Shown: in pieces, positions 1 to 64,000 of the stretch | How the letters are laid out: every line of letters starts with the position of its first letter | Position numbering within the stretch: the stretch's first letter is position 1 | Program-made: the position numbers and the translations under genes | Notes under the pieces: generated by a model | The model's database searches: none | What the model was told of the DNA's origin: nothing | Seen by the model: only the letters and a program-made list of their open reading frames with translations | From: a virus | Taxonomy: Duplodnaviria; Caudoviricetes | Direction: 5' to 3' (one strand) | IMG/VR virus record: IMGVR_UViG_3300046531_000318 | Coordinates: 1 to 64,000 of that record | DNA: 64,000 nucleotides

Positions 1-339
1 CATCTGGCTGTCATATCCATCAGCTACACCGACTATGCGCAGCCCGCGGTGCTCCAAGCGACGAACAATGCGCTCCTGCTCTACCTGGTCGCGCGAGAGT
101 CGATCAAGCCCCTCGACGATCAACACGTCGAACCGGTCGGCGAGTGCATCGGCTAACAGGTGCGAACCACCCGGGCGCGCCGCAACCGGCACGCTGCCCG
201 ATACGCCTTCGTCGCGGTACTGGCCGACGACCGTCATGCCCTCTGATGCCGCGCGCGACGTGCACACGCGGATCTGGTCGGCGACGGACGTCTCGCGCTG
301 CTTGTCGGTCGAGAAGCGGGAATAGATCAGTGCACGCAT
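1..339 (-). CDS. Large serine recombinase/integrase, N-terminal catalytic domain (runs off window start)
   Basis: Manual translation from ATG 339 gives MRALIYSRFSTDKQRETSVADQIRVC...DEGVSG...RPG...DVLIVEGLDRLSRD, with the YxRxS catalytic Ser and DRLSR motifs. Not in the ORF track. Confidence 0.85.
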   Translation of the reverse strand, partial: MRALIYSRFSTDKQRETSVADQIRVCTSRAASEGMTVVGQYRDEGVSGSVPVAARPGGSHLLADALADRFDVLIVEGLDRLSRDQVEQERIVRRLEHRGLRIVGVADGYDSQM

Positions 340-476
340 TCTGTTTGTGTTGATTCTTGTGCGGATTGTTGGCGGATGCGGTCCTCAGCGCGCTCGGCGA
401 GAATGTCGTCGGCAACGCGCTCGGCAAGAAAGTCGAGCAGGTCGGACCATGCATCAGGATTCTTTTCGGCGAACAT
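327..476 (-). CDS. 49-aa ORF overlapping the recombinase start (possible directionality factor)
   Basis: MFAEKNPDAWSDLLDFLAERVADDILAE...CVH*, preceded by a GGGGGTG RBS-like run. Function inferred from position only. Confidence 0.4.
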   Translation of the reverse strand: MFAEKNPDAWSDLLDFLAERVADDILAERAEDRIRQQSAQESTQTECVH

Positions 477-542
477 GTTACACCCCCGCTGAAATGCCCC
501 AGTTACGGGCAGTCGTTGCGATTACCTTCTGTGCCGCTTCAA

Positions 543-965
543 TCACGTTCTAGCCTCGTACGGTCCGAACAGCGCCGCGATGAACGGATCACGAAACGCC
601 GGCCGCGCCAGTTCTCTTCTGATTCGCTCGCGCCGTTCTGCATCGGCCTTTTCCATTTTCGTCATGGCATGCCGCGTCTTGTACGCGCGATTCTTTGCGC
701 GCCGTTCCTCCGCGGTCTGCGTAGGCGGTTTCGGCGCATCGGTGCCGGGTCCGAAAATGAACCGGGCAACATGCCGGTAGCTGCGCCCCTCCAGTTTCCA
801 TCCCGCGATGTGCACCTTGCTTTCCGCCTGGAGAACGTCAAGGACGCCCCTGATACACGGCTGCGACAGGCCTGACGCAACGGCTATCTCTGGTATGGTG
901 CGGGCGCGCCTTTTGATAACGGCGCTCACCTGAGCAATGTTTTCTGCGCGTGGTTTGCTCATCAT
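543..965 (-). CDS. Winged-HTH phage protein
   Basis: TIPEIAVASGLSQPCIRGVL HTH-like segment. Confidence 0.55.
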   Translation of the reverse strand: MMSKPRAENIAQVSAVIKRRARTIPEIAVASGLSQPCIRGVLDVLQAESKVHIAGWKLEGRSYRHVARFIFGPGTDAPKPPTQTAEERRAKNRAYKTRHAMTKMEKADAERRERIRRELARPAFRDPFIAALFGPYEART

Positions 966-3900
966 TTCATGTCTCCGCTTGCGGATTGAGCGGCGGTCAG
1001 GAGGGCGCGGCCAGCTTGCACAACATCGTCTGGATGGCTATGCAGGTCGGCGATGTCCTTCAGAGCCTGCCATACCTCATCATCCGTCAGAGCCAGTTCC
1101 GTCTGTGCCACAGGTTCCTTCAGCGTCTCGCGCCGGATCGCATCGCGCGCATCATCCGTGAGCGCTGTCTGTGCTGGCGGGGCGGTGTGGACGTTTCGCA
1201 GTTCTGCGATGATCTGACGTGCGGCGTCTGCACGGTGATCTGAGGCGCCAGTGTTGTCGCCGCTACGCGCTTGCTGCTCCCAATGTTCGGCGAATTCCTC
1301 ACAAATCTCGATGGCGACCTTCATAGCTGACGGTTCATTCTGACTTTGCATATTCAGCCCCGTTGACGATGATTACTTCGTTGACGAACCCCAGTAGTGC
1401 ATCAAGGCGCGGATTTCCAAGCGCATACTTGTTGGCGATCTCAGCTATCTGATCCAGTCGAATTGCGATAGCCGCACCCTGCGCCACATTGGCGGAAGTT
1501 GATGCGGCGCGGGCACGTTCTGGCACGGTGTGGTCACACCCTTCGACGCCATTGCAGATCGGGCACGGCAGGTTAGTCTCTTTATCTCGACTGTTCGCGT
1601 CAAAGTCTATGACGGCTTTGATTCGACTCTCCAGAGCTTCGGCTTTGCCGGGCCACCCACCCTGACGAAGCATTCCGCACACGCTGTCTGCGTAGTGGCA
1701 GACGTTACGCAAAAGCTCGATCAATTCGCGCTCGTCCTGCTCGACCAATGGCGCGGCAAGGGACGCGGCACATGGCCCTTCATGCCCCTTGGTGCGGGAG
1801 CACGTCCATCCCGCTGGCGGTTTGTCGCATGGCTCGATCGGTGAGAGGATTTCCCCAGCGCAAATCTTCACCCCGCTTCGGAACAGCGAATTCTTGCTCT
1901 GCTCCAGTATGCGATCACGTGCCTGCTCGACATCTTCACGCGTTACTGCGGCCTCTTGCATGTCGATAGCGGCAGGCTGGCGGGCGAGAAGGGCACGCAG
2001 ATCATCGACCGTGATAGTCACGACTGTGCCGGGGCTGTCCTGTACCGTGGCGACCGTTTGGCCGACGCCGTTCATTTCCCATGCTTCGATGAAGTACTTC
2101 AGTTTGTCGCTCATGCCTGTTCCCCGTTAGATGCGGCAGGAGCGGCGGCGAAACGATCGGACATCAGGAAATCGCGCACCGTATGCCACTCTGCGTTGCG
2201 GTACGTACCGTAGGCATAGATGCGCGTCTCGTGCAGGTTGTGACCGTTGCGACCGAGATAGTCCTTGCATCCCTGCTCGGTGAAGCAGGCCGTCACAAAA
2301 TCCCAATATTCGTGGTAGCCAAGGCGCCTGTACCCGCGCGGCTCCTTGTTGTAATCCTGCTGATATACGGCCTCAAGCTCTGCGTCCTTCTCGGCATCGA
2401 CTTCATCGCCGTCGTCGGTTACCCAGACAATCTTTGGGCCGTAGCTTTCGTCAATCCCATAAACGCGCTTCTTTTCCTGAACAGCGAACATTGGCGCGGC
2501 CGTGATCCGGTTGTCCTGCGTATGCAGCAGGTCGTGAATCGCCCGAAGCTCGGCCGGCGCTTGCGCTCCGCCAGCAGCTATCGCGGCGACGTTCTCGCTG
2601 AGGTATCCGGCAAGTGCGCAAGCGAAGTCAGCGGCGAGCCGTTCCTCGATGTAGCGTTGGAAGTCATGCCGGCGGAGGTGCGTCGCGAAGAATTCCGCGA
2701 GGAAGGCTCGGCCGCCCGCGCTGGTGCTCAGGTCGTGCTGGCCGATGGGCTGCTGTTGTTTGTTCATGATGTCCTCGGTGTCAGTCGTCGTTCAGAGCGC
2801 GCTTGATCTGCTTGGCGTTCAGGCCGGCGGCTTTGCAGCCCGCTTCGGTCGCGCGGTAGTACTTCATTTCGTCACGGATGCTGTAGATCTGAACCAGTCC
2901 GAGCGTCTGCATGCGCTCGAGCGCGTCCATCGCCGGTCCACCGCTGGTGGCGTAGTAGTTTCGGTATCCCCATTGCGATCGCTTGTCCGTATCGGCGCCG
3001 AGCATGTGGCGCAGCTTGCGGAGGTCGCTTTCGCTCAGATGCCTGCGCTCGTGTTCGGCACGCTCCTGGCCGAGCTTCCAGTACGGCTCGAGCCAGTGGC
3101 CCGGTTGCGGCGCCGGATCGCCGCGGTAGCCGAATGCGATCGCGCCGTTGATCGCTTCGCACGTCAGATTGCGCTCGAGCTGGATCTGCGCTGACGTGCC
3201 GCGTGGTGCCTGTGCCTGCGCTTCAGGGGTGGTGGCCGCCTCTTGCGCACGGACCAGCGCACGCGACAGCCAGCGGATGCGCTCCTTCGCTGCTGTCAGC
3301 CAGACGATGGGCGGGTGGTAGTCGGGGTCTTTGGCAAGGACGCGGGCGATGTCCATCGGCCGATCGGCGTTCATGTACACGCCGTTTGCGAGTTCGTCGT
3401 CGGTCAGCATGCCCAGCGTCAATGCTGCGCGCTCGCCGTCGTAGTGGCCAGCATGCGGGTCCGGTTCGCCGTCGACGCGCCATTGAGCGGCGGGCGTGCT
3501 TACGGTCGAAGGTGAGGCGTTTTGTGCGGTCACAGTGCTGCTTCCTGTTGTTTGCGGGCCCAGCGTCCGCCGACCATATGCAGTCGGCCGGCGCGGCGCT
3601 CGGTGGTGATGAAGTGGTCGACGGCGCGCTGCGCGGTGCCAGCGATGCGGCTGAGGCCGACACGCTCGGCGACGTCTACGAGGTCGCTGGTGCGCGCGTC
3701 GCCGCGTTGCACTCGCGCCTCGAGCGCGGCGGTCTGAATGGGGCAGAGGTTGATCATTTGCCTTGTTTCTCGGCTCTTTGTAGGCGTCCGAGGTGGACGT
3801 GCTCGTTGAATTCCTTGCGGCCGATACGCTCCTGCACGTAGATGCGTCGCGCCAGCGTCTCGTCGCCTTCGAGCGTGGCGACGCGGATTGCCTCGAGCGC

Positions 3901-6702
3901 GAGGTCGCGCCGTGAGTAGCGCCGGCCGCGTTGCTTGCGTTCTTTCATTGCGGGTTGGTTTTCCATCGGCAGCCGGCGCACTTAGGATCGTCAGGCGTCA
4001 GCTGCGCGTGCTTGCAGTCTTTGCTCATCGGGTCGGGGATCTCGATCATTCGCGGCAGGCGCGTCATTTCCCGCTTGCCCGTTGGGGAGCCTTCGGCGGC
4101 CAGATGCGTGCACAGCCATCCGTCCTGCACGATGACCGTAGCTTTGGGCTCGGGGCCGTTGAAGCAGCCGTACTTACTCACTGCGAATCCTCGGCTTGGT
4201 TGAAAAGGGCCGCGCCTCGGACAAGCAGACATGCTCCGGCTGCGATGAGGGCGAAGGCGGCGCCTATGGATTGCAGGAGCGTCACACGGTCCCCGCTTGC
4301 TCGAGCATCGTGTGCGCGTCACGCATCCACATCGTGACGAACTGGATCATGTCCGCGCCGGAGAGGTGCTCGTTTTCTTCGATGTCGGGATATTCGGCGA
4401 AGAAGCGCAGGATCAGTTCGGTCAGACGCTGCTCGAGCGGTGTCGGCAGGGCCGCATCGGTCGCGAGCCATGACTCCCACATATCCTGTTCGCGCTTTGA
4501 CTTGTACTTGCCGTCGGCGCTGCGCTCGAGGATCAGTTCCTGCACGAATCGCGAGTCTGGCCGCGTGCGGAAATACGCCTCGAAGCGCTCGCGGGAGGCG
4601 TCGAGCATGCGTTCGCCGCCCGGTTCTGCCAGCAGCCTGGCGAGCACTGCGTCGGCGAAGGCGATCTCTGCCTCGACTGCATTGCTGCCCGGCTTGCCGA
4701 TGAACGTGCGCAGTTCGTGTAGCGCCCGCGCGAGCGGGACGTGGATGTTCCAGCGGCGCTCGATCTCACCGGCAATCGCTCGCGCTTCGTCCGTAGCCGG
4801 TACAGATGCGCCATTGGGGCGCTCCATGACGGCGACGACCGGCCCGTTGGTCGGGTCTGTCGCGACGAGATAGACGTCGCCGCCCGTGTCAAAGGAGAAC
4901 AGTTTCTCGTTGAGGACGTGTGCGGTAGTCATTGAATGCCTGCCTTTCGGAGCGCCGCGATCGCGCGCTCGGCGATGTCGACCTGTTCGGTCATTGGGAT
5001 GTCGTTGCGGGTGGCCACGCGCAGCAGTGCCTGCGTCGCCTCGATGAGGTCGGGCAGGGCGCTGTACGCGCGCGCTTGCGCTTCGGCGTCGATCTGCCGC
5101 GTGAAGGGGAAGCGTCCGACGACTATCGTCTCGCCGTCCGAGTTCGTCGCCGTCACTGTGATGTCGGACAGGGTCGCGGTGCCCATCGCGTACGGGCCGT
5201 TGTGAAAGCCGGTGGTCTGTGTTTTCGCCTTCGGGTTCACGCTGCCTCCGCTTTTTCAAGGGGTTTGCAGTGAGTGACCAGCACGCAGCCCGACTTGCCT
5301 TCGAGCCAAACGACCGCGCTGTGTCCGCTCAGCACCTGCGCATCGGTGGCGGTTCGATACCGTTTCGCCTCCGTAACGCCGATCACTTCCTCGTACTCGA
5401 CGGAATCGCCGACCTTCACGCGCTCGTTGAATTCCGCGACGAGCTTCGCGGGATCCGGTCGGCGCTTCATTGCGCTTGCTGCCGGCGGAAGTTGAAGGAG
5501 GGGTGAAAGGTCTGCGCGGATGCCGGGCGTTGGATGTGCGTGTGGATCCGCACCTGCTTGGCGGCCTCGTCGTCGGCGAGTTCGCACTTGAGGCGCTTGA
5601 CTCGGCCTTCGAGCATCGGGACGTGCGCCTGCAGGAGTTCCAGATCGTGCTTGGCGACGACCAGCTCCATCTCGGCGCGCTCGAGCCGCTTGCGCTTTTC
5701 GCGGGTGGGGCTGTAGTCGGTGAACGCTGCGATTACTGCGCGGAAGATCTTGAACATGCTGTTCTCCTTGTTTTTCCGTGGGTTCAGGCGTGGGACGGCT
5801 CGGGACTGCAGTTGGTGCAATTGACGTCGCTGTCGAGGTTCGCTTGCGCTGCTGCGACTGCCTCCGCGCGCTCGACTTGGGCGAGCACTCCCTTCAGCGC
5901 GTCCTTCTGTGTGATGAGCGCATCGTGAAATGCGCGCGCCATGTGGGCGAGTGCTTCGCGTGCCAGTTCGGGGAAATGCTCCCTGACGACAATCGCGAGT
6001 GATGCGTCGAATGCTGCGCACTGGTGGACCGCCTGCTCGACGTTGTGAGGCTGGTGACGGATCTGCGTCGCTACCGTAAGCGTGTGCAACTTGCCGTGTT
6101 CGCGCGGTCCCCACGATCCAATCCGCCGGACGTATTCCTCCGCGTCGTGGAGGTTCTTCTGGAGCGTCTCGGCGCGTTCTGCCGCGTCCGTGATCTGTTT
6201 GGGCGTCATACGGTGCCTCGCGTGGTGTGGTGGGTCGGTGCTGCGTTGTGGATCGGTTCGGGTGTCACGCGGCTCACGCCAAGCACAAAGGCGACGTAGA
6301 GGATCAAGCCCACTGCGCCGGCACTCACGGCCATGTAGGTGAGCAGGCGCAGGGTGGAGGGCGCCTGCGGATGCGCGGCAGCGCGGCGCTTCGTCGGCGC
6401 TGTGCTGGTTCCCTTGAGAAGGCTCGACTTTGCGGCGGCGCTGCGCGCGATCGTGATCGTGTTCATGCGTGTTCCCCGGGGGTGTATTCGGTGAGGAGTT
6501 GGAACGCGCCGCTGTCGACCATCTGGAAGGTCCGCTCGATGGCTGCTGTCACGCAGACGTCCAGTTGGTCGGTAAGGCGCTTGTGTCCGGCCGCAATGCA
6601 GCCGATCACCACTTCGGGAGGCAGACCGTTCTTGCTCGCTATGTGCGCTATGGCGTGCTTCCTGATCGCTGCGGCTACCTGCGTGGTTGTTGCCTTCTGC
6701 AT
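962..6702 (-). other. Leftward early operon of about 13 small overlapping hypothetical phage genes (962-1351, 1335-2114, 2111-2767, 2781-3533, 3530-3757, 3754-3981, 4282-4932, 4929-5240, 5237-5470, 5467-5757, 5784-6209, 6206-6466, 6463-6702)
   Basis: Head-to-tail ORFs with ATGA/GTGA overlaps and GAGG/GGAG RBSs. Confidence 0.7.
2111..2767 (-). CDS. Ead/Ea22-like phage protein
   Basis: TQDNRITAAPMFAVQ...FVTACFTEQGCKDYL..NGHNL...IYAYGTYRNAEW pattern. Confidence 0.6.
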   Translation of the reverse strand: MNKQQQPIGQHDLSTSAGGRAFLAEFFATHLRRHDFQRYIEERLAADFACALAGYLSENVAAIAAGGAQAPAELRAIHDLLHTQDNRITAAPMFAVQEKKRVYGIDESYGPKIVWVTDDGDEVDAEKDAELEAVYQQDYNKEPRGYRRLGYHEYWDFVTACFTEQGCKDYLGRNGHNLHETRIYAYGTYRNAEWHTVRDFLMSDRFAAAPAASNGEQA

Positions 6703-6743
6703 CTCTGCCTCCGTTGGTGTGAGGCAATTGTGTAAGTTATGAA

Positions 6744-6778
6744 TCTGCGCGTCAAGCAGAAAATGCGCCCCACGCAGA
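6744..6778. promoter_or_regulatory. Tandem TCTGC-N7-GCAGA operator-like palindromes
   Basis: TCTGCgcgtcaaGCAGA and aaTGCgccccacGCAGA with an 18-bp period, upstream of the leftward operon. Confidence 0.55.
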
Positions 6779-6882
6779 GAAATGTTTGATATGCTTGTCG
6801 CTGTTTCTGCTGATAACACAGCAAAAGCTATTTCCTGTTGTCGGGCTGTTGCCACGTAAACATCGAATGGGCTCCGCGTGTT

Positions 6883-6898
6883 GTCGTGACAGCAGACT
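6883..6898 (+). promoter_or_regulatory. Late promoter motif
   Basis: GTCGTGAC-ag-CAGACT upstream of the terS candidate. Confidence 0.65.
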
Positions 6899-6929
6899 GG
6901 TCAGGTCGAATCTCTCAGGGCGTTTGGTG

Positions 6930-7550
6930 ATGGCGCGGGTATCAATCAGTGACGAGCAGTGGGAAGTGGCGCGTCTCCAATGGGAGAGCGACCCAATGGT
7001 CACGTTCGCTGATATCGCGGAAGAACTTGGGACTTCGCGGCAGGCCGTCCAGCTGCGCTCAAAGCGCAAGAGTTGGCAGCGTCGGCTCGATCTCGCGGCT
7101 GTGGCGGAGAAAGCTCATGCTGCTGCTGATTCTAAATTTACACATTTGGCTGTCGAGAGCCCCGAACAGGCGGCGTCTGTTTACTCGGGCTCGCCTGAAA
7201 TCACGACTCGCGCGCCGATACAGCGCACGTTGCCGGAGGTGCCGCGCGACATGCCGGCGGATAAGGCTGCGGTGGTGATGGAGCAGGCTGCGGTCGACAA
7301 GCGCACGGAAGTGCTCACGCAGCATCGGACGGAACTGAAGGCCGTTCGTGGCGTGCTCTATACCGCCATGAAGAACGCGGACATTGACGCCGCCAAGCGG
7401 GCGAAGATTCTGGCCGAGGGCATGAAGGTGTTGCAGGACGGCGAGCGCAAGGCGTGGGGGCTCGAGACCGATGCGCCCAAGCCTGGCGCGGCTGGCGCTG
7501 CCGTCACGGTGAACGTCAATCGGCGCGCGGGGGTCAAGGTTGCGCGCTGA
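6930..7550 (+). CDS. Probable terminase small subunit
   Basis: N-terminal HTH (WEVARLQWE..TFADIAEELGTSRQAVQLRSKRKSW), helical core, GERKAWGL end; preceded by the late motif. Confidence 0.6.
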   Translation: MARVSISDEQWEVARLQWESDPMVTFADIAEELGTSRQAVQLRSKRKSWQRRLDLAAVAEKAHAAADSKFTHLAVESPEQAASVYSGSPEITTRAPIQRTLPEVPRDMPADKAAVVMEQAAVDKRTEVLTQHRTELKAVRGVLYTAMKNADIDAAKRAKILAEGMKVLQDGERKAWGLETDAPKPGAAGAAVTVNVNRRAGVKVAR

Positions 7551-8136
7551 TCGCTTCTCTCTCTGCTGTGGCGCGGACTCGCATGATGGTCTGGCGCGTC
7601 GCGTTCAAGTCCCGGGCCAACTCGGACACGCCGGCTCCGCCACGCAGCCGTGCGAGCGCGTAGGAGCGCTCTGCGTCGGTCAGGGCGGGCGGACGTCCCA
7701 TGCGTTTGCCTTCGGCCTTCGCGCGGCTCAATCCCGCCTGCGTGCGCTCTATCAACAGGTCGCGTTCAAACTCGGCGACCGCGCCAAGCACGCCCATCGT
7801 CATCTTGCCGGCCGCGCTGGTGAGGTCCATACCGCCCAGCGCGAGGCAGTGGACGCGCACGCCCATGTCGGCGAGCCGTTCGACCGTTGCGCGCACATCC
7901 ATCGCATTGCGCCCGAGGCGGTCCAGCTTCGTGACGATCAGCACGTCGTCTGCCTCGAGCCGGTCGAGCAGCTTGGCGAAGCCCGGGCGTTCGCTCGCCG
8001 CGACGCTGCCGCTGATGCTCTCCGCAACGATGCGCTTCGGCTCGATGGCGAAGCCTGCGGCCTGCACCTCGTTCAGTTGGTTGGCGGTCGTCTGCTCCGC
8101 GGTGCTCACTCGAGCGTAAAGGAAGGTTCTAGCCAT
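7534..8136 (-). CDS. Small serine recombinase (resolvase/invertase)
   Basis: YARVST, SGS..ERPG, VTKLDRLGR, AEFERDLLIERTQAGL, GRP and a C-terminal HTH. Confidence 0.95.
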   Translation of the reverse strand: MARTFLYARVSTAEQTTANQLNEVQAAGFAIEPKRIVAESISGSVAASERPGFAKLLDRLEADDVLIVTKLDRLGRNAMDVRATVERLADMGVRVHCLALGGMDLTSAAGKMTMGVLGAVAEFERDLLIERTQAGLSRAKAEGKRMGRPPALTDAERSYALARLRGGAGVSELARDLNATRQTIMRVRATAEREAISAQP

Positions 8137-8154
8137 TTTCTGCGCGTTCTCCGT

Positions 8155-8258
8155 GTGTACGAAATGGGTGTATTGATTATGCGCGTGGCACAGAAAGGCG
8201 CAAGCCTAATTTTCGTACACCTGTTTTCGGGGCGTACGGATGCGGTCGGTTTCGTACA
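8155..8258. repeat. res-like site upstream of the resolvase
   Basis: GTGTACGAAA (8155-64), its exact inverse TTTCGTACAC (8211-20) and TTTCGTACA (8250-58). Confidence 0.6.
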
Positions 8259-8322
8259 GCCGTGGGCTTCCTGCTCCGGCTGCTTCTCGTCGCGGCGCTC
8301 GCCGCTTTTCTCCCTGTAAAAC

Positions 8323-9300
8323 ATGAAAAAACTTGCAGCTTTGGTGATGCTGTTCGCGGTATGCGCCGTTGCTTTCGCGCTGCCGCGCCCGTCTCAGATC
8401 GAGGATGCCCTTGCGGCGCGTGACTACGTGAGCGCACGCGGCATGGTGCAGCAGGTGCTGGCGGAGCGGCCGGACAGCGCCCGCGCGCACCTGTTCAATG
8501 CCTACCTGCTCGAGCACGTCGACCACAACGTCGGCGCGGCGCGCGCTGAACTTCAAACGGCGACGGGGCTTGATAAGCGTGGCGATGTGAAGGGCTCGGC
8601 GCTGTTCGGTCGCGTCGTCGCTGAGATGGACGCGCAGTCTGCCGCGCGCCCGGCGCCGCGTCCGGTTGCCACGCCTGCCGCGCTGCCTGCTCGCGTCGCT
8701 CTGCCGGCACCACCGTTCCCTCTGTTTAAGTTCGTGGTGATTCTGCTGGCGCTCGTGCTGGTGGTGGCCGTGGTGATCTGGCTGATGCGTGATCGGCGCG
8801 CGCCCGCGGTCATCGTGAGCGGTGGCGGCTACAACTCGCCTGGCGTGCGGCAGTCGGCTCCGATCCAGCCGAGCGGCGGCTCGCCGGGGTACGCGCACAC
8901 AGCCGTCTACGAGCCCGCGTTCGGGCCGACGATCGTGCAGCAAGCGCCCATGCGCGGCGGCATGACAGCCGGCGAAAACTTCATGGCAACCGCGGGCGGC
9001 GTCGTGGCCGGCAACGTGATTAGCGACGCGCTGCTGCATCGCCATTCGCGCGACGACGACTACGAGCGCCGCCGGCGCGACGAAAGCTCGAGCAACACCA
9101 GCTATACGCCGCCTCCGGCTGATCCTACGCCCAGCGTGGACTACGCAAGCGAGCGCTCGTCGTTCTCGTCGTCCAGCAGCGGCTCCGACAGCTGGGGCTC
9201 GTCGTCGTCCAGCAGCAGCGACTACTCGTCGTCGTCCTCGTCATCGTCCGATTGGGGCAGCAGTTCGTCGGACAGCGGTTCCTCGTCGGATAGCTGGTGA
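8323..9300 (+). CDS. Exported/membrane TPR-like protein with Ser-rich tail
   Basis: Signal peptide, TPR-like helices, TM segment, glycine-zipper-like TAGGVVAG, poly-Ser C-terminus. Confidence 0.7.
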   Translation: MKKLAALVMLFAVCAVAFALPRPSQIEDALAARDYVSARGMVQQVLAERPDSARAHLFNAYLLEHVDHNVGAARAELQTATGLDKRGDVKGSALFGRVVAEMDAQSAARPAPRPVATPAALPARVALPAPPFPLFKFVVILLALVLVVAVVIWLMRDRRAPAVIVSGGGYNSPGVRQSAPIQPSGGSPGYAHTAVYEPAFGPTIVQQAPMRGGMTAGENFMATAGGVVAGNVISDALLHRHSRDDDYERRRRDESSSNTSYTPPPADPTPSVDYASERSSFSSSSSGSDSWGSSSSSSSDYSSSSSSSSDWGSSSSDSGSSSDSW

Positions 9301-9507
9301 TCGCATGTTGATCGACGCCGCACGCGAGGCCGAGTGGGCCGCCGACATTGAACGCTGCCTTGCCGCGTTCCGTGAGGCAGTGGCCGAGGCAAAGGAGGGC
9401 CGATTCGGCGCCGGAAAGCGCCTGATCGAGCGCGTCCGTGCGCGCGGCGGCGATCACATGGCCGAGGTTGCTCGCGCCGAACTGCGGAAGTACACGGGGG
9501 TGGCATC

Positions 9508-11124
9508 GTGAACGACACCCGCATCGCGACGACGTCGTTCGTGCGCAACCGCATCACCTTCGGCTCTGTGTGCTCGGGCATCGAAGCGGCCAGCGTCGCG
9601 TGGGACCGGCTGGGCTGGCGCTGCGCGTGGGTGGCTGAAATTGAAGCATTCCCGTCGTCGGTGCTCGCCCAGCGTTTCCCGCACGTCCCCAACCTCGGCG
9701 ACATGACGACTATCGCTGCGCGGATCCTCGCGGGCGAGGTCGAAGCGCCCGACGTCCTGGTGGGCGGCACGCCCTGTCAGGCGTTCTCCGTGGCTGGCCT
9801 GCGTGCCGGTCTTTCTGATTCGCGCGGGCAGTTGACCCTCGCATTCGTAATCCTTGCAAACGCTATCGATGCAGCTCGAGCTATTCGCGGAAAGCCTCCC
9901 TGTGTTGTCCTCTGGGAAAACGTTCCCGGTGTCCTTACGGACAAGACCAACGCCTTCGGACACCTGCTTGGAGGGCTTGCCGGCGAAGACGACGCACTGG
10001 TCCCGGCAGGGAAAAAATGGGCGAACGCTGGTGCTGTGTTTGGACCCGAAAGGTCAGCCGCGTGGCGACTCCTTGATGCCCAATATTTCCGAGTGGCACA
10101 ACGACGCCGGCGTTGTTTCGTTATCGCAAGTGCTCGAGACGGGTTCGATCCCACAGCAGTACTTTTTGACTGGCAAGGCGTGCGCCGGGATTCTGCGCCG
10201 AGCCGCGGCGCGTGGGCGGGCGCTGCCGCCGGTGCTCTACGAAGCACTGACGGCGGTAGCGACGTCGACCACGCACTAGCCGGCCATCTGCAGCCGGTCG
10301 TGGCCGCGCCGGTGACGCGCAGCGTCGAACGACCGCGCGGTGATGGCTTGGATCCGCTCGTCGTGTGCATGGCGCACGGGCAGGGCGGCGCCGAGATCGC
10401 CGAGGACCGTGCGCCCACGCTCACCTGTAACCACGAAGCGCCGATCGCCTGCTATGCCTTTCAGCCGCGCATCGCGCGCAACGGTCGCGGCGACATGGGC
10501 GATATCGTGAACGCGCTCACTGCGCAGGCCGGTGAGACGGGCAAGGGTGACGCGGCACCGTGCGTGGCCATCGCTATCGGCTTCGATTCCCGCCAAGACC
10601 CTGTCTCGAGCGAGCACGTTGCTGGCGCGCTTGGCTCCGGCCGCTCGCAGGCGCAGGCCGTGTGCGTTGCGATCCCGCTGCAAGAGGTAGGAAAGCGGAC
10701 GGGTGTCAGTACAAGCGACATTCGCGCGGGGCTGGGAATCGGCGACGACGGCGATCCGATGTTCACGCTTCAGGCGACCGCGCAGCACGGCGTGGCGATG
10801 TGCGTGTTCGATCCGAATCAGATCACGAACCCCAACAACCGCAGCAATCCGACGCCGGGGCTGTGCCACACGCTGCCTGCGGTAGTGACTCCGCCTGTCC
10901 TGTACGGCACGCGCATGGCTGTGCGCCGCCTCACGCCGGTGGAGTGCGAGCGCCTTCAGGGCTTCCCCGATGGGTGGACGGCTGTGGTGTATCGCGGCAA
11001 GCAGGCGGCGGACGGGCCTCGCTACAAGGCGCTGGGAAACAGCATGGCCGTGCCCTGCATGGCCTTTCTCGGGCGGCGCATCGCTGCCTATTTCAATGGT
11101 GAGCTTATTCGGGGGTTGTGTTGA
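9508..11124 (+). CDS. C5-cytosine DNA methyltransferase with expanded variable region
   Basis: Motifs SVCSGIE, GGTPCQAFS, WENVPG, QRRRRCF, RRLTPVECERLQGFP, RYKALGNS. Confidence 0.95.
   Translation: MNDTRIATTSFVRNRITFGSVCSGIEAASVAWDRLGWRCAWVAEIEAFPSSVLAQRFPHVPNLGDMTTIAARILAGEVEAPDVLVGGTPCQAFSVAGLRAGLSDSRGQLTLAFVILANAIDAARAIRGKPPCVVLWENVPGVLTDKTNAFGHLLGGLAGEDDALVPAGKKWANAGAVFGPERSAAWRLLDAQYFRVAQRRRRCFVIASARDGFDPTAVLFDWQGVRRDSAPSRGAWAGAAAGALRSTDGGSDVDHALAGHLQPVVAAPVTRSVERPRGDGLDPLVVCMAHGQGGAEIAEDRAPTLTCNHEAPIACYAFQPRIARNGRGDMGDIVNALTAQAGETGKGDAAPCVAIAIGFDSRQDPVSSEHVAGALGSGRSQAQAVCVAIPLQEVGKRTGVSTSDIRAGLGIGDDGDPMFTLQATAQHGVAMCVFDPNQITNPNNRSNPTPGLCHTLPAVVTPPVLYGTRMAVRRLTPVECERLQGFPDGWTAVVYRGKQAADGPRYKALGNSMAVPCMAFLGRRIAAYFNGELIRGLC
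9869..10279 (+). CDS. Nested +1-frame polypeptide inside the C5 MTase (beta-subunit-like)
   Basis: Open +1 frame ending SLSQVLETGSIPQQYFLTGKACAGILRRA..RGRALP..L..AL; the alpha-frame codons become A/T-ending over the overlap. Confidence 0.6.
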   Translation: MQLELFAESLPVLSSGKTFPVSLRTRPTPSDTCLEGLPAKTTHWSRQGKNGRTLVLCLDPKGQPRGDSLMPNISEWHNDAGVVSLSQVLETGSIPQQYFLTGKACAGILRRAAARGRALPPVLYEALTAVATSTTH

Positions 11125-11541
11125 AAAACCTGCGTCTTTTGACGTGGTGCGCCGGGCTCGTTGGTCTGCTCGGCATCGCGCTCGTCTACACCGGCGCGCA
11201 GTTCGCGGACTTCCACAACGGCTGGGTCTATCTCGGCGTGCTGCTGTGGGTCGCGGCAATCGTGGCCGAGTTCTGCCTGTTTGCAATCGCGCTGCTCGAG
11301 GCGTTGCGCGTGCTGCATCCGTTGGTCGAGGTGCGCCGGTGAAGCGTCGCCTTCTCACGTCCGCCGTTGCGGCTGCGATGTCTGGCTTCTGTGCTGCCCC
11401 GTCCTACGCCCGATACGGGCCGTGGGGCGGTCCTGACTTCGGACAGGCCCCAACCATCAACCGCGAGCGCCGCTGCGCTTCGTGCCGCGTCGGGATCGTC
11501 TCCGGACGCCATTGTTTTGCTTGTTCTATGAGGAAAAAGCG

Positions 11542-11859
11542 TTGAAAACGGTTCACAAATTCCTATTGTCGGCGCGTGGTTGGCCGACGTCGATCCGGCT
11601 GCCCGCCGGCGCTCAAATCCAGCGCGTGGATGCGCAGTTCGGCTCGCCCTACGTGTGGGTTTGCCTGGATACCGCGCTGCCGTACGACCAGCCGTACGAG
11701 TTTTTGATTCTCGGCACTGGCGACGCCATTCCCGATGGCTATTGGCCGATCGGCACGTTCTTCGAGCACCACGGTAACGCGATGGTGTGGCACGCCTTCG
11801 CGCGCATGCCGGCCGCAACGCTCGCCTCGCACGTTCATACGGGGGTGGCGAATGTCTGA
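11542..11859 (+). CDS. Conserved phage hypothetical protein
   Basis: LPAGAQI..V..Q....VW...GTG..IP...IGT...VWH pattern. Confidence 0.6.
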   Translation: MKTVHKFLLSARGWPTSIRLPAGAQIQRVDAQFGSPYVWVCLDTALPYDQPYEFLILGTGDAIPDGYWPIGTFFEHHGNAMVWHAFARMPAATLASHVHTGVANV

Positions 11860-13222
11860 AATCGCAATGCCCACGCAGATCGTGTTGCGCGAGGTCGCAA
11901 CGCTCTTGCCGTACGCGCGGAATGCTCGCCTGCATAGCGACGATCAGGTCGCCAACATCGCCAGCAGCATGAAGGAGTTCGGCTTCACGAACCCGGTCCT
12001 GATCGCTGACGACACGATCCTCGCGGGTCATGGCCGCGTGATGGCCGCCAACCTGCTGAAGCTGAAGGTCGTCCCGACGATCGATCTGTCGCACCTGTCG
12101 CCCACGCAGCGCAAGGCCTACGTGCTGGCGGACAACAAGATCGCGCTGAACTCGACGTACGACCTCGACATGCTGCGCGTTGAGCTCGAGGAACTGCAGG
12201 CTGAAGGCTTCGATCTCGGCATCACGGGTTTCGGCCTCGAGGAAATCTCGGACCTTCTCACGCCCGAGGAACTGCCGCCGTCGGACAAGGATCCGGACGC
12301 GCTGCCCGAGGTGCCGGAAGAACCGCACTCGAAGCCGGGCGACGTGTGGATTCTCGGCCCGCACCGCTTGATGTGCGGCGACTCCACGATGATCGACCAC
12401 TGGGACACGCTCATGGCTGGCGAGCGCGCCGATATGGTGTGGACCGATCCGCCGTACAACGTCGCGTACGAGTCGAAGCTGGCCGGCGCAATCAAGAACG
12501 ACGACATGGGCGACGCGAACTTCCACCAGTTCCTGCTCGATGCGTACACGTCGCTCTTTGCGGTCATGAAGCCGGGCGCCGCGATCTACGTCGCGCACGC
12601 TGATACGGAGGGCTACAACTTCCGCTCCGCGTTCCTGAAGGCCGGTTTCAAGCTGTCCGGTTGCCTCATCTGGGAAAAGGACAGCCTCGTGCTCGGCCGC
12701 TCCGATTACCAGTGGATGCATGAGCCGATCCTGTACGGATGGAAGCCGGGCAACGCGCACCGCTGGTTCGGTGGCCGCAAGCAGACGACGGTCGCGAAGA
12801 TGGGCGAGGCCGCGCCGTTCGAACAGCAGCCAGACGGTCGCTGGGTGGTCCGCGCCGGCGGGCAGACGTTCGTCGTCTCGGGCGATGCGATGGTCGAGCA
12901 GCTTGAATCGTCGGTGATCTACCACGAGAAGCCCGCGCGCTCGGCGTTGCACCCGACCACCAAGCCGGTCTCGCTCATCACGAAGTTCCTGCGCAATAAC
13001 GCGCGGCACAACGACATCATTGTCGACGCCTTCGGCGGTTCGGGTTCCACGCTGATCGCCGCCGAAATGATGGGTATGTGCGCGCGCCTGATGGAGCTTG
13101 ATGGTCGCTTTGCTGATGTCATATGTGCCCGCTACCACGGCTTTACAGGCCGTCTGCCGGTCCACGCGCTGACGGGCGAGCCGTTCCCGGTCGCCGTGGC
13201 CGACAAGCTCAACGCGAAGTAA
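11852..13222 (+). CDS. ParB-N domain fused N6-adenine/N4-cytosine DNA methyltransferase
   Basis: PYARNARLH..EFGFTNP..AGHGR (ParB/Srx); DPPYN, HPTTKP, DAFGGSGST. Confidence 0.92.
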   Translation: MSEIAMPTQIVLREVATLLPYARNARLHSDDQVANIASSMKEFGFTNPVLIADDTILAGHGRVMAANLLKLKVVPTIDLSHLSPTQRKAYVLADNKIALNSTYDLDMLRVELEELQAEGFDLGITGFGLEEISDLLTPEELPPSDKDPDALPEVPEEPHSKPGDVWILGPHRLMCGDSTMIDHWDTLMAGERADMVWTDPPYNVAYESKLAGAIKNDDMGDANFHQFLLDAYTSLFAVMKPGAAIYVAHADTEGYNFRSAFLKAGFKLSGCLIWEKDSLVLGRSDYQWMHEPILYGWKPGNAHRWFGGRKQTTVAKMGEAAPFEQQPDGRWVVRAGGQTFVVSGDAMVEQLESSVIYHEKPARSALHPTTKPVSLITKFLRNNARHNDIIVDAFGGSGSTLIAAEMMGMCARLMELDGRFADVICARYHGFTGRLPVHALTGEPFPVAVADKLNAK

Positions 13223-13638
13223 GGGGCAGCCATGTTCGATACCGGCAACTCCCGCCTCGGTGGCCTTCAGGACGGCTCGCTCGCGAAGGCGCAACGCCCG
13301 GGCAACGTGCCGACGGGTTGGGTCTGCCCGTGCTGCCAGAAGGTCAATGCGCCGTCTCAGCCCACGTGCGCGTCCTGCTCTAACCACATTTCTCCGGATG
13401 CCACATGCGCCTGATTCCGGTGGAGGGCGAGCAGTGACGCGTCGTGTGTCCGTGCTGTCTTGTCCGACGGTGCCGGAACTGCTCGGCATGACCGTCGAAC
13501 GCCTGGCCGACGTCGCCGCGGTGCTGGGCGTCGATGGCCCGGCTGAATCGATGATCGCCTTTGCGCTTGAGGTGCAGCGCGCGGCGATCGCTTCTCTCAA
13601 CGCGCACTGATGCGCTCGAATTCTGGAAGGAGAACCAA

Positions 13639-13956
13639 ATGAAACGAACTCTAGTCGCTGTCGCCGTGTTGCTGCTCGCCTCGAGCGCTACCTATGCGCG
13701 CGGCGGTGGTGGTGGCGGTGGCGGCCACGCCAGCGGCGGCGGTCATGCATCCGTGTCCGCCCATCCGGTCACGTCCGCACATGCCGTTGAATCGGCCCAC
13801 GTCTCGACCGTGCACGCGACCGAGTCGGCGCCCGCGCCGCGCTCGACGTCTACCTCGTCGTGGTCTGGCTCGCGCTGGTGGCCGTTCTCGCACAGCAGTT
13901 CGTCGCCTGACTGCCGCGACGCCAAGCAGCCGAAGAAGCCGGAGTGCGCGCGATGA
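13639..13956 (+). CDS. Small secreted Gly/His/Ser-rich protein
   Basis: GAAGGAG RBS, signal peptide MKRTLVAVAVLLLASSATYA, RGGGGGGGGHAS. Confidence 0.6.
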   Translation: MKRTLVAVAVLLLASSATYARGGGGGGGGHASGGGHASVSAHPVTSAHAVESAHVSTVHATESAPAPRSTSTSSWSGSRWWPFSHSSSSPDCRDAKQPKKPECAR

Positions 13957-15349
13957 GCTACGGCGTCCGTCGTTTCGAGGGCGGCCGTCCGGTCGGCGGT
14001 GATTCGTTCGGCTATGACCCGGAGTGGGATGGTCCGCGCAGGGTTGGAAGTCGCGGCGCGCAGTCGCAGAAGGTGGCCGAGCCTGCTGCGGCGCCTACGC
14101 CCGCTCCGGTGCCGCCTGCGCCGCCCGTCGTGCACATCAAGAAGCACCGCACGGTCGAATTGCCGCCGGCGGCACCTGCGCCCGTTGCGCCGGCCGCGCC
14201 CGCGTTTATGCCTGCACCGGCACCTGCGCCGACGCCAGTGCCCGTTGCGCCGCCGGTGCCCGCGCCTGCGCCTGCCATGCGGCCGATTGTGGACACCGCC
14301 TGCATGCGCGGCTTCCTCATCCAGCAGATGCAGTTGGCCGCGACCGGCGCGATCGACACCGAGCGCGTCAAGAACGTTTGCGCGCTCGCGCAGCAGGTCT
14401 ACCACGCCACCAAGCTCGAGCTCGACGCGGCTCGAATCCTTAAAGACACCGACAGGTCAATCCGTGCAATCGATCTCACATCTGATGACGGCGCCTAACC
14501 CATACGGCGATCCGATCCTCGTCCCGCGCAATTGGTACAAGACGATTCACTGCTACCAGATCGTCTCGGGCTCGCATGCGATGGGCTATCCGGCGGGCTT
14601 CGAGCCCGTCGTGCTGCGCGGCGCCGAGCATTGCCGCCGGTGGAGGCGCGGCAGTGCGCGCAATTACGGCACCGCGGTTCTCACGCGCTACGTGCGCCGG
14701 CTGCGCCTCACCGAGACCGATCCGCGCCGGTGGGTTGACTGGCTGAACACGAAGCTGCTGCCGATCGCGAGCAATCGCAATTGGTGGCCGCACCAGCGCG
14801 CGTGCATGCAGGATCTGCGCTCGATGGTGTCGGACTGCAGCGCGGTCATCGACGGCGAGGAAGTCCGGTTCTATACGGATGCGGCGCGGCGCAACGTCCG
14901 TGCGCTTCATAAGGCCATGAAAACTGCCGCGCGTGGGGTTGCGGCATGAACGCTCGCCAACGACGCGCAGATCGGCGGCGCTTCAATCGCCGATACCGGG
15001 CATCGATGGCCCACGCTGAGGAAAGACTGTCGACAGCAGAGCGGGCGATTCTGGACGACTGGTATCGCACGGGGCACCGCGCGTACCTGAGCAAAACCGA
15101 CCAGCCTACGCACTTCAGCGGAATCAGCGGGGTACTCGGATGAACGCCCATCAACGTCGCATCGCACGCCGCGCCTTCAATGCGACCGAGGAAGGGCGCG
15201 CGCTGGCCGCCAAAGCAACCCGGTTTCTCGATGAGTTGGGGCCGCCGAAGTACGAGCCTCCGGCTTTCCCGCGCTTTCGTCTGGACGCGTTCTATCCGAT
15301 CGTCATCAAGCCGCGGCCTGTTGTGCTCATGGGCGTACTAGGCATCTGA
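13953..15349 (+). other. Hypothetical genes 13953-14498 (Pro-rich), 14485-14949, 14946-15143, 15140-15349
   Basis: Coupled ORFs with ATGA overlaps. Confidence 0.55.
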
Positions 15350-15484
15350 CCGAAACCGAGCGGTTGCGGACACCTGCCGCAGTCGTGACCGAAATCTAAC
15401 CATTCACCGTTTTGGACGTGACCGAAAGGCGCGGGGCGTTTTCGGACGCCTCATTTACCCTTCACTCAACGGAGCCCGCTGGCT

Positions 15485-16183
15485 TTGATTAAAACTTTCG
15501 AACGCAACACCGCCGGCCGCGACTTCGTGGTCGGCGACATTCATGGGTCGTTCTCCCGCCTTGAGGCCGCGCTTGCGGATCTGCGGTTTGACGTAGATCG
15601 CGACCGGCTGTTCTCTGTCGGCGACCTGGTCGACCGTGGTCCAGAGTCCGAGCGCGTGCTCGAGTTCCTCGACAAGCCGTGGTTCCACTCGGTGATGGGA
15701 AATCACGAATGGATGGCGATGGCCTTCGTGATGGGCGATATCGACACGCGCAATTACGCAGCGAACGGCGGGGCATGGCTGATCGGCAAGACGGACGTCG
15801 AGCGCCTGGAGTACTGCCTGCGCTTCGCTGATCTGCCGATCGGGATTGAGGTTGATATCGGCGAAGGTCAGCGCGTGGGCATCGTGCACGCGGAGTGCCC
15901 GCTCGGGTCGTGGGACGAGTTCAAGCTGGCGCTTACGCTCGAGCAGAAGAACGCCGTCTCGATGGCTGCAATGTGGGCGCGGACGCGTATCGATCACCTG
16001 TTAGACGGGCCGATCAGTGACGTCGCTGCGGTCATCGTGGGCCATACCCCTGTCGAGCGCGTGACGAGCCTCGGCAACTCGTTTTACATCGACACAGGCG
16101 CGTTCATTCCCGGCCGCGCGCTCACGGTCGTGCAGCTGGCGCCGCGCCCGGGTGTCGTCCTCGAGGAAGTCGCCACGGCATGA
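15485..16183 (+). CDS. Ser/Thr protein phosphatase (lambda NinI/PphA-like metallophosphoesterase)
   Basis: GDIHG, GDLVDRG, GNHE, GHT, IDTG motifs. Confidence 0.92.
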   Translation: MIKTFERNTAGRDFVVGDIHGSFSRLEAALADLRFDVDRDRLFSVGDLVDRGPESERVLEFLDKPWFHSVMGNHEWMAMAFVMGDIDTRNYAANGGAWLIGKTDVERLEYCLRFADLPIGIEVDIGEGQRVGIVHAECPLGSWDEFKLALTLEQKNAVSMAAMWARTRIDHLLDGPISDVAAVIVGHTPVERVTSLGNSFYIDTGAFIPGRALTVVQLAPRPGVVLEEVATA

Positions 16184-16282
16184 CATTCCCCGTCATTTTC
16201 TATCTGTGGTGGGCTGGCCTGTTCTACGCGCCGCGCCCACCGTCTAAACCCGCTGCACCTTCAATTCAAAAGGACAAGATCG

Positions 16283-17557
16283 ATGATTAAGCCAACCGTG
16301 GGCCGCGTGGTCCTGTTTCAGCCGTTGAAGCCGAGCGATCAACCGCTGCGCGATCAGCCGTTCGCGGCGACGATCTCGTACGTGTGGGGCGACCGGATGG
16401 TCAACCTCTCGTACGTCGACCAAAACGGCACCGCCGGTAACGCGACGTCTGTGGCGCTGCTGCAGGACGACGACGTCGGCAGCGATCGCGGCTATTACGC
16501 CTACTGGATGCCGTATCAGGTGGAGCAGGCCGACAAGGCCGCGAAGGAGGCCGATCACGGCATCAAAACTGGCGACACCGTGCGCCTGCGCAGCGGTGGG
16601 CCGCTTATGGTCGTGGAGTCCGTCAGCGGCCAGAGCGTCGTCTGCATGTGGGCCGGCGAATACATCAACCGGGAATCGTTCAAGGCTGCAACGCTCGATA
16701 AGGTGCAATCGGCCACCGCCGCCGATGTGAAGCTCGAGCATCCGTCTGGCAGCGCGGTGAAAAACGACGGCGACGGAGAAGCGCAGCCTTCTCCCTCGTC
16801 CGTGGTCCCGCGCATTCGCGTTGTCACCGACGGCGGTCTCACGAAGGTGTACGACCACGCAACCGGCGAAGAAATCAAGCTCGTTCAGGCTCTGCGCATG
16901 GAGCACCACAAGGGCGGCAGGATGTATGCCCGCGTGGAGACGCTTGCTCAGGTAGCGACCGCCACGGTGGTATCGGATGCGGAAGTGGAGGCGGTCTCTC
17001 CAGACGCTGCTCGCTCTAAGGGGCCAGTGTGGGATGCGTACGAGGGGCCGGTACTGGCTGCAAGCGATCAGCCGCTGGTGCTCACGGTGAAGGGCGAACT
17101 CTCCGAGGCGGACCTCGCTAGATTCCGCGCGTGTTGGGATGACGCTGCAGTGAAAATCGCGCATAACGGCGATGTGACGATCACTGCGCCGAACGTGAGC
17201 ATCTCGGGTAGTGTGAAGCTGGGCGAAGATGGCCCGCTGCTGGCCGAGGGTACGATGCAGGCGGCGGCTCAAACCGAAGGCCTCGATATCGGCGGTGCCG
17301 TGCGTGCGCTGAACGCGGGCATGCGTCTGAAGCGGCGCGTGTGGGGTGATGTGTGGCTCGCGCTGTCGCCCGGCACGCCCGCACTGCAGGCGGACAAGTT
17401 TTGGGCGGGCCCGAACCGCGACTATGCGGCTTCACGCGAGTCGGGTACGGCGCACGTTCTGCCGTCTGTGACCGTGAAACTTGAGACGGGCGAGATTGTC
17501 ATGGGCTGGGCAGCGAATCCGGTTGATCTGCTCGCGCAGGACTGGTGCGTGGTCTAG
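16283..17557 (+). CDS. Multidomain protein: PTVGR domain + YodC-like (DUF2158) + C-terminal Tad2-like (DUF2829)
   Basis: GDTVRLRSGGPLMVV..VCMW (YodC-like); IGGAVRALNAG.R..R..W...GW.....DLLAQDW (DUF2829-like). Confidence 0.7.
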   Translation: MIKPTVGRVVLFQPLKPSDQPLRDQPFAATISYVWGDRMVNLSYVDQNGTAGNATSVALLQDDDVGSDRGYYAYWMPYQVEQADKAAKEADHGIKTGDTVRLRSGGPLMVVESVSGQSVVCMWAGEYINRESFKAATLDKVQSATAADVKLEHPSGSAVKNDGDGEAQPSPSSVVPRIRVVTDGGLTKVYDHATGEEIKLVQALRMEHHKGGRMYARVETLAQVATATVVSDAEVEAVSPDAARSKGPVWDAYEGPVLAASDQPLVLTVKGELSEADLARFRACWDDAAVKIAHNGDVTITAPNVSISGSVKLGEDGPLLAEGTMQAAAQTEGLDIGGAVRALNAGMRLKRRVWGDVWLALSPGTPALQADKFWAGPNRDYAASRESGTAHVLPSVTVKLETGEIVMGWAANPVDLLAQDWCVV

Positions 17558-17571
17558 GCTACAATGCAGTC

Positions 17572-17695
17572 CGGAAGCGCGAAACTGGTTGCCTCTCGGC
17601 GGCTATAACCAGCGTAGGAACCCCACGGATGGCCCTGACTCCGTGTGAGGTGAGACCTTCCCGTAAGCCCGGCCTAACCGCCGGGCTTTTGTCTT
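17572..17695 (+). ncRNA. Candidate structured sRNA with intrinsic terminator
   Basis: TACAAT at 17560; stems GGAAG/CTTCC, CTGGTT/AACCAG, CACGGA/TCCGTG; terminator AAGCCCGGC-6-GCCGGGCTT-T-tract. Confidence 0.35.
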
Positions 17696-17724
17696 TCTGG
17701 CACCTGATGGCTACCTGTCAGGTA

Positions 17725-18271
17725 TCACGCGACCGCGCGAATCGCCCATGTTCCGTCGCCGCGCAGGTGGGCGTGCCATTCCTCGCCGTGGCACTTCACT
17801 TCGACGGTCATTCCGCCGGTGTATTCGTAGGCGATGATCTTGTCTCCGTCGGAATAGCGCCACATCTCGGGCGTCACGGTGAAACTCTCGGCCGCGCGCA
17901 TGCAGCGGTGGCAGAAGGGCCGCATGTTCGGTCCCGGCGTGCGCGGGATCGTCAGTTCAATCGTGTTTTTCATCTTCGCTCTCCCGCTTGCCACCTTCGT
18001 GCACGACCAGTCGCGGCACGCCGGTGCTTGGTAGCTCGAGCGGGAGGTCTGCCTGCTCCATCGCCTCGCGGATGGCGTGTTCCCACAGGTTCGTGTTGTT
18101 GAGGCCGTCGGCGGCGCCCTGCGCCTCGGCCAGCCGCTTTTCGAACTCCACCGTGGTGATGGGCGGCGTTCGCTCGTTCTGGATCCACGGCGCCGCGACC
18201 GCGCGCAGCACGCCCGCGTCGACGCCGAGCATTGCGGCCATAACGGCGAAGCTGCTGCGTTCGTTTTCCAT
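17725..18271 (-). other. Two small leftward hypothetical genes (17957-18271, 17725-17973)
   Basis: ORFs with RBSs; CxxC and CH residues in the second. Confidence 0.5.
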
Positions 18272-18395
18272 TGGTTTTCCTCGAAATTTGCGGTAGTGCC
18301 TGGACCCTACACCCAGGCGGTTTACCACGTCAACCGGGCAGCGTACGCCCGGGCGTCGTGACGTCATCCTCGTCGGCATCAATCACGGGGTTCCG

Positions 18396-19838
18396 ATGTC
18401 TGACTCGCGCACGCTCTCCGGCCTCCGTCGGCCGCTTCTCTTTCTGAAGGCGACGGTAAAGAAGCAGGTTTTCATTCCAACCTATACCCGCGGTGACGGC
18501 ACGGTGGTGCCCGGGCATAACGCGATGGTGCACGTCGCGGTCGACCACGACGATGCGAAGGTGGCCGCCGGGCAGGGCACGCATTCGCAGCGGCAGGCGC
18601 ATGCGCGTCTCGCTCGTGACGCTGGGTTCCACGCCCTGCCGACGCAGCACAAGGCCGCCGTGGTGATGAAGCACGCCACGGAAATTCAGGACGCAGCCAG
18701 CGCGGCGGCGCAGCTGTCGACGTTTCGAAAAAAGGTGCTCGCCGGCGAGAAGCCGTCCGCGGCGGAACTGAAGCGCTTCGAGGCGGCACCGGATGACAAG
18801 CGGCGCGCGCTGGTGTCGGAGTTTCGCGCAGCCGGCAAGCTCGACGCGGTACCGCAGGCGCATCACGATCTGCCCGAGCCAGACAAAGAGCGCAGCGCGC
18901 CCGCGAAAAAGGCCGCACAGCCGGTCGCGGACGCTGGCTCTGCCGACACCTCGAAGGACGGCGCCGATGCTCACCTCGAGGCGATCAACGCGGCGAAACT
19001 GCCCGCGTCGAACGTGAATGCGAAGGTCGTAAATATGAAGCTCGACGCCATCGCAGCCGCGCTGAAATCGGGCGACGCTGCGCTGCTCACAATGATGTCG
19101 TACGGGTCGAACAATTACGCGAAAAAGCAGGTTAATCTAGCGAACCGCGCGCTCGAGTTGCTTGGCTCTGCCGAACGTGTGAAACCCGGGCAGAAGGGCA
19201 CGCCTGGATTCCGGACGGATGCGCAGATTGCCGCGGCGAAGCAGGCCGCGAAGGCGCAGCGCACGGTCGATCCGGAGAGCGATAGCCTGATGACGGCGAT
19301 CGCGAAGCTCGGCGGCCTGAAGGCGTCGGAGGTTAGCTCGCAGTGGGGGCTGTCTAAAAACGATGTGAAAGGCGTGCGCGTCGGTATCCTGCCGGTGTTC
19401 TCGTCGCGCGGTAAGTCGATTGAGCGCATGGCCGAGGCGCTGCATGAGCTGGGCTACCTGAACTCTGAAGAGCATAACGAACTCGCCGACCACGTCGAGA
19501 AAGGCCTCGGCGGCGGCGACCACTTCACGGCGCAGGGCTACGCGAACAAGGCCGCGAAGGATCACGAAGCGCATTACCAAGGTTTGACCGGGCAGGACGT
19601 GGCCGCGAGCGGCTTCGATGATCTGCCGCCCGAAGCGCAACAACAGATTGAGGAGTTCCTTGATGAAAACCCCGACTTCACCGCCGAAGAAATCGAAAAC
19701 TTCGAGCGCATGCAGCAACTGGCAGACGCGGATGACGTCCCATTTGAGCCACTTGACTTCGGAACAAAGGGCGCGCGCCACTACGACTTTGGTCAAGCTG
19801 ATGAAGGCTCGGGCAAGCCGGACGACGTCCCCTTCTAA
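18396..19838 (+). CDS. Polyvalent putative internal virion protein (cargo A)
   Basis: LLFLKATVKK..PTYTRGDG N-terminus and AAKLPxSN..KLDAIA helical module shared with 19907; late motif at 18355; acidic tail ending DDVPF. Confidence 0.65.
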   Translation: MSDSRTLSGLRRPLLFLKATVKKQVFIPTYTRGDGTVVPGHNAMVHVAVDHDDAKVAAGQGTHSQRQAHARLARDAGFHALPTQHKAAVVMKHATEIQDAASAAAQLSTFRKKVLAGEKPSAAELKRFEAAPDDKRRALVSEFRAAGKLDAVPQAHHDLPEPDKERSAPAKKAAQPVADAGSADTSKDGADAHLEAINAAKLPASNVNAKVVNMKLDAIAAALKSGDAALLTMMSYGSNNYAKKQVNLANRALELLGSAERVKPGQKGTPGFRTDAQIAAAKQAAKAQRTVDPESDSLMTAIAKLGGLKASEVSSQWGLSKNDVKGVRVGILPVFSSRGKSIERMAEALHELGYLNSEEHNELADHVEKGLGGGDHFTAQGYANKAAKDHEAHYQGLTGQDVAASGFDDLPPEAQQQIEEFLDENPDFTAEEIENFERMQQLADADDVPFEPLDFGTKGARHYDFGQADEGSGKPDDVPF

Positions 19839-19906
19839 GGCCGATTAACGCGGGTTTCTCGCGGTCGTCGTGACGGTAGCCTCGATTCATCGTAATCGGG
19901 GCTCCC

Positions 19907-22900
19907 ATGTCGAACACCACCCTCGCTGGATTTTCCGGTCGTCCGCTTCTGTTCCTGAAGGCGACCGTCAAAAAGAAGGTTTATATCCCGACGTACACGC
20001 GCCACGACGGCGTTGTTGTGCCGGGGCACTGGACGTCGGTTCACGTGGCCGACGACCACGACGGCCATAAGATCCTCGCTGGCGACGGCACCCACTCTCA
20101 AAAGCTCGCGCACAAGGCGCTCTCGAAGCACGCATGGTTCGGCGAACTCCCGCACGACCATAAGGTGCATGTGCTCCTGGAGCACGCGACCGAGATTCAG
20201 GACAAGGCGTCGCTTGCCGCGAAGCTCTCGACGCTGAAGTCGAACGTTCTCGCCGGCAAGAGCCCGACCGCATCGGAGATCAAGGCGTTCCTCGACGCCC
20301 CGAATGAAAAGCAGGAGGCAATCTCGAAGGAAATCGTCGCGGGCGGCCAATGGCACGAGTTCGCAAACTCGATCGTCGCCTGGCAGCAGAAGAACCCGCC
20401 GACCGAGGCCGCTGCGCCGGTTACGCCGGAATCGTTCGAAGCTCCGAAGCCTGCGCCGGAGTCAAAGCCAGAATTCGTGCCGAAGATCATCAAAACGTCG
20501 TACGACGGCCAGCCGGTGGTGATCACCGAGTTGGAGGCGGGCGGCTACAAGCTGTCGGTCGACGGCGTCGAGCACGGCTCTTTCACCACAACGAACGCGG
20601 CGCAGGCCTTCGCGCACAAGCTCGTCTTTGATGACGCAACGAACCCCGAGCCGGCTCCGGTGCCGAAGGTCGTCGCTGCTGCTCAAAATTCCGCGCCGGC
20701 CGTCGGCCCGAACGCGAAGTTGGCGGCGATCACGATGGCTATCGACGCGGCGAAGCTGCCGGAGTCGAACACCAACGCTAAGGGTGTGAACGCGAAGCTC
20801 GACGCGATCGCGAAGGCTGCGGCTGCTGGCGACGCTAAGACGCTGCTGATGATGGGCTACGGCTCCAACAACTACGGCGTCAAGGCGACGAAGCTCGCCA
20901 ATCAGGCGCTCGCGATGCTCGGCTCGACGCACACCGTCATGCCCGGGCAAAAGATGGCGAGTCATCCGGGGCTGAAGGACGCGCCCGCTGCCGCGCCGAC
21001 CGAGCCGGTCACGGTCGTGTCGGCGACGCAAGGGGCGCCTGGGACGAAGATCCCGTCTCCGGCGCCCGCAGTTGTATCCGCCGTTGAGGTCGCACCTGCG
21101 CCGGCCGCTCATGCCGGTCCCGGTCTGCCGGACAGTGAGATTCCGCCGAAGCCGAACGGCGCAAGCACAACCGATTGTGCGGTGGCAGCAGCTGCGGCCA
21201 AGGCCGGCGAACTCGGCAAGCTGAAATCGATGATTGCGAAGATCTCGAACAGCGTAAAACCCGCGCCTAAGACGTTGAAGTACGTCACGGACCTCAAGAA
21301 CAAGCTGGAGGCGCAAAAGGATAAGCAGGCTTTGGCGGAGGCGAGCGCGATGATCGCCGCCAGCGGCCCGAAGGAAGGCGAAACCAAGCAGGGCGCTGAC
21401 GGCACGCTCGTGTTCAAGGACGGGCGCTGGCACAAGGTGGACGAGCCTGCTGCTGCCGCGCCAGCGGCTGCTGTGAAGAAGGAGGTTTCTGGCTTCAAGT
21501 ACACGCACACCGGCGACGGGCACAACAAGTTCTGGACGGTTGCTCTGAATCAGGGCGCCGACGGTAAGTGGCACGTACACACCCACTACGGGAAGATCGG
21601 CTCGAAGGGCGCTGTCACCACCAAAACGTTCGCCACGCACGCGGCGGCGGACGCTGAAGCAGTGAAGCTCTCCAAGCAGAAGCAGGCAAAGGGCTATAAA
21701 TCGGCTGGCATCGGTACGTTCGCGGTGGACGGCGTCGGCACTGCACCTGTCGCTGCATCGCCTGATACCGCTGCTGCTCCCTCCCAAAAACCTGCACCGA
21801 AGGTCGTAGCCGCCTCACAAGCGGCTCCGAAGGCCGCGCCCGCGTCTATCGATGGCTGGGCCAAAACGGGCGGCCAGCAGGGCTATAACGACGGCGGCAC
21901 GTATGTGGATCCGCAGGGCATCGCCTGGTATTGCAAGTTCCCGGCCGGCGGTGAGAAGGTCGTCAAGAACGAACTGCTTGCCTCGAAGCTCTACGCGCTC
22001 GCGGGCGTCGATGCGGCTGAAACCAAGATGATCACGCAAGGCGGCAAGGTCGGTATCGCCTCGAGGATCGTCGCTGGCGCGAAACAGGACAAGGACGCGC
22101 TTCTCGCCGGCAAGGCGCCGGGGCTGCTCTCGGGCTTTGCCGTCGACGCGTGGCTCGCGAACTGGGACGCGGTCGGCAATAACCCCGCGAAGGGCTACGA
22201 CAACATCCTGATCAAGCCGGACGGCGCTGCCGTTCGCATCGACTCGGGCGGGGCGCTGCTGTACGGCGGCGCTGGCGGCAAAAAGCAGCAGTTCACGGAC
22301 AAGGTCATCGAGCTTAAGACCATGCTCGACCCGAAGAAGAACGCCCACACGGCTGCTGTGTTCGGGAAGATGAGCCAGGCGGACATTGCCGCCTCGGTGG
22401 CGAAAGTTGCGGCCATCTCCGACGATGCGATCAAGGAGTACTGCCAGCAGTACGGCCCGGGCGACCCCACGCAGCGCGAGCGCATGGCTAACACGCTGAT
22501 CGCGCGCAAGGCCGACATGCTGTCGCAGGATCCGCACGTCGCGAAAATGGCCGACAAGCTGAAGGCCGCAACGAAGAAGCCTGCCGCGAAGAAGGTCAGT
22601 GACGTGTCGTGGGTGAAGCTCAAACCGGGCGAGAAGGTCGTTGAGAAGGGCGAGCAGTTCGGCGGCTCGTACGTGAAGATCGAGGTTCCGGCGAAGGGCT
22701 TCAACAAAGCGGGCATCCCGCAGCCGTACGTCTACGACAAGTCCAGCTCGTCGTTTGTGAACGCGCAGAACACGGCCGACATCAAGTCGGTCTATGACAC
22801 CGCGATTACCACGCACGACCCGGATGCGGTGCTCGGGCTGAAGTACGAGCAGATCGAGAAGGCCACGGGCGTCAAAACCGGAAAGATGCTCACGCTCGAG

Positions 22901-23701
22901 GAGCACCCGTCCAAGGCGTACGTAAAGGAGTACGTCAACCAGGTAGCGGCGGAACTGAAGGCGCAGACCGAGCCGACGTACCGGATCGAACACCGCGGCG
23001 GCTTCACGTCGACGTACTCTGCCGCGGCGAAGCAGATCGCCTCGAAGGTCAAGACGATCGGCTACGAGAAGTTCGCGAAGTGGGCCCACAAGGCGGCGGA
23101 CTATCTGGTGCTCGACAAGCACGCGGGTGCCGGTATCCCGACGCCGCACGAAGAGATGTTCCACAACGTAGAGCCGAGCGACCCGGCGATGAAGGCGTTC
23201 AAGGCAGCGAGCGACACCAATTTCGCGAAGCTCACGGAGAAGGAAAAGACCGCGTGTCAGGCGTACACCGGGAGCGCCTACTGGAACTGGAACTCCGCGA
23301 TGCGCCTGGGCACCGTCGACTCTGCCGAGTTCAAGGCGGGCGATCCGATGCGCAAGGCGTTCGCCAAGGCGGCGGTCGATCTGCCCGAGGGCATCATCCT
23401 GCATCGCGGGCTGAACGTCGGCGGCGACACCTATAAATCGGTCATCGGCGCCGTGATTCAGGATGGCTCGTTCCAGTCCTCGAGCTACGGCAAGAAGGCC
23501 GCTTTCTCGGGTAAGACCTCACAGTTGCGGCTGCACGTCACAAAGGGCGTTAAAGGTATGATGGCCACGACCTTTTCTGGCTTTGGCTCGAGCGAGCGTG
23601 AGATCATCCTGCATCCGAACTGCCGTTACGTCGTGACCGGCGTCGAAAGCAAGAACGGCCAGAACGTCGTTGACGTGCTGGTCCTGCCTCATGAGGAATA
23701 A
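19907..23701 (+). CDS. Polyvalent protein (cargo B): tag + helical module + WGR + HipA/PI3K-like kinase domain + VIP2-type ADP-ribosyltransferase
   Basis: HNKFWTV...YGKIGSKG...KQAKGY (WGR); WYCK, NELLASKLY, DAWLANWD..DN, RIDSGG (kinase-like); LHRG, FQSSS, EREIIL (R-S-ExE). Confidence 0.8.
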   Translation: MSNTTLAGFSGRPLLFLKATVKKKVYIPTYTRHDGVVVPGHWTSVHVADDHDGHKILAGDGTHSQKLAHKALSKHAWFGELPHDHKVHVLLEHATEIQDKASLAAKLSTLKSNVLAGKSPTASEIKAFLDAPNEKQEAISKEIVAGGQWHEFANSIVAWQQKNPPTEAAAPVTPESFEAPKPAPESKPEFVPKIIKTSYDGQPVVITELEAGGYKLSVDGVEHGSFTTTNAAQAFAHKLVFDDATNPEPAPVPKVVAAAQNSAPAVGPNAKLAAITMAIDAAKLPESNTNAKGVNAKLDAIAKAAAAGDAKTLLMMGYGSNNYGVKATKLANQALAMLGSTHTVMPGQKMASHPGLKDAPAAAPTEPVTVVSATQGAPGTKIPSPAPAVVSAVEVAPAPAAHAGPGLPDSEIPPKPNGASTTDCAVAAAAAKAGELGKLKSMIAKISNSVKPAPKTLKYVTDLKNKLEAQKDKQALAEASAMIAASGPKEGETKQGADGTLVFKDGRWHKVDEPAAAAPAAAVKKEVSGFKYTHTGDGHNKFWTVALNQGADGKWHVHTHYGKIGSKGAVTTKTFATHAAADAEAVKLSKQKQAKGYKSAGIGTFAVDGVGTAPVAASPDTAAAPSQKPAPKVVAASQAAPKAAPASIDGWAKTGGQQGYNDGGTYVDPQGIAWYCKFPAGGEKVVKNELLASKLYALAGVDAAETKMITQGGKVGIASRIVAGAKQDKDALLAGKAPGLLSGFAVDAWLANWDAVGNNPAKGYDNILIKPDGAAVRIDSGGALLYGGAGGKKQQFTDKVIELKTMLDPKKNAHTAAVFGKMSQADIAASVAKVAAISDDAIKEYCQQYGPGDPTQRERMANTLIARKADMLSQDPHVAKMADKLKAATKKPAAKKVSDVSWVKLKPGEKVVEKGEQFGGSYVKIEVPAKGFNKAGIPQPYVYDKSSSSFVNAQNTADIKSVYDTAITTHDPDAVLGLKYEQIEKATGVKTGKMLTLEEHPSKAYVKEYVNQVAAELKAQTEPTYRIEHRGGFTSTYSAAAKQIASKVKTIGYEKFAKWAHKAADYLVLDKHAGAGIPTPHEEMFHNVEPSDPAMKAFKAASDTNFAKLTEKEKTACQAYTGSAYWNWNSAMRLGTVDSAEFKAGDPMRKAFAKAAVDLPEGIILHRGLNVGGDTYKSVIGAVIQDGSFQSSSYGKKAAFSGKTSQLRLHVTKGVKGMMATTFSGFGSSEREIILHPNCRYVVTGVESKNGQNVVDVLVLPHEE

Positions 23702-23702
23702 G

Positions 23703-24173
23703 ATGGAAAACACATCAGCACTGCCGGCGGCGGCCGGCGCTCCGGAGTCGGGCCAACTCGAGAACGGTCGCCTGTGGCTGAACACCGCGAGCGTCGTGGA
23801 CCGCATTGTTCGGGACTTCACCGCCGACGCGCTGCGCGTGCTCGCGCATGCGGACGTGGAGGCACAACTCGACTTTCGCTGCCGCGCTATGAACACGCTT
23901 TTCCTCGGCGGCCCGGTGCCGACGGATCGTTACGAGCGCGGCCCGTGGAACACGCCCGAGCAGCTGGGGCAGTCCATTCTCACGGCGCTGCGCATCGAAG
24001 GCGAGACGCGGCTCGCGGTGCGCGACGCTTTCATGGTCTACCTGTCTGCGGTGCTCGACGGCGTGGATCCGGATCAGTTCGACGCCGCGGCGCTCGAGCC
24101 GTACGTCGCGAACCTGCGCAATGCGCTACTCGGCCTGCCGGATTCATCGCCTTACTGGACAGTGCGCGAATAG
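23703..24173 (+). CDS. Small acidic protein immediately after the ART gene (possible inhibitor/immunity)
   Basis: GAGG RBS inside the ART gene end; function inferred from position. Confidence 0.5.
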   Translation: MENTSALPAAAGAPESGQLENGRLWLNTASVVDRIVRDFTADALRVLAHADVEAQLDFRCRAMNTLFLGGPVPTDRYERGPWNTPEQLGQSILTALRIEGETRLAVRDAFMVYLSAVLDGVDPDQFDAAALEPYVANLRNALLGLPDSSPYWTVRE

Positions 24174-24244
24174 CGACAGGCGACGTGACACGCTCGGTCG
24201 GGACGGTATAGTGCGAACCATCCCCAATTCGCCCCGGCCGCGCT

Positions 24245-25795
24245 ATGCCCGTCGTTCTATTCCTGAAAGCCCATGTGAAGGGCTACACCCGGCAGGACGG
24301 CGTGTTCGTCAAGGAACACGACACCAAAGTCCAGAAAAAGCACAAACCGGACAATGCGTGGGCGAAGCCGGGCGCGGCGGTGCCGAAGAAGCCGGCCGGG
24401 AAGAAACCGGCCGCGCTGAAGGTCGAGCCGCCCAAGACCGCGTTCCTGTTCTCCGGCATGAAGAAGGTTCCGCCCACGGCGGCTCTGCATCCCAGCCCTG
24501 ACGATCAGGGCAAACCCTTTCATATCCATGCGCCCAGCGAGCCGTCGGCGGCCGACACGTGGGCCGATCCCACGGCGACGGCGGTGTTCGTGCCGGGCGG
24601 CGCCGCGCCGGCGGAACTGAGCGGCGTTCCGTTCGCGCCGTGGGCCGATCACCCGCGCACGCTCGAGGGCTGGCAGTACGTGCCCGGGCAGATGCACGAC
24701 CTCGAGGAACCGGAATTGTCCCTGCACGGCAAAGAGCCGGCCGCAGGCGTCGTCATTGAGGAACCGGACGGGCGCGTGTGGATGGTCAGCCCGACGAACG
24801 GCTTCGCGGGCTACCGGACCACCTTCCCGAAGGGCCACGCCGACGACGGCATTTCGCTGCAGGCGACCGCGATCAAGGAGGCATTCGAGGAATCGGGCCT
24901 GCAGGTGGAGATCACGGGCTTTATCGGCGACGTCGAGCGGTCGCAGACCATGACGCGCTACTACCGCGCGCGGCGTGTCGGCGGCACGCCTGCGGCGATG
25001 GGCTGGGAGTCGCAGGCAGTGACGCTCGCGCCGGCGTCCGCGGTGCACGAGGAACTGAACCGCTCGGTCGATCGTCAGGTGGCCACGCTCGCGGGCATCG
25101 CTCCGCCGGCGGGGCTCGCCGAGTCGGTGGACGACTGGACGAAGGTGGGGAAGGCGGCGGGCTCGAACCCGGGCGGCTTCTTCGAGGATCCGGCCGGACA
25201 GGAGTGGTACGTCAAGGTGCCGAAGTCCACCAACATCGCGAAGAACGAGATTCTCGCCTCGAAGCTGTACGAGGCGGCCGGCGTGCGCGTGCCCGAACTA
25301 AAGCCCGTGACGGTCGGCGGTAAAACGGCTATCGCGTCGAAGATCATTCCCGGGCTCGAGAAGTTCACGGACGGCTCGGAGCACGTTGATGGCGTGATGG
25401 ACGGCTTCGCGGTGGATGCATGGCTCGCGAATTGGGACGTCGTCGGCCTGCTGCACGACAACCTGCTTGCGGACGAGCATGGGCGCGCGGTGCGCGTGGA
25501 CGTCGGCGGCTCGCTGATCTACCGCGCGCAGGGCGAGCCGAAGGGCAAGGCGTTCGGTACCGAGGTGGGCGAGCTTGAATCGCTCACCAATGGCAAGAAC
25601 GCGCAGGCCGCGTCCGTGTTCGGCCATATCACGCACGATGAACTGCTCGCAGGCGTCGCGCGCGTGGCGTCGGTCACTGATGCCAAGATCCGCGCTCTGT
25701 GCGAGGAACACGGCCCCGGCACCGCTGCGCAGCGTCAAAGCCTGGCGGATACCCTCATCGCCCGGCGCGCATACCTGATGGCGCTCGCGGGATAG
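24245..25795 (+). CDS. Polyvalent protein (cargo C): tag + Nudix hydrolase + kinase-like domain
   Basis: VLFLKAHVKGYTRQDG; FPKGHADDGISLQATAIKEAFEESGL Nudix box; second kinase-like copy WYVK, NEILASKLY, DAWLANWD..DN, RVDVGG. Confidence 0.8.
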   Translation: MPVVLFLKAHVKGYTRQDGVFVKEHDTKVQKKHKPDNAWAKPGAAVPKKPAGKKPAALKVEPPKTAFLFSGMKKVPPTAALHPSPDDQGKPFHIHAPSEPSAADTWADPTATAVFVPGGAAPAELSGVPFAPWADHPRTLEGWQYVPGQMHDLEEPELSLHGKEPAAGVVIEEPDGRVWMVSPTNGFAGYRTTFPKGHADDGISLQATAIKEAFEESGLQVEITGFIGDVERSQTMTRYYRARRVGGTPAAMGWESQAVTLAPASAVHEELNRSVDRQVATLAGIAPPAGLAESVDDWTKVGKAAGSNPGGFFEDPAGQEWYVKVPKSTNIAKNEILASKLYEAAGVRVPELKPVTVGGKTAIASKIIPGLEKFTDGSEHVDGVMDGFAVDAWLANWDVVGLLHDNLLADEHGRAVRVDVGGSLIYRAQGEPKGKAFGTEVGELESLTNGKNAQAASVFGHITHDELLAGVARVASVTDAKIRALCEEHGPGTAAQRQSLADTLIARRAYLMALAG

Positions 25796-25825
25796 GCAGT
25801 CAGCCTCGCGGGGAAGGGCGGGATA

Positions 25826-25861
25826 TTCTGCGACACTCGCAGAAATTGCGTGACACGCAGA
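25826..25861. promoter_or_regulatory. Tandem operator-like palindromes
   Basis: TTCTGCGA-cac-TCGCAGAA, then TGCGTG-a-CACGCA 18 bp later. Confidence 0.6.
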
Positions 25862-25909
25862 AAAAGCTACGTCACAATCGCCTCACCCTAACCGAACGAG
25901 GCTACTGCC

Positions 25910-27121
25910 ATGTGGATCTGCCTGAATAACGCGTTTCTTTCCATCGTCAATCATCCGGACGACACCGGCATGCTGCTGGTGCGCGCTCGCCGCAAAGGCG
26001 ATATCGAAGTTGTATTCGGCGACCAGTGGCCGGTCACGACGCTGCCGAAGCGGGATTATCGGTTCCGCGCCTCCATCCCGCGTGCGGTGGTAGGCCGTGC
26101 GATCGCCGGGCACCTCGAAGGCATCGACTACGGCAACTTCAAGAACTCCGTTCGCGACGCTGCGCTGCACGACGCCTACGCCACCGTATGGGGCGTGATG
26201 GCGCAGCTGCAGGAGGTTCCGCCGTACGGCTCGCGCCCGCGCCCGGGCTTCGCTGCTCATCCGGTGCGCTGATCGGGGGCTGACATGGTTCTTTCTCTCG
26301 CGCAAGTTCACGCGCTGTACATGGCGATGATCGCCCTTAACGAAATCAACGCCTCATACCGCTTCACGGTGGAGGACGGTTCCGGTTCTCGCTTCATCAT
26401 CGAGGAAGAGCCGGACTCGTGGGCGGTGCTCGTTCGCATCAACGACGGCACCATCATCAACCGCTACGAGAACCAGGCCGCGTTCGCATTGGCGTACGGG
26501 ATGGAGGTCTGACATGGACGCGCCGATCAAAGACCAAATCGCCGGGCTGCGGGCGCAGGCTGCGCACTTTCGTGGCCTTGCGGTACAAAAGCGCTCGCTG
26601 ATCCGCATCCTGAAGGCGCGACCTCTCGGCCAACGCGACCGGATTGCTGTCCTGAAGGCGCAATGCGCCGCGTCGGAGTACTCGCAGTCGGCACGTCAAT
26701 ACGAAGCGCGAGCGAAGGAACTGCGGGCGCAAATGGGCGGGGTGCGCTCATGAAGTCCATTCTCGACACCTTCTTCGCGCTGCGCCGTCCGTGCGCGAAC
26801 TGCCCGTTTCGCAAGGAGGGGGCGATTGATCTCGAGCCCGGGAGGCTGGCGGGCATCGTGAGCAGCCTGGTCGACGGCGACGCCACCACGTTCCACTGCC
26901 ACAAGACGGTCCACAACGGGCGCACTGGCGGTGAGTGGAGCGAGGATGGCGACTATCTCGCGAGCGGGCAGGAGAGCATGTGTGCTGGCGCAATCGTCTA
27001 TCTCGAGAAGCTCGGGCGTCCGACGGTCGCCATGCGCCTCGGCGTGGTCTACGGCATTTACGATCCCGAACGGCTGAAACCCTGCTATCCGGAGGTCATC
27101 GAGCCGATGTCCGACCTGTAA
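25910..27121 (+). other. Four small genes (25910-26272, 26285-26512, 26514-26753, 26750-27121); the last is Cys/His metal-binding
   Basis: RBS-linked ORFs; PCANCPFR..FHCHKT..CAGA in the last. Confidence 0.65.
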
Positions 27122-27171
27122 ATTACCTTTGTTGTGCGCGCAGTTTCCCCCAGAGGCTGCGCGTGTGTTTC

Positions 27172-27200
27172 GGGGCGTCCATTGCGACGCCCCTTTTTTT
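27172..27200 (+). terminator. Intrinsic terminator
   Basis: GGGGCGTC-cattgc-GACGCCCC-T7. Confidence 0.75.
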
Positions 27201-27367
27201 CGTCCGTCCCGAGTTGGCTATATGCGCCACGCGCAGAATATTTTCTGCTCGGTGCACACATTTTCGAAAAGCGATGGCAGTATCCGTTCCGTCGCTGCAC
27301 TGCGTGCGGCGCAAGAAACCGCAGCCCGGTCGGCCACCGGGACCAACTCGAAAAATCAGGACCAATC

Positions 27368-28153
27368 ATGCAAATCCGCAAAATCGCTATCGCCGTTTCC
27401 TTCATCTTTGGTGCAGCTGTCGCGCAAGCTGCGCAGCCGGTCGGCTCGGCCGCTATCGGCGGCGTTGCTGTCGGCGGCAAGATCGGCGGCACCGTTTTCG
27501 TGCAGCAGGGGGGCACCAGCGAGTCGCAGTCGAATTCGGTTGCTCAGGCAAACGCGACGCTGACCACGACCGTCTCGCAATCGGCCGGCTCGCTCGCGGC
27601 CAACGTGTCGGGTGTGACGTCCACCAGCCTTCAGCAGTCGGCATGGAACTACTCGACCGGCGGCGGCACTGGCACGGCGAGCACGGCTGGTTATGCCGCT
27701 GCTGGTGCTGCTGGCGCGGTTGCGATTGAGGGCGTGGGCGCTGCTGGTGGTTATAGCGGTGCGGGCTCGGCGGGCAGCGTCAACGTGACGACGAATGGCG
27801 GCGGCTACAACAACTCGGTAACGAGCACGAACTTCGGCTCGGGCCTGACTGTCGTGACGCAGCCGACATCGACCAACGGCGTTGCAGGCCAGTCTGTGAC
27901 GGTCACGGACACGAAGTCGGGCGATGCCTTCGCGTCGAACTCCAAGGGCGACGTGACGCTGAACACGGGCACCACGGCTAACCCGGTGAGCACGGACCTC
28001 GGCGGTGGCACGAATACGGTTGTTAGCGGCGGCGTCTACGGTGCTGGCTCGCAAGCTCTCGCGGTGACGACCAACACTGCCGGTAACGCGGACCTCGCTG
28101 TGTCGAGCGGCGCTCCAATCGTGATCCAGACGGCGGTATCGAACGGCCTGTAA
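27368..28153 (+). CDS. Secreted low-complexity G/A/S/T/V/N-rich protein (fibre/amyloid-like candidate)
   Basis: Sec signal MQIRKIAIAVSFIFGAAVAQA; mature chain has no Cys and few charges. Confidence 0.7.
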   Translation: MQIRKIAIAVSFIFGAAVAQAAQPVGSAAIGGVAVGGKIGGTVFVQQGGTSESQSNSVAQANATLTTTVSQSAGSLAANVSGVTSTSLQQSAWNYSTGGGTGTASTAGYAAAGAAGAVAIEGVGAAGGYSGAGSAGSVNVTTNGGGYNNSVTSTNFGSGLTVVTQPTSTNGVAGQSVTVTDTKSGDAFASNSKGDVTLNTGTTANPVSTDLGGGTNTVVSGGVYGAGSQALAVTTNTAGNADLAVSSGAPIVIQTAVSNGL

Positions 28154-28224
28154 TTCGCGGGCTTCGCTTCGAGAGGGACGCGCCACACGCGCGCGTCCCG
28201 GTTCAAAATCAAAGAGAGACTGTG

Positions 28225-28893
28225 ATGCAAAAGACCACCATCATTCTCGCGCTGGCAGCAGTCGCGTTGAGCAGCGCGGCTAACGCGCAAACGAGCGGAG
28301 TTTCCTCCGGGGCCACGGCAACGACGGCATCTACCAGCGCGGGCGGCGCCGTTGTTTTCGCTCCGACGTCGGGCGATTCGAACGTCAACTACGCGGCGAA
28401 CTCCGCCATTGCACCGGGGCTTGTCGCGGGTATGACCACCTGCATGGGCTCGGCCTCCGTTGGCTTTCAGGTGCGCGAGTTTGGTTTCTCGTCCGGCAAG
28501 ACGTACAAGGACGAGGATTGCCAGGCGGGTAACTTCGCGCAGACGCTGTGGAATCAGGGCTATCGCGCGCAGGCCATCGGCGTGCTGTGCTCACGTCCGC
28601 TGATCCGATATGCGGTGGCCACGCAGGGAGGGATTCCGTACCGTCGCGATGATGGTGTGATCGTGCATCGTGCTTGCCCGATGACGCCTGAAGAATGGCA
28701 CTCGGCTGGCGAGCCGTTGCTCGACCCGATCACGGGCCGTCCGATGACCGAAGGCGAAATGAATCCTCCGATCAAGGTGTCCGTTGCGCCGCTCACGCCC
28801 GAGCAAAAGAAACAGCAGGAGAACGTCGCTTTGATCGAACAGCGCGCGGTCGATATCGCTCGCAGGCAGGATGCGGTTGTTGCTGCCAAGTAA
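28225..28893 (+). CDS. Secreted Cys-containing protein
   Basis: Signal peptide; SAIAP...CMGSAS.G...DEDC...LC...ACP. Confidence 0.7.
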   Translation: MQKTTIILALAAVALSSAANAQTSGVSSGATATTASTSAGGAVVFAPTSGDSNVNYAANSAIAPGLVAGMTTCMGSASVGFQVREFGFSSGKTYKDEDCQAGNFAQTLWNQGYRAQAIGVLCSRPLIRYAVATQGGIPYRRDDGVIVHRACPMTPEEWHSAGEPLLDPITGRPMTEGEMNPPIKVSVAPLTPEQKKQQENVALIEQRAVDIARRQDAVVAAK

Positions 28894-28902
28894 GGGGCTG
28901 CC

Positions 28903-29280
28903 ATGAAACGTTTTGTCTTGTTGCTCACCCTCTCTGCGGCTTGCGGCGCTGCCGTAGCTGCTGACGCGGGCGTGGTGAATGGTGGCCTTCCTCCCGGCTT
29001 CCCGCCGACGATCCGCGTGCTGAATGTTCCGCTTGGCTCGGGCGTCCCTTCGGTTGGGGCGACGTCCGGTTACAGCGTCGCGGAGCACGTCCGTGACGGC
29101 CTGTATCACGTCCCGGGCTATCTTCCCTTCGACCCGACCGCCGAACCCGTTCCTGCGCGCGTTGTTCCCCTGCGATGCACGGGTTCTCCCGGTTCAGAGT
29201 GGGTCTGCGATGGCTACTCGATCCATCCCGGGATATCGCGCGGGGAGAACATCCTGATTCAGCCGGTCCTCTCCAAGTAG
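28903..29280 (+). CDS. Small secreted protein
   Basis: Signal peptide; Cys pair in C..S...WVC; terminator follows. Confidence 0.65.
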   Translation: MKRFVLLLTLSAACGAAVAADAGVVNGGLPPGFPPTIRVLNVPLGSGVPSVGATSGYSVAEHVRDGLYHVPGYLPFDPTAEPVPARVVPLRCTGSPGSEWVCDGYSIHPGISRGENILIQPVLSK

Positions 29281-29283
29281 TTC

Positions 29284-29311
29284 AAGCCAGCCGCGCGCTG
29301 GCTTTTTTTTC
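29284..29311 (+). terminator. Intrinsic terminator
   Basis: AAGCCAGC-cgcgc-GCTGGCTT plus T-tract. Confidence 0.75.
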
Positions 29312-29740
29312 GGCTTGCTCCGAAAAGAGTTTTATCAGTTGGTGCATAGTTCCCGGGGCGATGCAAACATGGGCTTCCTCAATCGAACGGAGATGTTCAT
29401 GAACGATGTTGAAATGAAGGCCTGGGATAACGTCTGCGACAACACGCCTGCTGAAGAAGGCGCACGCTTTGACGCGGTCGCGCTGGTGGTTGCGGCCGGC
29501 GTGCTTTACGACGCTGCTGTCCTGATGGTGCAGCGCTGGTCCCGCCAGGCAGGCCATCGCGTCGTTGCTGTCGGCGACGACATGTGGACGTGGGACTTCG
29601 GTGGTCCCGACGGATATCCAGACGCTCTACCGGCTTAACGCGCCACTCGAACGCCAGCCTCGCGCTGGCGTTTTGCATTCTGGTCGTGACGCCATGCTGA
29701 ATCGCAGGTTTATCAATCGATTTAGCGAGGCAATACCGGC

Positions 29741-32356
29741 GTGCAGGAATTTGAAATTGACCTACCCGAACTGTTCCCGGCCCAAGAGCAGATTCTGGAA
29801 AGCGCCGCACGTTTTAACGTCGTTCACGGGGGCGCACAATCGGGGCTGAGCGCGCTCGCCATCGATGTGCTGCTCATGTCCCGCCTCGGGGCCGTCAACG
29901 GCTACCACACCGCTTTCCTGCTGCCGGATGAGGATGCGGTCGTCAAGGCGAAGCGTCGCGTCTTTTCCGTCATTCACCCACTCGTCATTGGCCGTCCCGA
30001 TCGGCCGCGCGTTGACCTCGTCACCGGCGGCTCTATCCGGTTTGCGGCGCTCAATGACCCGTCTCTCCAGTTGTGGGACCAGCTGTCGCTGATCGTCGTG
30101 GACGATGCGGCGCAGGTGCCGCGCCTCGAGCCGCTGTGGTTCGACATGCTCGAGCCGCTGCTCGCACAGTTCCGCGGCTCGGCGTGGTTCTTCTCGAAGC
30201 CCGCCGGCACGCGCAATGGCTTCGCGAACCTCGCCAGTCTCCAGAACTCGGATCCGCGCTGGGCGTCGCACAACCTGCGCACGTCGGACAACCCGTATTA
30301 CGACCGCGCGAAGCTCGCCGAGGAGCGGGAGAAGTTCTCGACCGACGAGTTCGCGCAGGAGCGGGATGGGCTGTTCATTGACACGGCGATCACGCTGTCC
30401 GCGAGCCAGCGCGTCGTCCGCTCGGGCGAGACCTTCCGCATGTGGTGCGAGCGCCTCGCGCGCGAAGGTCTGAAGGTCGATGGCAAGCCGTTCACGCTGG
30501 ACGATCGGCCGGCGATGGCGTGGATCTACGATCAGGTGCCTAGCACCGAGGACGAAGCCTATCGCTACGTGCTCGTTCTGATGAAGTGCGCGCAGGTGGG
30601 TTTCACGGTGATGGAGATCCTCGCGACGATCTACCTCGGTCTGCGCTTTGCGCCGTCGACCGTGATCATGTTTCTGCCGGATATGAACCTCGCGGGCCTG
30701 AAGTCCACTGAGCGTTTTATGCCGGTGGTGCGCTCGGTGCCGCAGGTGCATGCGCTGATGACGCAGGACGACAAGAACGGGGCCGGCCGCAAGACGGGCG
30801 AGGGCAACGTCAACCGGCGCCGGATTGCCGAGTCGCTGTACGTGTTCTCGTGGACCTCCGGCCGCGCCACGACCGAGTCGATTCCTGCTGACGTTTTGTC
30901 CTTTGACGAAGTGCAGGAAATGACGCTCGAGCAGATGGAGAAGTCCGTCGAGCGTCTATCGGCATCTGCGGTGCGTTTCGCGCTCATGGGCTCGACGGCG
31001 AACTGGCCGGACTCAGACATTCACCACTGGTACAAGCGTGGCTCGATGTACCAGTTCCACACCGAGTGCCCGACTTGCGGCGCACGTAAGCCGCTTGACG
31101 ATTATTTCCCTGATTGCATCAAGTTCGACCCTGCTCGCGACGCGTATCGCTACGTGTGCCCGAACGGGCATTGGATCGATGACACGCAGCGCGGCGTGTG
31201 GATCGCGGAGAATCCGGACGTCGACAAGCCGATCGATCCACGCATTCCCAAAAAAGACCGGCCGCTGCGCATCCGGTCGATTCACTTTCCGCAGTTCCTC
31301 TCGCCGACGATCTCCGCCGGCGAAATCATCGACGCCTACCGCTCTGCCACGGACATGAAGAACTTCTTCAACCGTAAGCGCGGGAAGCCATACACCGACC
31401 CGTCCCAGGTGCCCGTCACGCTCGAGCACTGCGCGGCATGCGTGGAGGCCGGCCGCATCGCCGGCATCGTCTGGAAAACGCGCGCGCGCGGCACGTTCAT
31501 GGGCATCGACCAGATGGGCCAGTTCAACGTGCACGTCATCAAGGAGCGGCTTCCGGACGGACGCCAGGCGACGATCCACATTGAGGAAACATACTCAACG
31601 GATCCGTTCGGCCGCTCATCCGAACTGATGGAGCAGTTCGGCGTCAGCGTGTGCGTGGTCGAAATCAACCCGAACTACAACGACGCGAAGAAGTTCGCCG
31701 CGCGTCACCCGGGCAAAGTGTTCATCTGTGACAGCTTCGGCTCGATGGTCGAGGGCATGATCCAGTGGGGCGATGGGCCAAAGCTCGACGCGTCCGACCG
31801 GCGCACGGACGAAGAGGCACGCGACCGCTACACGCTGCGCATGGACCAGTACAAATGCATGCAGGTGTCGATGGCGCGCATCGTGGAGCAGAAGTGCCTG
31901 TTCCCCGATCCGCAGGGGCTGGTGCAGGAAGTGAAGGACAAGGGCGTCACGCAACTCGCGGCTGTCGCGCCGCGCATGTTCCACCACTTCACCAAGACTG
32001 CGCTCGTCGCCGAGAAGGATCCCGAGACGAACAAGTACCGTCGCTCCGTGAAGAAGATCGGCATCGACCCGCACTTCTCGTACGCAAACATGCTGTGCGA
32101 CGTCGCGTGGTCGCGCGCGCACGGCACGTCGACGTTCATCTTTCCAGACGAAAAAGAGGCGGTTCCTGTGGTCGAGGCTCATGGCGCGATCGCGCAGGGT
32201 ACGGTGTTGAATCGCGTCCTCGAGGAGACGGCCGCGATCGGTGATGGGCGGTGCGGGCGCTGCTCCGCGTTTGATCCGGAGCGCGGCTGGTGCGAATCAC
32301 ACGAAGTGCTGGTGCGAGCCAGCGATCTGGCCTGCGAGCTATACGACGAGGACTAA
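29741..32356 (+). CDS. Terminase large subunit: degenerate N-terminal ATPase module + gpA-like ATPase/Zn + nuclease
   Basis: KCAQVGFT, LSFDEV, GSTAN, CPTCG/CPNGH, MGIDQ; upstream copy GGAQSGLS/VVDDAA/SKP/DNPY. Confidence 0.85.
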   Translation: MQEFEIDLPELFPAQEQILESAARFNVVHGGAQSGLSALAIDVLLMSRLGAVNGYHTAFLLPDEDAVVKAKRRVFSVIHPLVIGRPDRPRVDLVTGGSIRFAALNDPSLQLWDQLSLIVVDDAAQVPRLEPLWFDMLEPLLAQFRGSAWFFSKPAGTRNGFANLASLQNSDPRWASHNLRTSDNPYYDRAKLAEEREKFSTDEFAQERDGLFIDTAITLSASQRVVRSGETFRMWCERLAREGLKVDGKPFTLDDRPAMAWIYDQVPSTEDEAYRYVLVLMKCAQVGFTVMEILATIYLGLRFAPSTVIMFLPDMNLAGLKSTERFMPVVRSVPQVHALMTQDDKNGAGRKTGEGNVNRRRIAESLYVFSWTSGRATTESIPADVLSFDEVQEMTLEQMEKSVERLSASAVRFALMGSTANWPDSDIHHWYKRGSMYQFHTECPTCGARKPLDDYFPDCIKFDPARDAYRYVCPNGHWIDDTQRGVWIAENPDVDKPIDPRIPKKDRPLRIRSIHFPQFLSPTISAGEIIDAYRSATDMKNFFNRKRGKPYTDPSQVPVTLEHCAACVEAGRIAGIVWKTRARGTFMGIDQMGQFNVHVIKERLPDGRQATIHIEETYSTDPFGRSSELMEQFGVSVCVVEINPNYNDAKKFAARHPGKVFICDSFGSMVEGMIQWGDGPKLDASDRRTDEEARDRYTLRMDQYKCMQVSMARIVEQKCLFPDPQGLVQEVKDKGVTQLAAVAPRMFHHFTKTALVAEKDPETNKYRRSVKKIGIDPHFSYANMLCDVAWSRAHGTSTFIFPDEKEAVPVVEAHGAIAQGTVLNRVLEETAAIGDGRCGRCSAFDPERGWCESHEVLVRASDLACELYDED

Positions 32357-33104
32357 GCCAGCGCCGCAGCTGCAAGCACAATTGCGCGGCGCGTCGCGGC
32401 GTAGTCCTCGGGGATCAGTTCGCCTTCGTCAGTTCCGGATTGGACCTCGGGGAACGTGTCCTCATCAATCCCGGCGCCCGGCTTCGGTCGGGTGCAGTAC
32501 GTCGCGCCTGCGTTGATGTGCTCGTTGGCGATGGTCAGTTGCAGCTTGACGGCCAGCCGCAGCGCCTGCCCATCGTGCTCGAGCGGGTTCCAGTAGCCGT
32601 CGACGTCGTCGTGGGCGAGGTAGAGGGCTGCCGTGTAGCCATAGCGGACCTCTAGCCACGATCCATCCTCATAGTGACCGTCGCCATAGCCGGCCGCACG
32701 CGCCGCGCGCTCGAGCAGTTCTCGGTCTGTCATTCTGGCCTCGCTGGCGTGATCGTGATGGGCAGCTCGATCCACTTGAACGGCCGGTCAAATTTGATGG
32801 TCACGTTCAATTCCGCGCCGTCGCCGGCGGCTTGCGCTCCGCATCCGAAGTGGACCGCTGAAGCAGGCACCCATGCGCAGTTCGGTATCCGCTCGTCCAG
32901 CGTGGCGCCCAAAGCGCGAATGTCGGCGGCATAGACGCGCGCCTCGCTGTAGGCCGGCATGCTCTTGAGGTCATCGATGAAGCTCTCCGCTCGCTTTGCA
33001 ATCGCTCGCCGGAGATCGGCCTCGCACGGCACCAGAGTTTCTTCAAGTGCGGCACGGATGGTTTCCTGAACGAATCTCAGCGCTTCTTCGGTCGATTGGG
33101 TCAT
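32353..33104 (-). other. Two hypothetical phage genes (32353-32733, 32730-33104)
   Basis: MTDRELLE.AARAAG..WNPL..DG.ALRLAVKL, a common phage pattern. Confidence 0.6.
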
Positions 33105-33184
33105 TGCTTTCCTTCTCTCATGCTTAGGATGCTTCAAACGGCAGCGCGGCGCGCTCCTACCGACGCGCGCCGCGTTTTGATGGA

Positions 33185-34888
33185 TTACGACCAGTCGATG
33201 GTGCCCGGCGCCGGGCACGTCCACGATGCCTTCAGGCGTTCGCGCATCTCGGCGAGCGTCGTCGTGCGCAGCAGCTTTCCGTCACGGAAAACCGGCACCA
33301 GTTCGCCGCCGTCGAACTGCTCGAGCGTCTGCTGTTCGTGGAGCACGTAGTCGCTTCCTTCCTTCTCGACGCGCAGCAGCCCCTTCGCTGACTTCTTCGT
33401 GCCGTCGTCGGTGGCCGGGTCTTTGTAGATCGCCACCTGTTCGCCGCCAACCTCCGCGTAGACCGCCTTCATGGCCCAGCCGAACGTATCGCGCGAGAGC
33501 ATGTTGTACGTGTACGAGCCGATGCCGAACACGACGTTGTTGGACGCGAAACCCTTCGCGACGAGGCGGTGCATGATGTCGCGGGCGCGCGGCAGGCTGA
33601 TGCTGTCGCCGTAGATCAAGCCGACGCTGTCGTCCAGCACCTTGAATCCCTTCGTCGTCGTGGTGCCGCCATAAATGTCCCACAGGCACTCGACGGCGCC
33701 TTTACGCTCCGCTTCGGTGATGCGCGTGTCGGTGCCGTCGAGTACCAGGTACTTGCCATCGGTGAACAGGTACGGCTGACCTTCTTCGTCGCAGGCGAGT
33801 TCGTCATCAAAGTATCCGGTCAGGATCTTCACTGGATCGCCCGAGTCCGGCCGAAACACCACCTTGCGCATGCCGAGCGCGTTCGGCGCGCGCGCGCGGA
33901 TCTCATCCTTTAGATCGCGGGCCACTTTGGTGATGACCGCCCAAAAGTCGAACGAGTCGGCGACGATCGATACCATGCCGGTCGGGTAGTCCTGAGTCAC
34001 CAGTTCGCGGATGACCTCGCACTCCGCCAGGCGGCGCAGCGCCTTTTCCTCGAGGCCTTCATTGCCCGGCGCACGTGCGAGGCGCTGCTGCGTGAGCAGG
34101 ATGCGCAGCGTCATCACGCTGTGCTCCGTGGCCGGGATGGAGCCGCCGACCAGTTCCGTGTCCGCGTTAGCGCCGTAGAAGTCCTCGGCGTAGTCGATGG
34201 CCGGGATCGTGTCGGTGCCGGTGAAGGACAGCAGGTGGCCCGCGCCGCAGCGCATCGCGTCGTGCACGCCGCTCATGCCGCGCATCGAGAAGTCGTGGCC
34301 CTGCCAGTCGATGAATTCCTTCGGTGCGCCGGTCACCTCTGCGAAGTAGGTCAGGAGCTTGCGGAACTCAAACGCGAGCGTCGCCACGGTCGACGGCTTC
34401 CAGTTCTCGCAGCTGAAGATCGTTTCGAAGTAGGTAGCGAGCCACGGGAATTCCGGGTGCGTGTTGATGAACACCACCGGCGGAACCTTGATGTTCACGC
34501 GGGCGCCTTCCGGCAGCGCGCGGATCTCGAGCGGCAGGTACCCGAGGTCGTGGAGCGCCTCGAGCTTGTCGGTCGACACGGCGTCCTGTCCGAGTGCCGT
34601 ATCCATGCGGCGCTTGAACTTGTGCACTGCGGGCTTGGTGCCGACGCCGAAAAACTCGCGGTTAAACAGCCCGATCAGGTACTCGCTGATGAAGCCCTGG
34701 AGGCCGAACCAGACCACTTTGCCGTCGAACAATTGCGGCAGGACCGGTGCGTACTTCGCGCTGCGCGGCGTGAAGTTGGCGACGAGCTTCGTCGTCTCTG
34801 CTGGGTAAAGTCCCGGATGCGAAGTCTTATAAAAATCTGCAAGATTGAAAGGAACCAGGCCATTCTTTACGCCGTACGGTGCATTCAT
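33185..34888 (-). CDS. NAMPT/NadV-like protein (NARP1 Namat-like)
   Basis: DFYKTSH, HDFSMRG, HLLSF.GTDT, ATEHSV, DSFD, RPDSGDP, IYGDSI, KDPATD..KKSAKG. Confidence 0.9.
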   Translation of the reverse strand: MNAPYGVKNGLVPFNLADFYKTSHPGLYPAETTKLVANFTPRSAKYAPVLPQLFDGKVVWFGLQGFISEYLIGLFNREFFGVGTKPAVHKFKRRMDTALGQDAVSTDKLEALHDLGYLPLEIRALPEGARVNIKVPPVVFINTHPEFPWLATYFETIFSCENWKPSTVATLAFEFRKLLTYFAEVTGAPKEFIDWQGHDFSMRGMSGVHDAMRCGAGHLLSFTGTDTIPAIDYAEDFYGANADTELVGGSIPATEHSVMTLRILLTQQRLARAPGNEGLEEKALRRLAECEVIRELVTQDYPTGMVSIVADSFDFWAVITKVARDLKDEIRARAPNALGMRKVVFRPDSGDPVKILTGYFDDELACDEEGQPYLFTDGKYLVLDGTDTRITEAERKGAVECLWDIYGGTTTTKGFKVLDDSVGLIYGDSISLPRARDIMHRLVAKGFASNNVVFGIGSYTYNMLSRDTFGWAMKAVYAEVGGEQVAIYKDPATDDGTKKSAKGLLRVEKEGSDYVLHEQQTLEQFDGGELVPVFRDGKLLRTTTLAEMRERLKASWTCPAPGTIDWS

Positions 34889-35811
34889 TGTGATTTTCCT
34901 TCTGTTGTTAAATTAGGTTTTTTCTTCCGGATGGGAGGAGCGCAGACGTGCCGCCCCCTGCTCGCGAGCATCAACTTCTCAATCGCAGGCGCGGTTCCTA
35001 GCCGGAAAGTAACCAAGGTTTCGTTGTGCCATGCGGTCACTCTCCGGCCTGTGCAACAGGCGCTTATCGCTTTGAAATGCACGCCTGTCTCATCCATTGC
35101 TGTTCTGGCATTTACATATGTGCCGAGCAATCGCCCATCTATGGAGTACATAGAAACTTGCTTGCTCAGGCGCTCGACGTTGTCGGGACGGATCGATCCT
35201 AGCTTTGCTGCTCTGATCTTGTCGCCGAAACCTTCCGGTTTTGGCTTGCCCAGGTGAACTTGCCGTAGCTTTTCGCGGGTTTCCTCCGTTATCAGTCTCG
35301 GGTTTTCGGCTCGAGTTTTCGCGATCCTCGCCAATACCTCAGGGCTATGCTTCCTGCCGATGGCTCTGATCCGCAGCTTCGCCTTGTGCTCTGGTGTCAA
35401 AGGGCGACCTCGCGCTGAGGAGGCGCGCTTTTCCACCGCCTGTTTGCTCCGCGCGCGATAGCTCAGTGAACCACCACCTTCCGTGATGTTTGTTAAGACG
35501 CCAGAACCGTTAGCAGTTCTTCCCCATCGTGCGATAAGAGCCATCTCAAGGTCGAACGCCTCATTCTTTGTAAGCCCGTCGCGCACGAACATCAGAAACG
35601 CATCGCGCCCGGTAGCTTCTCTGATCTTCTTTACTTTCCGGGCCTTGTGCGGGTTGTAAAGATTCTCGTAGACGCCGCAAGTGAAGTGCTTGAACGCTCG
35701 ACGGTCTTTGCCCATGCCAACGTAAAACGGCTCATAGGGGACACCTCTGCCGTCATTTAGCGGCTTTCGCGGGTCACACAGCATGTAGACGTAGAACAGC
35801 GCGTGGGTCAT
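34885..35811 (-). CDS. Free-standing GIY-YIG (LEM-3-like) homing endonuclease with NUMOD3/NUMOD1 motifs
   Basis: FYVYMLCDPR...FYVGMG..RA..H, E..LI..WG, LTN.T.GG; TPEHKAKL/HSPE/TEETREKL repeats; V.MYSIDG..L.TY; visibly lower GC. Confidence 0.8.
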   Translation of the reverse strand: MTHALFYVYMLCDPRKPLNDGRGVPYEPFYVGMGKDRRAFKHFTCGVYENLYNPHKARKVKKIREATGRDAFLMFVRDGLTKNEAFDLEMALIARWGRTANGSGVLTNITEGGGSLSYRARSKQAVEKRASSARGRPLTPEHKAKLRIRAIGRKHSPEVLARIAKTRAENPRLITEETREKLRQVHLGKPKPEGFGDKIRAAKLGSIRPDNVERLSKQVSMYSIDGRLLGTYVNARTAMDETGVHFKAISACCTGRRVTAWHNETLVTFRLGTAPAIEKLMLASRGRHVCAPPIRKKKPNLTTEGKSQ

Positions 35812-35835
35812 GGCGTGGCACTAGAATTTGGACGT

Positions 35836-36654
35836 TCAAACGATTACGCAGCGGCTGTCGTCAGTCCAGTTATTTCTCGTGAATACTCGGTCGTAGCACT
35901 CGAGCAGCGGGTCGAGTCCTTTGCTGAAGATGCCGTGCGTGACGTACAGGTAGATGGGATGCATGTAGTTCTGCTCGCGGATCGCTGCGGCCAGTTCGAT
36001 GAACGTCCGGCCGCCGTCGCAGATGTCGTCCACCACCAGCAGCGGGCCGCCAGGCAGTTCCGACTGGATCTCGGTGCCGGTGATGTGGCCGGTTCGCGTG
36101 TCGCGCACCTTGTCGGCGTACACGACGTCACAGCCAGTTTCCTTGGCCAGCTTGAGAACGCGTTTGCGGGCGCCGGCGTCGGGCGCCACCATCGTCGGTT
36201 GCTGGCGCGCGATGAGGAAAATCTGCCCGACGACTTCGCGCAGCGCCGGCAGCGGATCTTGGATCTGGACACGGTCCAGCAGCGCTGTGACGACGTCGCT
36301 GTGGGGGTCTTGGATGCCTACCAATGCATAGTTTTGCGCGTTGATAAGTTGGCAAAAAACCTTGACGCTGTGTGCTTCGCCCGGGTTCGCGACGCGGTCC
36401 TGCCGTGCGTACGGGACGTATGGCATGTCGAGAACAATGGGCCTGCCGGGATACGCCTGCCGCACTGCATCGGTGACCATGAGCAGCGTCATAACCTCTG
36501 CGGAGTCGCTCAGATGGGCGCGCACGAGAACGTCATCAACGCCATCCACACCAGCTTCGACTGACGCATGGATCTCGCCGCCTGGGAACGTTAGGGTTTT
36601 CAGCTCAAGCGGACGCTGCGAGCCATTTCTATTGAGGGCCGACAAATGAATCAT
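35836..36654 (-). CDS. PRPP-synthetase-like protein (NARP1 Adps-like)
   Basis: FPGGE, PYVPYARQDR, DPHS, APDAGA, VVDDICDGGRTF, VTHGIFSKG. Confidence 0.9.
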   Translation of the reverse strand: MIHLSALNRNGSQRPLELKTLTFPGGEIHASVEAGVDGVDDVLVRAHLSDSAEVMTLLMVTDAVRQAYPGRPIVLDMPYVPYARQDRVANPGEAHSVKVFCQLINAQNYALVGIQDPHSDVVTALLDRVQIQDPLPALREVVGQIFLIARQQPTMVAPDAGARKRVLKLAKETGCDVVYADKVRDTRTGHITGTEIQSELPGGPLLVVDDICDGGRTFIELAAAIREQNYMHPIYLYVTHGIFSKGLDPLLECYDRVFTRNNWTDDSRCVIV

Positions 36655-36872
36655 TGTTTTTCTTCCAGCGGGTTGTAATCCGGGTGAAGCCCGGTCTTGA
36701 TGAGGAACAACTCAAATCTCGCGGCATCGATCCTGCGGGTGCCGCGCTCGTATTCGGACCACCGCGAGCCGCTGGCAAGATGCACCAGCGTCGCGGCCTT
36801 GGACTGGCTCACGCGCGCGGCGCGGCGTAGGGCGCGGATCTCGTCACAGGTCGGGGTCTGCAATTTCTTCAA
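36651..36872 (-). CDS. XRE-family HTH protein
   Basis: IRALRRAARVSQSKAATLV..WSEYERG. Confidence 0.75.
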   Translation of the reverse strand: MKKLQTPTCDEIRALRRAARVSQSKAATLVHLASGSRWSEYERGTRRIDAARFELFLIKTGLHPDYNPLEEKQ

Positions 36873-37675
36873 AACAGTTCGCCTTGCTCGGTGAGCGGTG
36901 GTGACCAGGTAATGCCGCGCTCGCGCTCAATGCGGCGCCGCGCGTTCTCGCGCACGGCGTGCTTCAGGCGCTCAGCCTCACTTTGTTCAATCGGTTGCGT
37001 CATCAGGTCCGTCGAGCCGGCATGCTCGGGGCAGTAATCACGGCTGTCGAACCCGCCTAAAGGCTTGCTCGCCTTGATGTGGATCCAGCCGCGGTATTCG
37101 GCGTGGCCACGGCACAGCGGCATGTCGCAGGTGTACGGTGCTGCGAGCGCGCGGATCCTTTTCTCCTTGCGGTCGATGCCAGTCACTCGCGCGCCGATCG
37201 GCCAGCCGAACGTGAAATCACACAACAGCGTCGCGGGCTCATTGCAATAGAAGCAGCGGTGTTGCGGCTTTGGCATCACCATTCGCCGGCGAGCCCGTTC
37301 AGCTTCAACAGCACAAATCGGACGTTCGCCGTGCTCGAGTCGCGGTAGATGCCGCGCGCGATCGCGCCGACCAGGTACAGCAGGTAAAGCCGCTGCGTTT
37401 CGCGCGTCCACGCGTCTAGCTGGCCTTTAGCCTTGGCATCGGGCATGGGCGGCACCGGCGCGCAGCTGGGCCGCAGCTTTTCCGGTATCGCTGCGATCGC
37501 CGCGGCATGTTCGGCGCGCGCCGCACTGTGGTCCGGCTCGGGTTCGGCCGCTTTCTTGGCCTTCTGCGGCGCGGCGGCCGGCGGCGGCGCTGCGTCGAAC
37601 ATGTCGAGCGTGCGCGGGCAGCGCTCGAGCGGCGCAGGCGGCGGCGCTTGAACCTCTGGCGCTCCGCCGAACATA

Positions 37676-38041
37676 TCAAGCTGCATCGGGCACCTCCGTG
37701 CCGAACCTGCCATGCACAAAGGCCCGCATGGCACTCTCCAGTGGTGTGCTGCCGTCCATTGCGCCGAAGGCGTTAAGGCACCGCACGGGGCCGACTACGT
37801 CGGTTTGCATGAAGACGTAGCCTTGATTGAGTAGTCGGCCGAGGATCGGGCCGCCGTCTGCCCATGACGACGACGGTTCGAACGTGCGGTAGCGGGTAAT
37901 CGGGCCTTCGTCGTCCTCGCTCTCGTACGGCACCATGACAAAGCCAGGCGCCATTTCTCGCATGGCGCGCGGGTGTTCGATGCCTTCGGCTTTCGCGACC
38001 CAATAGTCGAGCAGGGCGCCGCTGAGTTCGGCAACCTTCAT
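37676..38041 (-). CDS. NinX-like (DUF2591) phage protein
   Basis: ELSGALLDYWVAKAEG..PSSSW..GGPI..PL.SAMRAFV. Confidence 0.7.
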   Translation of the reverse strand: MKVAELSGALLDYWVAKAEGIEHPRAMREMAPGFVMVPYESEDDEGPITRYRTFEPSSSWADGGPILGRLLNQGYVFMQTDVVGPVRCLNAFGAMDGSTPLESAMRAFVHGRFGTEVPDAA

Positions 38042-38401
38042 GCGTCACCTCGCTCGATGTCCCACACCGGCGCGGGGAACTCGACCCAATGCGTCACACC
38101 GGCGAACGGGCGGTGGTGACCGACGTCCTCATCGGCTACCCAATGCAGGCCGGCTGCGAGCGCTCTGCGCTCCGCCAACGTGAACTGTGCGCCGCCACGG
38201 CTGCCAATCGCGCGCTGCTCGATCTTTTCCGCGCTGTAGAACTCCGGGTGCTCGGGCTGATGCAGAGGCCACCCCGAGACGATGCATCCGTCGAAGATGA
38301 ACGCCACGCGTCCAATGGACTCCTGATAGCCGGGCTCGCCATCGCGGGGCGGCAGGCCGTCGACGGCCACGTCGTGAATTTTCACGGTGATCTCGCGCAC
38401 G

Positions 38402-39610
38402 TCAGGCTCCCTTCACGCAGAGGACTTGCTTCAGGACGTGGACCACGTCGACCAGGTCGCGCTGGTTCTCCATCACTGCGTCGATGTCCTTGTACGCGGA
38501 TGGGATCTCGTCCAGCACCGCGTCGTCTTTCCGGCACTCGACACCCTCGGTTTGTGCCTTGAGGTCGTCCAGATTGAACACTTTGCGGGCCTGCGTGCGG
38601 CTCATCTTGCGGCCGGCACCGTGCGAGCATGAGCAGTAAGACTCGGCGTTGCCCTTGCCCCGCACGATATAGCTGCGCTGGCCCATCGAGCCCGGGATGA
38701 TGCCAAGGTCGCCTTCGCGCGCGCGGATCGCGCCTTTGCGTGTGACCCACAGGTTGCGGCCGAAGTGGTTTTCCTTTTCGACGTAGTTGTGGTGGCAGTT
38801 GATCGCTTCCTGCGTGATCGTGAATTCGACCGGGATGCGTCTGCGCAGGGCCGCGATAACTGTTTCCATCATCACGCGGCGGTTCTCGAGTGCATAGTTC
38901 TGCGCCCAATTCACCGCTTCAACGTATTCCTTGAAGTCGTCGGTATCCTCGGGCAGGTAGGCGAGATCGCCGTCGGGCAGGCTGATGAAGTACTGCTCCA
39001 TGCGACGCTTTGCCTTCTCGATGAAGTAGCGGCCGATCATGTTGCCAATGCCGCGCGAGCCCGAGTGGAGCATGATCCAAACGTCTTGCGCCTCGTCCAC
39101 GCAAATCTCGATGAAGTGGTTGCCGCTCCCGAGCGTTCCGAGTTGCGTTGCCGCTTTGCGCTGGGCCTGTGCATTGGACTGTGCGGACGCATCGCCAAAG
39201 GCGCGCGCCACACTGTTCGGTATCGTCGTGATCCGGGCAGCCAATGCTTCGATATCGCTATCGCGGCGGTGTGCTCCACCGGCACCAAGCGGCACGTCGC
39301 GCTCGATCTGGTGGCGGATCGCCGTCAGGCTGTCCGGGAGGTCGCTCGCCTTGAGCGACAGGCGCACGGCGTTCATGCCGCATCCGATGTCGACGCCGAC
39401 GGCTGCCGGGATAATGGCCTTGTCCGTGGCGATAACCGTGCCGACCGTCGAGCCTATGCCGGCGTGGACGTCCGGCATGCAGGCCACGCCATTGCCGGCG
39501 ATAAATGGCAGGCGCGCGAGGTTCTTCAGTTGCTTCAGCGCGCTGTCCTCGACTTCGTCGGTCCAGATCTTGATCGGGCGTGAACCCTCGTCGTGCAGAA
39601 CTTGCTTCAT
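38402..39610 (-). CDS. rtcB: RtcB RNA 3'-phosphate/cyclic-phosphate ligase
   Basis: MPDVHAG, DIGCGM, GTLGSGNHFIE, HSGSRG, HHNY, SHGAGR, AYKDI. Confidence 0.95.
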   Translation of the reverse strand: MKQVLHDEGSRPIKIWTDEVEDSALKQLKNLARLPFIAGNGVACMPDVHAGIGSTVGTVIATDKAIIPAAVGVDIGCGMNAVRLSLKASDLPDSLTAIRHQIERDVPLGAGGAHRRDSDIEALAARITTIPNSVARAFGDASAQSNAQAQRKAATQLGTLGSGNHFIEICVDEAQDVWIMLHSGSRGIGNMIGRYFIEKAKRRMEQYFISLPDGDLAYLPEDTDDFKEYVEAVNWAQNYALENRRVMMETVIAALRRRIPVEFTITQEAINCHHNYVEKENHFGRNLWVTRKGAIRAREGDLGIIPGSMGQRSYIVRGKGNAESYCSCSHGAGRKMSRTQARKVFNLDDLKAQTEGVECRKDDAVLDEIPSAYKDIDAVMENQRDLVDVVHVLKQVLCVKGA

Positions 39611-40741
39611 TGTGTCCTCTGTCAGTGCATGGTCGGGGCTTGGACCGGGACGGTCACGAACGTGACCACCTTGCGTACTTCCGGCATGAAGGTGGCTCGT
39701 CTCGGCGTGCCTGCGATCTTTGAGGTGCCTGCCCACGCTTCGGCCGACGTGAAAATCTGCACGGCCAGAATCTCATCGGCGCTCGCGGTCACTTCGGCGA
39801 TGACCTCCGCCGTCAGTGCGCGCGGGCTGCCGTCAGCGTTGCGCGGGACGGCAACGTCGAACGCCTCGGTGATGATGACCACAGCGTCGGGCTTCGGTCT
39901 CACCTGCTCGCGCGCTGACGTGCCTTCGGTCAGAAGCGCTCGGACCACGAACTCCAGGCGGTCCGGTGCCTTGCTCAAAAACTCTTCCGTCAGTTGTTCG
40001 GGCATCTCGGCGACCACGTGTCCGTCGATGCGACGCGCGACCAGGAAGATTGCGGGCTTGAAGCGGCCGTTCGTGTTGAATTCATCGACGGCTGTCTTGG
40101 CGAACTCCGCGTAAAGCGCGGTGATCTGCTCGGGGGTAAAGGTAGCTGTGGCGGTCATAGGGTGGTCAAGTTCGGTTGGCGCTTAAAGCTCGCCGATCCG
40201 GCGGAGGTGGGTGAAAAGCACGCGCTGGCCGGCGCGGACCTGGCTTGCGGTCGACGGCTTGCTTGGCTTGGCCACGCGGCGCGCACGAATCGCGTCGCAC
40301 GCGTTGCAGATCGCGCGGTGCGTGCAGCCGGGAGCGCGGTGCTCGATCGGCTTGTGCGTGCGGCAGGTGAAGCAGAAAAAATCGGCCATGCTTATTCCCA
40401 CTCGAATGGGTATGGCTGCATCGCGTACTCGCGCTCGATTGCCATGCAAGCTTCACGTCCGTCTTGTGCCGGCTGGCGGCTCGCGCGGAGGGCGCGGAAG
40501 AAGGAGAGGATCCGTTTCACGTCGGCTGCTCCATCGACGCGCATTCTTCGCAGATCTGCCGGTTCTCAAGGCGCGGGAAAAATCCGCAGGACTCGCACAT
40601 TTCGAGGTCCGCGTCGTCATGCGGCTGCGCATCGGTCGGCGCAAACTGCGGGCGGGCGTGCTTCTCTTGGGATCGCTTGCTCATGGTGTCTCTCGGGCGG
40701 GTGTCGCGTTGCGCCCGGTCATGCCGGGCGCGGCCTTCTCT

Positions 40742-41290
40742 TTACTTCGCGCGGCGCACGTATTTGCGCTTGGCGGGTGCCGGTGCGGCGGATTGGGCTT
40801 CGGGCTTGGTGTCCTTCACCGGGGCTGCTGCGGGCTTTTTCGCTGCCTTAGCGGGGGCTTTCTTCGCTGCGGCCTGCTTGCTCGCGGTCGCCGCCACCTC
40901 TGCGAGCGCTTTCTGCGCTTCGGGCGGCAGTTCCGGCTTCTTCAGCACGATCAGCGGACCTTGCGGAGTTGCCTCGGTGTGAATGTTCCGGCCGTCGATC
41001 TTCACGCGCTTCGACGCGAGTTCGGCCTGAATTTCCGCACTCAACTGCCCGGCCATTACCGACTCGAGCGCCTGGAGCTTCTCGATTGCCTCTCCGAACG
41101 AGCGCGCCTGGTGCGACAGGATCGCTTTGGCCTGCTGCGCGCATGTCAGAAAGCCTGCTGCGTACGCGGTGTTCGTCTTGCGGATGGCGATCTTTTCGAC
41201 GCCCGGCGCGACCGCCTGTGCGACGTCCAACTTTGCGGGGACTTTGCGCGGTGCGCGTGCCGGTGCGGCTTTGGTTACTGCCTTCTTCAC
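40742..41290 (-). CDS. Basic K/A/P-rich (histone-like tails) protein
   Basis: AAKKAPAKAAKKPAA..KRKYVRRAK. Confidence 0.5.
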   Translation of the reverse strand: MKKAVTKAAPARAPRKVPAKLDVAQAVAPGVEKIAIRKTNTAYAAGFLTCAQQAKAILSHQARSFGEAIEKLQALESVMAGQLSAEIQAELASKRVKIDGRNIHTEATPQGPLIVLKKPELPPEAQKALAEVAATASKQAAAKKAPAKAAKKPAAAPVKDTKPEAQSAAPAPAKRKYVRRAK

Positions 41291-41590
41291 TGAGTTCTCC
41301 GGGGAGTGGGTTACTTGGGTTCGTGCTTGCTGCAGCAGCCTGTCAGCAGCACTGAAAATCCGCCGATGCCGCAGCGGGGATTGGTGCGCGTTTGGAACGA
41401 TTCGTACTGGTTCCACGGGCGCGTGCCGGTGGCGTACTTGATGTCGAACTGCACCAGCTTGCAGTCGCGGCAGATGGGCGCTTTGCCCCTGTATCCCTGC
41501 TCAGCGCGCGCCTGCGCGAATCCATCGAACAGTTCGTTCTGCGGTGCCTGCTGCTGCGTCGTTGCTGTCATCGTCGGTCGCCTTGATAAA

Positions 41591-41660
41591 TCTGCGTTTC
41601 GCGCTGAATTATTGGCGGTTTGCGTGAGTTCCGCAAGCGTTTTTCTGCTTCGCGTGCAGA
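41591..41660. promoter_or_regulatory. Operator-like palindromes at the divergent early/late junction
   Basis: TCTGC-N7-GCTGA (41591) and TCTGC-N7-GCAGA (41644). Confidence 0.55.
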
Positions 41661-41711
41661 TTTCGCTTATGAGGTCGTGACGCCACCATGTCTGCAAACA
41701 TTGGGGGTGTT

Positions 41712-43487
41712 ATGTCTGATTCAGTCACGTCGGTCGCTTTCGACGCTTCGGCGCCGGAAGGTGAGCGCGTCGACGCGCTGGCGAGCCTGCAGCGCGAATA
41801 CATGCCGACCGCGTCGGATCTGCTGCCGCCGGTCGAGTTGCGTGGGTTCATCGAGGAGGCGACTGAGCAGTTCGCCGTCGAGCCGATGCTTAAGGCCATC
41901 GCCGACAACGGAGCGCCTTTCCCGTCGCGGACGGCGCAGCAGAAGCAGCGCGGCATGCAGTCCGTGTTTCTGGATGAGTGGCAGATCAACGTGGCTGGCG
42001 ACTATTGGGAGCGGCCGACGTCGCTTACCTTCGACGCGTTGCGATCGATGGTTCGCCAGACTCCGATCCTGAACGCTGTCGTGATGACGCGCGTGCGGCA
42101 GGTTCAGCGCTTCTGTCGCATCTCGGAAAAAGGCATTGACGCACCCGGCTTCGAAGTGCGGCACGTCGATCGCAAGCACCAGCTCACAAAATCCGAGCAG
42201 GAGTCGATCGGCCTGTTGAACAAGTTCATGCTCAACAACGGCTGGGAGTTCAAGCCGCGGCTTCGGAAGTCGCTGCACCGTGACTCGCTCTCGCAGTTCA
42301 TGGCTAAAAGCGTGCGCGACTCGCTCGTGCTTGACTCGGCCCCTATCGAAACGGAATGGAAGCGCAACAAGAAGCTCGGCATCGACGGCTTCTATGCGGT
42401 GGACGGCGCGACTATTCGCATGTGCACCGAGAACGGGTTCCAGCGTCACCAGGACGTGTTTGCGGTCCAGCTGGTGGACGGGCGGATCACGTCCGCCTAT
42501 ACGCATGACGATCTGATCTACGAGCCCCGCAATCCGGTCACGGACGTCAACGCGGCGGGCTACGGCCTCTCTGAAACGGAGTTGCTGATCCGCATCGTGA
42601 CCGGCTTCATTAACGCGCTCACGTACAACATTCGCGGCTTCGACTCGAACCAGATCCCGAAGGGGCTGTTGCACCTGTCGGGCGGCTACGACGACAAGGA
42701 TCTGAAGGCGTTCAAGCGCTACTGGAATTCGATGGTCAAGGGCGTTAATAACGCCTGGTCACTCCCTGTAATGGTCAGCAAGGACCAGGAGTCGAAGGCC
42801 GCGTTCGAGAAGTTCGGCGTCGAATTCAACGAAATGTACTTCGCCAAGTGGATGACGTTCCTGACGTCGATCATCTGCGCGCTGTACGGCATGTCGCCGG
42901 CTGAAATCAACTTCGACGCATTCTCGGGCGGCACCGCGTCGCCGCTATCGGGCTCTGACACCGCCGAAAAGCTGGCCGCGTCGAAAGACTCGGGTCTGCG
43001 TCCGCTGCTGGCGCACTACGAAAACGTGTTCAGCGACTTCCTCGTTGCGGAGTACTCGTCCGATCTGGTGTTCCGGTGGACTGGCCTCGATCCGGAGGAC
43101 GCGGACAAGCGGCAGGAAATGCGAAAGACCGTGCTCACGGTGAACGAGATTCGCGCAGAGGAAGGCCACGACGCGATGCCAGGCCCGCTCGGCGACGCGC
43201 CGGTGAACCCGGCTCTGATCCAGCCGTGGATGCAGATCAACGGCCTTGGCCAGCCGCAGGACGGCGGAGAGGGCGGAGAGGGCGGAGATGGCGACGGCGC
43301 GGCGCCCGGCGCTGGTCCGGATGCACAGGCTGGCGAGGCGGGGCAGGCGGACGGCGATGCGGCCGATTCCGGCGCGGCCGACGCCGCCGGTGGCCCCGAC
43401 TTCGGCGAGCCGCCAGCGGAGGATTTCGGTAAGTCGCTGGCGTTCAACCTGCCGCCCATTTATTCAACGGAGGATCTGCTCGCATGA
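41712..43487 (+). CDS. Portal protein
   Basis: YAVDGATIR, GYGLSE.E, PKG.L, D/EM.F..W, YG..P.EI, GL.PLL, TVNEIR; late motif at 41674 favours the 41712 start. Confidence 0.9.
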   Translation: MSDSVTSVAFDASAPEGERVDALASLQREYMPTASDLLPPVELRGFIEEATEQFAVEPMLKAIADNGAPFPSRTAQQKQRGMQSVFLDEWQINVAGDYWERPTSLTFDALRSMVRQTPILNAVVMTRVRQVQRFCRISEKGIDAPGFEVRHVDRKHQLTKSEQESIGLLNKFMLNNGWEFKPRLRKSLHRDSLSQFMAKSVRDSLVLDSAPIETEWKRNKKLGIDGFYAVDGATIRMCTENGFQRHQDVFAVQLVDGRITSAYTHDDLIYEPRNPVTDVNAAGYGLSETELLIRIVTGFINALTYNIRGFDSNQIPKGLLHLSGGYDDKDLKAFKRYWNSMVKGVNNAWSLPVMVSKDQESKAAFEKFGVEFNEMYFAKWMTFLTSIICALYGMSPAEINFDAFSGGTASPLSGSDTAEKLAASKDSGLRPLLAHYENVFSDFLVAEYSSDLVFRWTGLDPEDADKRQEMRKTVLTVNEIRAEEGHDAMPGPLGDAPVNPALIQPWMQINGLGQPQDGGEGGEGGDGDGAAPGAGPDAQAGEAGQADGDAADSGAADAAGGPDFGEPPAEDFGKSLAFNLPPIYSTEDLLA

Positions 43488-43855
43488 CCACGCCCATTTT
43501 CATCAAGGCAATTTCGCCAGCAAAGCCGAAGGCCAAACCGGCAGTCAAACACGACGATGTCGCATCGACTGCCGCGTCTGGCAAGTTCGCGGGGCTGCTC
43601 GCGATCCTCGCGGATCACAACCCGAAGAACAAGTTCGGGCCCGAGAAGGTCAAGCCCGGGCACGCGGTCACATTCAAGGCTGGCACGTTCGCTGGTGGCG
43701 GCAAGGTTACCGCTGCTGGCAAGCACGGCGTTACCGTGGAGGACGACGACGCTCGGGCCCACTCGGTGCACTGGCATGAGATCACCGGCCACGTCGGAGA
43801 CGAGGACGAAGAAGGCGACAAGGACGGGAAGCCCAAGGGCAATGCAAAAAAATAA
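43484..43855 (+). CDS. Small head-region protein (SH3-like, IFIKA motif)
   Basis: Lies between portal and head morphogenesis genes. Confidence 0.55.
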   Translation: MTTPIFIKAISPAKPKAKPAVKHDDVASTAASGKFAGLLAILADHNPKNKFGPEKVKPGHAVTFKAGTFAGGGKVTAAGKHGVTVEDDDARAHSVHWHEITGHVGDEDEEGDKDGKPKGNAKK

Positions 43856-45065
43856 CGTGTTCGTCAATCTCGGCGCGCTCTCCTGCGGCTGCACGGACGA
43901 AGTACTTGGCACGCTCGCGAAGGCGCTGTCGGGCGAGGATGGGCTGGGGCACGACATCTGGTCGGAGCACTACAGTCCGTTCGTCCAGTCGCTGATCGAG
44001 CTTTTCTCGTCGCGCGGCCTGCTGATGCTCGACAAGGTAAAGGACGAGCTCAACGCATGGACAGCGGGCAAGCGTTACGTGCCCGCCGGCATTGGCGTGA
44101 CCGGCAAGCCGACGGGCAATCCTGCGCGCCTAGACGCTAACGAGTTAGCGCTGGTCCGGATCTATCTCGAGAACATTCCGCCGGCGCAGTTCTCCGCCCC
44201 TGATTGGGGTCTGCTGGTCGATTACCTCGTCAGCCGCTATATGCCGTACGACACGCTGCAAAGCGAGGCCGAATGGCTGGCCGTCAGGTCGGTGTTTATG
44301 GGGAAGGTGCAGGCCAACATCGCGAACGTGACCAAGGAGCGGGCCGACAGCATTGTCGCGGCGCTGCCCACGACGATGAAGGCGGCGACAAGCAGCTTCA
44401 ACCCATCGGGCGCCATTAAGTTCGTGCTCGAGTACGGCCACGCTCGATGTGCCGACAACATCCAGGCTGTCTCGGATGCCGCGCGGCACCGCCTGAAGCG
44501 CGTCATCATGGCGCACGAAGAACAGCGCCTGCTCGGCGACCGGCCGCCTGCGCACTCGTTGCAAACCCAACTCTTTGACGAGTTCGCGGCGCTCAATCGT
44601 GACTGGCGTCGCATCGCGCTTACCGAAGTCGGCGACAACGCTGGCAATGGCCTGATCGCGTCGCTGAAGCCCGGCACGCGCGTGCGGCGCATCGAGCAGT
44701 ACAACGGCGCTTGCGCTTTCTGCCGCAAGATCAACGGCGCCGTGCTCACGGTCGTGGACCCCAACAAGAAGGACAAGAACTGGGACACGGAAGTGTGGGT
44801 CGGGAAATCTAATGTGGGTCGCTCTGGCGCGAAGCGTAAGCGCGTGGACGATGACCTTGTCGAGCGCTCGGACGCCGAGCTATGGAAGATCGCCGCGGGC
44901 ACCATACACCCGCATTGCCGCGGGTCGTGGATTGTCCTCGAGGACGCAAAGCCCGACGACGATCCGGCCTTTGCGACATGGCTTGACGCGCACTTCGCCA
45001 AGCACCGCCGAACGCCCGAAGAAATCGCCGCCACGCTCCGTGCGCGCGCCAGTTCCCCTGCCTGA
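43842..45065 (+). CDS. Head morphogenesis (MuF/SPP1 gp7-like) protein
   Basis: RDWRRIALTE, ACAFC, HPHCRG.W. Confidence 0.85.
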   Translation: MQKNNVFVNLGALSCGCTDEVLGTLAKALSGEDGLGHDIWSEHYSPFVQSLIELFSSRGLLMLDKVKDELNAWTAGKRYVPAGIGVTGKPTGNPARLDANELALVRIYLENIPPAQFSAPDWGLLVDYLVSRYMPYDTLQSEAEWLAVRSVFMGKVQANIANVTKERADSIVAALPTTMKAATSSFNPSGAIKFVLEYGHARCADNIQAVSDAARHRLKRVIMAHEEQRLLGDRPPAHSLQTQLFDEFAALNRDWRRIALTEVGDNAGNGLIASLKPGTRVRRIEQYNGACAFCRKINGAVLTVVDPNKKDKNWDTEVWVGKSNVGRSGAKRKRVDDDLVERSDAELWKIAAGTIHPHCRGSWIVLEDAKPDDDPAFATWLDAHFAKHRRTPEEIAATLRARASSPA

Positions 45066-45088
45066 AGTCGTGACGCCGTAATGGCGGC

Positions 45089-45310
45089 ATGCACTCGTTC
45101 AGCGTCACGCAGCTTCATCTGGCGGCCTACATCAAAGCGAACGGCGCGACCTTCACTGGTTGCGTCGACCGCGCATTCCATTTCACGTCTGATCGGCCGC
45201 TCGCGGATTGGCGCGTGGCCCATTCGAATTCGTGTTGTCGGCGCGTTGATGGCGAACTGATCGAGCTACGGAAATTTTTGAAAGAGACGAGCCCCGTCGA
45301 AAAGTCGTGA
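45089..45310 (+). CDS. Small protein, apparently leaderless
   Basis: HLAAYIKANG...F.F; ATG sits at the predicted +1 of the motif at 45067. Confidence 0.55.
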   Translation: MHSFSVTQLHLAAYIKANGATFTGCVDRAFHFTSDRPLADWRVAHSNSCCRRVDGELIELRKFLKETSPVEKS

Positions 45311-45326
45311 CGCGAGCATCTCATTC

Positions 45327-46232
45327 ATGAACCACAGCAACGTTTCCGATCAGGCAATCCTCGACGCGGCCCCGAGCTTTCTAAGCATCGGGGAAATGCT
45401 CAAGGCCACGCCCGCGACAGAGGGCGATAAGCGCTTTGTCTACATGGAAGCGTCGAACGAGACGCGCGACCTTCAGAACGAAGTCACGTTGCAGAAAGCG
45501 CTCGCCGAGTCGGCTGAGTACTACCTGAAGTTCGGGAACGTCGACCTCGAGCATTTCACGATTCTCGGTCGTCCGAATCCGGACCTCGGTCGCAAGGGCT
45601 TTCCCGATTACGAGGATTACGAAATCGGGCGCCCGGTGGACGTGCGTTTCGACGGCTCGCGCACGTTCGTGAAAGCGCAGATCAACCAGGGCTCGAGCGA
45701 GTTCTTTGGCAAGGCTAACCGCTTTTGGGCGTCGATCACTGAACTGGATCCGCCCAAGGAGTGGTACCCGAGCGTTGGCGGTGCAGTGCTTGAGAAGTCT
45801 ATCGGGGTGGATGCCGAAACGGGCGAGCGCTACGCGGTGATTTCGAAGGTCCGCTGGTCGAACATCGGCATGAGTCTCACGCCCGTGAATGCCGAACTGA
45901 CGGGCTGTTCGACGGTCCCGTTCGGCGTGCTGGCGAAGTGTCTGCGCCCTGACGGTATCGACCTGCGCAAGTCGCTGACAGTCGGTTACGGCACGGACTC
46001 AGCAACGCTCACCGGCGGCGACGCGCTGCGTATGCAGTCTCTCGCCGGCGGCAACCGCATGCCTTACCGCCAGTTCCGTGACGAACTGGCACATGCAGTC
46101 GGGACAGGTGCGATCAACCCGTCCGACAAGAAGGAATTGGTGCGGGAGGCCGCTTCGCGTTTCGGTCTTTCGAACGCCGACGCTGCGCAGTACGTGGAGC
46201 GGTTTTTGGACGATCTTAAACGCGGCATTTAG
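45327..46232 (+). CDS. Prohead protease
   Basis: ASNE.RD.QNE, GN.D.EH, IG.P, SVGG, TPVN; position before scaffold and capsid genes. Confidence 0.75.
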   Translation: MNHSNVSDQAILDAAPSFLSIGEMLKATPATEGDKRFVYMEASNETRDLQNEVTLQKALAESAEYYLKFGNVDLEHFTILGRPNPDLGRKGFPDYEDYEIGRPVDVRFDGSRTFVKAQINQGSSEFFGKANRFWASITELDPPKEWYPSVGGAVLEKSIGVDAETGERYAVISKVRWSNIGMSLTPVNAELTGCSTVPFGVLAKCLRPDGIDLRKSLTVGYGTDSATLTGGDALRMQSLAGGNRMPYRQFRDELAHAVGTGAINPSDKKELVREAASRFGLSNADAAQYVERFLDDLKRGI

Positions 46233-46240
46233 GAGCTTGT

Positions 46241-46966
46241 ATGGACTTTGAAACACTGCGCGCGCAAATCGCAAGCGCACAGGCCGGCGCCGAAGTGCTG
46301 GCTAAGTCGCTGGCAGCCTCGCCCAGCGAAACCGTCGACAACAAGACCATCGCGGCTGCGGCTGCCGATGGCGCTGCCGCTGGCGGCGCAACGGGCACGA
46401 CCGACGCGGATCCGAACGCCGAAGGCGAGGACAAGGAGAACGGCGATGGAGAGGTGCTCGCCAAGTCGTTCGCGCTGACTCTCGATGACGGCTCTGTCCT
46501 CGAGGCAGTGGACGGCACGGAAATGCTGAAGTCTTTCGCGGCCCAGCTGAACGCCGAAAAGGAAGGCCGCGCAGCCGACAACGGCGAGTTCATGAAGGCG
46601 ATGGGCGCAACGCTCGGCGTCGTCGGCCAACTCACCGCAACGCTTCAGGAGCAGGGCACCGCACTGGCAAACGCTAACAAGCAACTCGCCGAGCTCAAGT
46701 CGCAAGGCGAGACGCTGGCGAAGTCGCTGGCCGCTGTCAGCAACGAAGGGCGCGGTCGTCGCAGCGTGGACGTGACCGTGCACAACAAGGCATCGGACGC
46801 TGGTCAATCGACCGAGAAGCCGCGCCCCGCTGAAATTCTCGCCAAGGCCATGACCGCACTCAGCGCGAAGGCGATCACCGGCGTGGAAGCATCGAAGATC
46901 GAATCGGCCCTGAACGCTGGCTTGATGCCGGAGCAGGCGCTGCTCGACCGAATTTTCACCAAGTAA
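46241..46966 (+). CDS. Scaffold-like protein with repeated LAKS/LKS motifs
   Basis: Acidic coiled-coil between protease and MCP. Confidence 0.7.
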   Translation: MDFETLRAQIASAQAGAEVLAKSLAASPSETVDNKTIAAAAADGAAAGGATGTTDADPNAEGEDKENGDGEVLAKSFALTLDDGSVLEAVDGTEMLKSFAAQLNAEKEGRAADNGEFMKAMGATLGVVGQLTATLQEQGTALANANKQLAELKSQGETLAKSLAAVSNEGRGRRSVDVTVHNKASDAGQSTEKPRPAEILAKAMTALSAKAITGVEASKIESALNAGLMPEQALLDRIFTK

Positions 46967-47006
46967 GCAGCACACCAACGGTACTTTCTGGAGGTTTTAC
47001 CCCGAT

Positions 47007-48458
47007 ATGGACTTTCAACACAGCACTTCCGGCATGTCCACCGCTGGTGCGATGGGCCTGAACGAACTGGACGAGTTGCGCAAGTCGCTCGAAGCCGGTT
47101 ACGAGTCGGACGTCGACGGCATGACCGGCGGCTCGGCCCTGCGTATTCAGTCGCTCGACCTGAACCTGCAAGCAACGGTGCAGGACAATCGTCACTTCGC
47201 GCTGTTCAATGCGTTGCCGAAGCCCCGCGCTACGGCTGTGCTCGATGAATGGACGGAGCAGTCGAGCATCGGTGGCTTCTTCGGCAGCACGTTCAACACA
47301 CAGGACGGCGCCGCGATGGAAACCAACGGGGAATACACCCGTATGGTCGGTCAGGTTAAGTACATGACCACCTATCGCAAGATCCCGATCATCATGCAGC
47401 GTCAGAACAACATCGTTGACGCGACGACGGTCGAAACGACCAACGGCACGAAGCAGCTGCTCACGGATATCGAAGTCGGTCTGTTCGAAGGCGACGATTC
47501 GGTGTTGCCGCTGTCGTTCCCCGGTATCCGCAAGCAGATCGAGAGCCTCGGTTCGAGCGATCACATCATCGATATGGCTGGCGCCCCGTTGAGCGATATC
47601 GCCCCGATCGCGCAAGCGGCCCAGGTGATCTTCGGCTTCGGCAACTTCGGCCGTGCGACGGATATCTACCTGCCGCCGAGCGTGCAGACCGACCTGAACA
47701 TGGATCTGGATCCGGCATTCCGCGTCATCCAGAACGGTCAGGCGAGCGCGACGGTGCGCGGTACGCACGTGTCGGGCATTCAGACGACCTACGGCGAAAT
47801 CGCCACGAAGAACGACGTGTTCATTCGTGACGAAAAGCTGAAGACCCCGTTCGAAATCCGCAGCGCTTTGCACCAGGCGGTCGCGGCTGCGAACGTCGGC
47901 TTCAAGCCGGCATCGATCACGATCACGCCGAACGCTGTCGACGTGAAGTCGAAGTTCCAGGCCAACCAGGGCGGCAACTTCTACTACGCCGTCACGGGTA
48001 TCAACCAGAACGGCGAATCGCAGGCTGTGGTTTCGGCGCAAGCCGCGATCGTGGCGGGCGGCTCGGCATCGATCGCTATCGCCGCGTCGGCTTCGGGTAC
48101 GGAAACGGGCTATGTGATTTATCGCGGTCGTCTGAACGGCACGAACCAACTCTCGGACCTCCGTGAAATGGTGCGTATCCCGAAGACTGGCGCGACGACC
48201 ACGTACCTGGACACGAACTCGGAAATCCCGGGCTCGACCGCATCGTTCGTGCTGAACCTGAGCGAATCGGATCACGCGATCGCCTGGCGTCAGTACCTGC
48301 CGATGATGAAGATCCCGATGGCAGCCGTCAATTCGCCGATCCAGCCGTGGCTGCAGATGATTTGCGGCTTCCTGCGGATCACGAAGCGCAACCAGCACAT
48401 CGTGATCAAAAACATCGTGCCGAACAAGTCGGTCTGGCGCGCGTTCCCGCTGGCGTAA
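47007..48458 (+). CDS. Major capsid protein (Herelleviridae-like)
   Basis: LRKSLEAGY..TGGSALRIQSLD resembles Twort/A511-type MCP N-termini; IE..LFEGD; Ig-like YYYAV insertion. Confidence 0.85.
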   Translation: MDFQHSTSGMSTAGAMGLNELDELRKSLEAGYESDVDGMTGGSALRIQSLDLNLQATVQDNRHFALFNALPKPRATAVLDEWTEQSSIGGFFGSTFNTQDGAAMETNGEYTRMVGQVKYMTTYRKIPIIMQRQNNIVDATTVETTNGTKQLLTDIEVGLFEGDDSVLPLSFPGIRKQIESLGSSDHIIDMAGAPLSDIAPIAQAAQVIFGFGNFGRATDIYLPPSVQTDLNMDLDPAFRVIQNGQASATVRGTHVSGIQTTYGEIATKNDVFIRDEKLKTPFEIRSALHQAVAAANVGFKPASITITPNAVDVKSKFQANQGGNFYYAVTGINQNGESQAVVSAQAAIVAGGSASIAIAASASGTETGYVIYRGRLNGTNQLSDLREMVRIPKTGATTTYLDTNSEIPGSTASFVLNLSESDHAIAWRQYLPMMKIPMAAVNSPIQPWLQMICGFLRITKRNQHIVIKNIVPNKSVWRAFPLA

Positions 48459-48532
48459 TCGGTGCCCCGGCCTAGCCGGGGAATCGTTGAGTACGGAGGC
48501 TCCTTTGGGAGCCTCTTTTCGGAGATAGAGAT

Positions 48533-48829
48533 ATGAAGATCATCTGCAAACTGCCGAACGCGGCCGAAGTCATCAACGGCATCAAGTTCGCTACGCACAA
48601 GCTGGGCATGATCTCGGAAGAAATCGAGGAAGAAGTCGCTGAGCACTTCCTGAAGATTCCGGGCTATGTGCGCGTTGGCACGCCGGCGAAGGCGACCACA
48701 ACCGATTCCACCGCGAGCACCGCGGCTGCGACGGACACGGCCACGACTGCCGCTGCTCCTGCCGCGACGACTGCGGCTGACGCGAGCGCGGCGACCGCTG
48801 CCGCTGCGACGACCGAAGCCGCGAAGTAA
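48533..48829 (+). CDS. Small virion protein with Ala/Thr tail
   Basis: Directly downstream of the MCP. Confidence 0.55.
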   Translation: MKIICKLPNAAEVINGIKFATHKLGMISEEIEEEVAEHFLKIPGYVRVGTPAKATTTDSTASTAAATDTATTAAAPAATTAADASAATAAAATTEAAK

Positions 48830-48850
48830 GCGCGCTCGAGCAGCACCCCG

Positions 48851-48889
48851 AAAATCCGCCACCGGGCTGCCGGTCGGCGGATTTTTTTA
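48851..48889 (+). terminator. Intrinsic terminator
   Basis: AAAATCCGCC...GGCGGATTTT hairpin plus T-tract. Confidence 0.7.
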
Positions 48890-48932
48890 TTCGTGATCGC
48901 ACACTGGCCGCATTGCATTTGCGAGGTTTGGC

Positions 48933-49757
48933 ATGTCCACCACCATGACTTCGGCTCTGTTCCCCGATCAGGCCGCCGCCATCACCGATCTGCGCGCGTG
49001 GCTCTCTATGGGCGCCGGGCAGTACATCAATCTCTCCGCTGTGACCGACGACATGCTATGGGACAAGCTCATGGCGGCCGAGTCCGAGGCGGAGCGCTCG
49101 CTGCGCGTGTTCTTCAGTGCCACCGAGGTTGTTCCGGACGACGCGCCGGACGCAGAGATAGCCGCGCTCGAGGCGGCCAAAACCCGCTACATCACGGTCT
49201 CCAATTTCGACTACGACCCGGATCTGTTCCTTAACGACGCGTGGGGCTATATCCAGCTGGCGCACAAGCCGATTCAGGCGATCCGCTCGGTAGTCATCGC
49301 CTTCCCGACACCGTTCCTCCAAAACTATCAGGTGCCGGCCGACTGGCTGCGTCTCGACCGGAAATACGGCCAGCTTCAGTTCGTGCCGACGTCGACGGCG
49401 GCCGTCACGCCGGTCGGCGCGTACGCGGTCGCGATGTGGGGCGGATCGATCTATCCGCAGGCGGTTCAGATCCGCTACCTGTGCGGGCTGAAAAACGCGA
49501 GCGGGCAGGTGGTGACCAGTTTCGCGCCGCACTGGAACGACCTTGTCGACGTGGTTAAGCGCATGGCGATCGGCAAGCTGCTGAAAACAGCCTTTCTGCC
49601 GACGTCCGGCTCCATCTCGGCGGACGGCCTGTCGCAGTCCAACAGCTTCGATATGGCCGCGTGGCAGGACAGCATCAACGAGTCGCTGTTTGGGCCCAAG
49701 GGGTCGAACGGCGGCCTCTACGCGTCGATTCACGGCATCACGTCGATGGTGGGCTGA
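48933..49757 (+). CDS. Head-tail adaptor (neck)
   Basis: Position; S.S.DGLSQS motif. Confidence 0.65.
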   Translation: MSTTMTSALFPDQAAAITDLRAWLSMGAGQYINLSAVTDDMLWDKLMAAESEAERSLRVFFSATEVVPDDAPDAEIAALEAAKTRYITVSNFDYDPDLFLNDAWGYIQLAHKPIQAIRSVVIAFPTPFLQNYQVPADWLRLDRKYGQLQFVPTSTAAVTPVGAYAVAMWGGSIYPQAVQIRYLCGLKNASGQVVTSFAPHWNDLVDVVKRMAIGKLLKTAFLPTSGSISADGLSQSNSFDMAAWQDSINESLFGPKGSNGGLYASIHGITSMVG

Positions 49758-49758
49758 C

Positions 49759-50406
49759 ATGCAATTCAGTCCAGACGCGTTTAACCGGCTGCTCGGCGCG
49801 AGCGGCGTGATCGGTCAGCAGTACATGTGGTATCGCGCGGACGCGTGTCCGTGCATCGACCGCCACTCTGGCGCCGCGAACCCGGCGTGTCCGCTTTGCT
49901 TTGGCAAGGGGCGGCAGTATGCGGCCGGCGTGCAGGGCGTTGCCGCGATGGCGGGCGCGAAAACGCAGCGCGAGTGGGCGCAGTTCGGCATCTACGAGCA
50001 GGGCGACGTCGTGGTGACGATCCCCGAAGAGTCGGCGATCTATGACATTGGCCAGTATGACCGCGTGACCGCGCTCAACAGCACCGTGCGGTTTTCGGAG
50101 GTGCTGCGCCGCGGCTTGCCGAAGGAGCGCCTGCTGTTCGCGCCAGAAACGGTCACACGGCTTTTCTGGCTTTCGTCCGATGGCACGACTGTCGTGGAGG
50201 GCACGGTGCCCACTGTGGGCACTGACGGGGTTCCTGTGTGGTCTGCGGGAGGGGCTCCGCCGGCAGGGGTCGCGTACACGATCACGGGAACCAAACTCAT
50301 CGAATACATGTGCTTCGGTAACTTCCCGTCAAACCGGAACATGAATCAGGGGGCGCGGCTGCCGCGCAAGGTGGTATTGCGCGACTCCGATCTGTTCCAG
50401 CGCTAG
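49759..50406 (+). CDS. Head closure/neck protein
   Basis: ACPC...CPLCFGKG; GD.....P....IG.YDR. Confidence 0.6.
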   Translation: MQFSPDAFNRLLGASGVIGQQYMWYRADACPCIDRHSGAANPACPLCFGKGRQYAAGVQGVAAMAGAKTQREWAQFGIYEQGDVVVTIPEESAIYDIGQYDRVTALNSTVRFSEVLRRGLPKERLLFAPETVTRLFWLSSDGTTVVEGTVPTVGTDGVPVWSAGGAPPAGVAYTITGTKLIEYMCFGNFPSNRNMNQGARLPRKVVLRDSDLFQR

Positions 50407-51260
50407 GACGAAATACCCTCGCGGCGCATCGCTTCTGCGATCGCCGCTTCTGCCACGGGCTGCAAGTGCTCGGCGACGTCCTTTGCGAGGTAAAGACCGG
50501 GCTGCGCCGGAATTACCCAGCCCTTGGACTTCTCCGACATGACCCGGAATGTCAGGTAGGAACTTCCGCCAGTGGATTCCTTCATCCGGACCATGCCCGC
50601 GTACCGGCGCTGGTTCTCCTTCGACTCGCCGGACTGCGCGAGCATCTTTCCGGTTAGGCGCTCGCCCCACTTGTAATTGTTCTGCGCCACCAGGTACGTT
50701 TTCTTGGTGCCCACGTTCGACAGGTAGGGCGTCTGGATCGGTGATGGCGTCATGCCGCTGCCAGGCGAGAGCAGTGTCACCTCGCCGGCCGCGCGATCGC
50801 CTGTGCCAGTTACCGCGCTCGGCTTCATCTGGCTCGCGAGCGCGTAGACGCTCGGCGGCATTGCCGGAGCATGCGCTGCGTTGCCTGGCGAATTGTGTCG
50901 CATGGGGATGACAAGGAATCTAGTGCCGTCTTTTGTTCGGCGCACTTTGGTGCTCGTATTCAGCATCAACTTGAGATCGCGCGGCGGCCGTCCGCTCTCA
51001 ATCTCCGAGGCGTACTTGTAGCTGGCGATCACATCGGCGCGCAGGCCATCAGCCCAATAGTCGATGCGGATCGACTGGATGTACTTCTGCTTTTCGACGC
51101 TCCACAGGGGCGCTACGTTGATCGCGTCGATCCAGTTATGCGCCGCCTCCTGTGCGATCGCGCGCACCGCCTGGGCGAGCAGCGGATACACCTGCTGATT
51201 GAACACTTTCTGCACGTCTGAGACGTTGGGCAGCGTCAGTTTGATCGAGTAATCGGCCAT
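50403..51260 (-). CDS. Virion morphogenesis (neck-type) protein on the opposite strand
   Basis: YA..IESG..P.DLK, FLVIP.RH, YLTFRVMSEKS.GW..P; has its own reverse late motif. Confidence 0.6.
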   Translation of the reverse strand: MADYSIKLTLPNVSDVQKVFNQQVYPLLAQAVRAIAQEAAHNWIDAINVAPLWSVEKQKYIQSIRIDYWADGLRADVIASYKYASEIESGRPPRDLKLMLNTSTKVRRTKDGTRFLVIPMRHNSPGNAAHAPAMPPSVYALASQMKPSAVTGTGDRAAGEVTLLSPGSGMTPSPIQTPYLSNVGTKKTYLVAQNNYKWGERLTGKMLAQSGESKENQRRYAGMVRMKESTGGSSYLTFRVMSEKSKGWVIPAQPGLYLAKDVAEHLQPVAEAAIAEAMRREGISS

Positions 51261-51280
51261 CTGAATTTCTCCTTTGCCTA

Positions 51281-51318
51281 AGCGTGCCGTCACGAAGTCG
51301 TGACGCGAGCCTTATGGC
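51281..51318. promoter_or_regulatory. Back-to-back divergent late promoters
   Basis: GTCACGAA (51289-96, reverse) abuts GTCGTGAC (51297-304), each with N2-NANNNT. Confidence 0.7.
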
Positions 51319-52155
51319 ATGGGCATTTCAATGATCATCGCGCTCCCGATCGGGAACGCACTGCGAATTTTTATCGAGCCGCCGGCGGGTGCCGAGTTGT
51401 GGCGCGTGCTGCGCACGACTGGAACTTCGTTCGCCAGCGAAAGCGACCCGAGCGCGACTGTCGTGTTTCAGGGCGACATGCGCTCGATCGTGGACGCAGA
51501 TGGTCTTGCTAACGGCGTCGCTTACACCTACGGCGCGTTCTTCTACGACGGCACTCAGTGGATAGCAGGTGCGGTCGCCGTGGGCACACCGCTCGCCGCG
51601 TATCAGGACAACAGCACCGACGTGCTGTCGCTAGTCCGCGATCGCCTCGAGGTGGGCCTTCAGAACGAGGTCGCACGAAAGACGCTAACGCCGCAGGACG
51701 GCGCTATCGAAGTGCTCAATGCGCCGCCCGCTTTTGAGGACAGCAGCTGGCCTCTCGTCACCGTGCACGTGACCACCGACGGCAGCGGCGAGCGTGCGAT
51801 CGGTGAAGACCTCAGCCCCGATTTTTTTGACCCGTTGGGCGGCCTTTTCGACCAGGAGGACGGCTGGCTTGCACGCGTCCACCTGACCATCGTCGGCTGG
51901 TCGAAAAACCCCGACGAGCGGATCGCGATGCGCAAGGCATTGCGCCGCCTGGTGATCGGAAACCTGCCTGTGTTTGACGCGGCGGGCCTGACCCACATCG
52001 ATTTCCAGCAGACCGACGAGGACGAGATGAACGCCTACCCGGTGCCCATCTACCAGTCCTTCTGCACGTTCACCTGCCTCGCTCCGGCAGCAGTTGGAAC
52101 CGCTTACGGCGTGATTTCGGACGTGTCGATTAACCCGACTTTCTCCACTCCCTAG
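51319..52155 (+). CDS. Tail completion/terminator-like protein
   Basis: Position before the sheath gene. Confidence 0.55.
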   Translation: MGISMIIALPIGNALRIFIEPPAGAELWRVLRTTGTSFASESDPSATVVFQGDMRSIVDADGLANGVAYTYGAFFYDGTQWIAGAVAVGTPLAAYQDNSTDVLSLVRDRLEVGLQNEVARKTLTPQDGAIEVLNAPPAFEDSSWPLVTVHVTTDGSGERAIGEDLSPDFFDPLGGLFDQEDGWLARVHLTIVGWSKNPDERIAMRKALRRLVIGNLPVFDAAGLTHIDFQQTDEDEMNAYPVPIYQSFCTFTCLAPAAVGTAYGVISDVSINPTFSTP

Positions 52156-52197
52156 TCCCGGCGTAACAGCCCTTTAACCCTTGCATAAGGACTTGTG

Positions 52198-52473
52198 ATG
52201 ACCACTGAAACGACGGCGTCGAGCGACGCGGCGGCAACCGAGACGACTGCCGCCGCAACGGTCACCGACACCACTTCGACTACCGCCGCGCCCGCGGCTG
52301 CCGGCTCGCGCGAGGTCACGTTGCGCCAGTTCGCTCGCGAACTGTCCCTGCGCGACAAACGCGTCGCGCTGCTGCACGGCTTCGTGTTCGAGGAAGAGCT
52401 CGCGCGGCGATTCAAGGACACCGAAGCGAGCTATCAGGCCCGCTACGTCGAGTTCGCCAACAAACCCATTTAA
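52198..52473 (+). CDS. Small tail-region protein
   Basis: ORF before the sheath gene. Confidence 0.55.
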   Translation: MTTETTASSDAAATETTAAATVTDTTSTTAAPAAAGSREVTLRQFARELSLRDKRVALLHGFVFEEELARRFKDTEASYQARYVEFANKPI

Positions 52474-52486
52474 GGACTGACTCTCC

Positions 52487-54214
52487 ATGTCTTACTACTT
52501 CAACGGGGTCGTATACGAAACGCCGACCACCGTGTCGGCGATCAACGACGACGCGATGGTTCCGGCGGGCGTGTCGACGCAGAACGTCCCGTGCCTGGTC
52601 GGTCTGTCGGCCGGCGGGCAGCCCAACGTAGCGCTGACGTTCACCGATCCCAAGGTGGCGAAGAGCACGCTCGTCTCCGGCGAATTGCTGCAGGCAGTGC
52701 TACGCGCATTCTCCCCGAGCGACGAGACGGGCGGACCGGCGAAGGTTGTCGCCATGCGCGTCAACCCGGCCTTGCAAGCGTCGCTAGTCCTCAACGACGC
52801 GCAGTCGGATCCGGTGATCAACCTCGTCTCCAACGACTACGGTCTGCTGACGAACAAGATCAAGGTTTCGATCGATGCGGGATCGACGCAAGGGCTGAAA
52901 GTCAGCGTTGCGCAGGGTTCGGCCACCGCGTACACGAAGGACAACCTGTACGCGTCGCCTTTCTCCCTGCAGTACACCGGGCAGGCCGCTTCCGCGACGA
53001 TCGGCATCACGAACAGCACGGTCATTCTCTCGGCGCCGTCGGGTTCGCCCGTCGCGACCATCGACCTGAACACGTTCGCGACGATTCAGGAACTCGTGGA
53101 CAGCATCAACATGGTCCCGGGCTTTGCAGCGATCGAAACGAGCGGTTTCGAAGAGGCACCGTCGCTGAACGGCCTTGACGCCGTCACGGCACAGGACGTG
53201 AAAACGTCCGAGTACAACGTGCTCGCCAACCTTCAGGCTGTCATCGACTGGTTCAACGGTTCGGCGCAGCCGCTCGTGTCCGCCACGCGTGTTGCCAACG
53301 CCGGCACCCCTCCCGCACCGATCGCCTACACATTCCTGACCGGCGGCTTGGATGGCGTTACCACGACCTCGTCCTGGAGCGACACGTTCGACGCGCTGCA
53401 AACGGTCGACGTCCAGTGGATCACGCCTGTTACCTCGAATCCGACGGTGCATGCGATGGTCGACGCACACGTGCAGTACATGAGCACGACGGGTCGCAAG
53501 GAGCGCCGAGCGGTGTGCGGCACGCCTCTGTCGACGTCGGACGATGTCGCGCTCACGCTGGCGAAGCAGATCAACTCTGACCGCACGTCGCTGGTTCACC
53601 TGGGCCACTACGCGTACGACCTCACCGGCGCGCTGTCGGGCTTGCAGCTGTACCCGCCGTATCAGTCTGCCGCAGCCATCACTGGCGCGTTTGCTGCCGT
53701 GGCCCCGGGCGAGCCGCTCACGAACAAGACGCTGAAGTTCGCAGGCCTCGAGCGAGATCTGCTGGTGCCGGCGAACACGGACCCGCTCATCCTGGGTGGC
53801 GTGCTGTGTCTCGAGAACACGGACGAAGGCTACAAGGTCGTGAAGTCGATCTCGACGTGGCTCGCCGATAAAAAGTACGACAAGGTCGAGCAGTCGGTCG
53901 GCTTCGCGTGCGACTTCATCGCGCGCACCGTGCGTACGAACCTCGACGTCCTGCGCGGCGGCAAGAACAGCCCGCTCCGTCTCGGTCGCGCCGTGCAGAT
54001 CACCGAGACGACGCTTCGCGCGCTGGCGGTTGCCGAGCCGAACGGCCCGGGCGTGATCGTCGGCGACGCGGACAGCCCCGCCTATACGGGCATCACCGCG
54101 ACGATGGTCGGCGACGCAATCGCAGTGTCGTTCCAGTGCTCGCCCGTTCTGCCGACGAACTACGTCGGCATCACCATCTACGTCGTTCCGTTCAGCGGCA
54201 CGGCGTCGGCTTAA
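52487..54214 (+). CDS. Tail sheath protein
   Basis: GG.P, SGELL, LTGG.DG, H...MS...KER, size and position. Confidence 0.9.
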   Translation: MSYYFNGVVYETPTTVSAINDDAMVPAGVSTQNVPCLVGLSAGGQPNVALTFTDPKVAKSTLVSGELLQAVLRAFSPSDETGGPAKVVAMRVNPALQASLVLNDAQSDPVINLVSNDYGLLTNKIKVSIDAGSTQGLKVSVAQGSATAYTKDNLYASPFSLQYTGQAASATIGITNSTVILSAPSGSPVATIDLNTFATIQELVDSINMVPGFAAIETSGFEEAPSLNGLDAVTAQDVKTSEYNVLANLQAVIDWFNGSAQPLVSATRVANAGTPPAPIAYTFLTGGLDGVTTTSSWSDTFDALQTVDVQWITPVTSNPTVHAMVDAHVQYMSTTGRKERRAVCGTPLSTSDDVALTLAKQINSDRTSLVHLGHYAYDLTGALSGLQLYPPYQSAAAITGAFAAVAPGEPLTNKTLKFAGLERDLLVPANTDPLILGGVLCLENTDEGYKVVKSISTWLADKKYDKVEQSVGFACDFIARTVRTNLDVLRGGKNSPLRLGRAVQITETTLRALAVAEPNGPGVIVGDADSPAYTGITATMVGDAIAVSFQCSPVLPTNYVGITIYVVPFSGTASA

Positions 54215-54225
54215 GGAGTTAGAAC

Positions 54226-54672
54226 ATGGCTGGTACGACTACCGCTCAAACGTCGGTAAATCTGAAAACCCGCTCGGGTAACCGCTGTGTCGCCATGTTC
54301 GGTGGCGTGCAGATCGGTCTGCTCCAGTCGGTTTCGATGAACGACTCGTACGATCCGGAGCCGGCAAGCGGCATTGGCGATATTCACGTTCAGGAGTACG
54401 TGCCCACGATGGCGCGGCACTCCATCAGCGTGGAAGCAATGGTGCTCGATAAGGGAGCGATGATCTCCGCCGGCGTCGCGATGGAGAACGGCGACGCAGT
54501 CCTGCAGGGAGTCGTGTTCGACATCGAAACCTACGACAAGGACACCGGCACGCTGCTGCGCAAGTATGTCGGCTGCTCGTACGCATCGGGCAGCGTAACG
54601 ATCAACAAGCACACGATCGTGATGCAGCAGGCTCAGTTCATGGCGCTCGACGTTAGCGGCGCCACGATGTAA
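54226..54672 (+). CDS. Tail tube protein
   Basis: IG..QS.....Y......IGD..VQE.VP; follows the sheath. Confidence 0.85.
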   Translation: MAGTTTAQTSVNLKTRSGNRCVAMFGGVQIGLLQSVSMNDSYDPEPASGIGDIHVQEYVPTMARHSISVEAMVLDKGAMISAGVAMENGDAVLQGVVFDIETYDKDTGTLLRKYVGCSYASGSVTINKHTIVMQQAQFMALDVSGATM

Positions 54673-54724
54673 TGCATCGCCGGCCGCCAGCACGGGGCCG
54701 GCGTTCTTTTAGGGATTAGGGAAT

Positions 54725-55135
54725 ATGCCACGCGAAGCAAAAGAATCCGATTTCCACGTCGACGTCGACGGCATCGGGCAGTTTATGTTTGCCCGCCGAA
54801 CGATGAAAGACCAGTACATGATCCGTGGCGAATACGCCCGGCTCACCGGCGGCCACTACGACGACGAAGGCAGAATGGCGGATATGTCCGCGCTCGGCTA
54901 TGCCACCTTGACCGTCCTGCTGGTGGAAGGCCCGAAGTCGTTTGACGTCGCCGCGCTCGACCCGCTTCTGGATGATGACTTCGACAAGAAGATCCTGAAG
55001 ATCTATTCTGCGCTCCGCGCTAAGGAGTTGTCTTTTCGACCAGGACCGGCGACGGCGGGCGAAGGAGCGGGGGCGGGCAATGGCGAACACGTTCGCCCTG
55101 TGGTTCCGCCAGAAGTACAACCTCCCACCGTCTGA
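54725..55135 (+). CDS. Tail assembly chaperone (G)
   Basis: Between tube and tape measure; TCT TTT CGA at 55031-55039. Confidence 0.75.
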   Translation: MPREAKESDFHVDVDGIGQFMFARRTMKDQYMIRGEYARLTGGHYDDEGRMADMSALGYATLTVLLVEGPKSFDVAALDPLLDDDFDKKILKIYSALRAKELSFRPGPATAGEGAGAGNGEHVRPVVPPEVQPPTV

Positions 55136-55385
55136 TCCTCGGTTCCTCGCGCTCACGCCCGAGGACATTGAGGCTGAGTATTGGGCGGCCCACTATCAGT
55201 CGAACAAGGTCACGGAAGAATTCGAGGACAACGAATTCGACCAGGACGCCGAAATTCGACGTATTGAAGAAGCCGCCGAGGCGCGCGAGCGCGCTGCCGC
55301 TGAAGCCGCGGCGAACGCGCCCAAGCCCGAGCCGCTTCCCGATCCGGCGACCGTGAAGGATTGGGAGGAAGTGCCCGACCTCTGA
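55035..55385 (+). CDS. Chaperone T segment (probably reached by +1 frameshift)
   Basis: +1 frame is open from the slippery site to WFRQKYNLPPSDPRFL. Confidence 0.6.
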   Translation, partial: FDQDRRRRAKERGRAMANTFALWFRQKYNLPPSDPRFLALTPEDIEAEYWAAHYQSNKVTEEFEDNEFDQDAEIRRIEEAAEARERAAAEAAANAPKPEPLPDPATVKDWEEVPDL

Positions 55386-55437
55386 TCGTGTCGTGACGTC
55401 ACCCTGCTTGAATCGTATGTAAAAGCAGGGGATCGCG

Positions 55438-58227
55438 TTGGCCGATGTCAAGATTGGAGTAGGCGGAAACGCCGACGGGGCGAAGGCCGTCATCAACGTG
55501 ATGACGGACGCGGTGAACAAGCTCGGGAAGGCCGTAGCCGACGCCAACAAGACGCCTTTTAAGGCAGTTGGCGTCGAGCAGGCTTCCAAGGATCTCGCGA
55601 AGCTGCAGAAGCAGTTTCAGGACACGATCAAAATGTCCGCGGCGCTGCGAAACGCGCTCAAGAACAGCGGACAGAATGCCCAGGCCGGCATTCTCAATAT
55701 CGACTGGTCGAAGCTCAACATTGACCCGGCGGCGGCGCAGCGCCTGCGCAACCGCGCGTTCTCCTATGCTGCGCGCGGCACCGCATGGGATCAGACCAAC
55801 GTCCCGCAGCCGCCTGTGCCCGCCGGTAGTGGCGGCGGCAGTGGTAGTGGCGGTAATGGCGGCGGTCGACGCTCATCCAGCGATGCCGACGATACCCCCC
55901 GGCGCCGCGGCAGCGGCGCGGCCTCACAGTTCGCTCGCGCTGCTTTCCGTGGTGTCGGTGGCCCTGTCGGTCAGGTGGGCACAGGGGCGCTTGACGGTGC
56001 CGAGGCTGGCGCAGCGGAGGGTGGTGCCGCCGGCGGTGCTGCGGGGCTCTTGAAGGGTGGCCTCGCTGCTGTTGGCGTCGTTGCTGCGATGAAGCTCGGC
56101 CAGATGGGTGCCGAGGGATACAGCATGGCGAAGGACCGCGATCTATCGCTCGACACGCTCAAGCGGCAGCTGGGCGACCTCGGCATCAGCTTTGAAGAGT
56201 TGCGCCGCATGAGTGATGCGGCCTCGGACGGGCTGGGCGTCAACGCGGCCGAATTCGTGAAGCTCGAGCAGCAGCAGTCGACGGCCAGCAGCGGCCTAGA
56301 TCGCAACGAGTTAAGCCTGGCCGATAGCACGCGGCGCAGTGTTGGCTTCGCGCGCGCATTCGGCATGGATCCGTCGCAGACCGCTGGGATGCTTGGCGGC
56401 ATGGAGCGGCAGACGCCTATCAGTCTCGAGTCGCAAGGCAGCGGGCGGCAGCTTGTCGCGATGCTCGCCGAAGCAATCGAGCACGCGAAGGGCGCCGCGC
56501 TACCGGCAGAGGTGATGCAGGCGTTGCAGCAGATCACGGCAACCACCTCACGTCTCAGCCTGTCCCTTCCGAACATCGGCGCTGCTGGTTCGGCGTATGC
56601 GTCAATGCTGCAGGACAAGGCTCCCGGCATGACGCCGTCGGTGGCGCTCGGCCTGATTTCGCAGGCCAATTCGGCGGTATCGGGCATGGGCGCCGCCGGC
56701 GAGGCCGGGCAGAACTTCACGTACCAGGCGTTGCAGGGCGCTGGCAGCAGGTTGAACCCGATTGAAGCGATGGCGCTTTCTGCCGGCGGCCTGTTCGGCA
56801 CCCGCAACACGGTTTTCGGCGACGGCAGCGAGCTTGGGAAGTACATGCACGAAAACGGCATGGACGATGAGCTGCTCCGTCTGCGCCGCGGCGGCGATGG
56901 CGACACGACCAACTTCCGCGCCATCAAGACGAAGCTGAACCACGATTTCACCGATCCGCTCTGGCGCGTCAACGCGGCGCAGCGCTACTTCGGCGTTCAA
57001 TCGCCGCAGCAGGCGGCGGCTCTCCTGCGGATGGACGACAAGGATTACGGCGGACTGAATGACGCGCTCGGCGCGGCAAACGTCAGCCTGAAGGACGTCA
57101 ATGCGAGCGGCCTGCGCACGCTGGCCTCCATCGGCCGCGCGAAAACGCCCGATGAACTGAACAAGGTCTACGCCGATATCCGGGGCCGAACGGGCGACGG
57201 GGCGCTGTCGAAGGGCGAACGGCAAAGCCTCGACGCGTTGCAGGCATCGGGAAAGACCGACGACTTCAAGAATGCGCTTGTCCGGATCATGGCGGGCAAG
57301 GATCAGCAGGAAACGCTCGGCTCGGACATGCGCAAGAGCGCGGCGACGCTCGAAAACATACAGATCGCGCTGGGCGACAAGCTGGTCCCGGCTGTCAACG
57401 CCATTCGTGACGCGCTGCTCTTTTCGGTTGGCAAGTCGTCGGGCATGCCCATGCCCGCGTCGCTTGAGGATGCGGTGCGCAAGTCAGTTGCGAGTGGCGA
57501 CGCAGCCTCGTCTCAGGGCGTGCTCGACGCGTTCACCGGGGATAATCCGAACAACGCCTTCGACATGGCGAAATCGTGGGTCTACAAACACGGCGCCGAA
57601 GGTGAGCATATGGCGACCGTCAGCGCGCTCGAGCAAAAGTACAGCCTGCCTTCCGGCCTGCTTAAGGGAGTATGGGGCGCAGAGTCGTCGTTTGGCATCA
57701 ACGCCGACAAGACCTCGTCTGCAGGCGCGCAGGGCAACTTCCAGGCGATGCCCGACACGCAGAAGAAGTACGGCATTCGCATCGGCGATTTCAACTCCGA
57801 AGCGGACGGTGCTGCCCGGCAGTTGAGCAATCTCCTGGCGAAACACGGCGGCGATGTCCACGGCGCACTTTTCGATTACAACGGCGTCGTCAAGAATGTA
57901 TCCGCAGGCGAGGCATACGTGAGCACCGTTCGCAAGCTGGGCGGCATGGATGCGGACAAGCTACCTAAGCCGGACGATATGTCGGGATTCGGCGAGATTG
58001 ACCAGTTGCCGCCCGAGCACACGAAGGGTGCCAGCACCGGAACCGGCAAGGGCTCGCGCTCGAGCGCAGGCAAGAGTTCCGGCGTCACCGACACCGTTGT
58101 TCTCGACATGAATCTGAACGTCGTGCAGGACAGCGGCTTTGGAAAAAAGGTCACCAAGACATTGTCGACGTCGGTCGCGGTTCCCCGCGGATCGGGCACA
58201 CAACAACTCGGCGTGACGGTGAACTGA
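55438..58227 (+). CDS. Tape measure protein with C-terminal lytic transglycosylase domain
   Basis: Ala/Gly-rich helical body; AESS, GAQGNFQAMP, ALFDYNG. Confidence 0.85.
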   Translation: MADVKIGVGGNADGAKAVINVMTDAVNKLGKAVADANKTPFKAVGVEQASKDLAKLQKQFQDTIKMSAALRNALKNSGQNAQAGILNIDWSKLNIDPAAAQRLRNRAFSYAARGTAWDQTNVPQPPVPAGSGGGSGSGGNGGGRRSSSDADDTPRRRGSGAASQFARAAFRGVGGPVGQVGTGALDGAEAGAAEGGAAGGAAGLLKGGLAAVGVVAAMKLGQMGAEGYSMAKDRDLSLDTLKRQLGDLGISFEELRRMSDAASDGLGVNAAEFVKLEQQQSTASSGLDRNELSLADSTRRSVGFARAFGMDPSQTAGMLGGMERQTPISLESQGSGRQLVAMLAEAIEHAKGAALPAEVMQALQQITATTSRLSLSLPNIGAAGSAYASMLQDKAPGMTPSVALGLISQANSAVSGMGAAGEAGQNFTYQALQGAGSRLNPIEAMALSAGGLFGTRNTVFGDGSELGKYMHENGMDDELLRLRRGGDGDTTNFRAIKTKLNHDFTDPLWRVNAAQRYFGVQSPQQAAALLRMDDKDYGGLNDALGAANVSLKDVNASGLRTLASIGRAKTPDELNKVYADIRGRTGDGALSKGERQSLDALQASGKTDDFKNALVRIMAGKDQQETLGSDMRKSAATLENIQIALGDKLVPAVNAIRDALLFSVGKSSGMPMPASLEDAVRKSVASGDAASSQGVLDAFTGDNPNNAFDMAKSWVYKHGAEGEHMATVSALEQKYSLPSGLLKGVWGAESSFGINADKTSSAGAQGNFQAMPDTQKKYGIRIGDFNSEADGAARQLSNLLAKHGGDVHGALFDYNGVVKNVSAGEAYVSTVRKLGGMDADKLPKPDDMSGFGEIDQLPPEHTKGASTGTGKGSRSSAGKSSGVTDTVVLDMNLNVVQDSGFGKKVTKTLSTSVAVPRGSGTQQLGVTVN

Positions 58228-58231
58228 CGCC

Positions 58232-59716
58232 ATGCAAATCGATATCCGTAAGCCTGGCATTCAGGTGTTGCTCTACAAGAACGTCTCGCGCAAGACGGTG
58301 AACGGCACAACGCCCGTATCGGCTCGCTACGCGGGCCAGTCGAGCGTGGTCGACCTCACGCCGTTCCTGTCTGAGGCGAACCCCGTACGCGTGTCCAAAT
58401 CGGTACGGGAGCCGGCTGGCGCGTTCTCCATCGCACTCGCCGATCAGGTGGACGCAGACGTGCTCGACTCGCTCTACGCCGTAATCGAGCCGATGGACGC
58501 GATCGCTATCCGCCTGTCAGGCATCGGCTACTCGCCGCTCGGTAACAGCCTGCCGATCATGATGCGCGGCTTTGTATCGCAAGTGCAGCGGATGCAGGGC
58601 ATGTCTGCTGATGGGAAGCCCACGCGGCTCGTGCAGATCACCGGGCACGACTACGGGAAGATCCTGCAAATGATGCAGATCTTCTTCATGCCGAACGCGC
58701 CCGAGGACGCTTCGGCCATGATCACCAGCTTCCCGTTCTTCGCGAAGTTCGGCGGGTTTGATAACGTCCTCGAGGCGGGCAAGTTCACGCAGACCGTGTT
58801 CGACAAGGTAGTCAATCCGTACCTGTCGAACATGATGTTGAACGCGGCGAGCGCGGACGCTGTGATGCAGATCGCGACGGACATTCAGGTGACCGGCGCG
58901 CAGGTGTCGCCCTTCGGCGTTGGCACGTTCAACGGCGGCAACGTCCATGCGCTGATCAGCTCGTACGGCGATATCGGCGCCTGGAACGAGTTCTTCATTG
59001 AGGATCGCGAGGCGGGCCCGTACGCGGTGTATCGACCGAACCCCTTCATGGATCCGGTCACGTACGAATATCTGATGAGCGGCGTGACCGCGCCGACCGT
59101 CGTTGATATCGACTCCCGCGACGTGGTCAGCATGACTGCCTCGCGCACCGACGCGAACGTGGCTAACTACTTTTGGGCGGACAGCCCGCGCTTCCTGATC
59201 AACTACGATTCCACCGCCCGGATGATGGCGTTCGCCTCGGCAGGCACCAACGACAGCGCGCCGTTTTATGTCACGGACTACGGCAACGTTGACCCCGCGC
59301 TTTATGGCGTTCGCAAGCTCGAGGAGTCCACCAATCAGGCCGGCACCGACGAGTCGAACAACGGCAACGGCACGCAGTATGGGCCTTCGCGCAACGCCTC
59401 CATGAACGGCGCGCTGACGTGGATCAACAGCCGCCGCGCGCAGCTGTACGCGCTCAACAAGGATAACGTCGTGCTCGAGACGGGATCCATGCGCCTGAAG
59501 GGCAATGAGGCGATCAAGGCTGGCGTCTATCTGCGGCTGACCCACGGGACGATGCGCTCGTACCACTACGTGGTGAGCGTCGTGCACGATTACACGCCAT
59601 TCGGGGCGTATTTCACCGAGGTCCAGTTTGAACGCGGCACCGGGTTCGTTGACCGGATCCAGAACGCGGCCGGCCAACAGGCACCGTATTACAGCGAAAT
59701 GGTGACGAAGTCATGA
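58232..59716 (+). CDS. Baseplate hub protein
   Basis: Position; MRGFVS.V, ITG.DYGK, YV.SV.H. Confidence 0.7.
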   Translation: MQIDIRKPGIQVLLYKNVSRKTVNGTTPVSARYAGQSSVVDLTPFLSEANPVRVSKSVREPAGAFSIALADQVDADVLDSLYAVIEPMDAIAIRLSGIGYSPLGNSLPIMMRGFVSQVQRMQGMSADGKPTRLVQITGHDYGKILQMMQIFFMPNAPEDASAMITSFPFFAKFGGFDNVLEAGKFTQTVFDKVVNPYLSNMMLNAASADAVMQIATDIQVTGAQVSPFGVGTFNGGNVHALISSYGDIGAWNEFFIEDREAGPYAVYRPNPFMDPVTYEYLMSGVTAPTVVDIDSRDVVSMTASRTDANVANYFWADSPRFLINYDSTARMMAFASAGTNDSAPFYVTDYGNVDPALYGVRKLEESTNQAGTDESNNGNGTQYGPSRNASMNGALTWINSRRAQLYALNKDNVVLETGSMRLKGNEAIKAGVYLRLTHGTMRSYHYVVSVVHDYTPFGAYFTEVQFERGTGFVDRIQNAAGQQAPYYSEMVTKS

Positions 59717-60591
59717 GCGTGCTTGAACTTGGGCGCGTAGTCGCCGCCTACCCGCAGGGAAACTCCATTGACGTGCTGCTCGACAATGGCTCGCGCCTGG
59801 CAAATGTGCAGGTGATGTCTGACGATGGCAGCGACGCGTCGGGCAGCACGCACATTCCGGACGTCGGCGGCCCGGCCGACGATACGCGCTGGTCCCACAC
59901 CGCAGCGTTCGCGCGCACCGTGCGTGCTGTGGTGGGTTTCATTCGTGGTGCGCCGGTGTGCCTCGGCTTCCTGCAGCCGCAGGTGACGCAGATGACCTTC
60001 AACGAGAAAAACCGCAAGGTCACGCGGCACCCGTCGGATGTCTACACGTCGATCGATGACGCGGGGAACTTCGAGCTTTTTCACCCGAGCGGCACGTATC
60101 TGCGCATCGGCTCGACGCCTTCGCATGAGGATCTGACCGGAAAAGACTTCGACGGAATGTGGAAGATCGCGCGCAACACCGGCGCCGCGCCGCATGTGCA
60201 TCTTGGCGTGTCGAACGCTGGCGCGTCGGTCGCGAGCCTGGACTTTGACCCGAGCGGAAACGTCACCCTTCAGAACAGCGGCAACCTGGCGGCGACGGTG
60301 GGCGGCACCACAAACGTGACTTCCGCCGGCGCGGCGACAGTGAAAGCGCCGGCAGTGACGGTCGACTCGCCGTCCACCACCTTTACGGGGGCGGTGACAG
60401 TGGAGGGCGCTTTCACCTTCCAATCGGGTATGACGGGCTCGGCTGGCTCGAGTGGTGGTGCCACGATGACCATTGACGGCGCGGCCGACTTCACCGGCGA
60501 AGTGACGGCAAATGGCGTCAAGGTTTCCGGCCACAAGCACGGCGGCGTCCAGTCTGGCAGCAGCGAAACGGATCCGCCGATCGCCGGCTAG
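59713..60591 (+). CDS. Baseplate spike (gpV/gp45-like)
   Basis: HPSG beta repeats and terminal H-K-H metal-binding apex. Confidence 0.85.
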   Translation: MSVLELGRVVAAYPQGNSIDVLLDNGSRLANVQVMSDDGSDASGSTHIPDVGGPADDTRWSHTAAFARTVRAVVGFIRGAPVCLGFLQPQVTQMTFNEKNRKVTRHPSDVYTSIDDAGNFELFHPSGTYLRIGSTPSHEDLTGKDFDGMWKIARNTGAAPHVHLGVSNAGASVASLDFDPSGNVTLQNSGNLAATVGGTTNVTSAGAATVKAPAVTVDSPSTTFTGAVTVEGAFTFQSGMTGSAGSSGGATMTIDGAADFTGEVTANGVKVSGHKHGGVQSGSSETDPPIAG

Positions 60592-60956
60592 TAGGGGCGG
60601 GCTTCGGGGTCGCCTGCAAAGACTCCGCGACCGCCTGCCGCGATGCAGGCGTTACCCATCTCCACTGCGCCGCTGTCGTCCTTGCTGGTGGGACACACCT
60701 CCGCCAGATTACCGGGGTGGTCCCGCAAGGGACGCCAGCATCCGGAGTTGTAGCCGTAGGGGTGATGGTAGACCGCGTAGTGCCATTCCTTCGAGATGCC
60801 GGGCACGTCGCACGCTTTCTTGTAAAAGAGGATACGCATGCCGGGTTCCTCGCTGTATGCGAAGGGCGCGGCGCTGGCTTTTGCATGCACTACAGGCCCG
60901 GCGTGCGCAGCCATTCCAAAGGTGGCAAGCAACGCCATAAAGACGGTCTTTTTCAT
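60588..60956 (-). CDS. Small secreted 4-Cys protein inserted in the baseplate operon
   Basis: Signal peptide MKKTVFMALLATFGMAAHA; TATACT -10 on the minus strand at 60990-95. Confidence 0.6.
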   Translation of the reverse strand: MKKTVFMALLATFGMAAHAGPVVHAKASAAPFAYSEEPGMRILFYKKACDVPGISKEWHYAVYHHPYGYNSGCWRPLRDHPGNLAEVCPTSKDDSGAVEMGNACIAAGGRGVFAGDPEARPY

Positions 60957-61025
60957 CTAAAACCCCGGTTATTCAGACAAAACGCGCAGAGTATAGCGCG
61001 CGGGTCGTGACGCCATGCTCGCAGC

Positions 61026-62213
61026 ATGACGATCTCCCTTTCCTCGCTGCAAGTCTCGCCTCTGTCGTCGGTCTTTGCGCCGGCGAGCCAGAAGGCGGGC
61101 GACCGGCCGATCAGCTTTGTGCTTACCGACAATGCCACGGGCGGCGGCTCGGTGACGAGCATGTCGTTGAATATCCGGCCGGAAGAGCTCACGCGCACGG
61201 AAATGTCGCGCGTGTCGGTGCAACAGACGCTAGGCGGGGCGTGGGCTGACGACTTTGGGCCCGGGCTTGCGCAGATCAATATTTCCGGCCACACCGGCTG
61301 GCGCGGATCCGTATCGTCGGACGGCATGGACCTTTTCGCCCAGCTAAAAAAGCTGGTCTACACGGACTGGCATGCCGCTCGCAACGCGGCGCGCGCAGCA
61401 GGCGTGGACCCCGGTGGCGTCTCCCTGACCTTCGCCGATGCGCTCGACTCGACCACGGACGTGGTTATCCCCATGTCGTTCGTGCTGCGCCGTTCAAAGT
61501 CGCGCCCGCTGCTGATGCAGTATCAGATTGCGATGATGACCACGGGCCTGCCGATCCCGGCGACGACGGCCTCGAGCGCGTTCGCGTCTGCGCTCAGTGC
61601 GCTCGGGCTCGATTCACTCGCGAAGGCCGTCACCTCGCTTACCAAGACGATCAGCAACATCGCGTCGTGGGTGAACACGAACATTGTTGCTCCGGTGAAA
61701 GCGTTTGTAAGTCTCGCCGTGAACGCGTTTAACGCCGTCGTGGGCGTAATCAACTCGGCCACCGCCATCGTGTCGAACGTCTTAAGCACCGCGCAGTCGA
61801 TCGCGCGCGCCGGGATGCAGGTGATGCAGACGCTCTCGAGCATCGCCAGTCTGCCGACGGCAATCAAGGCGCAGATCATGGCCACGGCCGGGCAGTTTTC
61901 CAACGTCTATTGCGTGCTGAAGAACGCGGTCGCGAAAACGAACACCTATCCGGACTACTCGACGCTGCTCGGCGCGAGCAACTGCTCATCGACGGCGGGC
62001 GGCTCTGCGGCGAGCATCTACACGACGAGCGGGACGAACCCGTTCAACGACGTCATCGGCAAGCCGGCCGCGCCTGTCATCACCGCGACCGCGGACGCTG
62101 TGACTGCTCTGCAAACGATCAATAACACGGACCCGGTCCTCTCGCCGATGTCGACCACGGCAATCGCGGCGAACCTGAAGGTCATCAATTCCGGCGTGAC
62201 GGTGAAAGCATGA
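61026..62213 (+). CDS. Baseplate/tube initiator protein
   Basis: PEEL...R..VQQTLGG.W.DDFG.G...I.ISG.TG. Confidence 0.7.
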   Translation: MTISLSSLQVSPLSSVFAPASQKAGDRPISFVLTDNATGGGSVTSMSLNIRPEELTRTEMSRVSVQQTLGGAWADDFGPGLAQINISGHTGWRGSVSSDGMDLFAQLKKLVYTDWHAARNAARAAGVDPGGVSLTFADALDSTTDVVIPMSFVLRRSKSRPLLMQYQIAMMTTGLPIPATTASSAFASALSALGLDSLAKAVTSLTKTISNIASWVNTNIVAPVKAFVSLAVNAFNAVVGVINSATAIVSNVLSTAQSIARAGMQVMQTLSSIASLPTAIKAQIMATAGQFSNVYCVLKNAVAKTNTYPDYSTLLGASNCSSTAGGSAASIYTTSGTNPFNDVIGKPAAPVITATADAVTALQTINNTDPVLSPMSTTAIAANLKVINSGVTVKA

Positions 62214-62827
62214 GCATTTTCGATAAGGAACTGGTCGGTTATCGCTTCGTCCTTTCGCGCTATGGCGACACGCTGCAACGCGTGGCGCTGCGCGAGTTGG
62301 GCGACGCGTCGAAGTGGACCACGCTCGTTGCGCTGAATAACCTTCAGCCGCCGTACCTGACCGACGACCCGACCGAGGCGTCGGATTACGTCATCCTCAA
62401 CGGCACGACGCATATCGTGCTTCCGGCCACCAGCGCCGCGTCGGCGCAGCCGGATCCGTCGACGGTTTTCGGCACCGACATGCTGCTTACGGCCGACGGC
62501 TTCCTGTCCGTTACGGGTGGCGACTTCGACACCGTCTCCGGTGTGGCGAACCTCAAGCAGGCGCTAAAAAATGCGCTCGCGACCGACCAGAACGAACTCC
62601 TGTATCACCCGACGTACGGCACGCTCATCCGGCGAATCCTCGGTAAGGTCGTCGGGCCGACGTCGCAGCAGCTGGCGGCGGAATACGCAAAGAGCACAGT
62701 TGCCGCCGACGCCCGAATCAAGAATGTGGAAAGCGCGACCGCCTCGTCGGTGGGCGACTCCATCACTGTGACCGTCGCCGCGCAGCCGGTTATCGGAGAG
62801 GCCGTCACGGCAAGCACGACCACTTAA
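62210..62827 (+). CDS. LysM + gp25-like baseplate wedge protein
   Basis: GDTLQRVA.RELGD..KW..L..LN; G..NLKQA...HP.YG..DARI. Confidence 0.8.
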   Translation: MSIFDKELVGYRFVLSRYGDTLQRVALRELGDASKWTTLVALNNLQPPYLTDDPTEASDYVILNGTTHIVLPATSAASAQPDPSTVFGTDMLLTADGFLSVTGGDFDTVSGVANLKQALKNALATDQNELLYHPTYGTLIRRILGKVVGPTSQQLAAEYAKSTVAADARIKNVESATASSVGDSITVTVAAQPVIGEAVTASTTT

Positions 62828-62887
62828 GCGCCGCGCGCGGTGTCGTGACGCGACCATGCCCACAAAGGATTCTTCAGAGGTGGGCCG

Positions 62888-64000
62888 GTGGCGAGCTTTC
62901 AGTTAAAAAACTTCGTGAGCATCTGTGCTTCCATGCTGAACCGCATGAAGGCCACTCAAACGACCATCACCGATTTCAACGTCGGCGCGGTGGGCCGCAC
63001 GCTGGTAGAAGCGCCCGCCATCGAGATTGAGGAGTTGTACCAGCAGGCTTTTAACATGGTCACCGCGGCCATTCCTGTGTCGGTCTACAACTCATTCAAC
63101 TTCGCCGCGCTGGCCGCACTCGCGGCGACTGGAACCATTCGCGTCAATATCACCGCGCAGTCCACGGTCACCCTTATTTCTGCCGGCACTCAGTTCCCGT
63201 CTACGTCCACCAGCACGGTCTATACGGCGGATTCAGATGTCTCAATTCCGGCGGGTAGCTCGTACGCTGACGTGGCCGTTACGGCGACCGTTACTGGCAC
63301 CGCGACGAATATCGCGGCCGGTGCGAGTTTCACGTCCACTCCGGCGATCACCGGGTTCGTCAGCGCGACGAATCTCTCCGCGTTCGTGAACGGGCGTGAT
63401 GCTGAAACCGACGCCGAGCGCCTGATCCGGTTCAACGCCTATATCTCGACGCTGCCACGCGGCACGAACGGTGGCATTGAATACGGCCTTTCAACGGTCA
63501 ACGTGACCGACAGCGCCGGCAACATCGGCGAGCAGGTAAAGCTCTACAAGGTGGTTGAGCCGTATCTGACTGACGCGACGCAGCCGATTGCGCTCGTCAA
63601 TGCCTACATTCATAACGGCGTCGGCAACACATCGAGCGCGCTTCTCGCGCAAGCCAAGCAGGTGATTGCTGGCTACACGAAAGCGGACGGCACAAAGGTG
63701 GCTGGCTACAAGGCCGCAGGCGTGCCGGTGAATATCTACATCGCAACCGAGGTGCCGCTGGCCGTCACAGGCGTGATTACGCTGTCGGATAGCGATACGT
63801 ACGACTTCGCCACCGTCTCGGCCGCCGTCCAGTCTGCGCTCTACACCTACCTGCAAGGGCTCGACATTAACGCTTCGGCGATCCGCTCGGAAATGGTCGC
63901 GCTGATCATGGCTGTCGATGGCGTCGCAGATGTGACCCTGACGGCGCCGGTGGGGAACACCGCAGTGACGACCGGACAGAAGATCATGCCCGGCACGTTC
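62888..64000 (+). CDS. Baseplate J protein (partial, runs off window end)
   Basis: Manual translation MASFQLKNFVSI..ITDFNVG.V.RTLVEA...NG.DAETD.ER..RF..YI.TL.RGT; not in the ORF track. Confidence 0.85.
   Translation, partial: MASFQLKNFVSICASMLNRMKATQTTITDFNVGAVGRTLVEAPAIEIEELYQQAFNMVTAAIPVSVYNSFNFAALAALAATGTIRVNITAQSTVTLISAGTQFPSTSTSTVYTADSDVSIPAGSSYADVAVTATVTGTATNIAAGASFTSTPAITGFVSATNLSAFVNGRDAETDAERLIRFNAYISTLPRGTNGGIEYGLSTVNVTDSAGNIGEQVKLYKVVEPYLTDATQPIALVNAYIHNGVGNTSSALLAQAKQVIAGYTKADGTKVAGYKAAGVPVNIYIATEVPLAVTGVITLSDSDTYDFATVSAAVQSALYTYLQGLDINASAIRSEMVALIMAVDGVADVTLTAPVGNTAVTTGQKIMPGTF

Follow-up and report, generated by a model that had tools for sequence, protein, structure and literature searches.

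A probably late phage gene cassette encoding a predicted polyvalent kinase-ADP-ribosyltransferase and a predicted Nudix-kinase protein, with a shared N-terminal leader resembling a head-protease site

In phage T4, the internal proteins IPI-III and Alt carry a capsid-targeting sequence or propeptide that is removed by the gp21 prohead protease; both packaging and cleavage have been shown experimentally. gp21 cuts after Glu at L/I-x-E sites, and the same site is used to cut the scaffold. Alt and the T7 kinase are also precedents for the modification of host proteins at the onset of infection. In two studies, polyvalent head-packaged phage effectors are predicted (Iyer, Burroughs, Anand, de Souza, Aravind 2017, PMC5512222), as are packaged ART/Nudix and other NAD/ADP-ribose enzymes of myoviruses that would be injected early (Iyer et al. 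2022, PMC9503650).

The locus described here lies in a window of 64,000 nucleotides, the stretch of DNA that was analysed, from a complete viral record of 92,866 bp. The source is a myovirus of about 93 kb of the Burkholderia/Paraburkholderia type. Four genes, all on the plus strand and in the order A-B-D-C, make up the cassette.

15485-16183, Ser/Thr phosphatase gene, just upstream of the cassette
18355-18363, plus strand, copy of the 9-mer GTCGTGACG, 41 nt upstream of A
18396-19838, plus strand, gene A, open reading frame of 480 aa
19867-19875, plus strand, copy of GTCGTGACG, 40 nt upstream of B
19907-23701, plus strand, gene B, open reading frame of 1264 aa
23703-24173, plus strand, gene D, 156 aa, between B and C
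24185-24212, plus strand, sigma-70-like promoter upstream of C (GTGACA-16 nt-TATAGT)
24197-24205, plus strand, one-mismatch copy of the late 9-mer, overlapping the sigma-70-like promoter of C
24245-25795, plus strand, gene C, open reading frame of 516 aa

GC3 is of the coding type in A, B and C (0.77-0.86) and amounts to 0.82 in D, and the terminase gene follows 4 kb downstream of the cassette. Genes for a Tad2-like sponge and for NAD salvage lie nearby. The initial annotation had omitted D, as well as the SSB-tail-like C-terminus of A, and had described A, B and C as neighbours, each with its own late promoter; the three genes do share a locus, but B and C are separated by D. Of the 9-mer GTCGTGACG, a candidate late-gene control element or late promoter, the window contains 11 exact copies against 1.8 expected, every one on the plus strand; ten of these precede A, B or a gene for terminase, portal, protease or tail. 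Exact copies precede A and B, whereas C has only the one-mismatch copy and the sigma-70-like promoter, and could therefore be made earlier.

A protein is called polyvalent if a single polypeptide of a phage or conjugative element combines two or more unrelated effector domains; this applies to B, with WGR, kinase and ART domains, and to C, with Nudix and kinase domains. The parts of B are as follows.

B residues 1-19, leader
B residues 20-150, N-terminal domain common to A
B residues 274-352, helical module
B residues 499-510, G-x-LVFKDGRWH hairpin
B residues 531-600, WGR domain (Pfam)
B residues 648-873, CtkA-like kinase domain (K677, E689, D747, N752, D754, D779)
B residues 880-1100, linker domain
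B residues 1107-1252, VIP2/Alt-type ART domain (R1167, S1191-1193, E1230-x-E1232)

Both the WGR domain and the R-S-ExE ART that had been proposed for B score above their Pfam cut-offs (PF05406, 50.4 bits against 22, E 2e-13; ADPrib_exo_Tox, PF03496, 46.2 bits against 23.4, E 4e-12). S1193, E1230 and E1232 of the ART are invariant in alignment A6, and R1167 is present. Judged from domain matches and models, B is a polyvalent protein that combines WGR, a kinase and an R-S-ExE mono-ADP-ribosyltransferase, with the catalytic residues of both predicted enzymes intact, and homologues with the same architecture were found.

C residues 1-9, leader (Lys8|Ala9), then a hairpin
C, following leader and hairpin, Lys/Pro-rich linker
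C residues 164-245, Nudix domain
C residues 295-513, CtkA-like kinase domain (K324, E335, D391, N396, D398, D419)

The Nudix domain announced for C matches its profile (PF00293, 45.5 bits against a cut-off of 21.1, E 1e-11), with a box that departs at two positions from the consensus used for comparison (G-x5-E-x7-R-E-U-x-E-E-x-G-U): the E-x-x-E-E core (E212, E215, E216) and G218 are kept, while Ile replaces the first Glu and Lys the Arg. Touem01 and ECML-606-1 have the same variant, and a sequence match in the PDB is to Ap4A hydrolase.

The kinase domains of B (648-873) and C (295-513) are 42% identical (BLASTP, E 2e-48). That they fold as kinases had been proposed together with a fold search as the check, and the outcome of this search agrees: the model of the C domain (pLDDT 93.7) matches CtkA with Z 16.6 and rmsd 3.2 over 209 of 227 residues, CotH with Z 14.5 and HipA with Z of about 10.8. 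K35, E46, D102, N107 and D130 are invariant in the kinase-domain alignment, and the model and the alignment place the domain in the CtkA/CotH/HipA branch, with a predicted bilobal fold and intact catalytic residues. By sequence, HipA_C (PF07804) reaches 15.3 bits in C, below the cut-off of 30.5 (E 0.016, residues 314-362 only), and a search of the PDB returned only a chance match. With 4,775 cluster representatives, the CtkA-like kinase is among the commoner phage effector domains, and no model in the Pfam-A, PHROGs and PADLOC sets that were searched covers it. In other proteins it is found joined to Phage_Mu_F (Atlas clusters) or, in BFVD, to an HK97-type portal; Pfam matched no Phage_Mu_F domain in A, B or C.

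The third leader-bearing protein, A, matches no Pfam or PHROG family.

A residues 1-19, leader (Lys18|Ala19)
A residues 20-48, beta-hairpin
A residues 53-146, helical domain
A residues 186-255, helical LP-x-SN-x-NAK module
A residues 275-445, domain whose fold is not assigned
A residues 446-450 and 476-480, two SSB-C-tail-like motifs (DDVPF, the second at the C-terminus) in a disordered acidic tail

Its AF2 model has a pLDDT of 71.8, with residues 1-16 and 446-480 disordered. A Foldseek search of the PDB with the full model gave nothing at E <= 1e-3; because the model is multi-domain with a pTM of 0.35, this result does not show a new fold. All seven homologues of A have both leader and tail, and one of them also carries a fused InPase domain (PF18823). 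DDDIPF is the C-terminal sequence of the SSB that the phage itself encodes, and with its SSB-tail-like motifs A may fill the pockets in which host DNA-processing proteins receive SSB tails. The pairwise sharing of modules seen at the outset is confirmed throughout: A and B align over residues 1-150 and over the helical module (BLASTP, E 4e-59), B and C share the kinase, and the leader and hairpin are all that C has in common with A.

The leader is a hydrophobic run that ends in an invariant Lys-[Ala/Ser], and a small beta-hairpin comes immediately after it; A and B have the junction at Lys18-Ala19, C at Lys8-Ala9. When the leader of B was searched against the entire genome of 92,866 bp, it returned A, B and C only (E 4e-24, 2e-16 and 8e-3), the three proteins in which a common N-terminal tag was first noticed. 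The Lys is invariant across 35 divergent representatives, with Ala or Ser as the next residue (alignments A2, A3, A6), and G35 and H41 of the hairpin behind it are invariant too, conserved as strongly as the Lys. In the AF2 model the segment ahead of Lys18 is disordered and the hairpin begins at residue 20. At least 51 of the best 150 kinase-domain representatives carry the leader, at residues 4-35, and one relative has a duplicated double site, with one copy internal. Some 20 related viral contigs have it on both the giant protein and the Nudix protein. A role as a Sec signal was rejected, since the hydrophobic run is only 4-5 residues long and the signal-peptidase pattern is absent.

The genes for head proteins, with which the leader can be compared, lie further downstream.

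43557-45065, separate MuF-like gene, after the portal gene
45327-46232, plus strand, prohead protease (PHROG 1028)
46241-46966, plus strand, scaffold protein with six phi-x-K-[S/A] sites
47007-48458, plus strand, major capsid protein (PHROG 752)

The motif phi-x-K-[S/A] is short and occurs 49 times in 15,320 residues; as [LIVMF]-x-K-[SA] it is enriched in the scaffold (6 seen against 0.77 expected, p 1.4e-4) and in the protease (6 against 0.96, p 5e-4). It stands near the N-termini of capsid, portal and protease, the last with an M-L-K|A site of its own, and the scaffolds of nine relatives have 5-8 sites each. The C-terminal segment of the protease resembles the N-terminus of the capsid protein (alignment A4). 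For the capsid protein, the predicted cut is L-R-K26|S27, just ahead of a conserved L-x-A-G-Y; its position is conserved in nine relatives. In Herelleviridae capsid proteins it falls, by alignment, on the Lys|Ser position, namely K23|S24 in gp88 of Brochothrix phage A9, and on the equivalent K|A of Bacillus phage SP-10. The capsid protein Cps of A511 is reportedly cut at Lys23|Ser24, and from this and from homology we infer that the head protease is Lys-specific; a literature search for SPO1/Twort-type capsid cleavage sites yielded nothing usable. The initial annotation had equated the LKA of the leaders with the head-protein motif. The motif itself matches, but the sites of scaffold, capsid and protease carry an acidic residue 3-4 positions ahead of the Lys; at that distance the leaders are hydrophobic in A, B and C and lack an acidic residue. 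The leader resembles a cut site of the phage's capsid protease, which suggests that the head probably takes up the effectors and delivers them along with the DNA. The phi-x-K-[S/A] sites in the interior of B and C were rejected as domain-separating cuts, as they fall inside folded domains and their count is at chance level.

The organization of the locus recurs in distant phages, where the triad of giant protein, acidic protein of 155-167 aa and leader-Nudix protein stands by terminase and portal genes. The triad, with an acidic protein of 155 aa, follows directly after the portal gene in contig L097 and directly precedes terminase-portal in L099; in both, a D-type gene again lies between the giant protein and the Nudix protein. 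Among isolated phages, a DNA search with the cassette gave no matches, and tblastn with residues 1-150 of B gave none even at E 1.

We consider it rather more probable than not that A-B-D-C is a late effector cassette whose products A, B and C, addressed by the leader and trimmed by the protease, are packaged in the head and injected with the DNA. The leader would address the three proteins to the assembling prohead, where it would be removed by the Lys-specific maturation protease, the enzyme presumed to trim the capsid protein and to cut up the scaffold, in both cases at phi-x-K|[S/A]. Carried inside the head, the mature proteins would then reach the host cell together with the DNA. At the onset of infection, B would phosphorylate and ADP-ribosylate host proteins, and the Nudix part of C would degrade ADP-ribose-type nucleotides or caps; modification of host proteins by such putative 'writers and erasers' is plausible. 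A shared N-terminal address that matches the head-protease motif is partly supported by the comparison, given the leader on many relatives, the position of the cassette by terminase and portal genes, the fusions of the kinase to MuF and portal proteins, and the late motif of A and B. No virion proteomics of relatives was found in the literature, and the Mecenats66 paper contains none.

An unlikely alternative is that the proteins are packaged with the leader uncut, strand and hairpin forming a permanent dock to the portal, the scaffold or the capsid interior, much like MuF, and Lys-Ala being kept for binding. MuF-like N-termini indeed take the place of the leader in 10 of the best 150 kinase-domain representatives, and both the strong conservation of the hairpin and the missing acidic residue fit a dock. 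However, Lys-[Ala/Ser] is the most invariant feature and falls precisely where disordered residues give way to folded ones, relatives have tandem and internal double sites, and the presumed capsid cut bears the same motif. We regard it as distinctly improbable that the proteins are late yet cytoplasmic in the producing cell, for instance modifying phage or host proteins at assembly, with the N-terminus as a folding, oligomerization or regulatory element. With the Ser/Thr phosphatase gene just upstream, a kinase/phosphatase pair could act within one cell; the likeness of the leader to a capsid-protease site, the MuF and portal fusions of the kinase and the placing of the triad in distant phages all speak for the head. 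That the shared N-terminus is a functionless leftover of duplication among paralogues is very hard to credit: A and B are clear paralogues over some 150 residues and the helical module, but C shares only leader and hairpin across all three proteins, the Nudix proteins of E. coli phage ECML-606-1 and of L097 nevertheless keep the leader, and its Lys is invariant across divergent representatives.

Gene D encodes an acidic protein (pI 4.5) without a leader and starts 2 nt past the stop of B. It belongs to a conserved family whose place is always between the giant protein and the Nudix protein. D is a candidate inhibitor or chaperone of B, and may keep B inactive, or assist it as a chaperone, in the producing cell. 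It has 44 homologues and is transitively homologous to the genes at the same position in ECML-606-1, Touem01 and a distant contig; a direct BLASTP comparison with the gene of Touem01 gave nothing, and the homology runs via intermediates only. Orphan copies of D adjoin integrases in Paraburkholderia chromosomes, and PADLOC models matched none of A, C, D or one orphan copy.

Should the leader act as a signal for loading and cleavage, a simple sequence rule would be available to predict the injected proteins of many uncultured phages, and foreign proteins could be directed into the heads of phages other than T4. Orphan D beside integrases would represent a novel type of defence in the form of an anti-effector immunity gene. 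Taken with the genes for the Tad2-like sponge and NAD salvage, the combination of kinase, ART and Nudix suggests that phages of this lineage act against host signalling and NAD-based immunity from the very first moment of infection. We offer only tentatively, as possible though on balance doubtful, the wider proposal that the leader is a portable capsid-loading and cleavage signal for any cargo, found in a very large, hitherto undescribed effector family (thousands of clusters) of phages with a Lys-specific Herelleviridae-type protease and constituting a second, independent invention of T4-type targeting, that D is the cognate inhibitor of the injected kinase-ART, and that orphan D has been captured by mobile elements and Paraburkholderia chromosomes as an effector-neutralizing defence.

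How does the cassette compare with the systems described? With T4 capsid targeting it shares a short leader that is common to unrelated cargo, including an ART, and whose end resembles a head-protease site. There is, however, no sequence similarity; the site here has Lys rather than Glu, a conserved hairpin follows the leader, and packaging and cleavage are deduced. MuF-toxin fusions of temperate phages and P1 Dar likewise represent head-associated delivery of toxin or anti-defence proteins, and the small gene after the toxin gene recalls immunity genes; A, B and C are without MuF, D is conserved in sequence rather than hypervariable, and no similarity to the cassette proteins was detected for the P1 Dar proteins. 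The atypical Ser/Thr protein kinases CtkA (Helicobacter pylori), CotH (Bacillus) and HipA (E. coli) share the fold and the conserved Lys, Glu, D-x4-N and D-x-G with the phage kinase, at only 10-18% identity, and the phage domain sits in polyvalent proteins. The polyvalent proteins of Iyer and colleagues (PMC5512222, PMC9503650) are alike in having several effector domains per polypeptide, with ART as the commonest modifier, and genes adjoining head genes. In the available parts of these papers, the link to packaging consists of MuF, portal or peptidase fusions, with no mention of such a leader; 'WGR' occurs in neither text, and the kinase, mainly from Verrucomicrobia and Bacteroidetes phages, is without the C-terminal subdomain, whereas the one described here is a complete CtkA-like kinase. 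The suggestion that no characterized system has this combination calls for more caution: the class is published in these two papers, and WGR-kinase-ART giant proteins recur widely in databases, with WGR in 18 of 35 leader-bearing representatives, so that the cassette is not unique. The polyvalent, head-packaged ART/Nudix class is thus already known, while no description seems to exist of the leader, of the kinase family that the models miss or of D.

Four plus-strand genes form the cassette, in the order A-B-D-C; the initial annotation had described three neighbouring genes, A, B and C, and the finding now extends to D, a gene lying between B and C.

18396-19838, + strand, gene A, 480 aa
19907-23701, + strand, gene B, 1264 aa
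23703-24173, + strand, gene D, 156 aa
24245-25795, + strand, gene C, 516 aa

A, B and C share one leader, as had been proposed: an N-terminal hydrophobic run with an invariant Lys-[Ala/Ser] pair (Lys18|Ala19 in A and B, Lys8|Ala9 in C), followed by a beta-hairpin. The leader was found again, and a whole-genome search with it returned these three genes only. The pairwise sharing of modules is likewise reproduced, with A and B aligning over a helical module and roughly 150 residues at the N-terminus (E 4e-59), and a kinase-like domain common to B (residues 648-873) and C (residues 295-513) at 42% identity. Pfam assigns a WGR and an ADP-ribosyltransferase (ART) exoenzyme domain to B and a Nudix domain to C, all exceeding the curated cut-offs, and the Arg, Ser-x-Ser and Glu-x-Glu residues of an R-S-ExE ART are all present in B. 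We lean, with modest confidence, towards the reading that A, B and C are loaded into the head by way of a leader that gets trimmed; that they are packaged in some form, the uncut leader included, we hold to be quite probable. The case is built on sequence, fold and synteny, from which we infer the rest. The observations of the initial annotation are thus confirmed, and its interpretation is supported in part.

The window covers the first 64 kb of a viral record that is complete at 92,866 bp and has a G+C content of 63%. Genes for portal, protease, scaffold, capsid, sheath and terminase identify a myovirus, which shares 64% capsid-protein identity with Pseudomonas phage Touem01; further-off relatives, all of about 90 kb, are Morganella phage Mecenats66, Bordetella phage PHB04, Pseudomonas phages Dolphis and Jeremy and E. 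coli phage ECML-606-1, and at protein level the nearest homologues are in Burkholderia and Paraburkholderia records. Touem01 and ECML-606-1 keep the gene order, with a giant kinase-ART protein followed by a 160-167-aa protein and a leader-Nudix protein. A scan of IMG/VR with C yielded 275 contigs; among the 80 fetched, about 20 carry the leader on both the giant and the Nudix protein, and some have additional leader-bearing genes.

A motif G-x-L-V-F-K-D-G-R-W-H, preceded by G-P-K-E-G-D-T-K, lies at residues 499-510 of B (21401-21436) and recurs one to four times between modules of the giant proteins of Touem01 and ECML-606-1 (L001, L002). It looks similar to the hairpin found after the second type of leader, and could be a small adaptor fold in repeated use.

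With phmmer, 1.84 billion cluster representatives yielded 4,775 relatives of the kinase domain at E <= 1e-3, 1,266 of them at E <= 1e-30, mostly within proteins of 1,000-7,000 residues. The kinase-like fold suggested earlier was borne out by structure comparison, HipA and PI3/PI4-kinases included. An AF2 model built on 18 sequences (pLDDT 93.7) finds its best PDB match in H. pylori CtkA (Z 16.6, rmsd 3.2, 209/227 residues aligned), followed by B. cereus CotH (Z 14.5) and Legionella LepB (Z 12.2), with Z of about 10.8 for HipA and about 9 for PI3/PI4-kinases. Since the alignments show no variation at the beta3 Lys, helix-C Glu, D-x4-N catalytic loop or metal-binding Asp, the modelled domain is very probably an active atypical protein kinase. 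No covering model exists among the Pfam-A, PHROGs and PADLOC models searched; by score the domain is not Pfam HipA_C, to which C has a weak match under the family cut-off.

The leader is widespread in this family. Among the 150 best kinase-domain representatives (one per 50%-identity cluster), a pattern search detected it in at least 51, and about a dozen more were recognized by eye; the hydrophobic run with its Lys-[Ala/Ser] pair lies at residues 4-35 and precedes one of two hairpin types. In its place, 10 of the 150 have a MuF-like N-terminal domain and eight a different conserved N-terminus. Three independent alignments show no substitution of the Lys. The AF2 model of A has residues 1-16 disordered and its hairpin beginning at residue 20, which would put the Lys-Ala pair at the edge of the fold. 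WGR occurs in 18 of 35 leader-bearing representatives and ART in at least 10 of the 35, so that the architecture of B is the family consensus and not a singleton.

Does the leader resemble a substrate of the prohead protease? The presumed cut motif, [LIVMF]-x-K-[SA], has 49 matches in the window proteome of 15,320 residues: the scaffold (241 aa) and the protease have six each (p 1.4e-4 and p 5e-4, respectively) and the portal has five; it lies at residues 24-27 of the capsid protein and likewise of the protease. In nine relatives the capsid site, the N-terminal protease site and 5-8 scaffold sites are positionally kept. Homology of the capsid protein to those of Herelleviridae starts at the K|S site, where K26|S27 is matched by K23|S24 in gp88 of Brochothrix phage A9 and by the K|A in the 'capsid precursor' of Bacillus phage SP-10. 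Loessner and Scherer reportedly found in 1995 that Cps of Listeria phage A511 is cut at Lys23|Ser24. Against cleavage of the leaders counts the acidic residue located 3-4 positions upstream of the structural-protein sites, which is absent from the leaders of the window. In a related viral contig (L036, 11250-13007), a 586-aa protein has two copies (residues 24-58 and 437-470) of a unit made up of the double phi-x-K-[S/A] site and the hairpin, the second copy indicating that the leader can be internal, in polyprotein-like fashion. Such a duplicated, partly internal double site would be more readily explained by a cleavage signal than by a strand with a structural role only.

The protease itself (45327-46232) closely resembles, at residues 210-240, residues 20-50 of the capsid protein (47007-48458), including the L-R-K-S site and a following G-Y...T-G-G-x-A-L-R-x-Q-S-L, and this likeness is kept in relatives. 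The capsid-like segment may be a means of co-assembling the protease into proheads and releasing it later.

Linkage to head genes is seen beyond the close relatives. In one more distant contig (L097) the portal gene is followed after 6 nt by genes for a 1,902-aa protein, a 155-aa protein and a Nudix protein; in another (L099), a giant protein, a 155-aa protein, a Nudix protein and a 149-aa protein precede terminase and portal. The kinase domain is fused to Phage_Mu_F in 100% of one Atlas cluster (101 members), and elsewhere to MuF together with ART and to a portal protein of HK97 type. These fusions are the strongest of the indirect indications that the family is carried in the head.

The gene after the portal in the window (43557-45065) is MuF-like by position, with an H-x-x-C-R type motif near the C-terminus. 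Its called start adds an Arg/Ser-rich extension of 95 residues that is absent from relatives; the true start therefore probably lies near residue 96, which would place an L-A-K-A site some 25 residues into the protein.

A and B share a candidate control element with the structural genes, an exact GTCGTGACG about 40 nt upstream of each. The window holds 11 copies (1.8 expected), all on the plus strand, 10 of them upstream of A, B or a packaging/structural gene; the copy at 27851 has no confident ORF downstream.

18355, 19867, 27851, 29683, 41674, 45067, 45304, 51297, 55390, 61004, 62842, + strand, copies of the 9-mer in the window
65133, 70743, 87716, + strand, copies in the genome beyond the window

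Nearly all of the 14 copies genome-wide, every one on the plus strand, lie 5-60 nt before a gene for packaging, head or tail, and the 9-mer may serve as a late promoter. Downstream of the copies no common -10 element was found. Several copies are only 5 nt from an ATG, as at the portal gene and the gene after 62842; the late mRNAs there would have no leader or a very short one, or the starts are mis-called. A late promoter of its own had been proposed for each gene; the exact 9-mer precedes A and B, whereas C has a one-mismatch copy only and a good sigma-70-like promoter instead.

For A, neither an enzyme family nor a PDB fold match was found. Its disordered acidic C-terminal tail has two motifs very like the SSB C-terminal tip, kept in all full-length A homologues; the 161-aa SSB of the phage, with its C-terminus near 78089 of the genome (- strand), has the canonical tip DDDIPF.

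19731-19745, + strand, DDVPF, residues 446-450 of A
19821-19835, + strand, DDVPF, residues 476-480 of A (C-terminus)

A may thus be an SSB-tail mimic that competes for the pockets in which host nucleases and helicases bind the SSB tail.

D is acidic and without leader, and homologous, via intermediates, to equally placed genes in all relatives examined. Several of its 44 homologues reside in Paraburkholderia chromosomes without a giant or Nudix partner, including three of about 50-56% identity.

8001-8444 of L100, Paraburkholderia chromosome, orphan D homologue
8001-8462 of L102, Paraburkholderia chromosome, orphan D homologue
8001-8435 of L103, Paraburkholderia chromosome, orphan D homologue

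One orphan sits by a tyrosine integrase, one by a large serine recombinase where an integrated element ends, and one in a prophage accessory region. D would fit an inhibitor of B captured by other mobile elements, making the orphans candidate captured anti-effector immunity genes; that D is a chaperone is equally plausible.

Immediately upstream of the cassette lies a four-domain protein with a C-terminal Tad2-like domain and DUF2158 (16283-17557), and before it a NinI-like Ser/Thr phosphatase (15485-16183); downstream are a PRS-like and NAMPT-like pair and RtcB (33185-39736). Together these point to heavy investment in NAD/ADP-ribose conflict, and so dense a counter-defence region would suit an injected ART and Nudix enzyme.

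The initial annotation knew of no characterized system with this combination. No description was found in the literature of the leader, of its agreement with a Lys-specific head protease, of the family of complete CtkA-like kinases, of D as a conserved gene or of SSB-tail mimicry by A; the class of effector, however, is already published as head-packaged polyvalent proteins (Iyer 2017, 2022), and a precedent for a phage kinase with broad anti-defence action is reported from phage T7 (PMC13645617).
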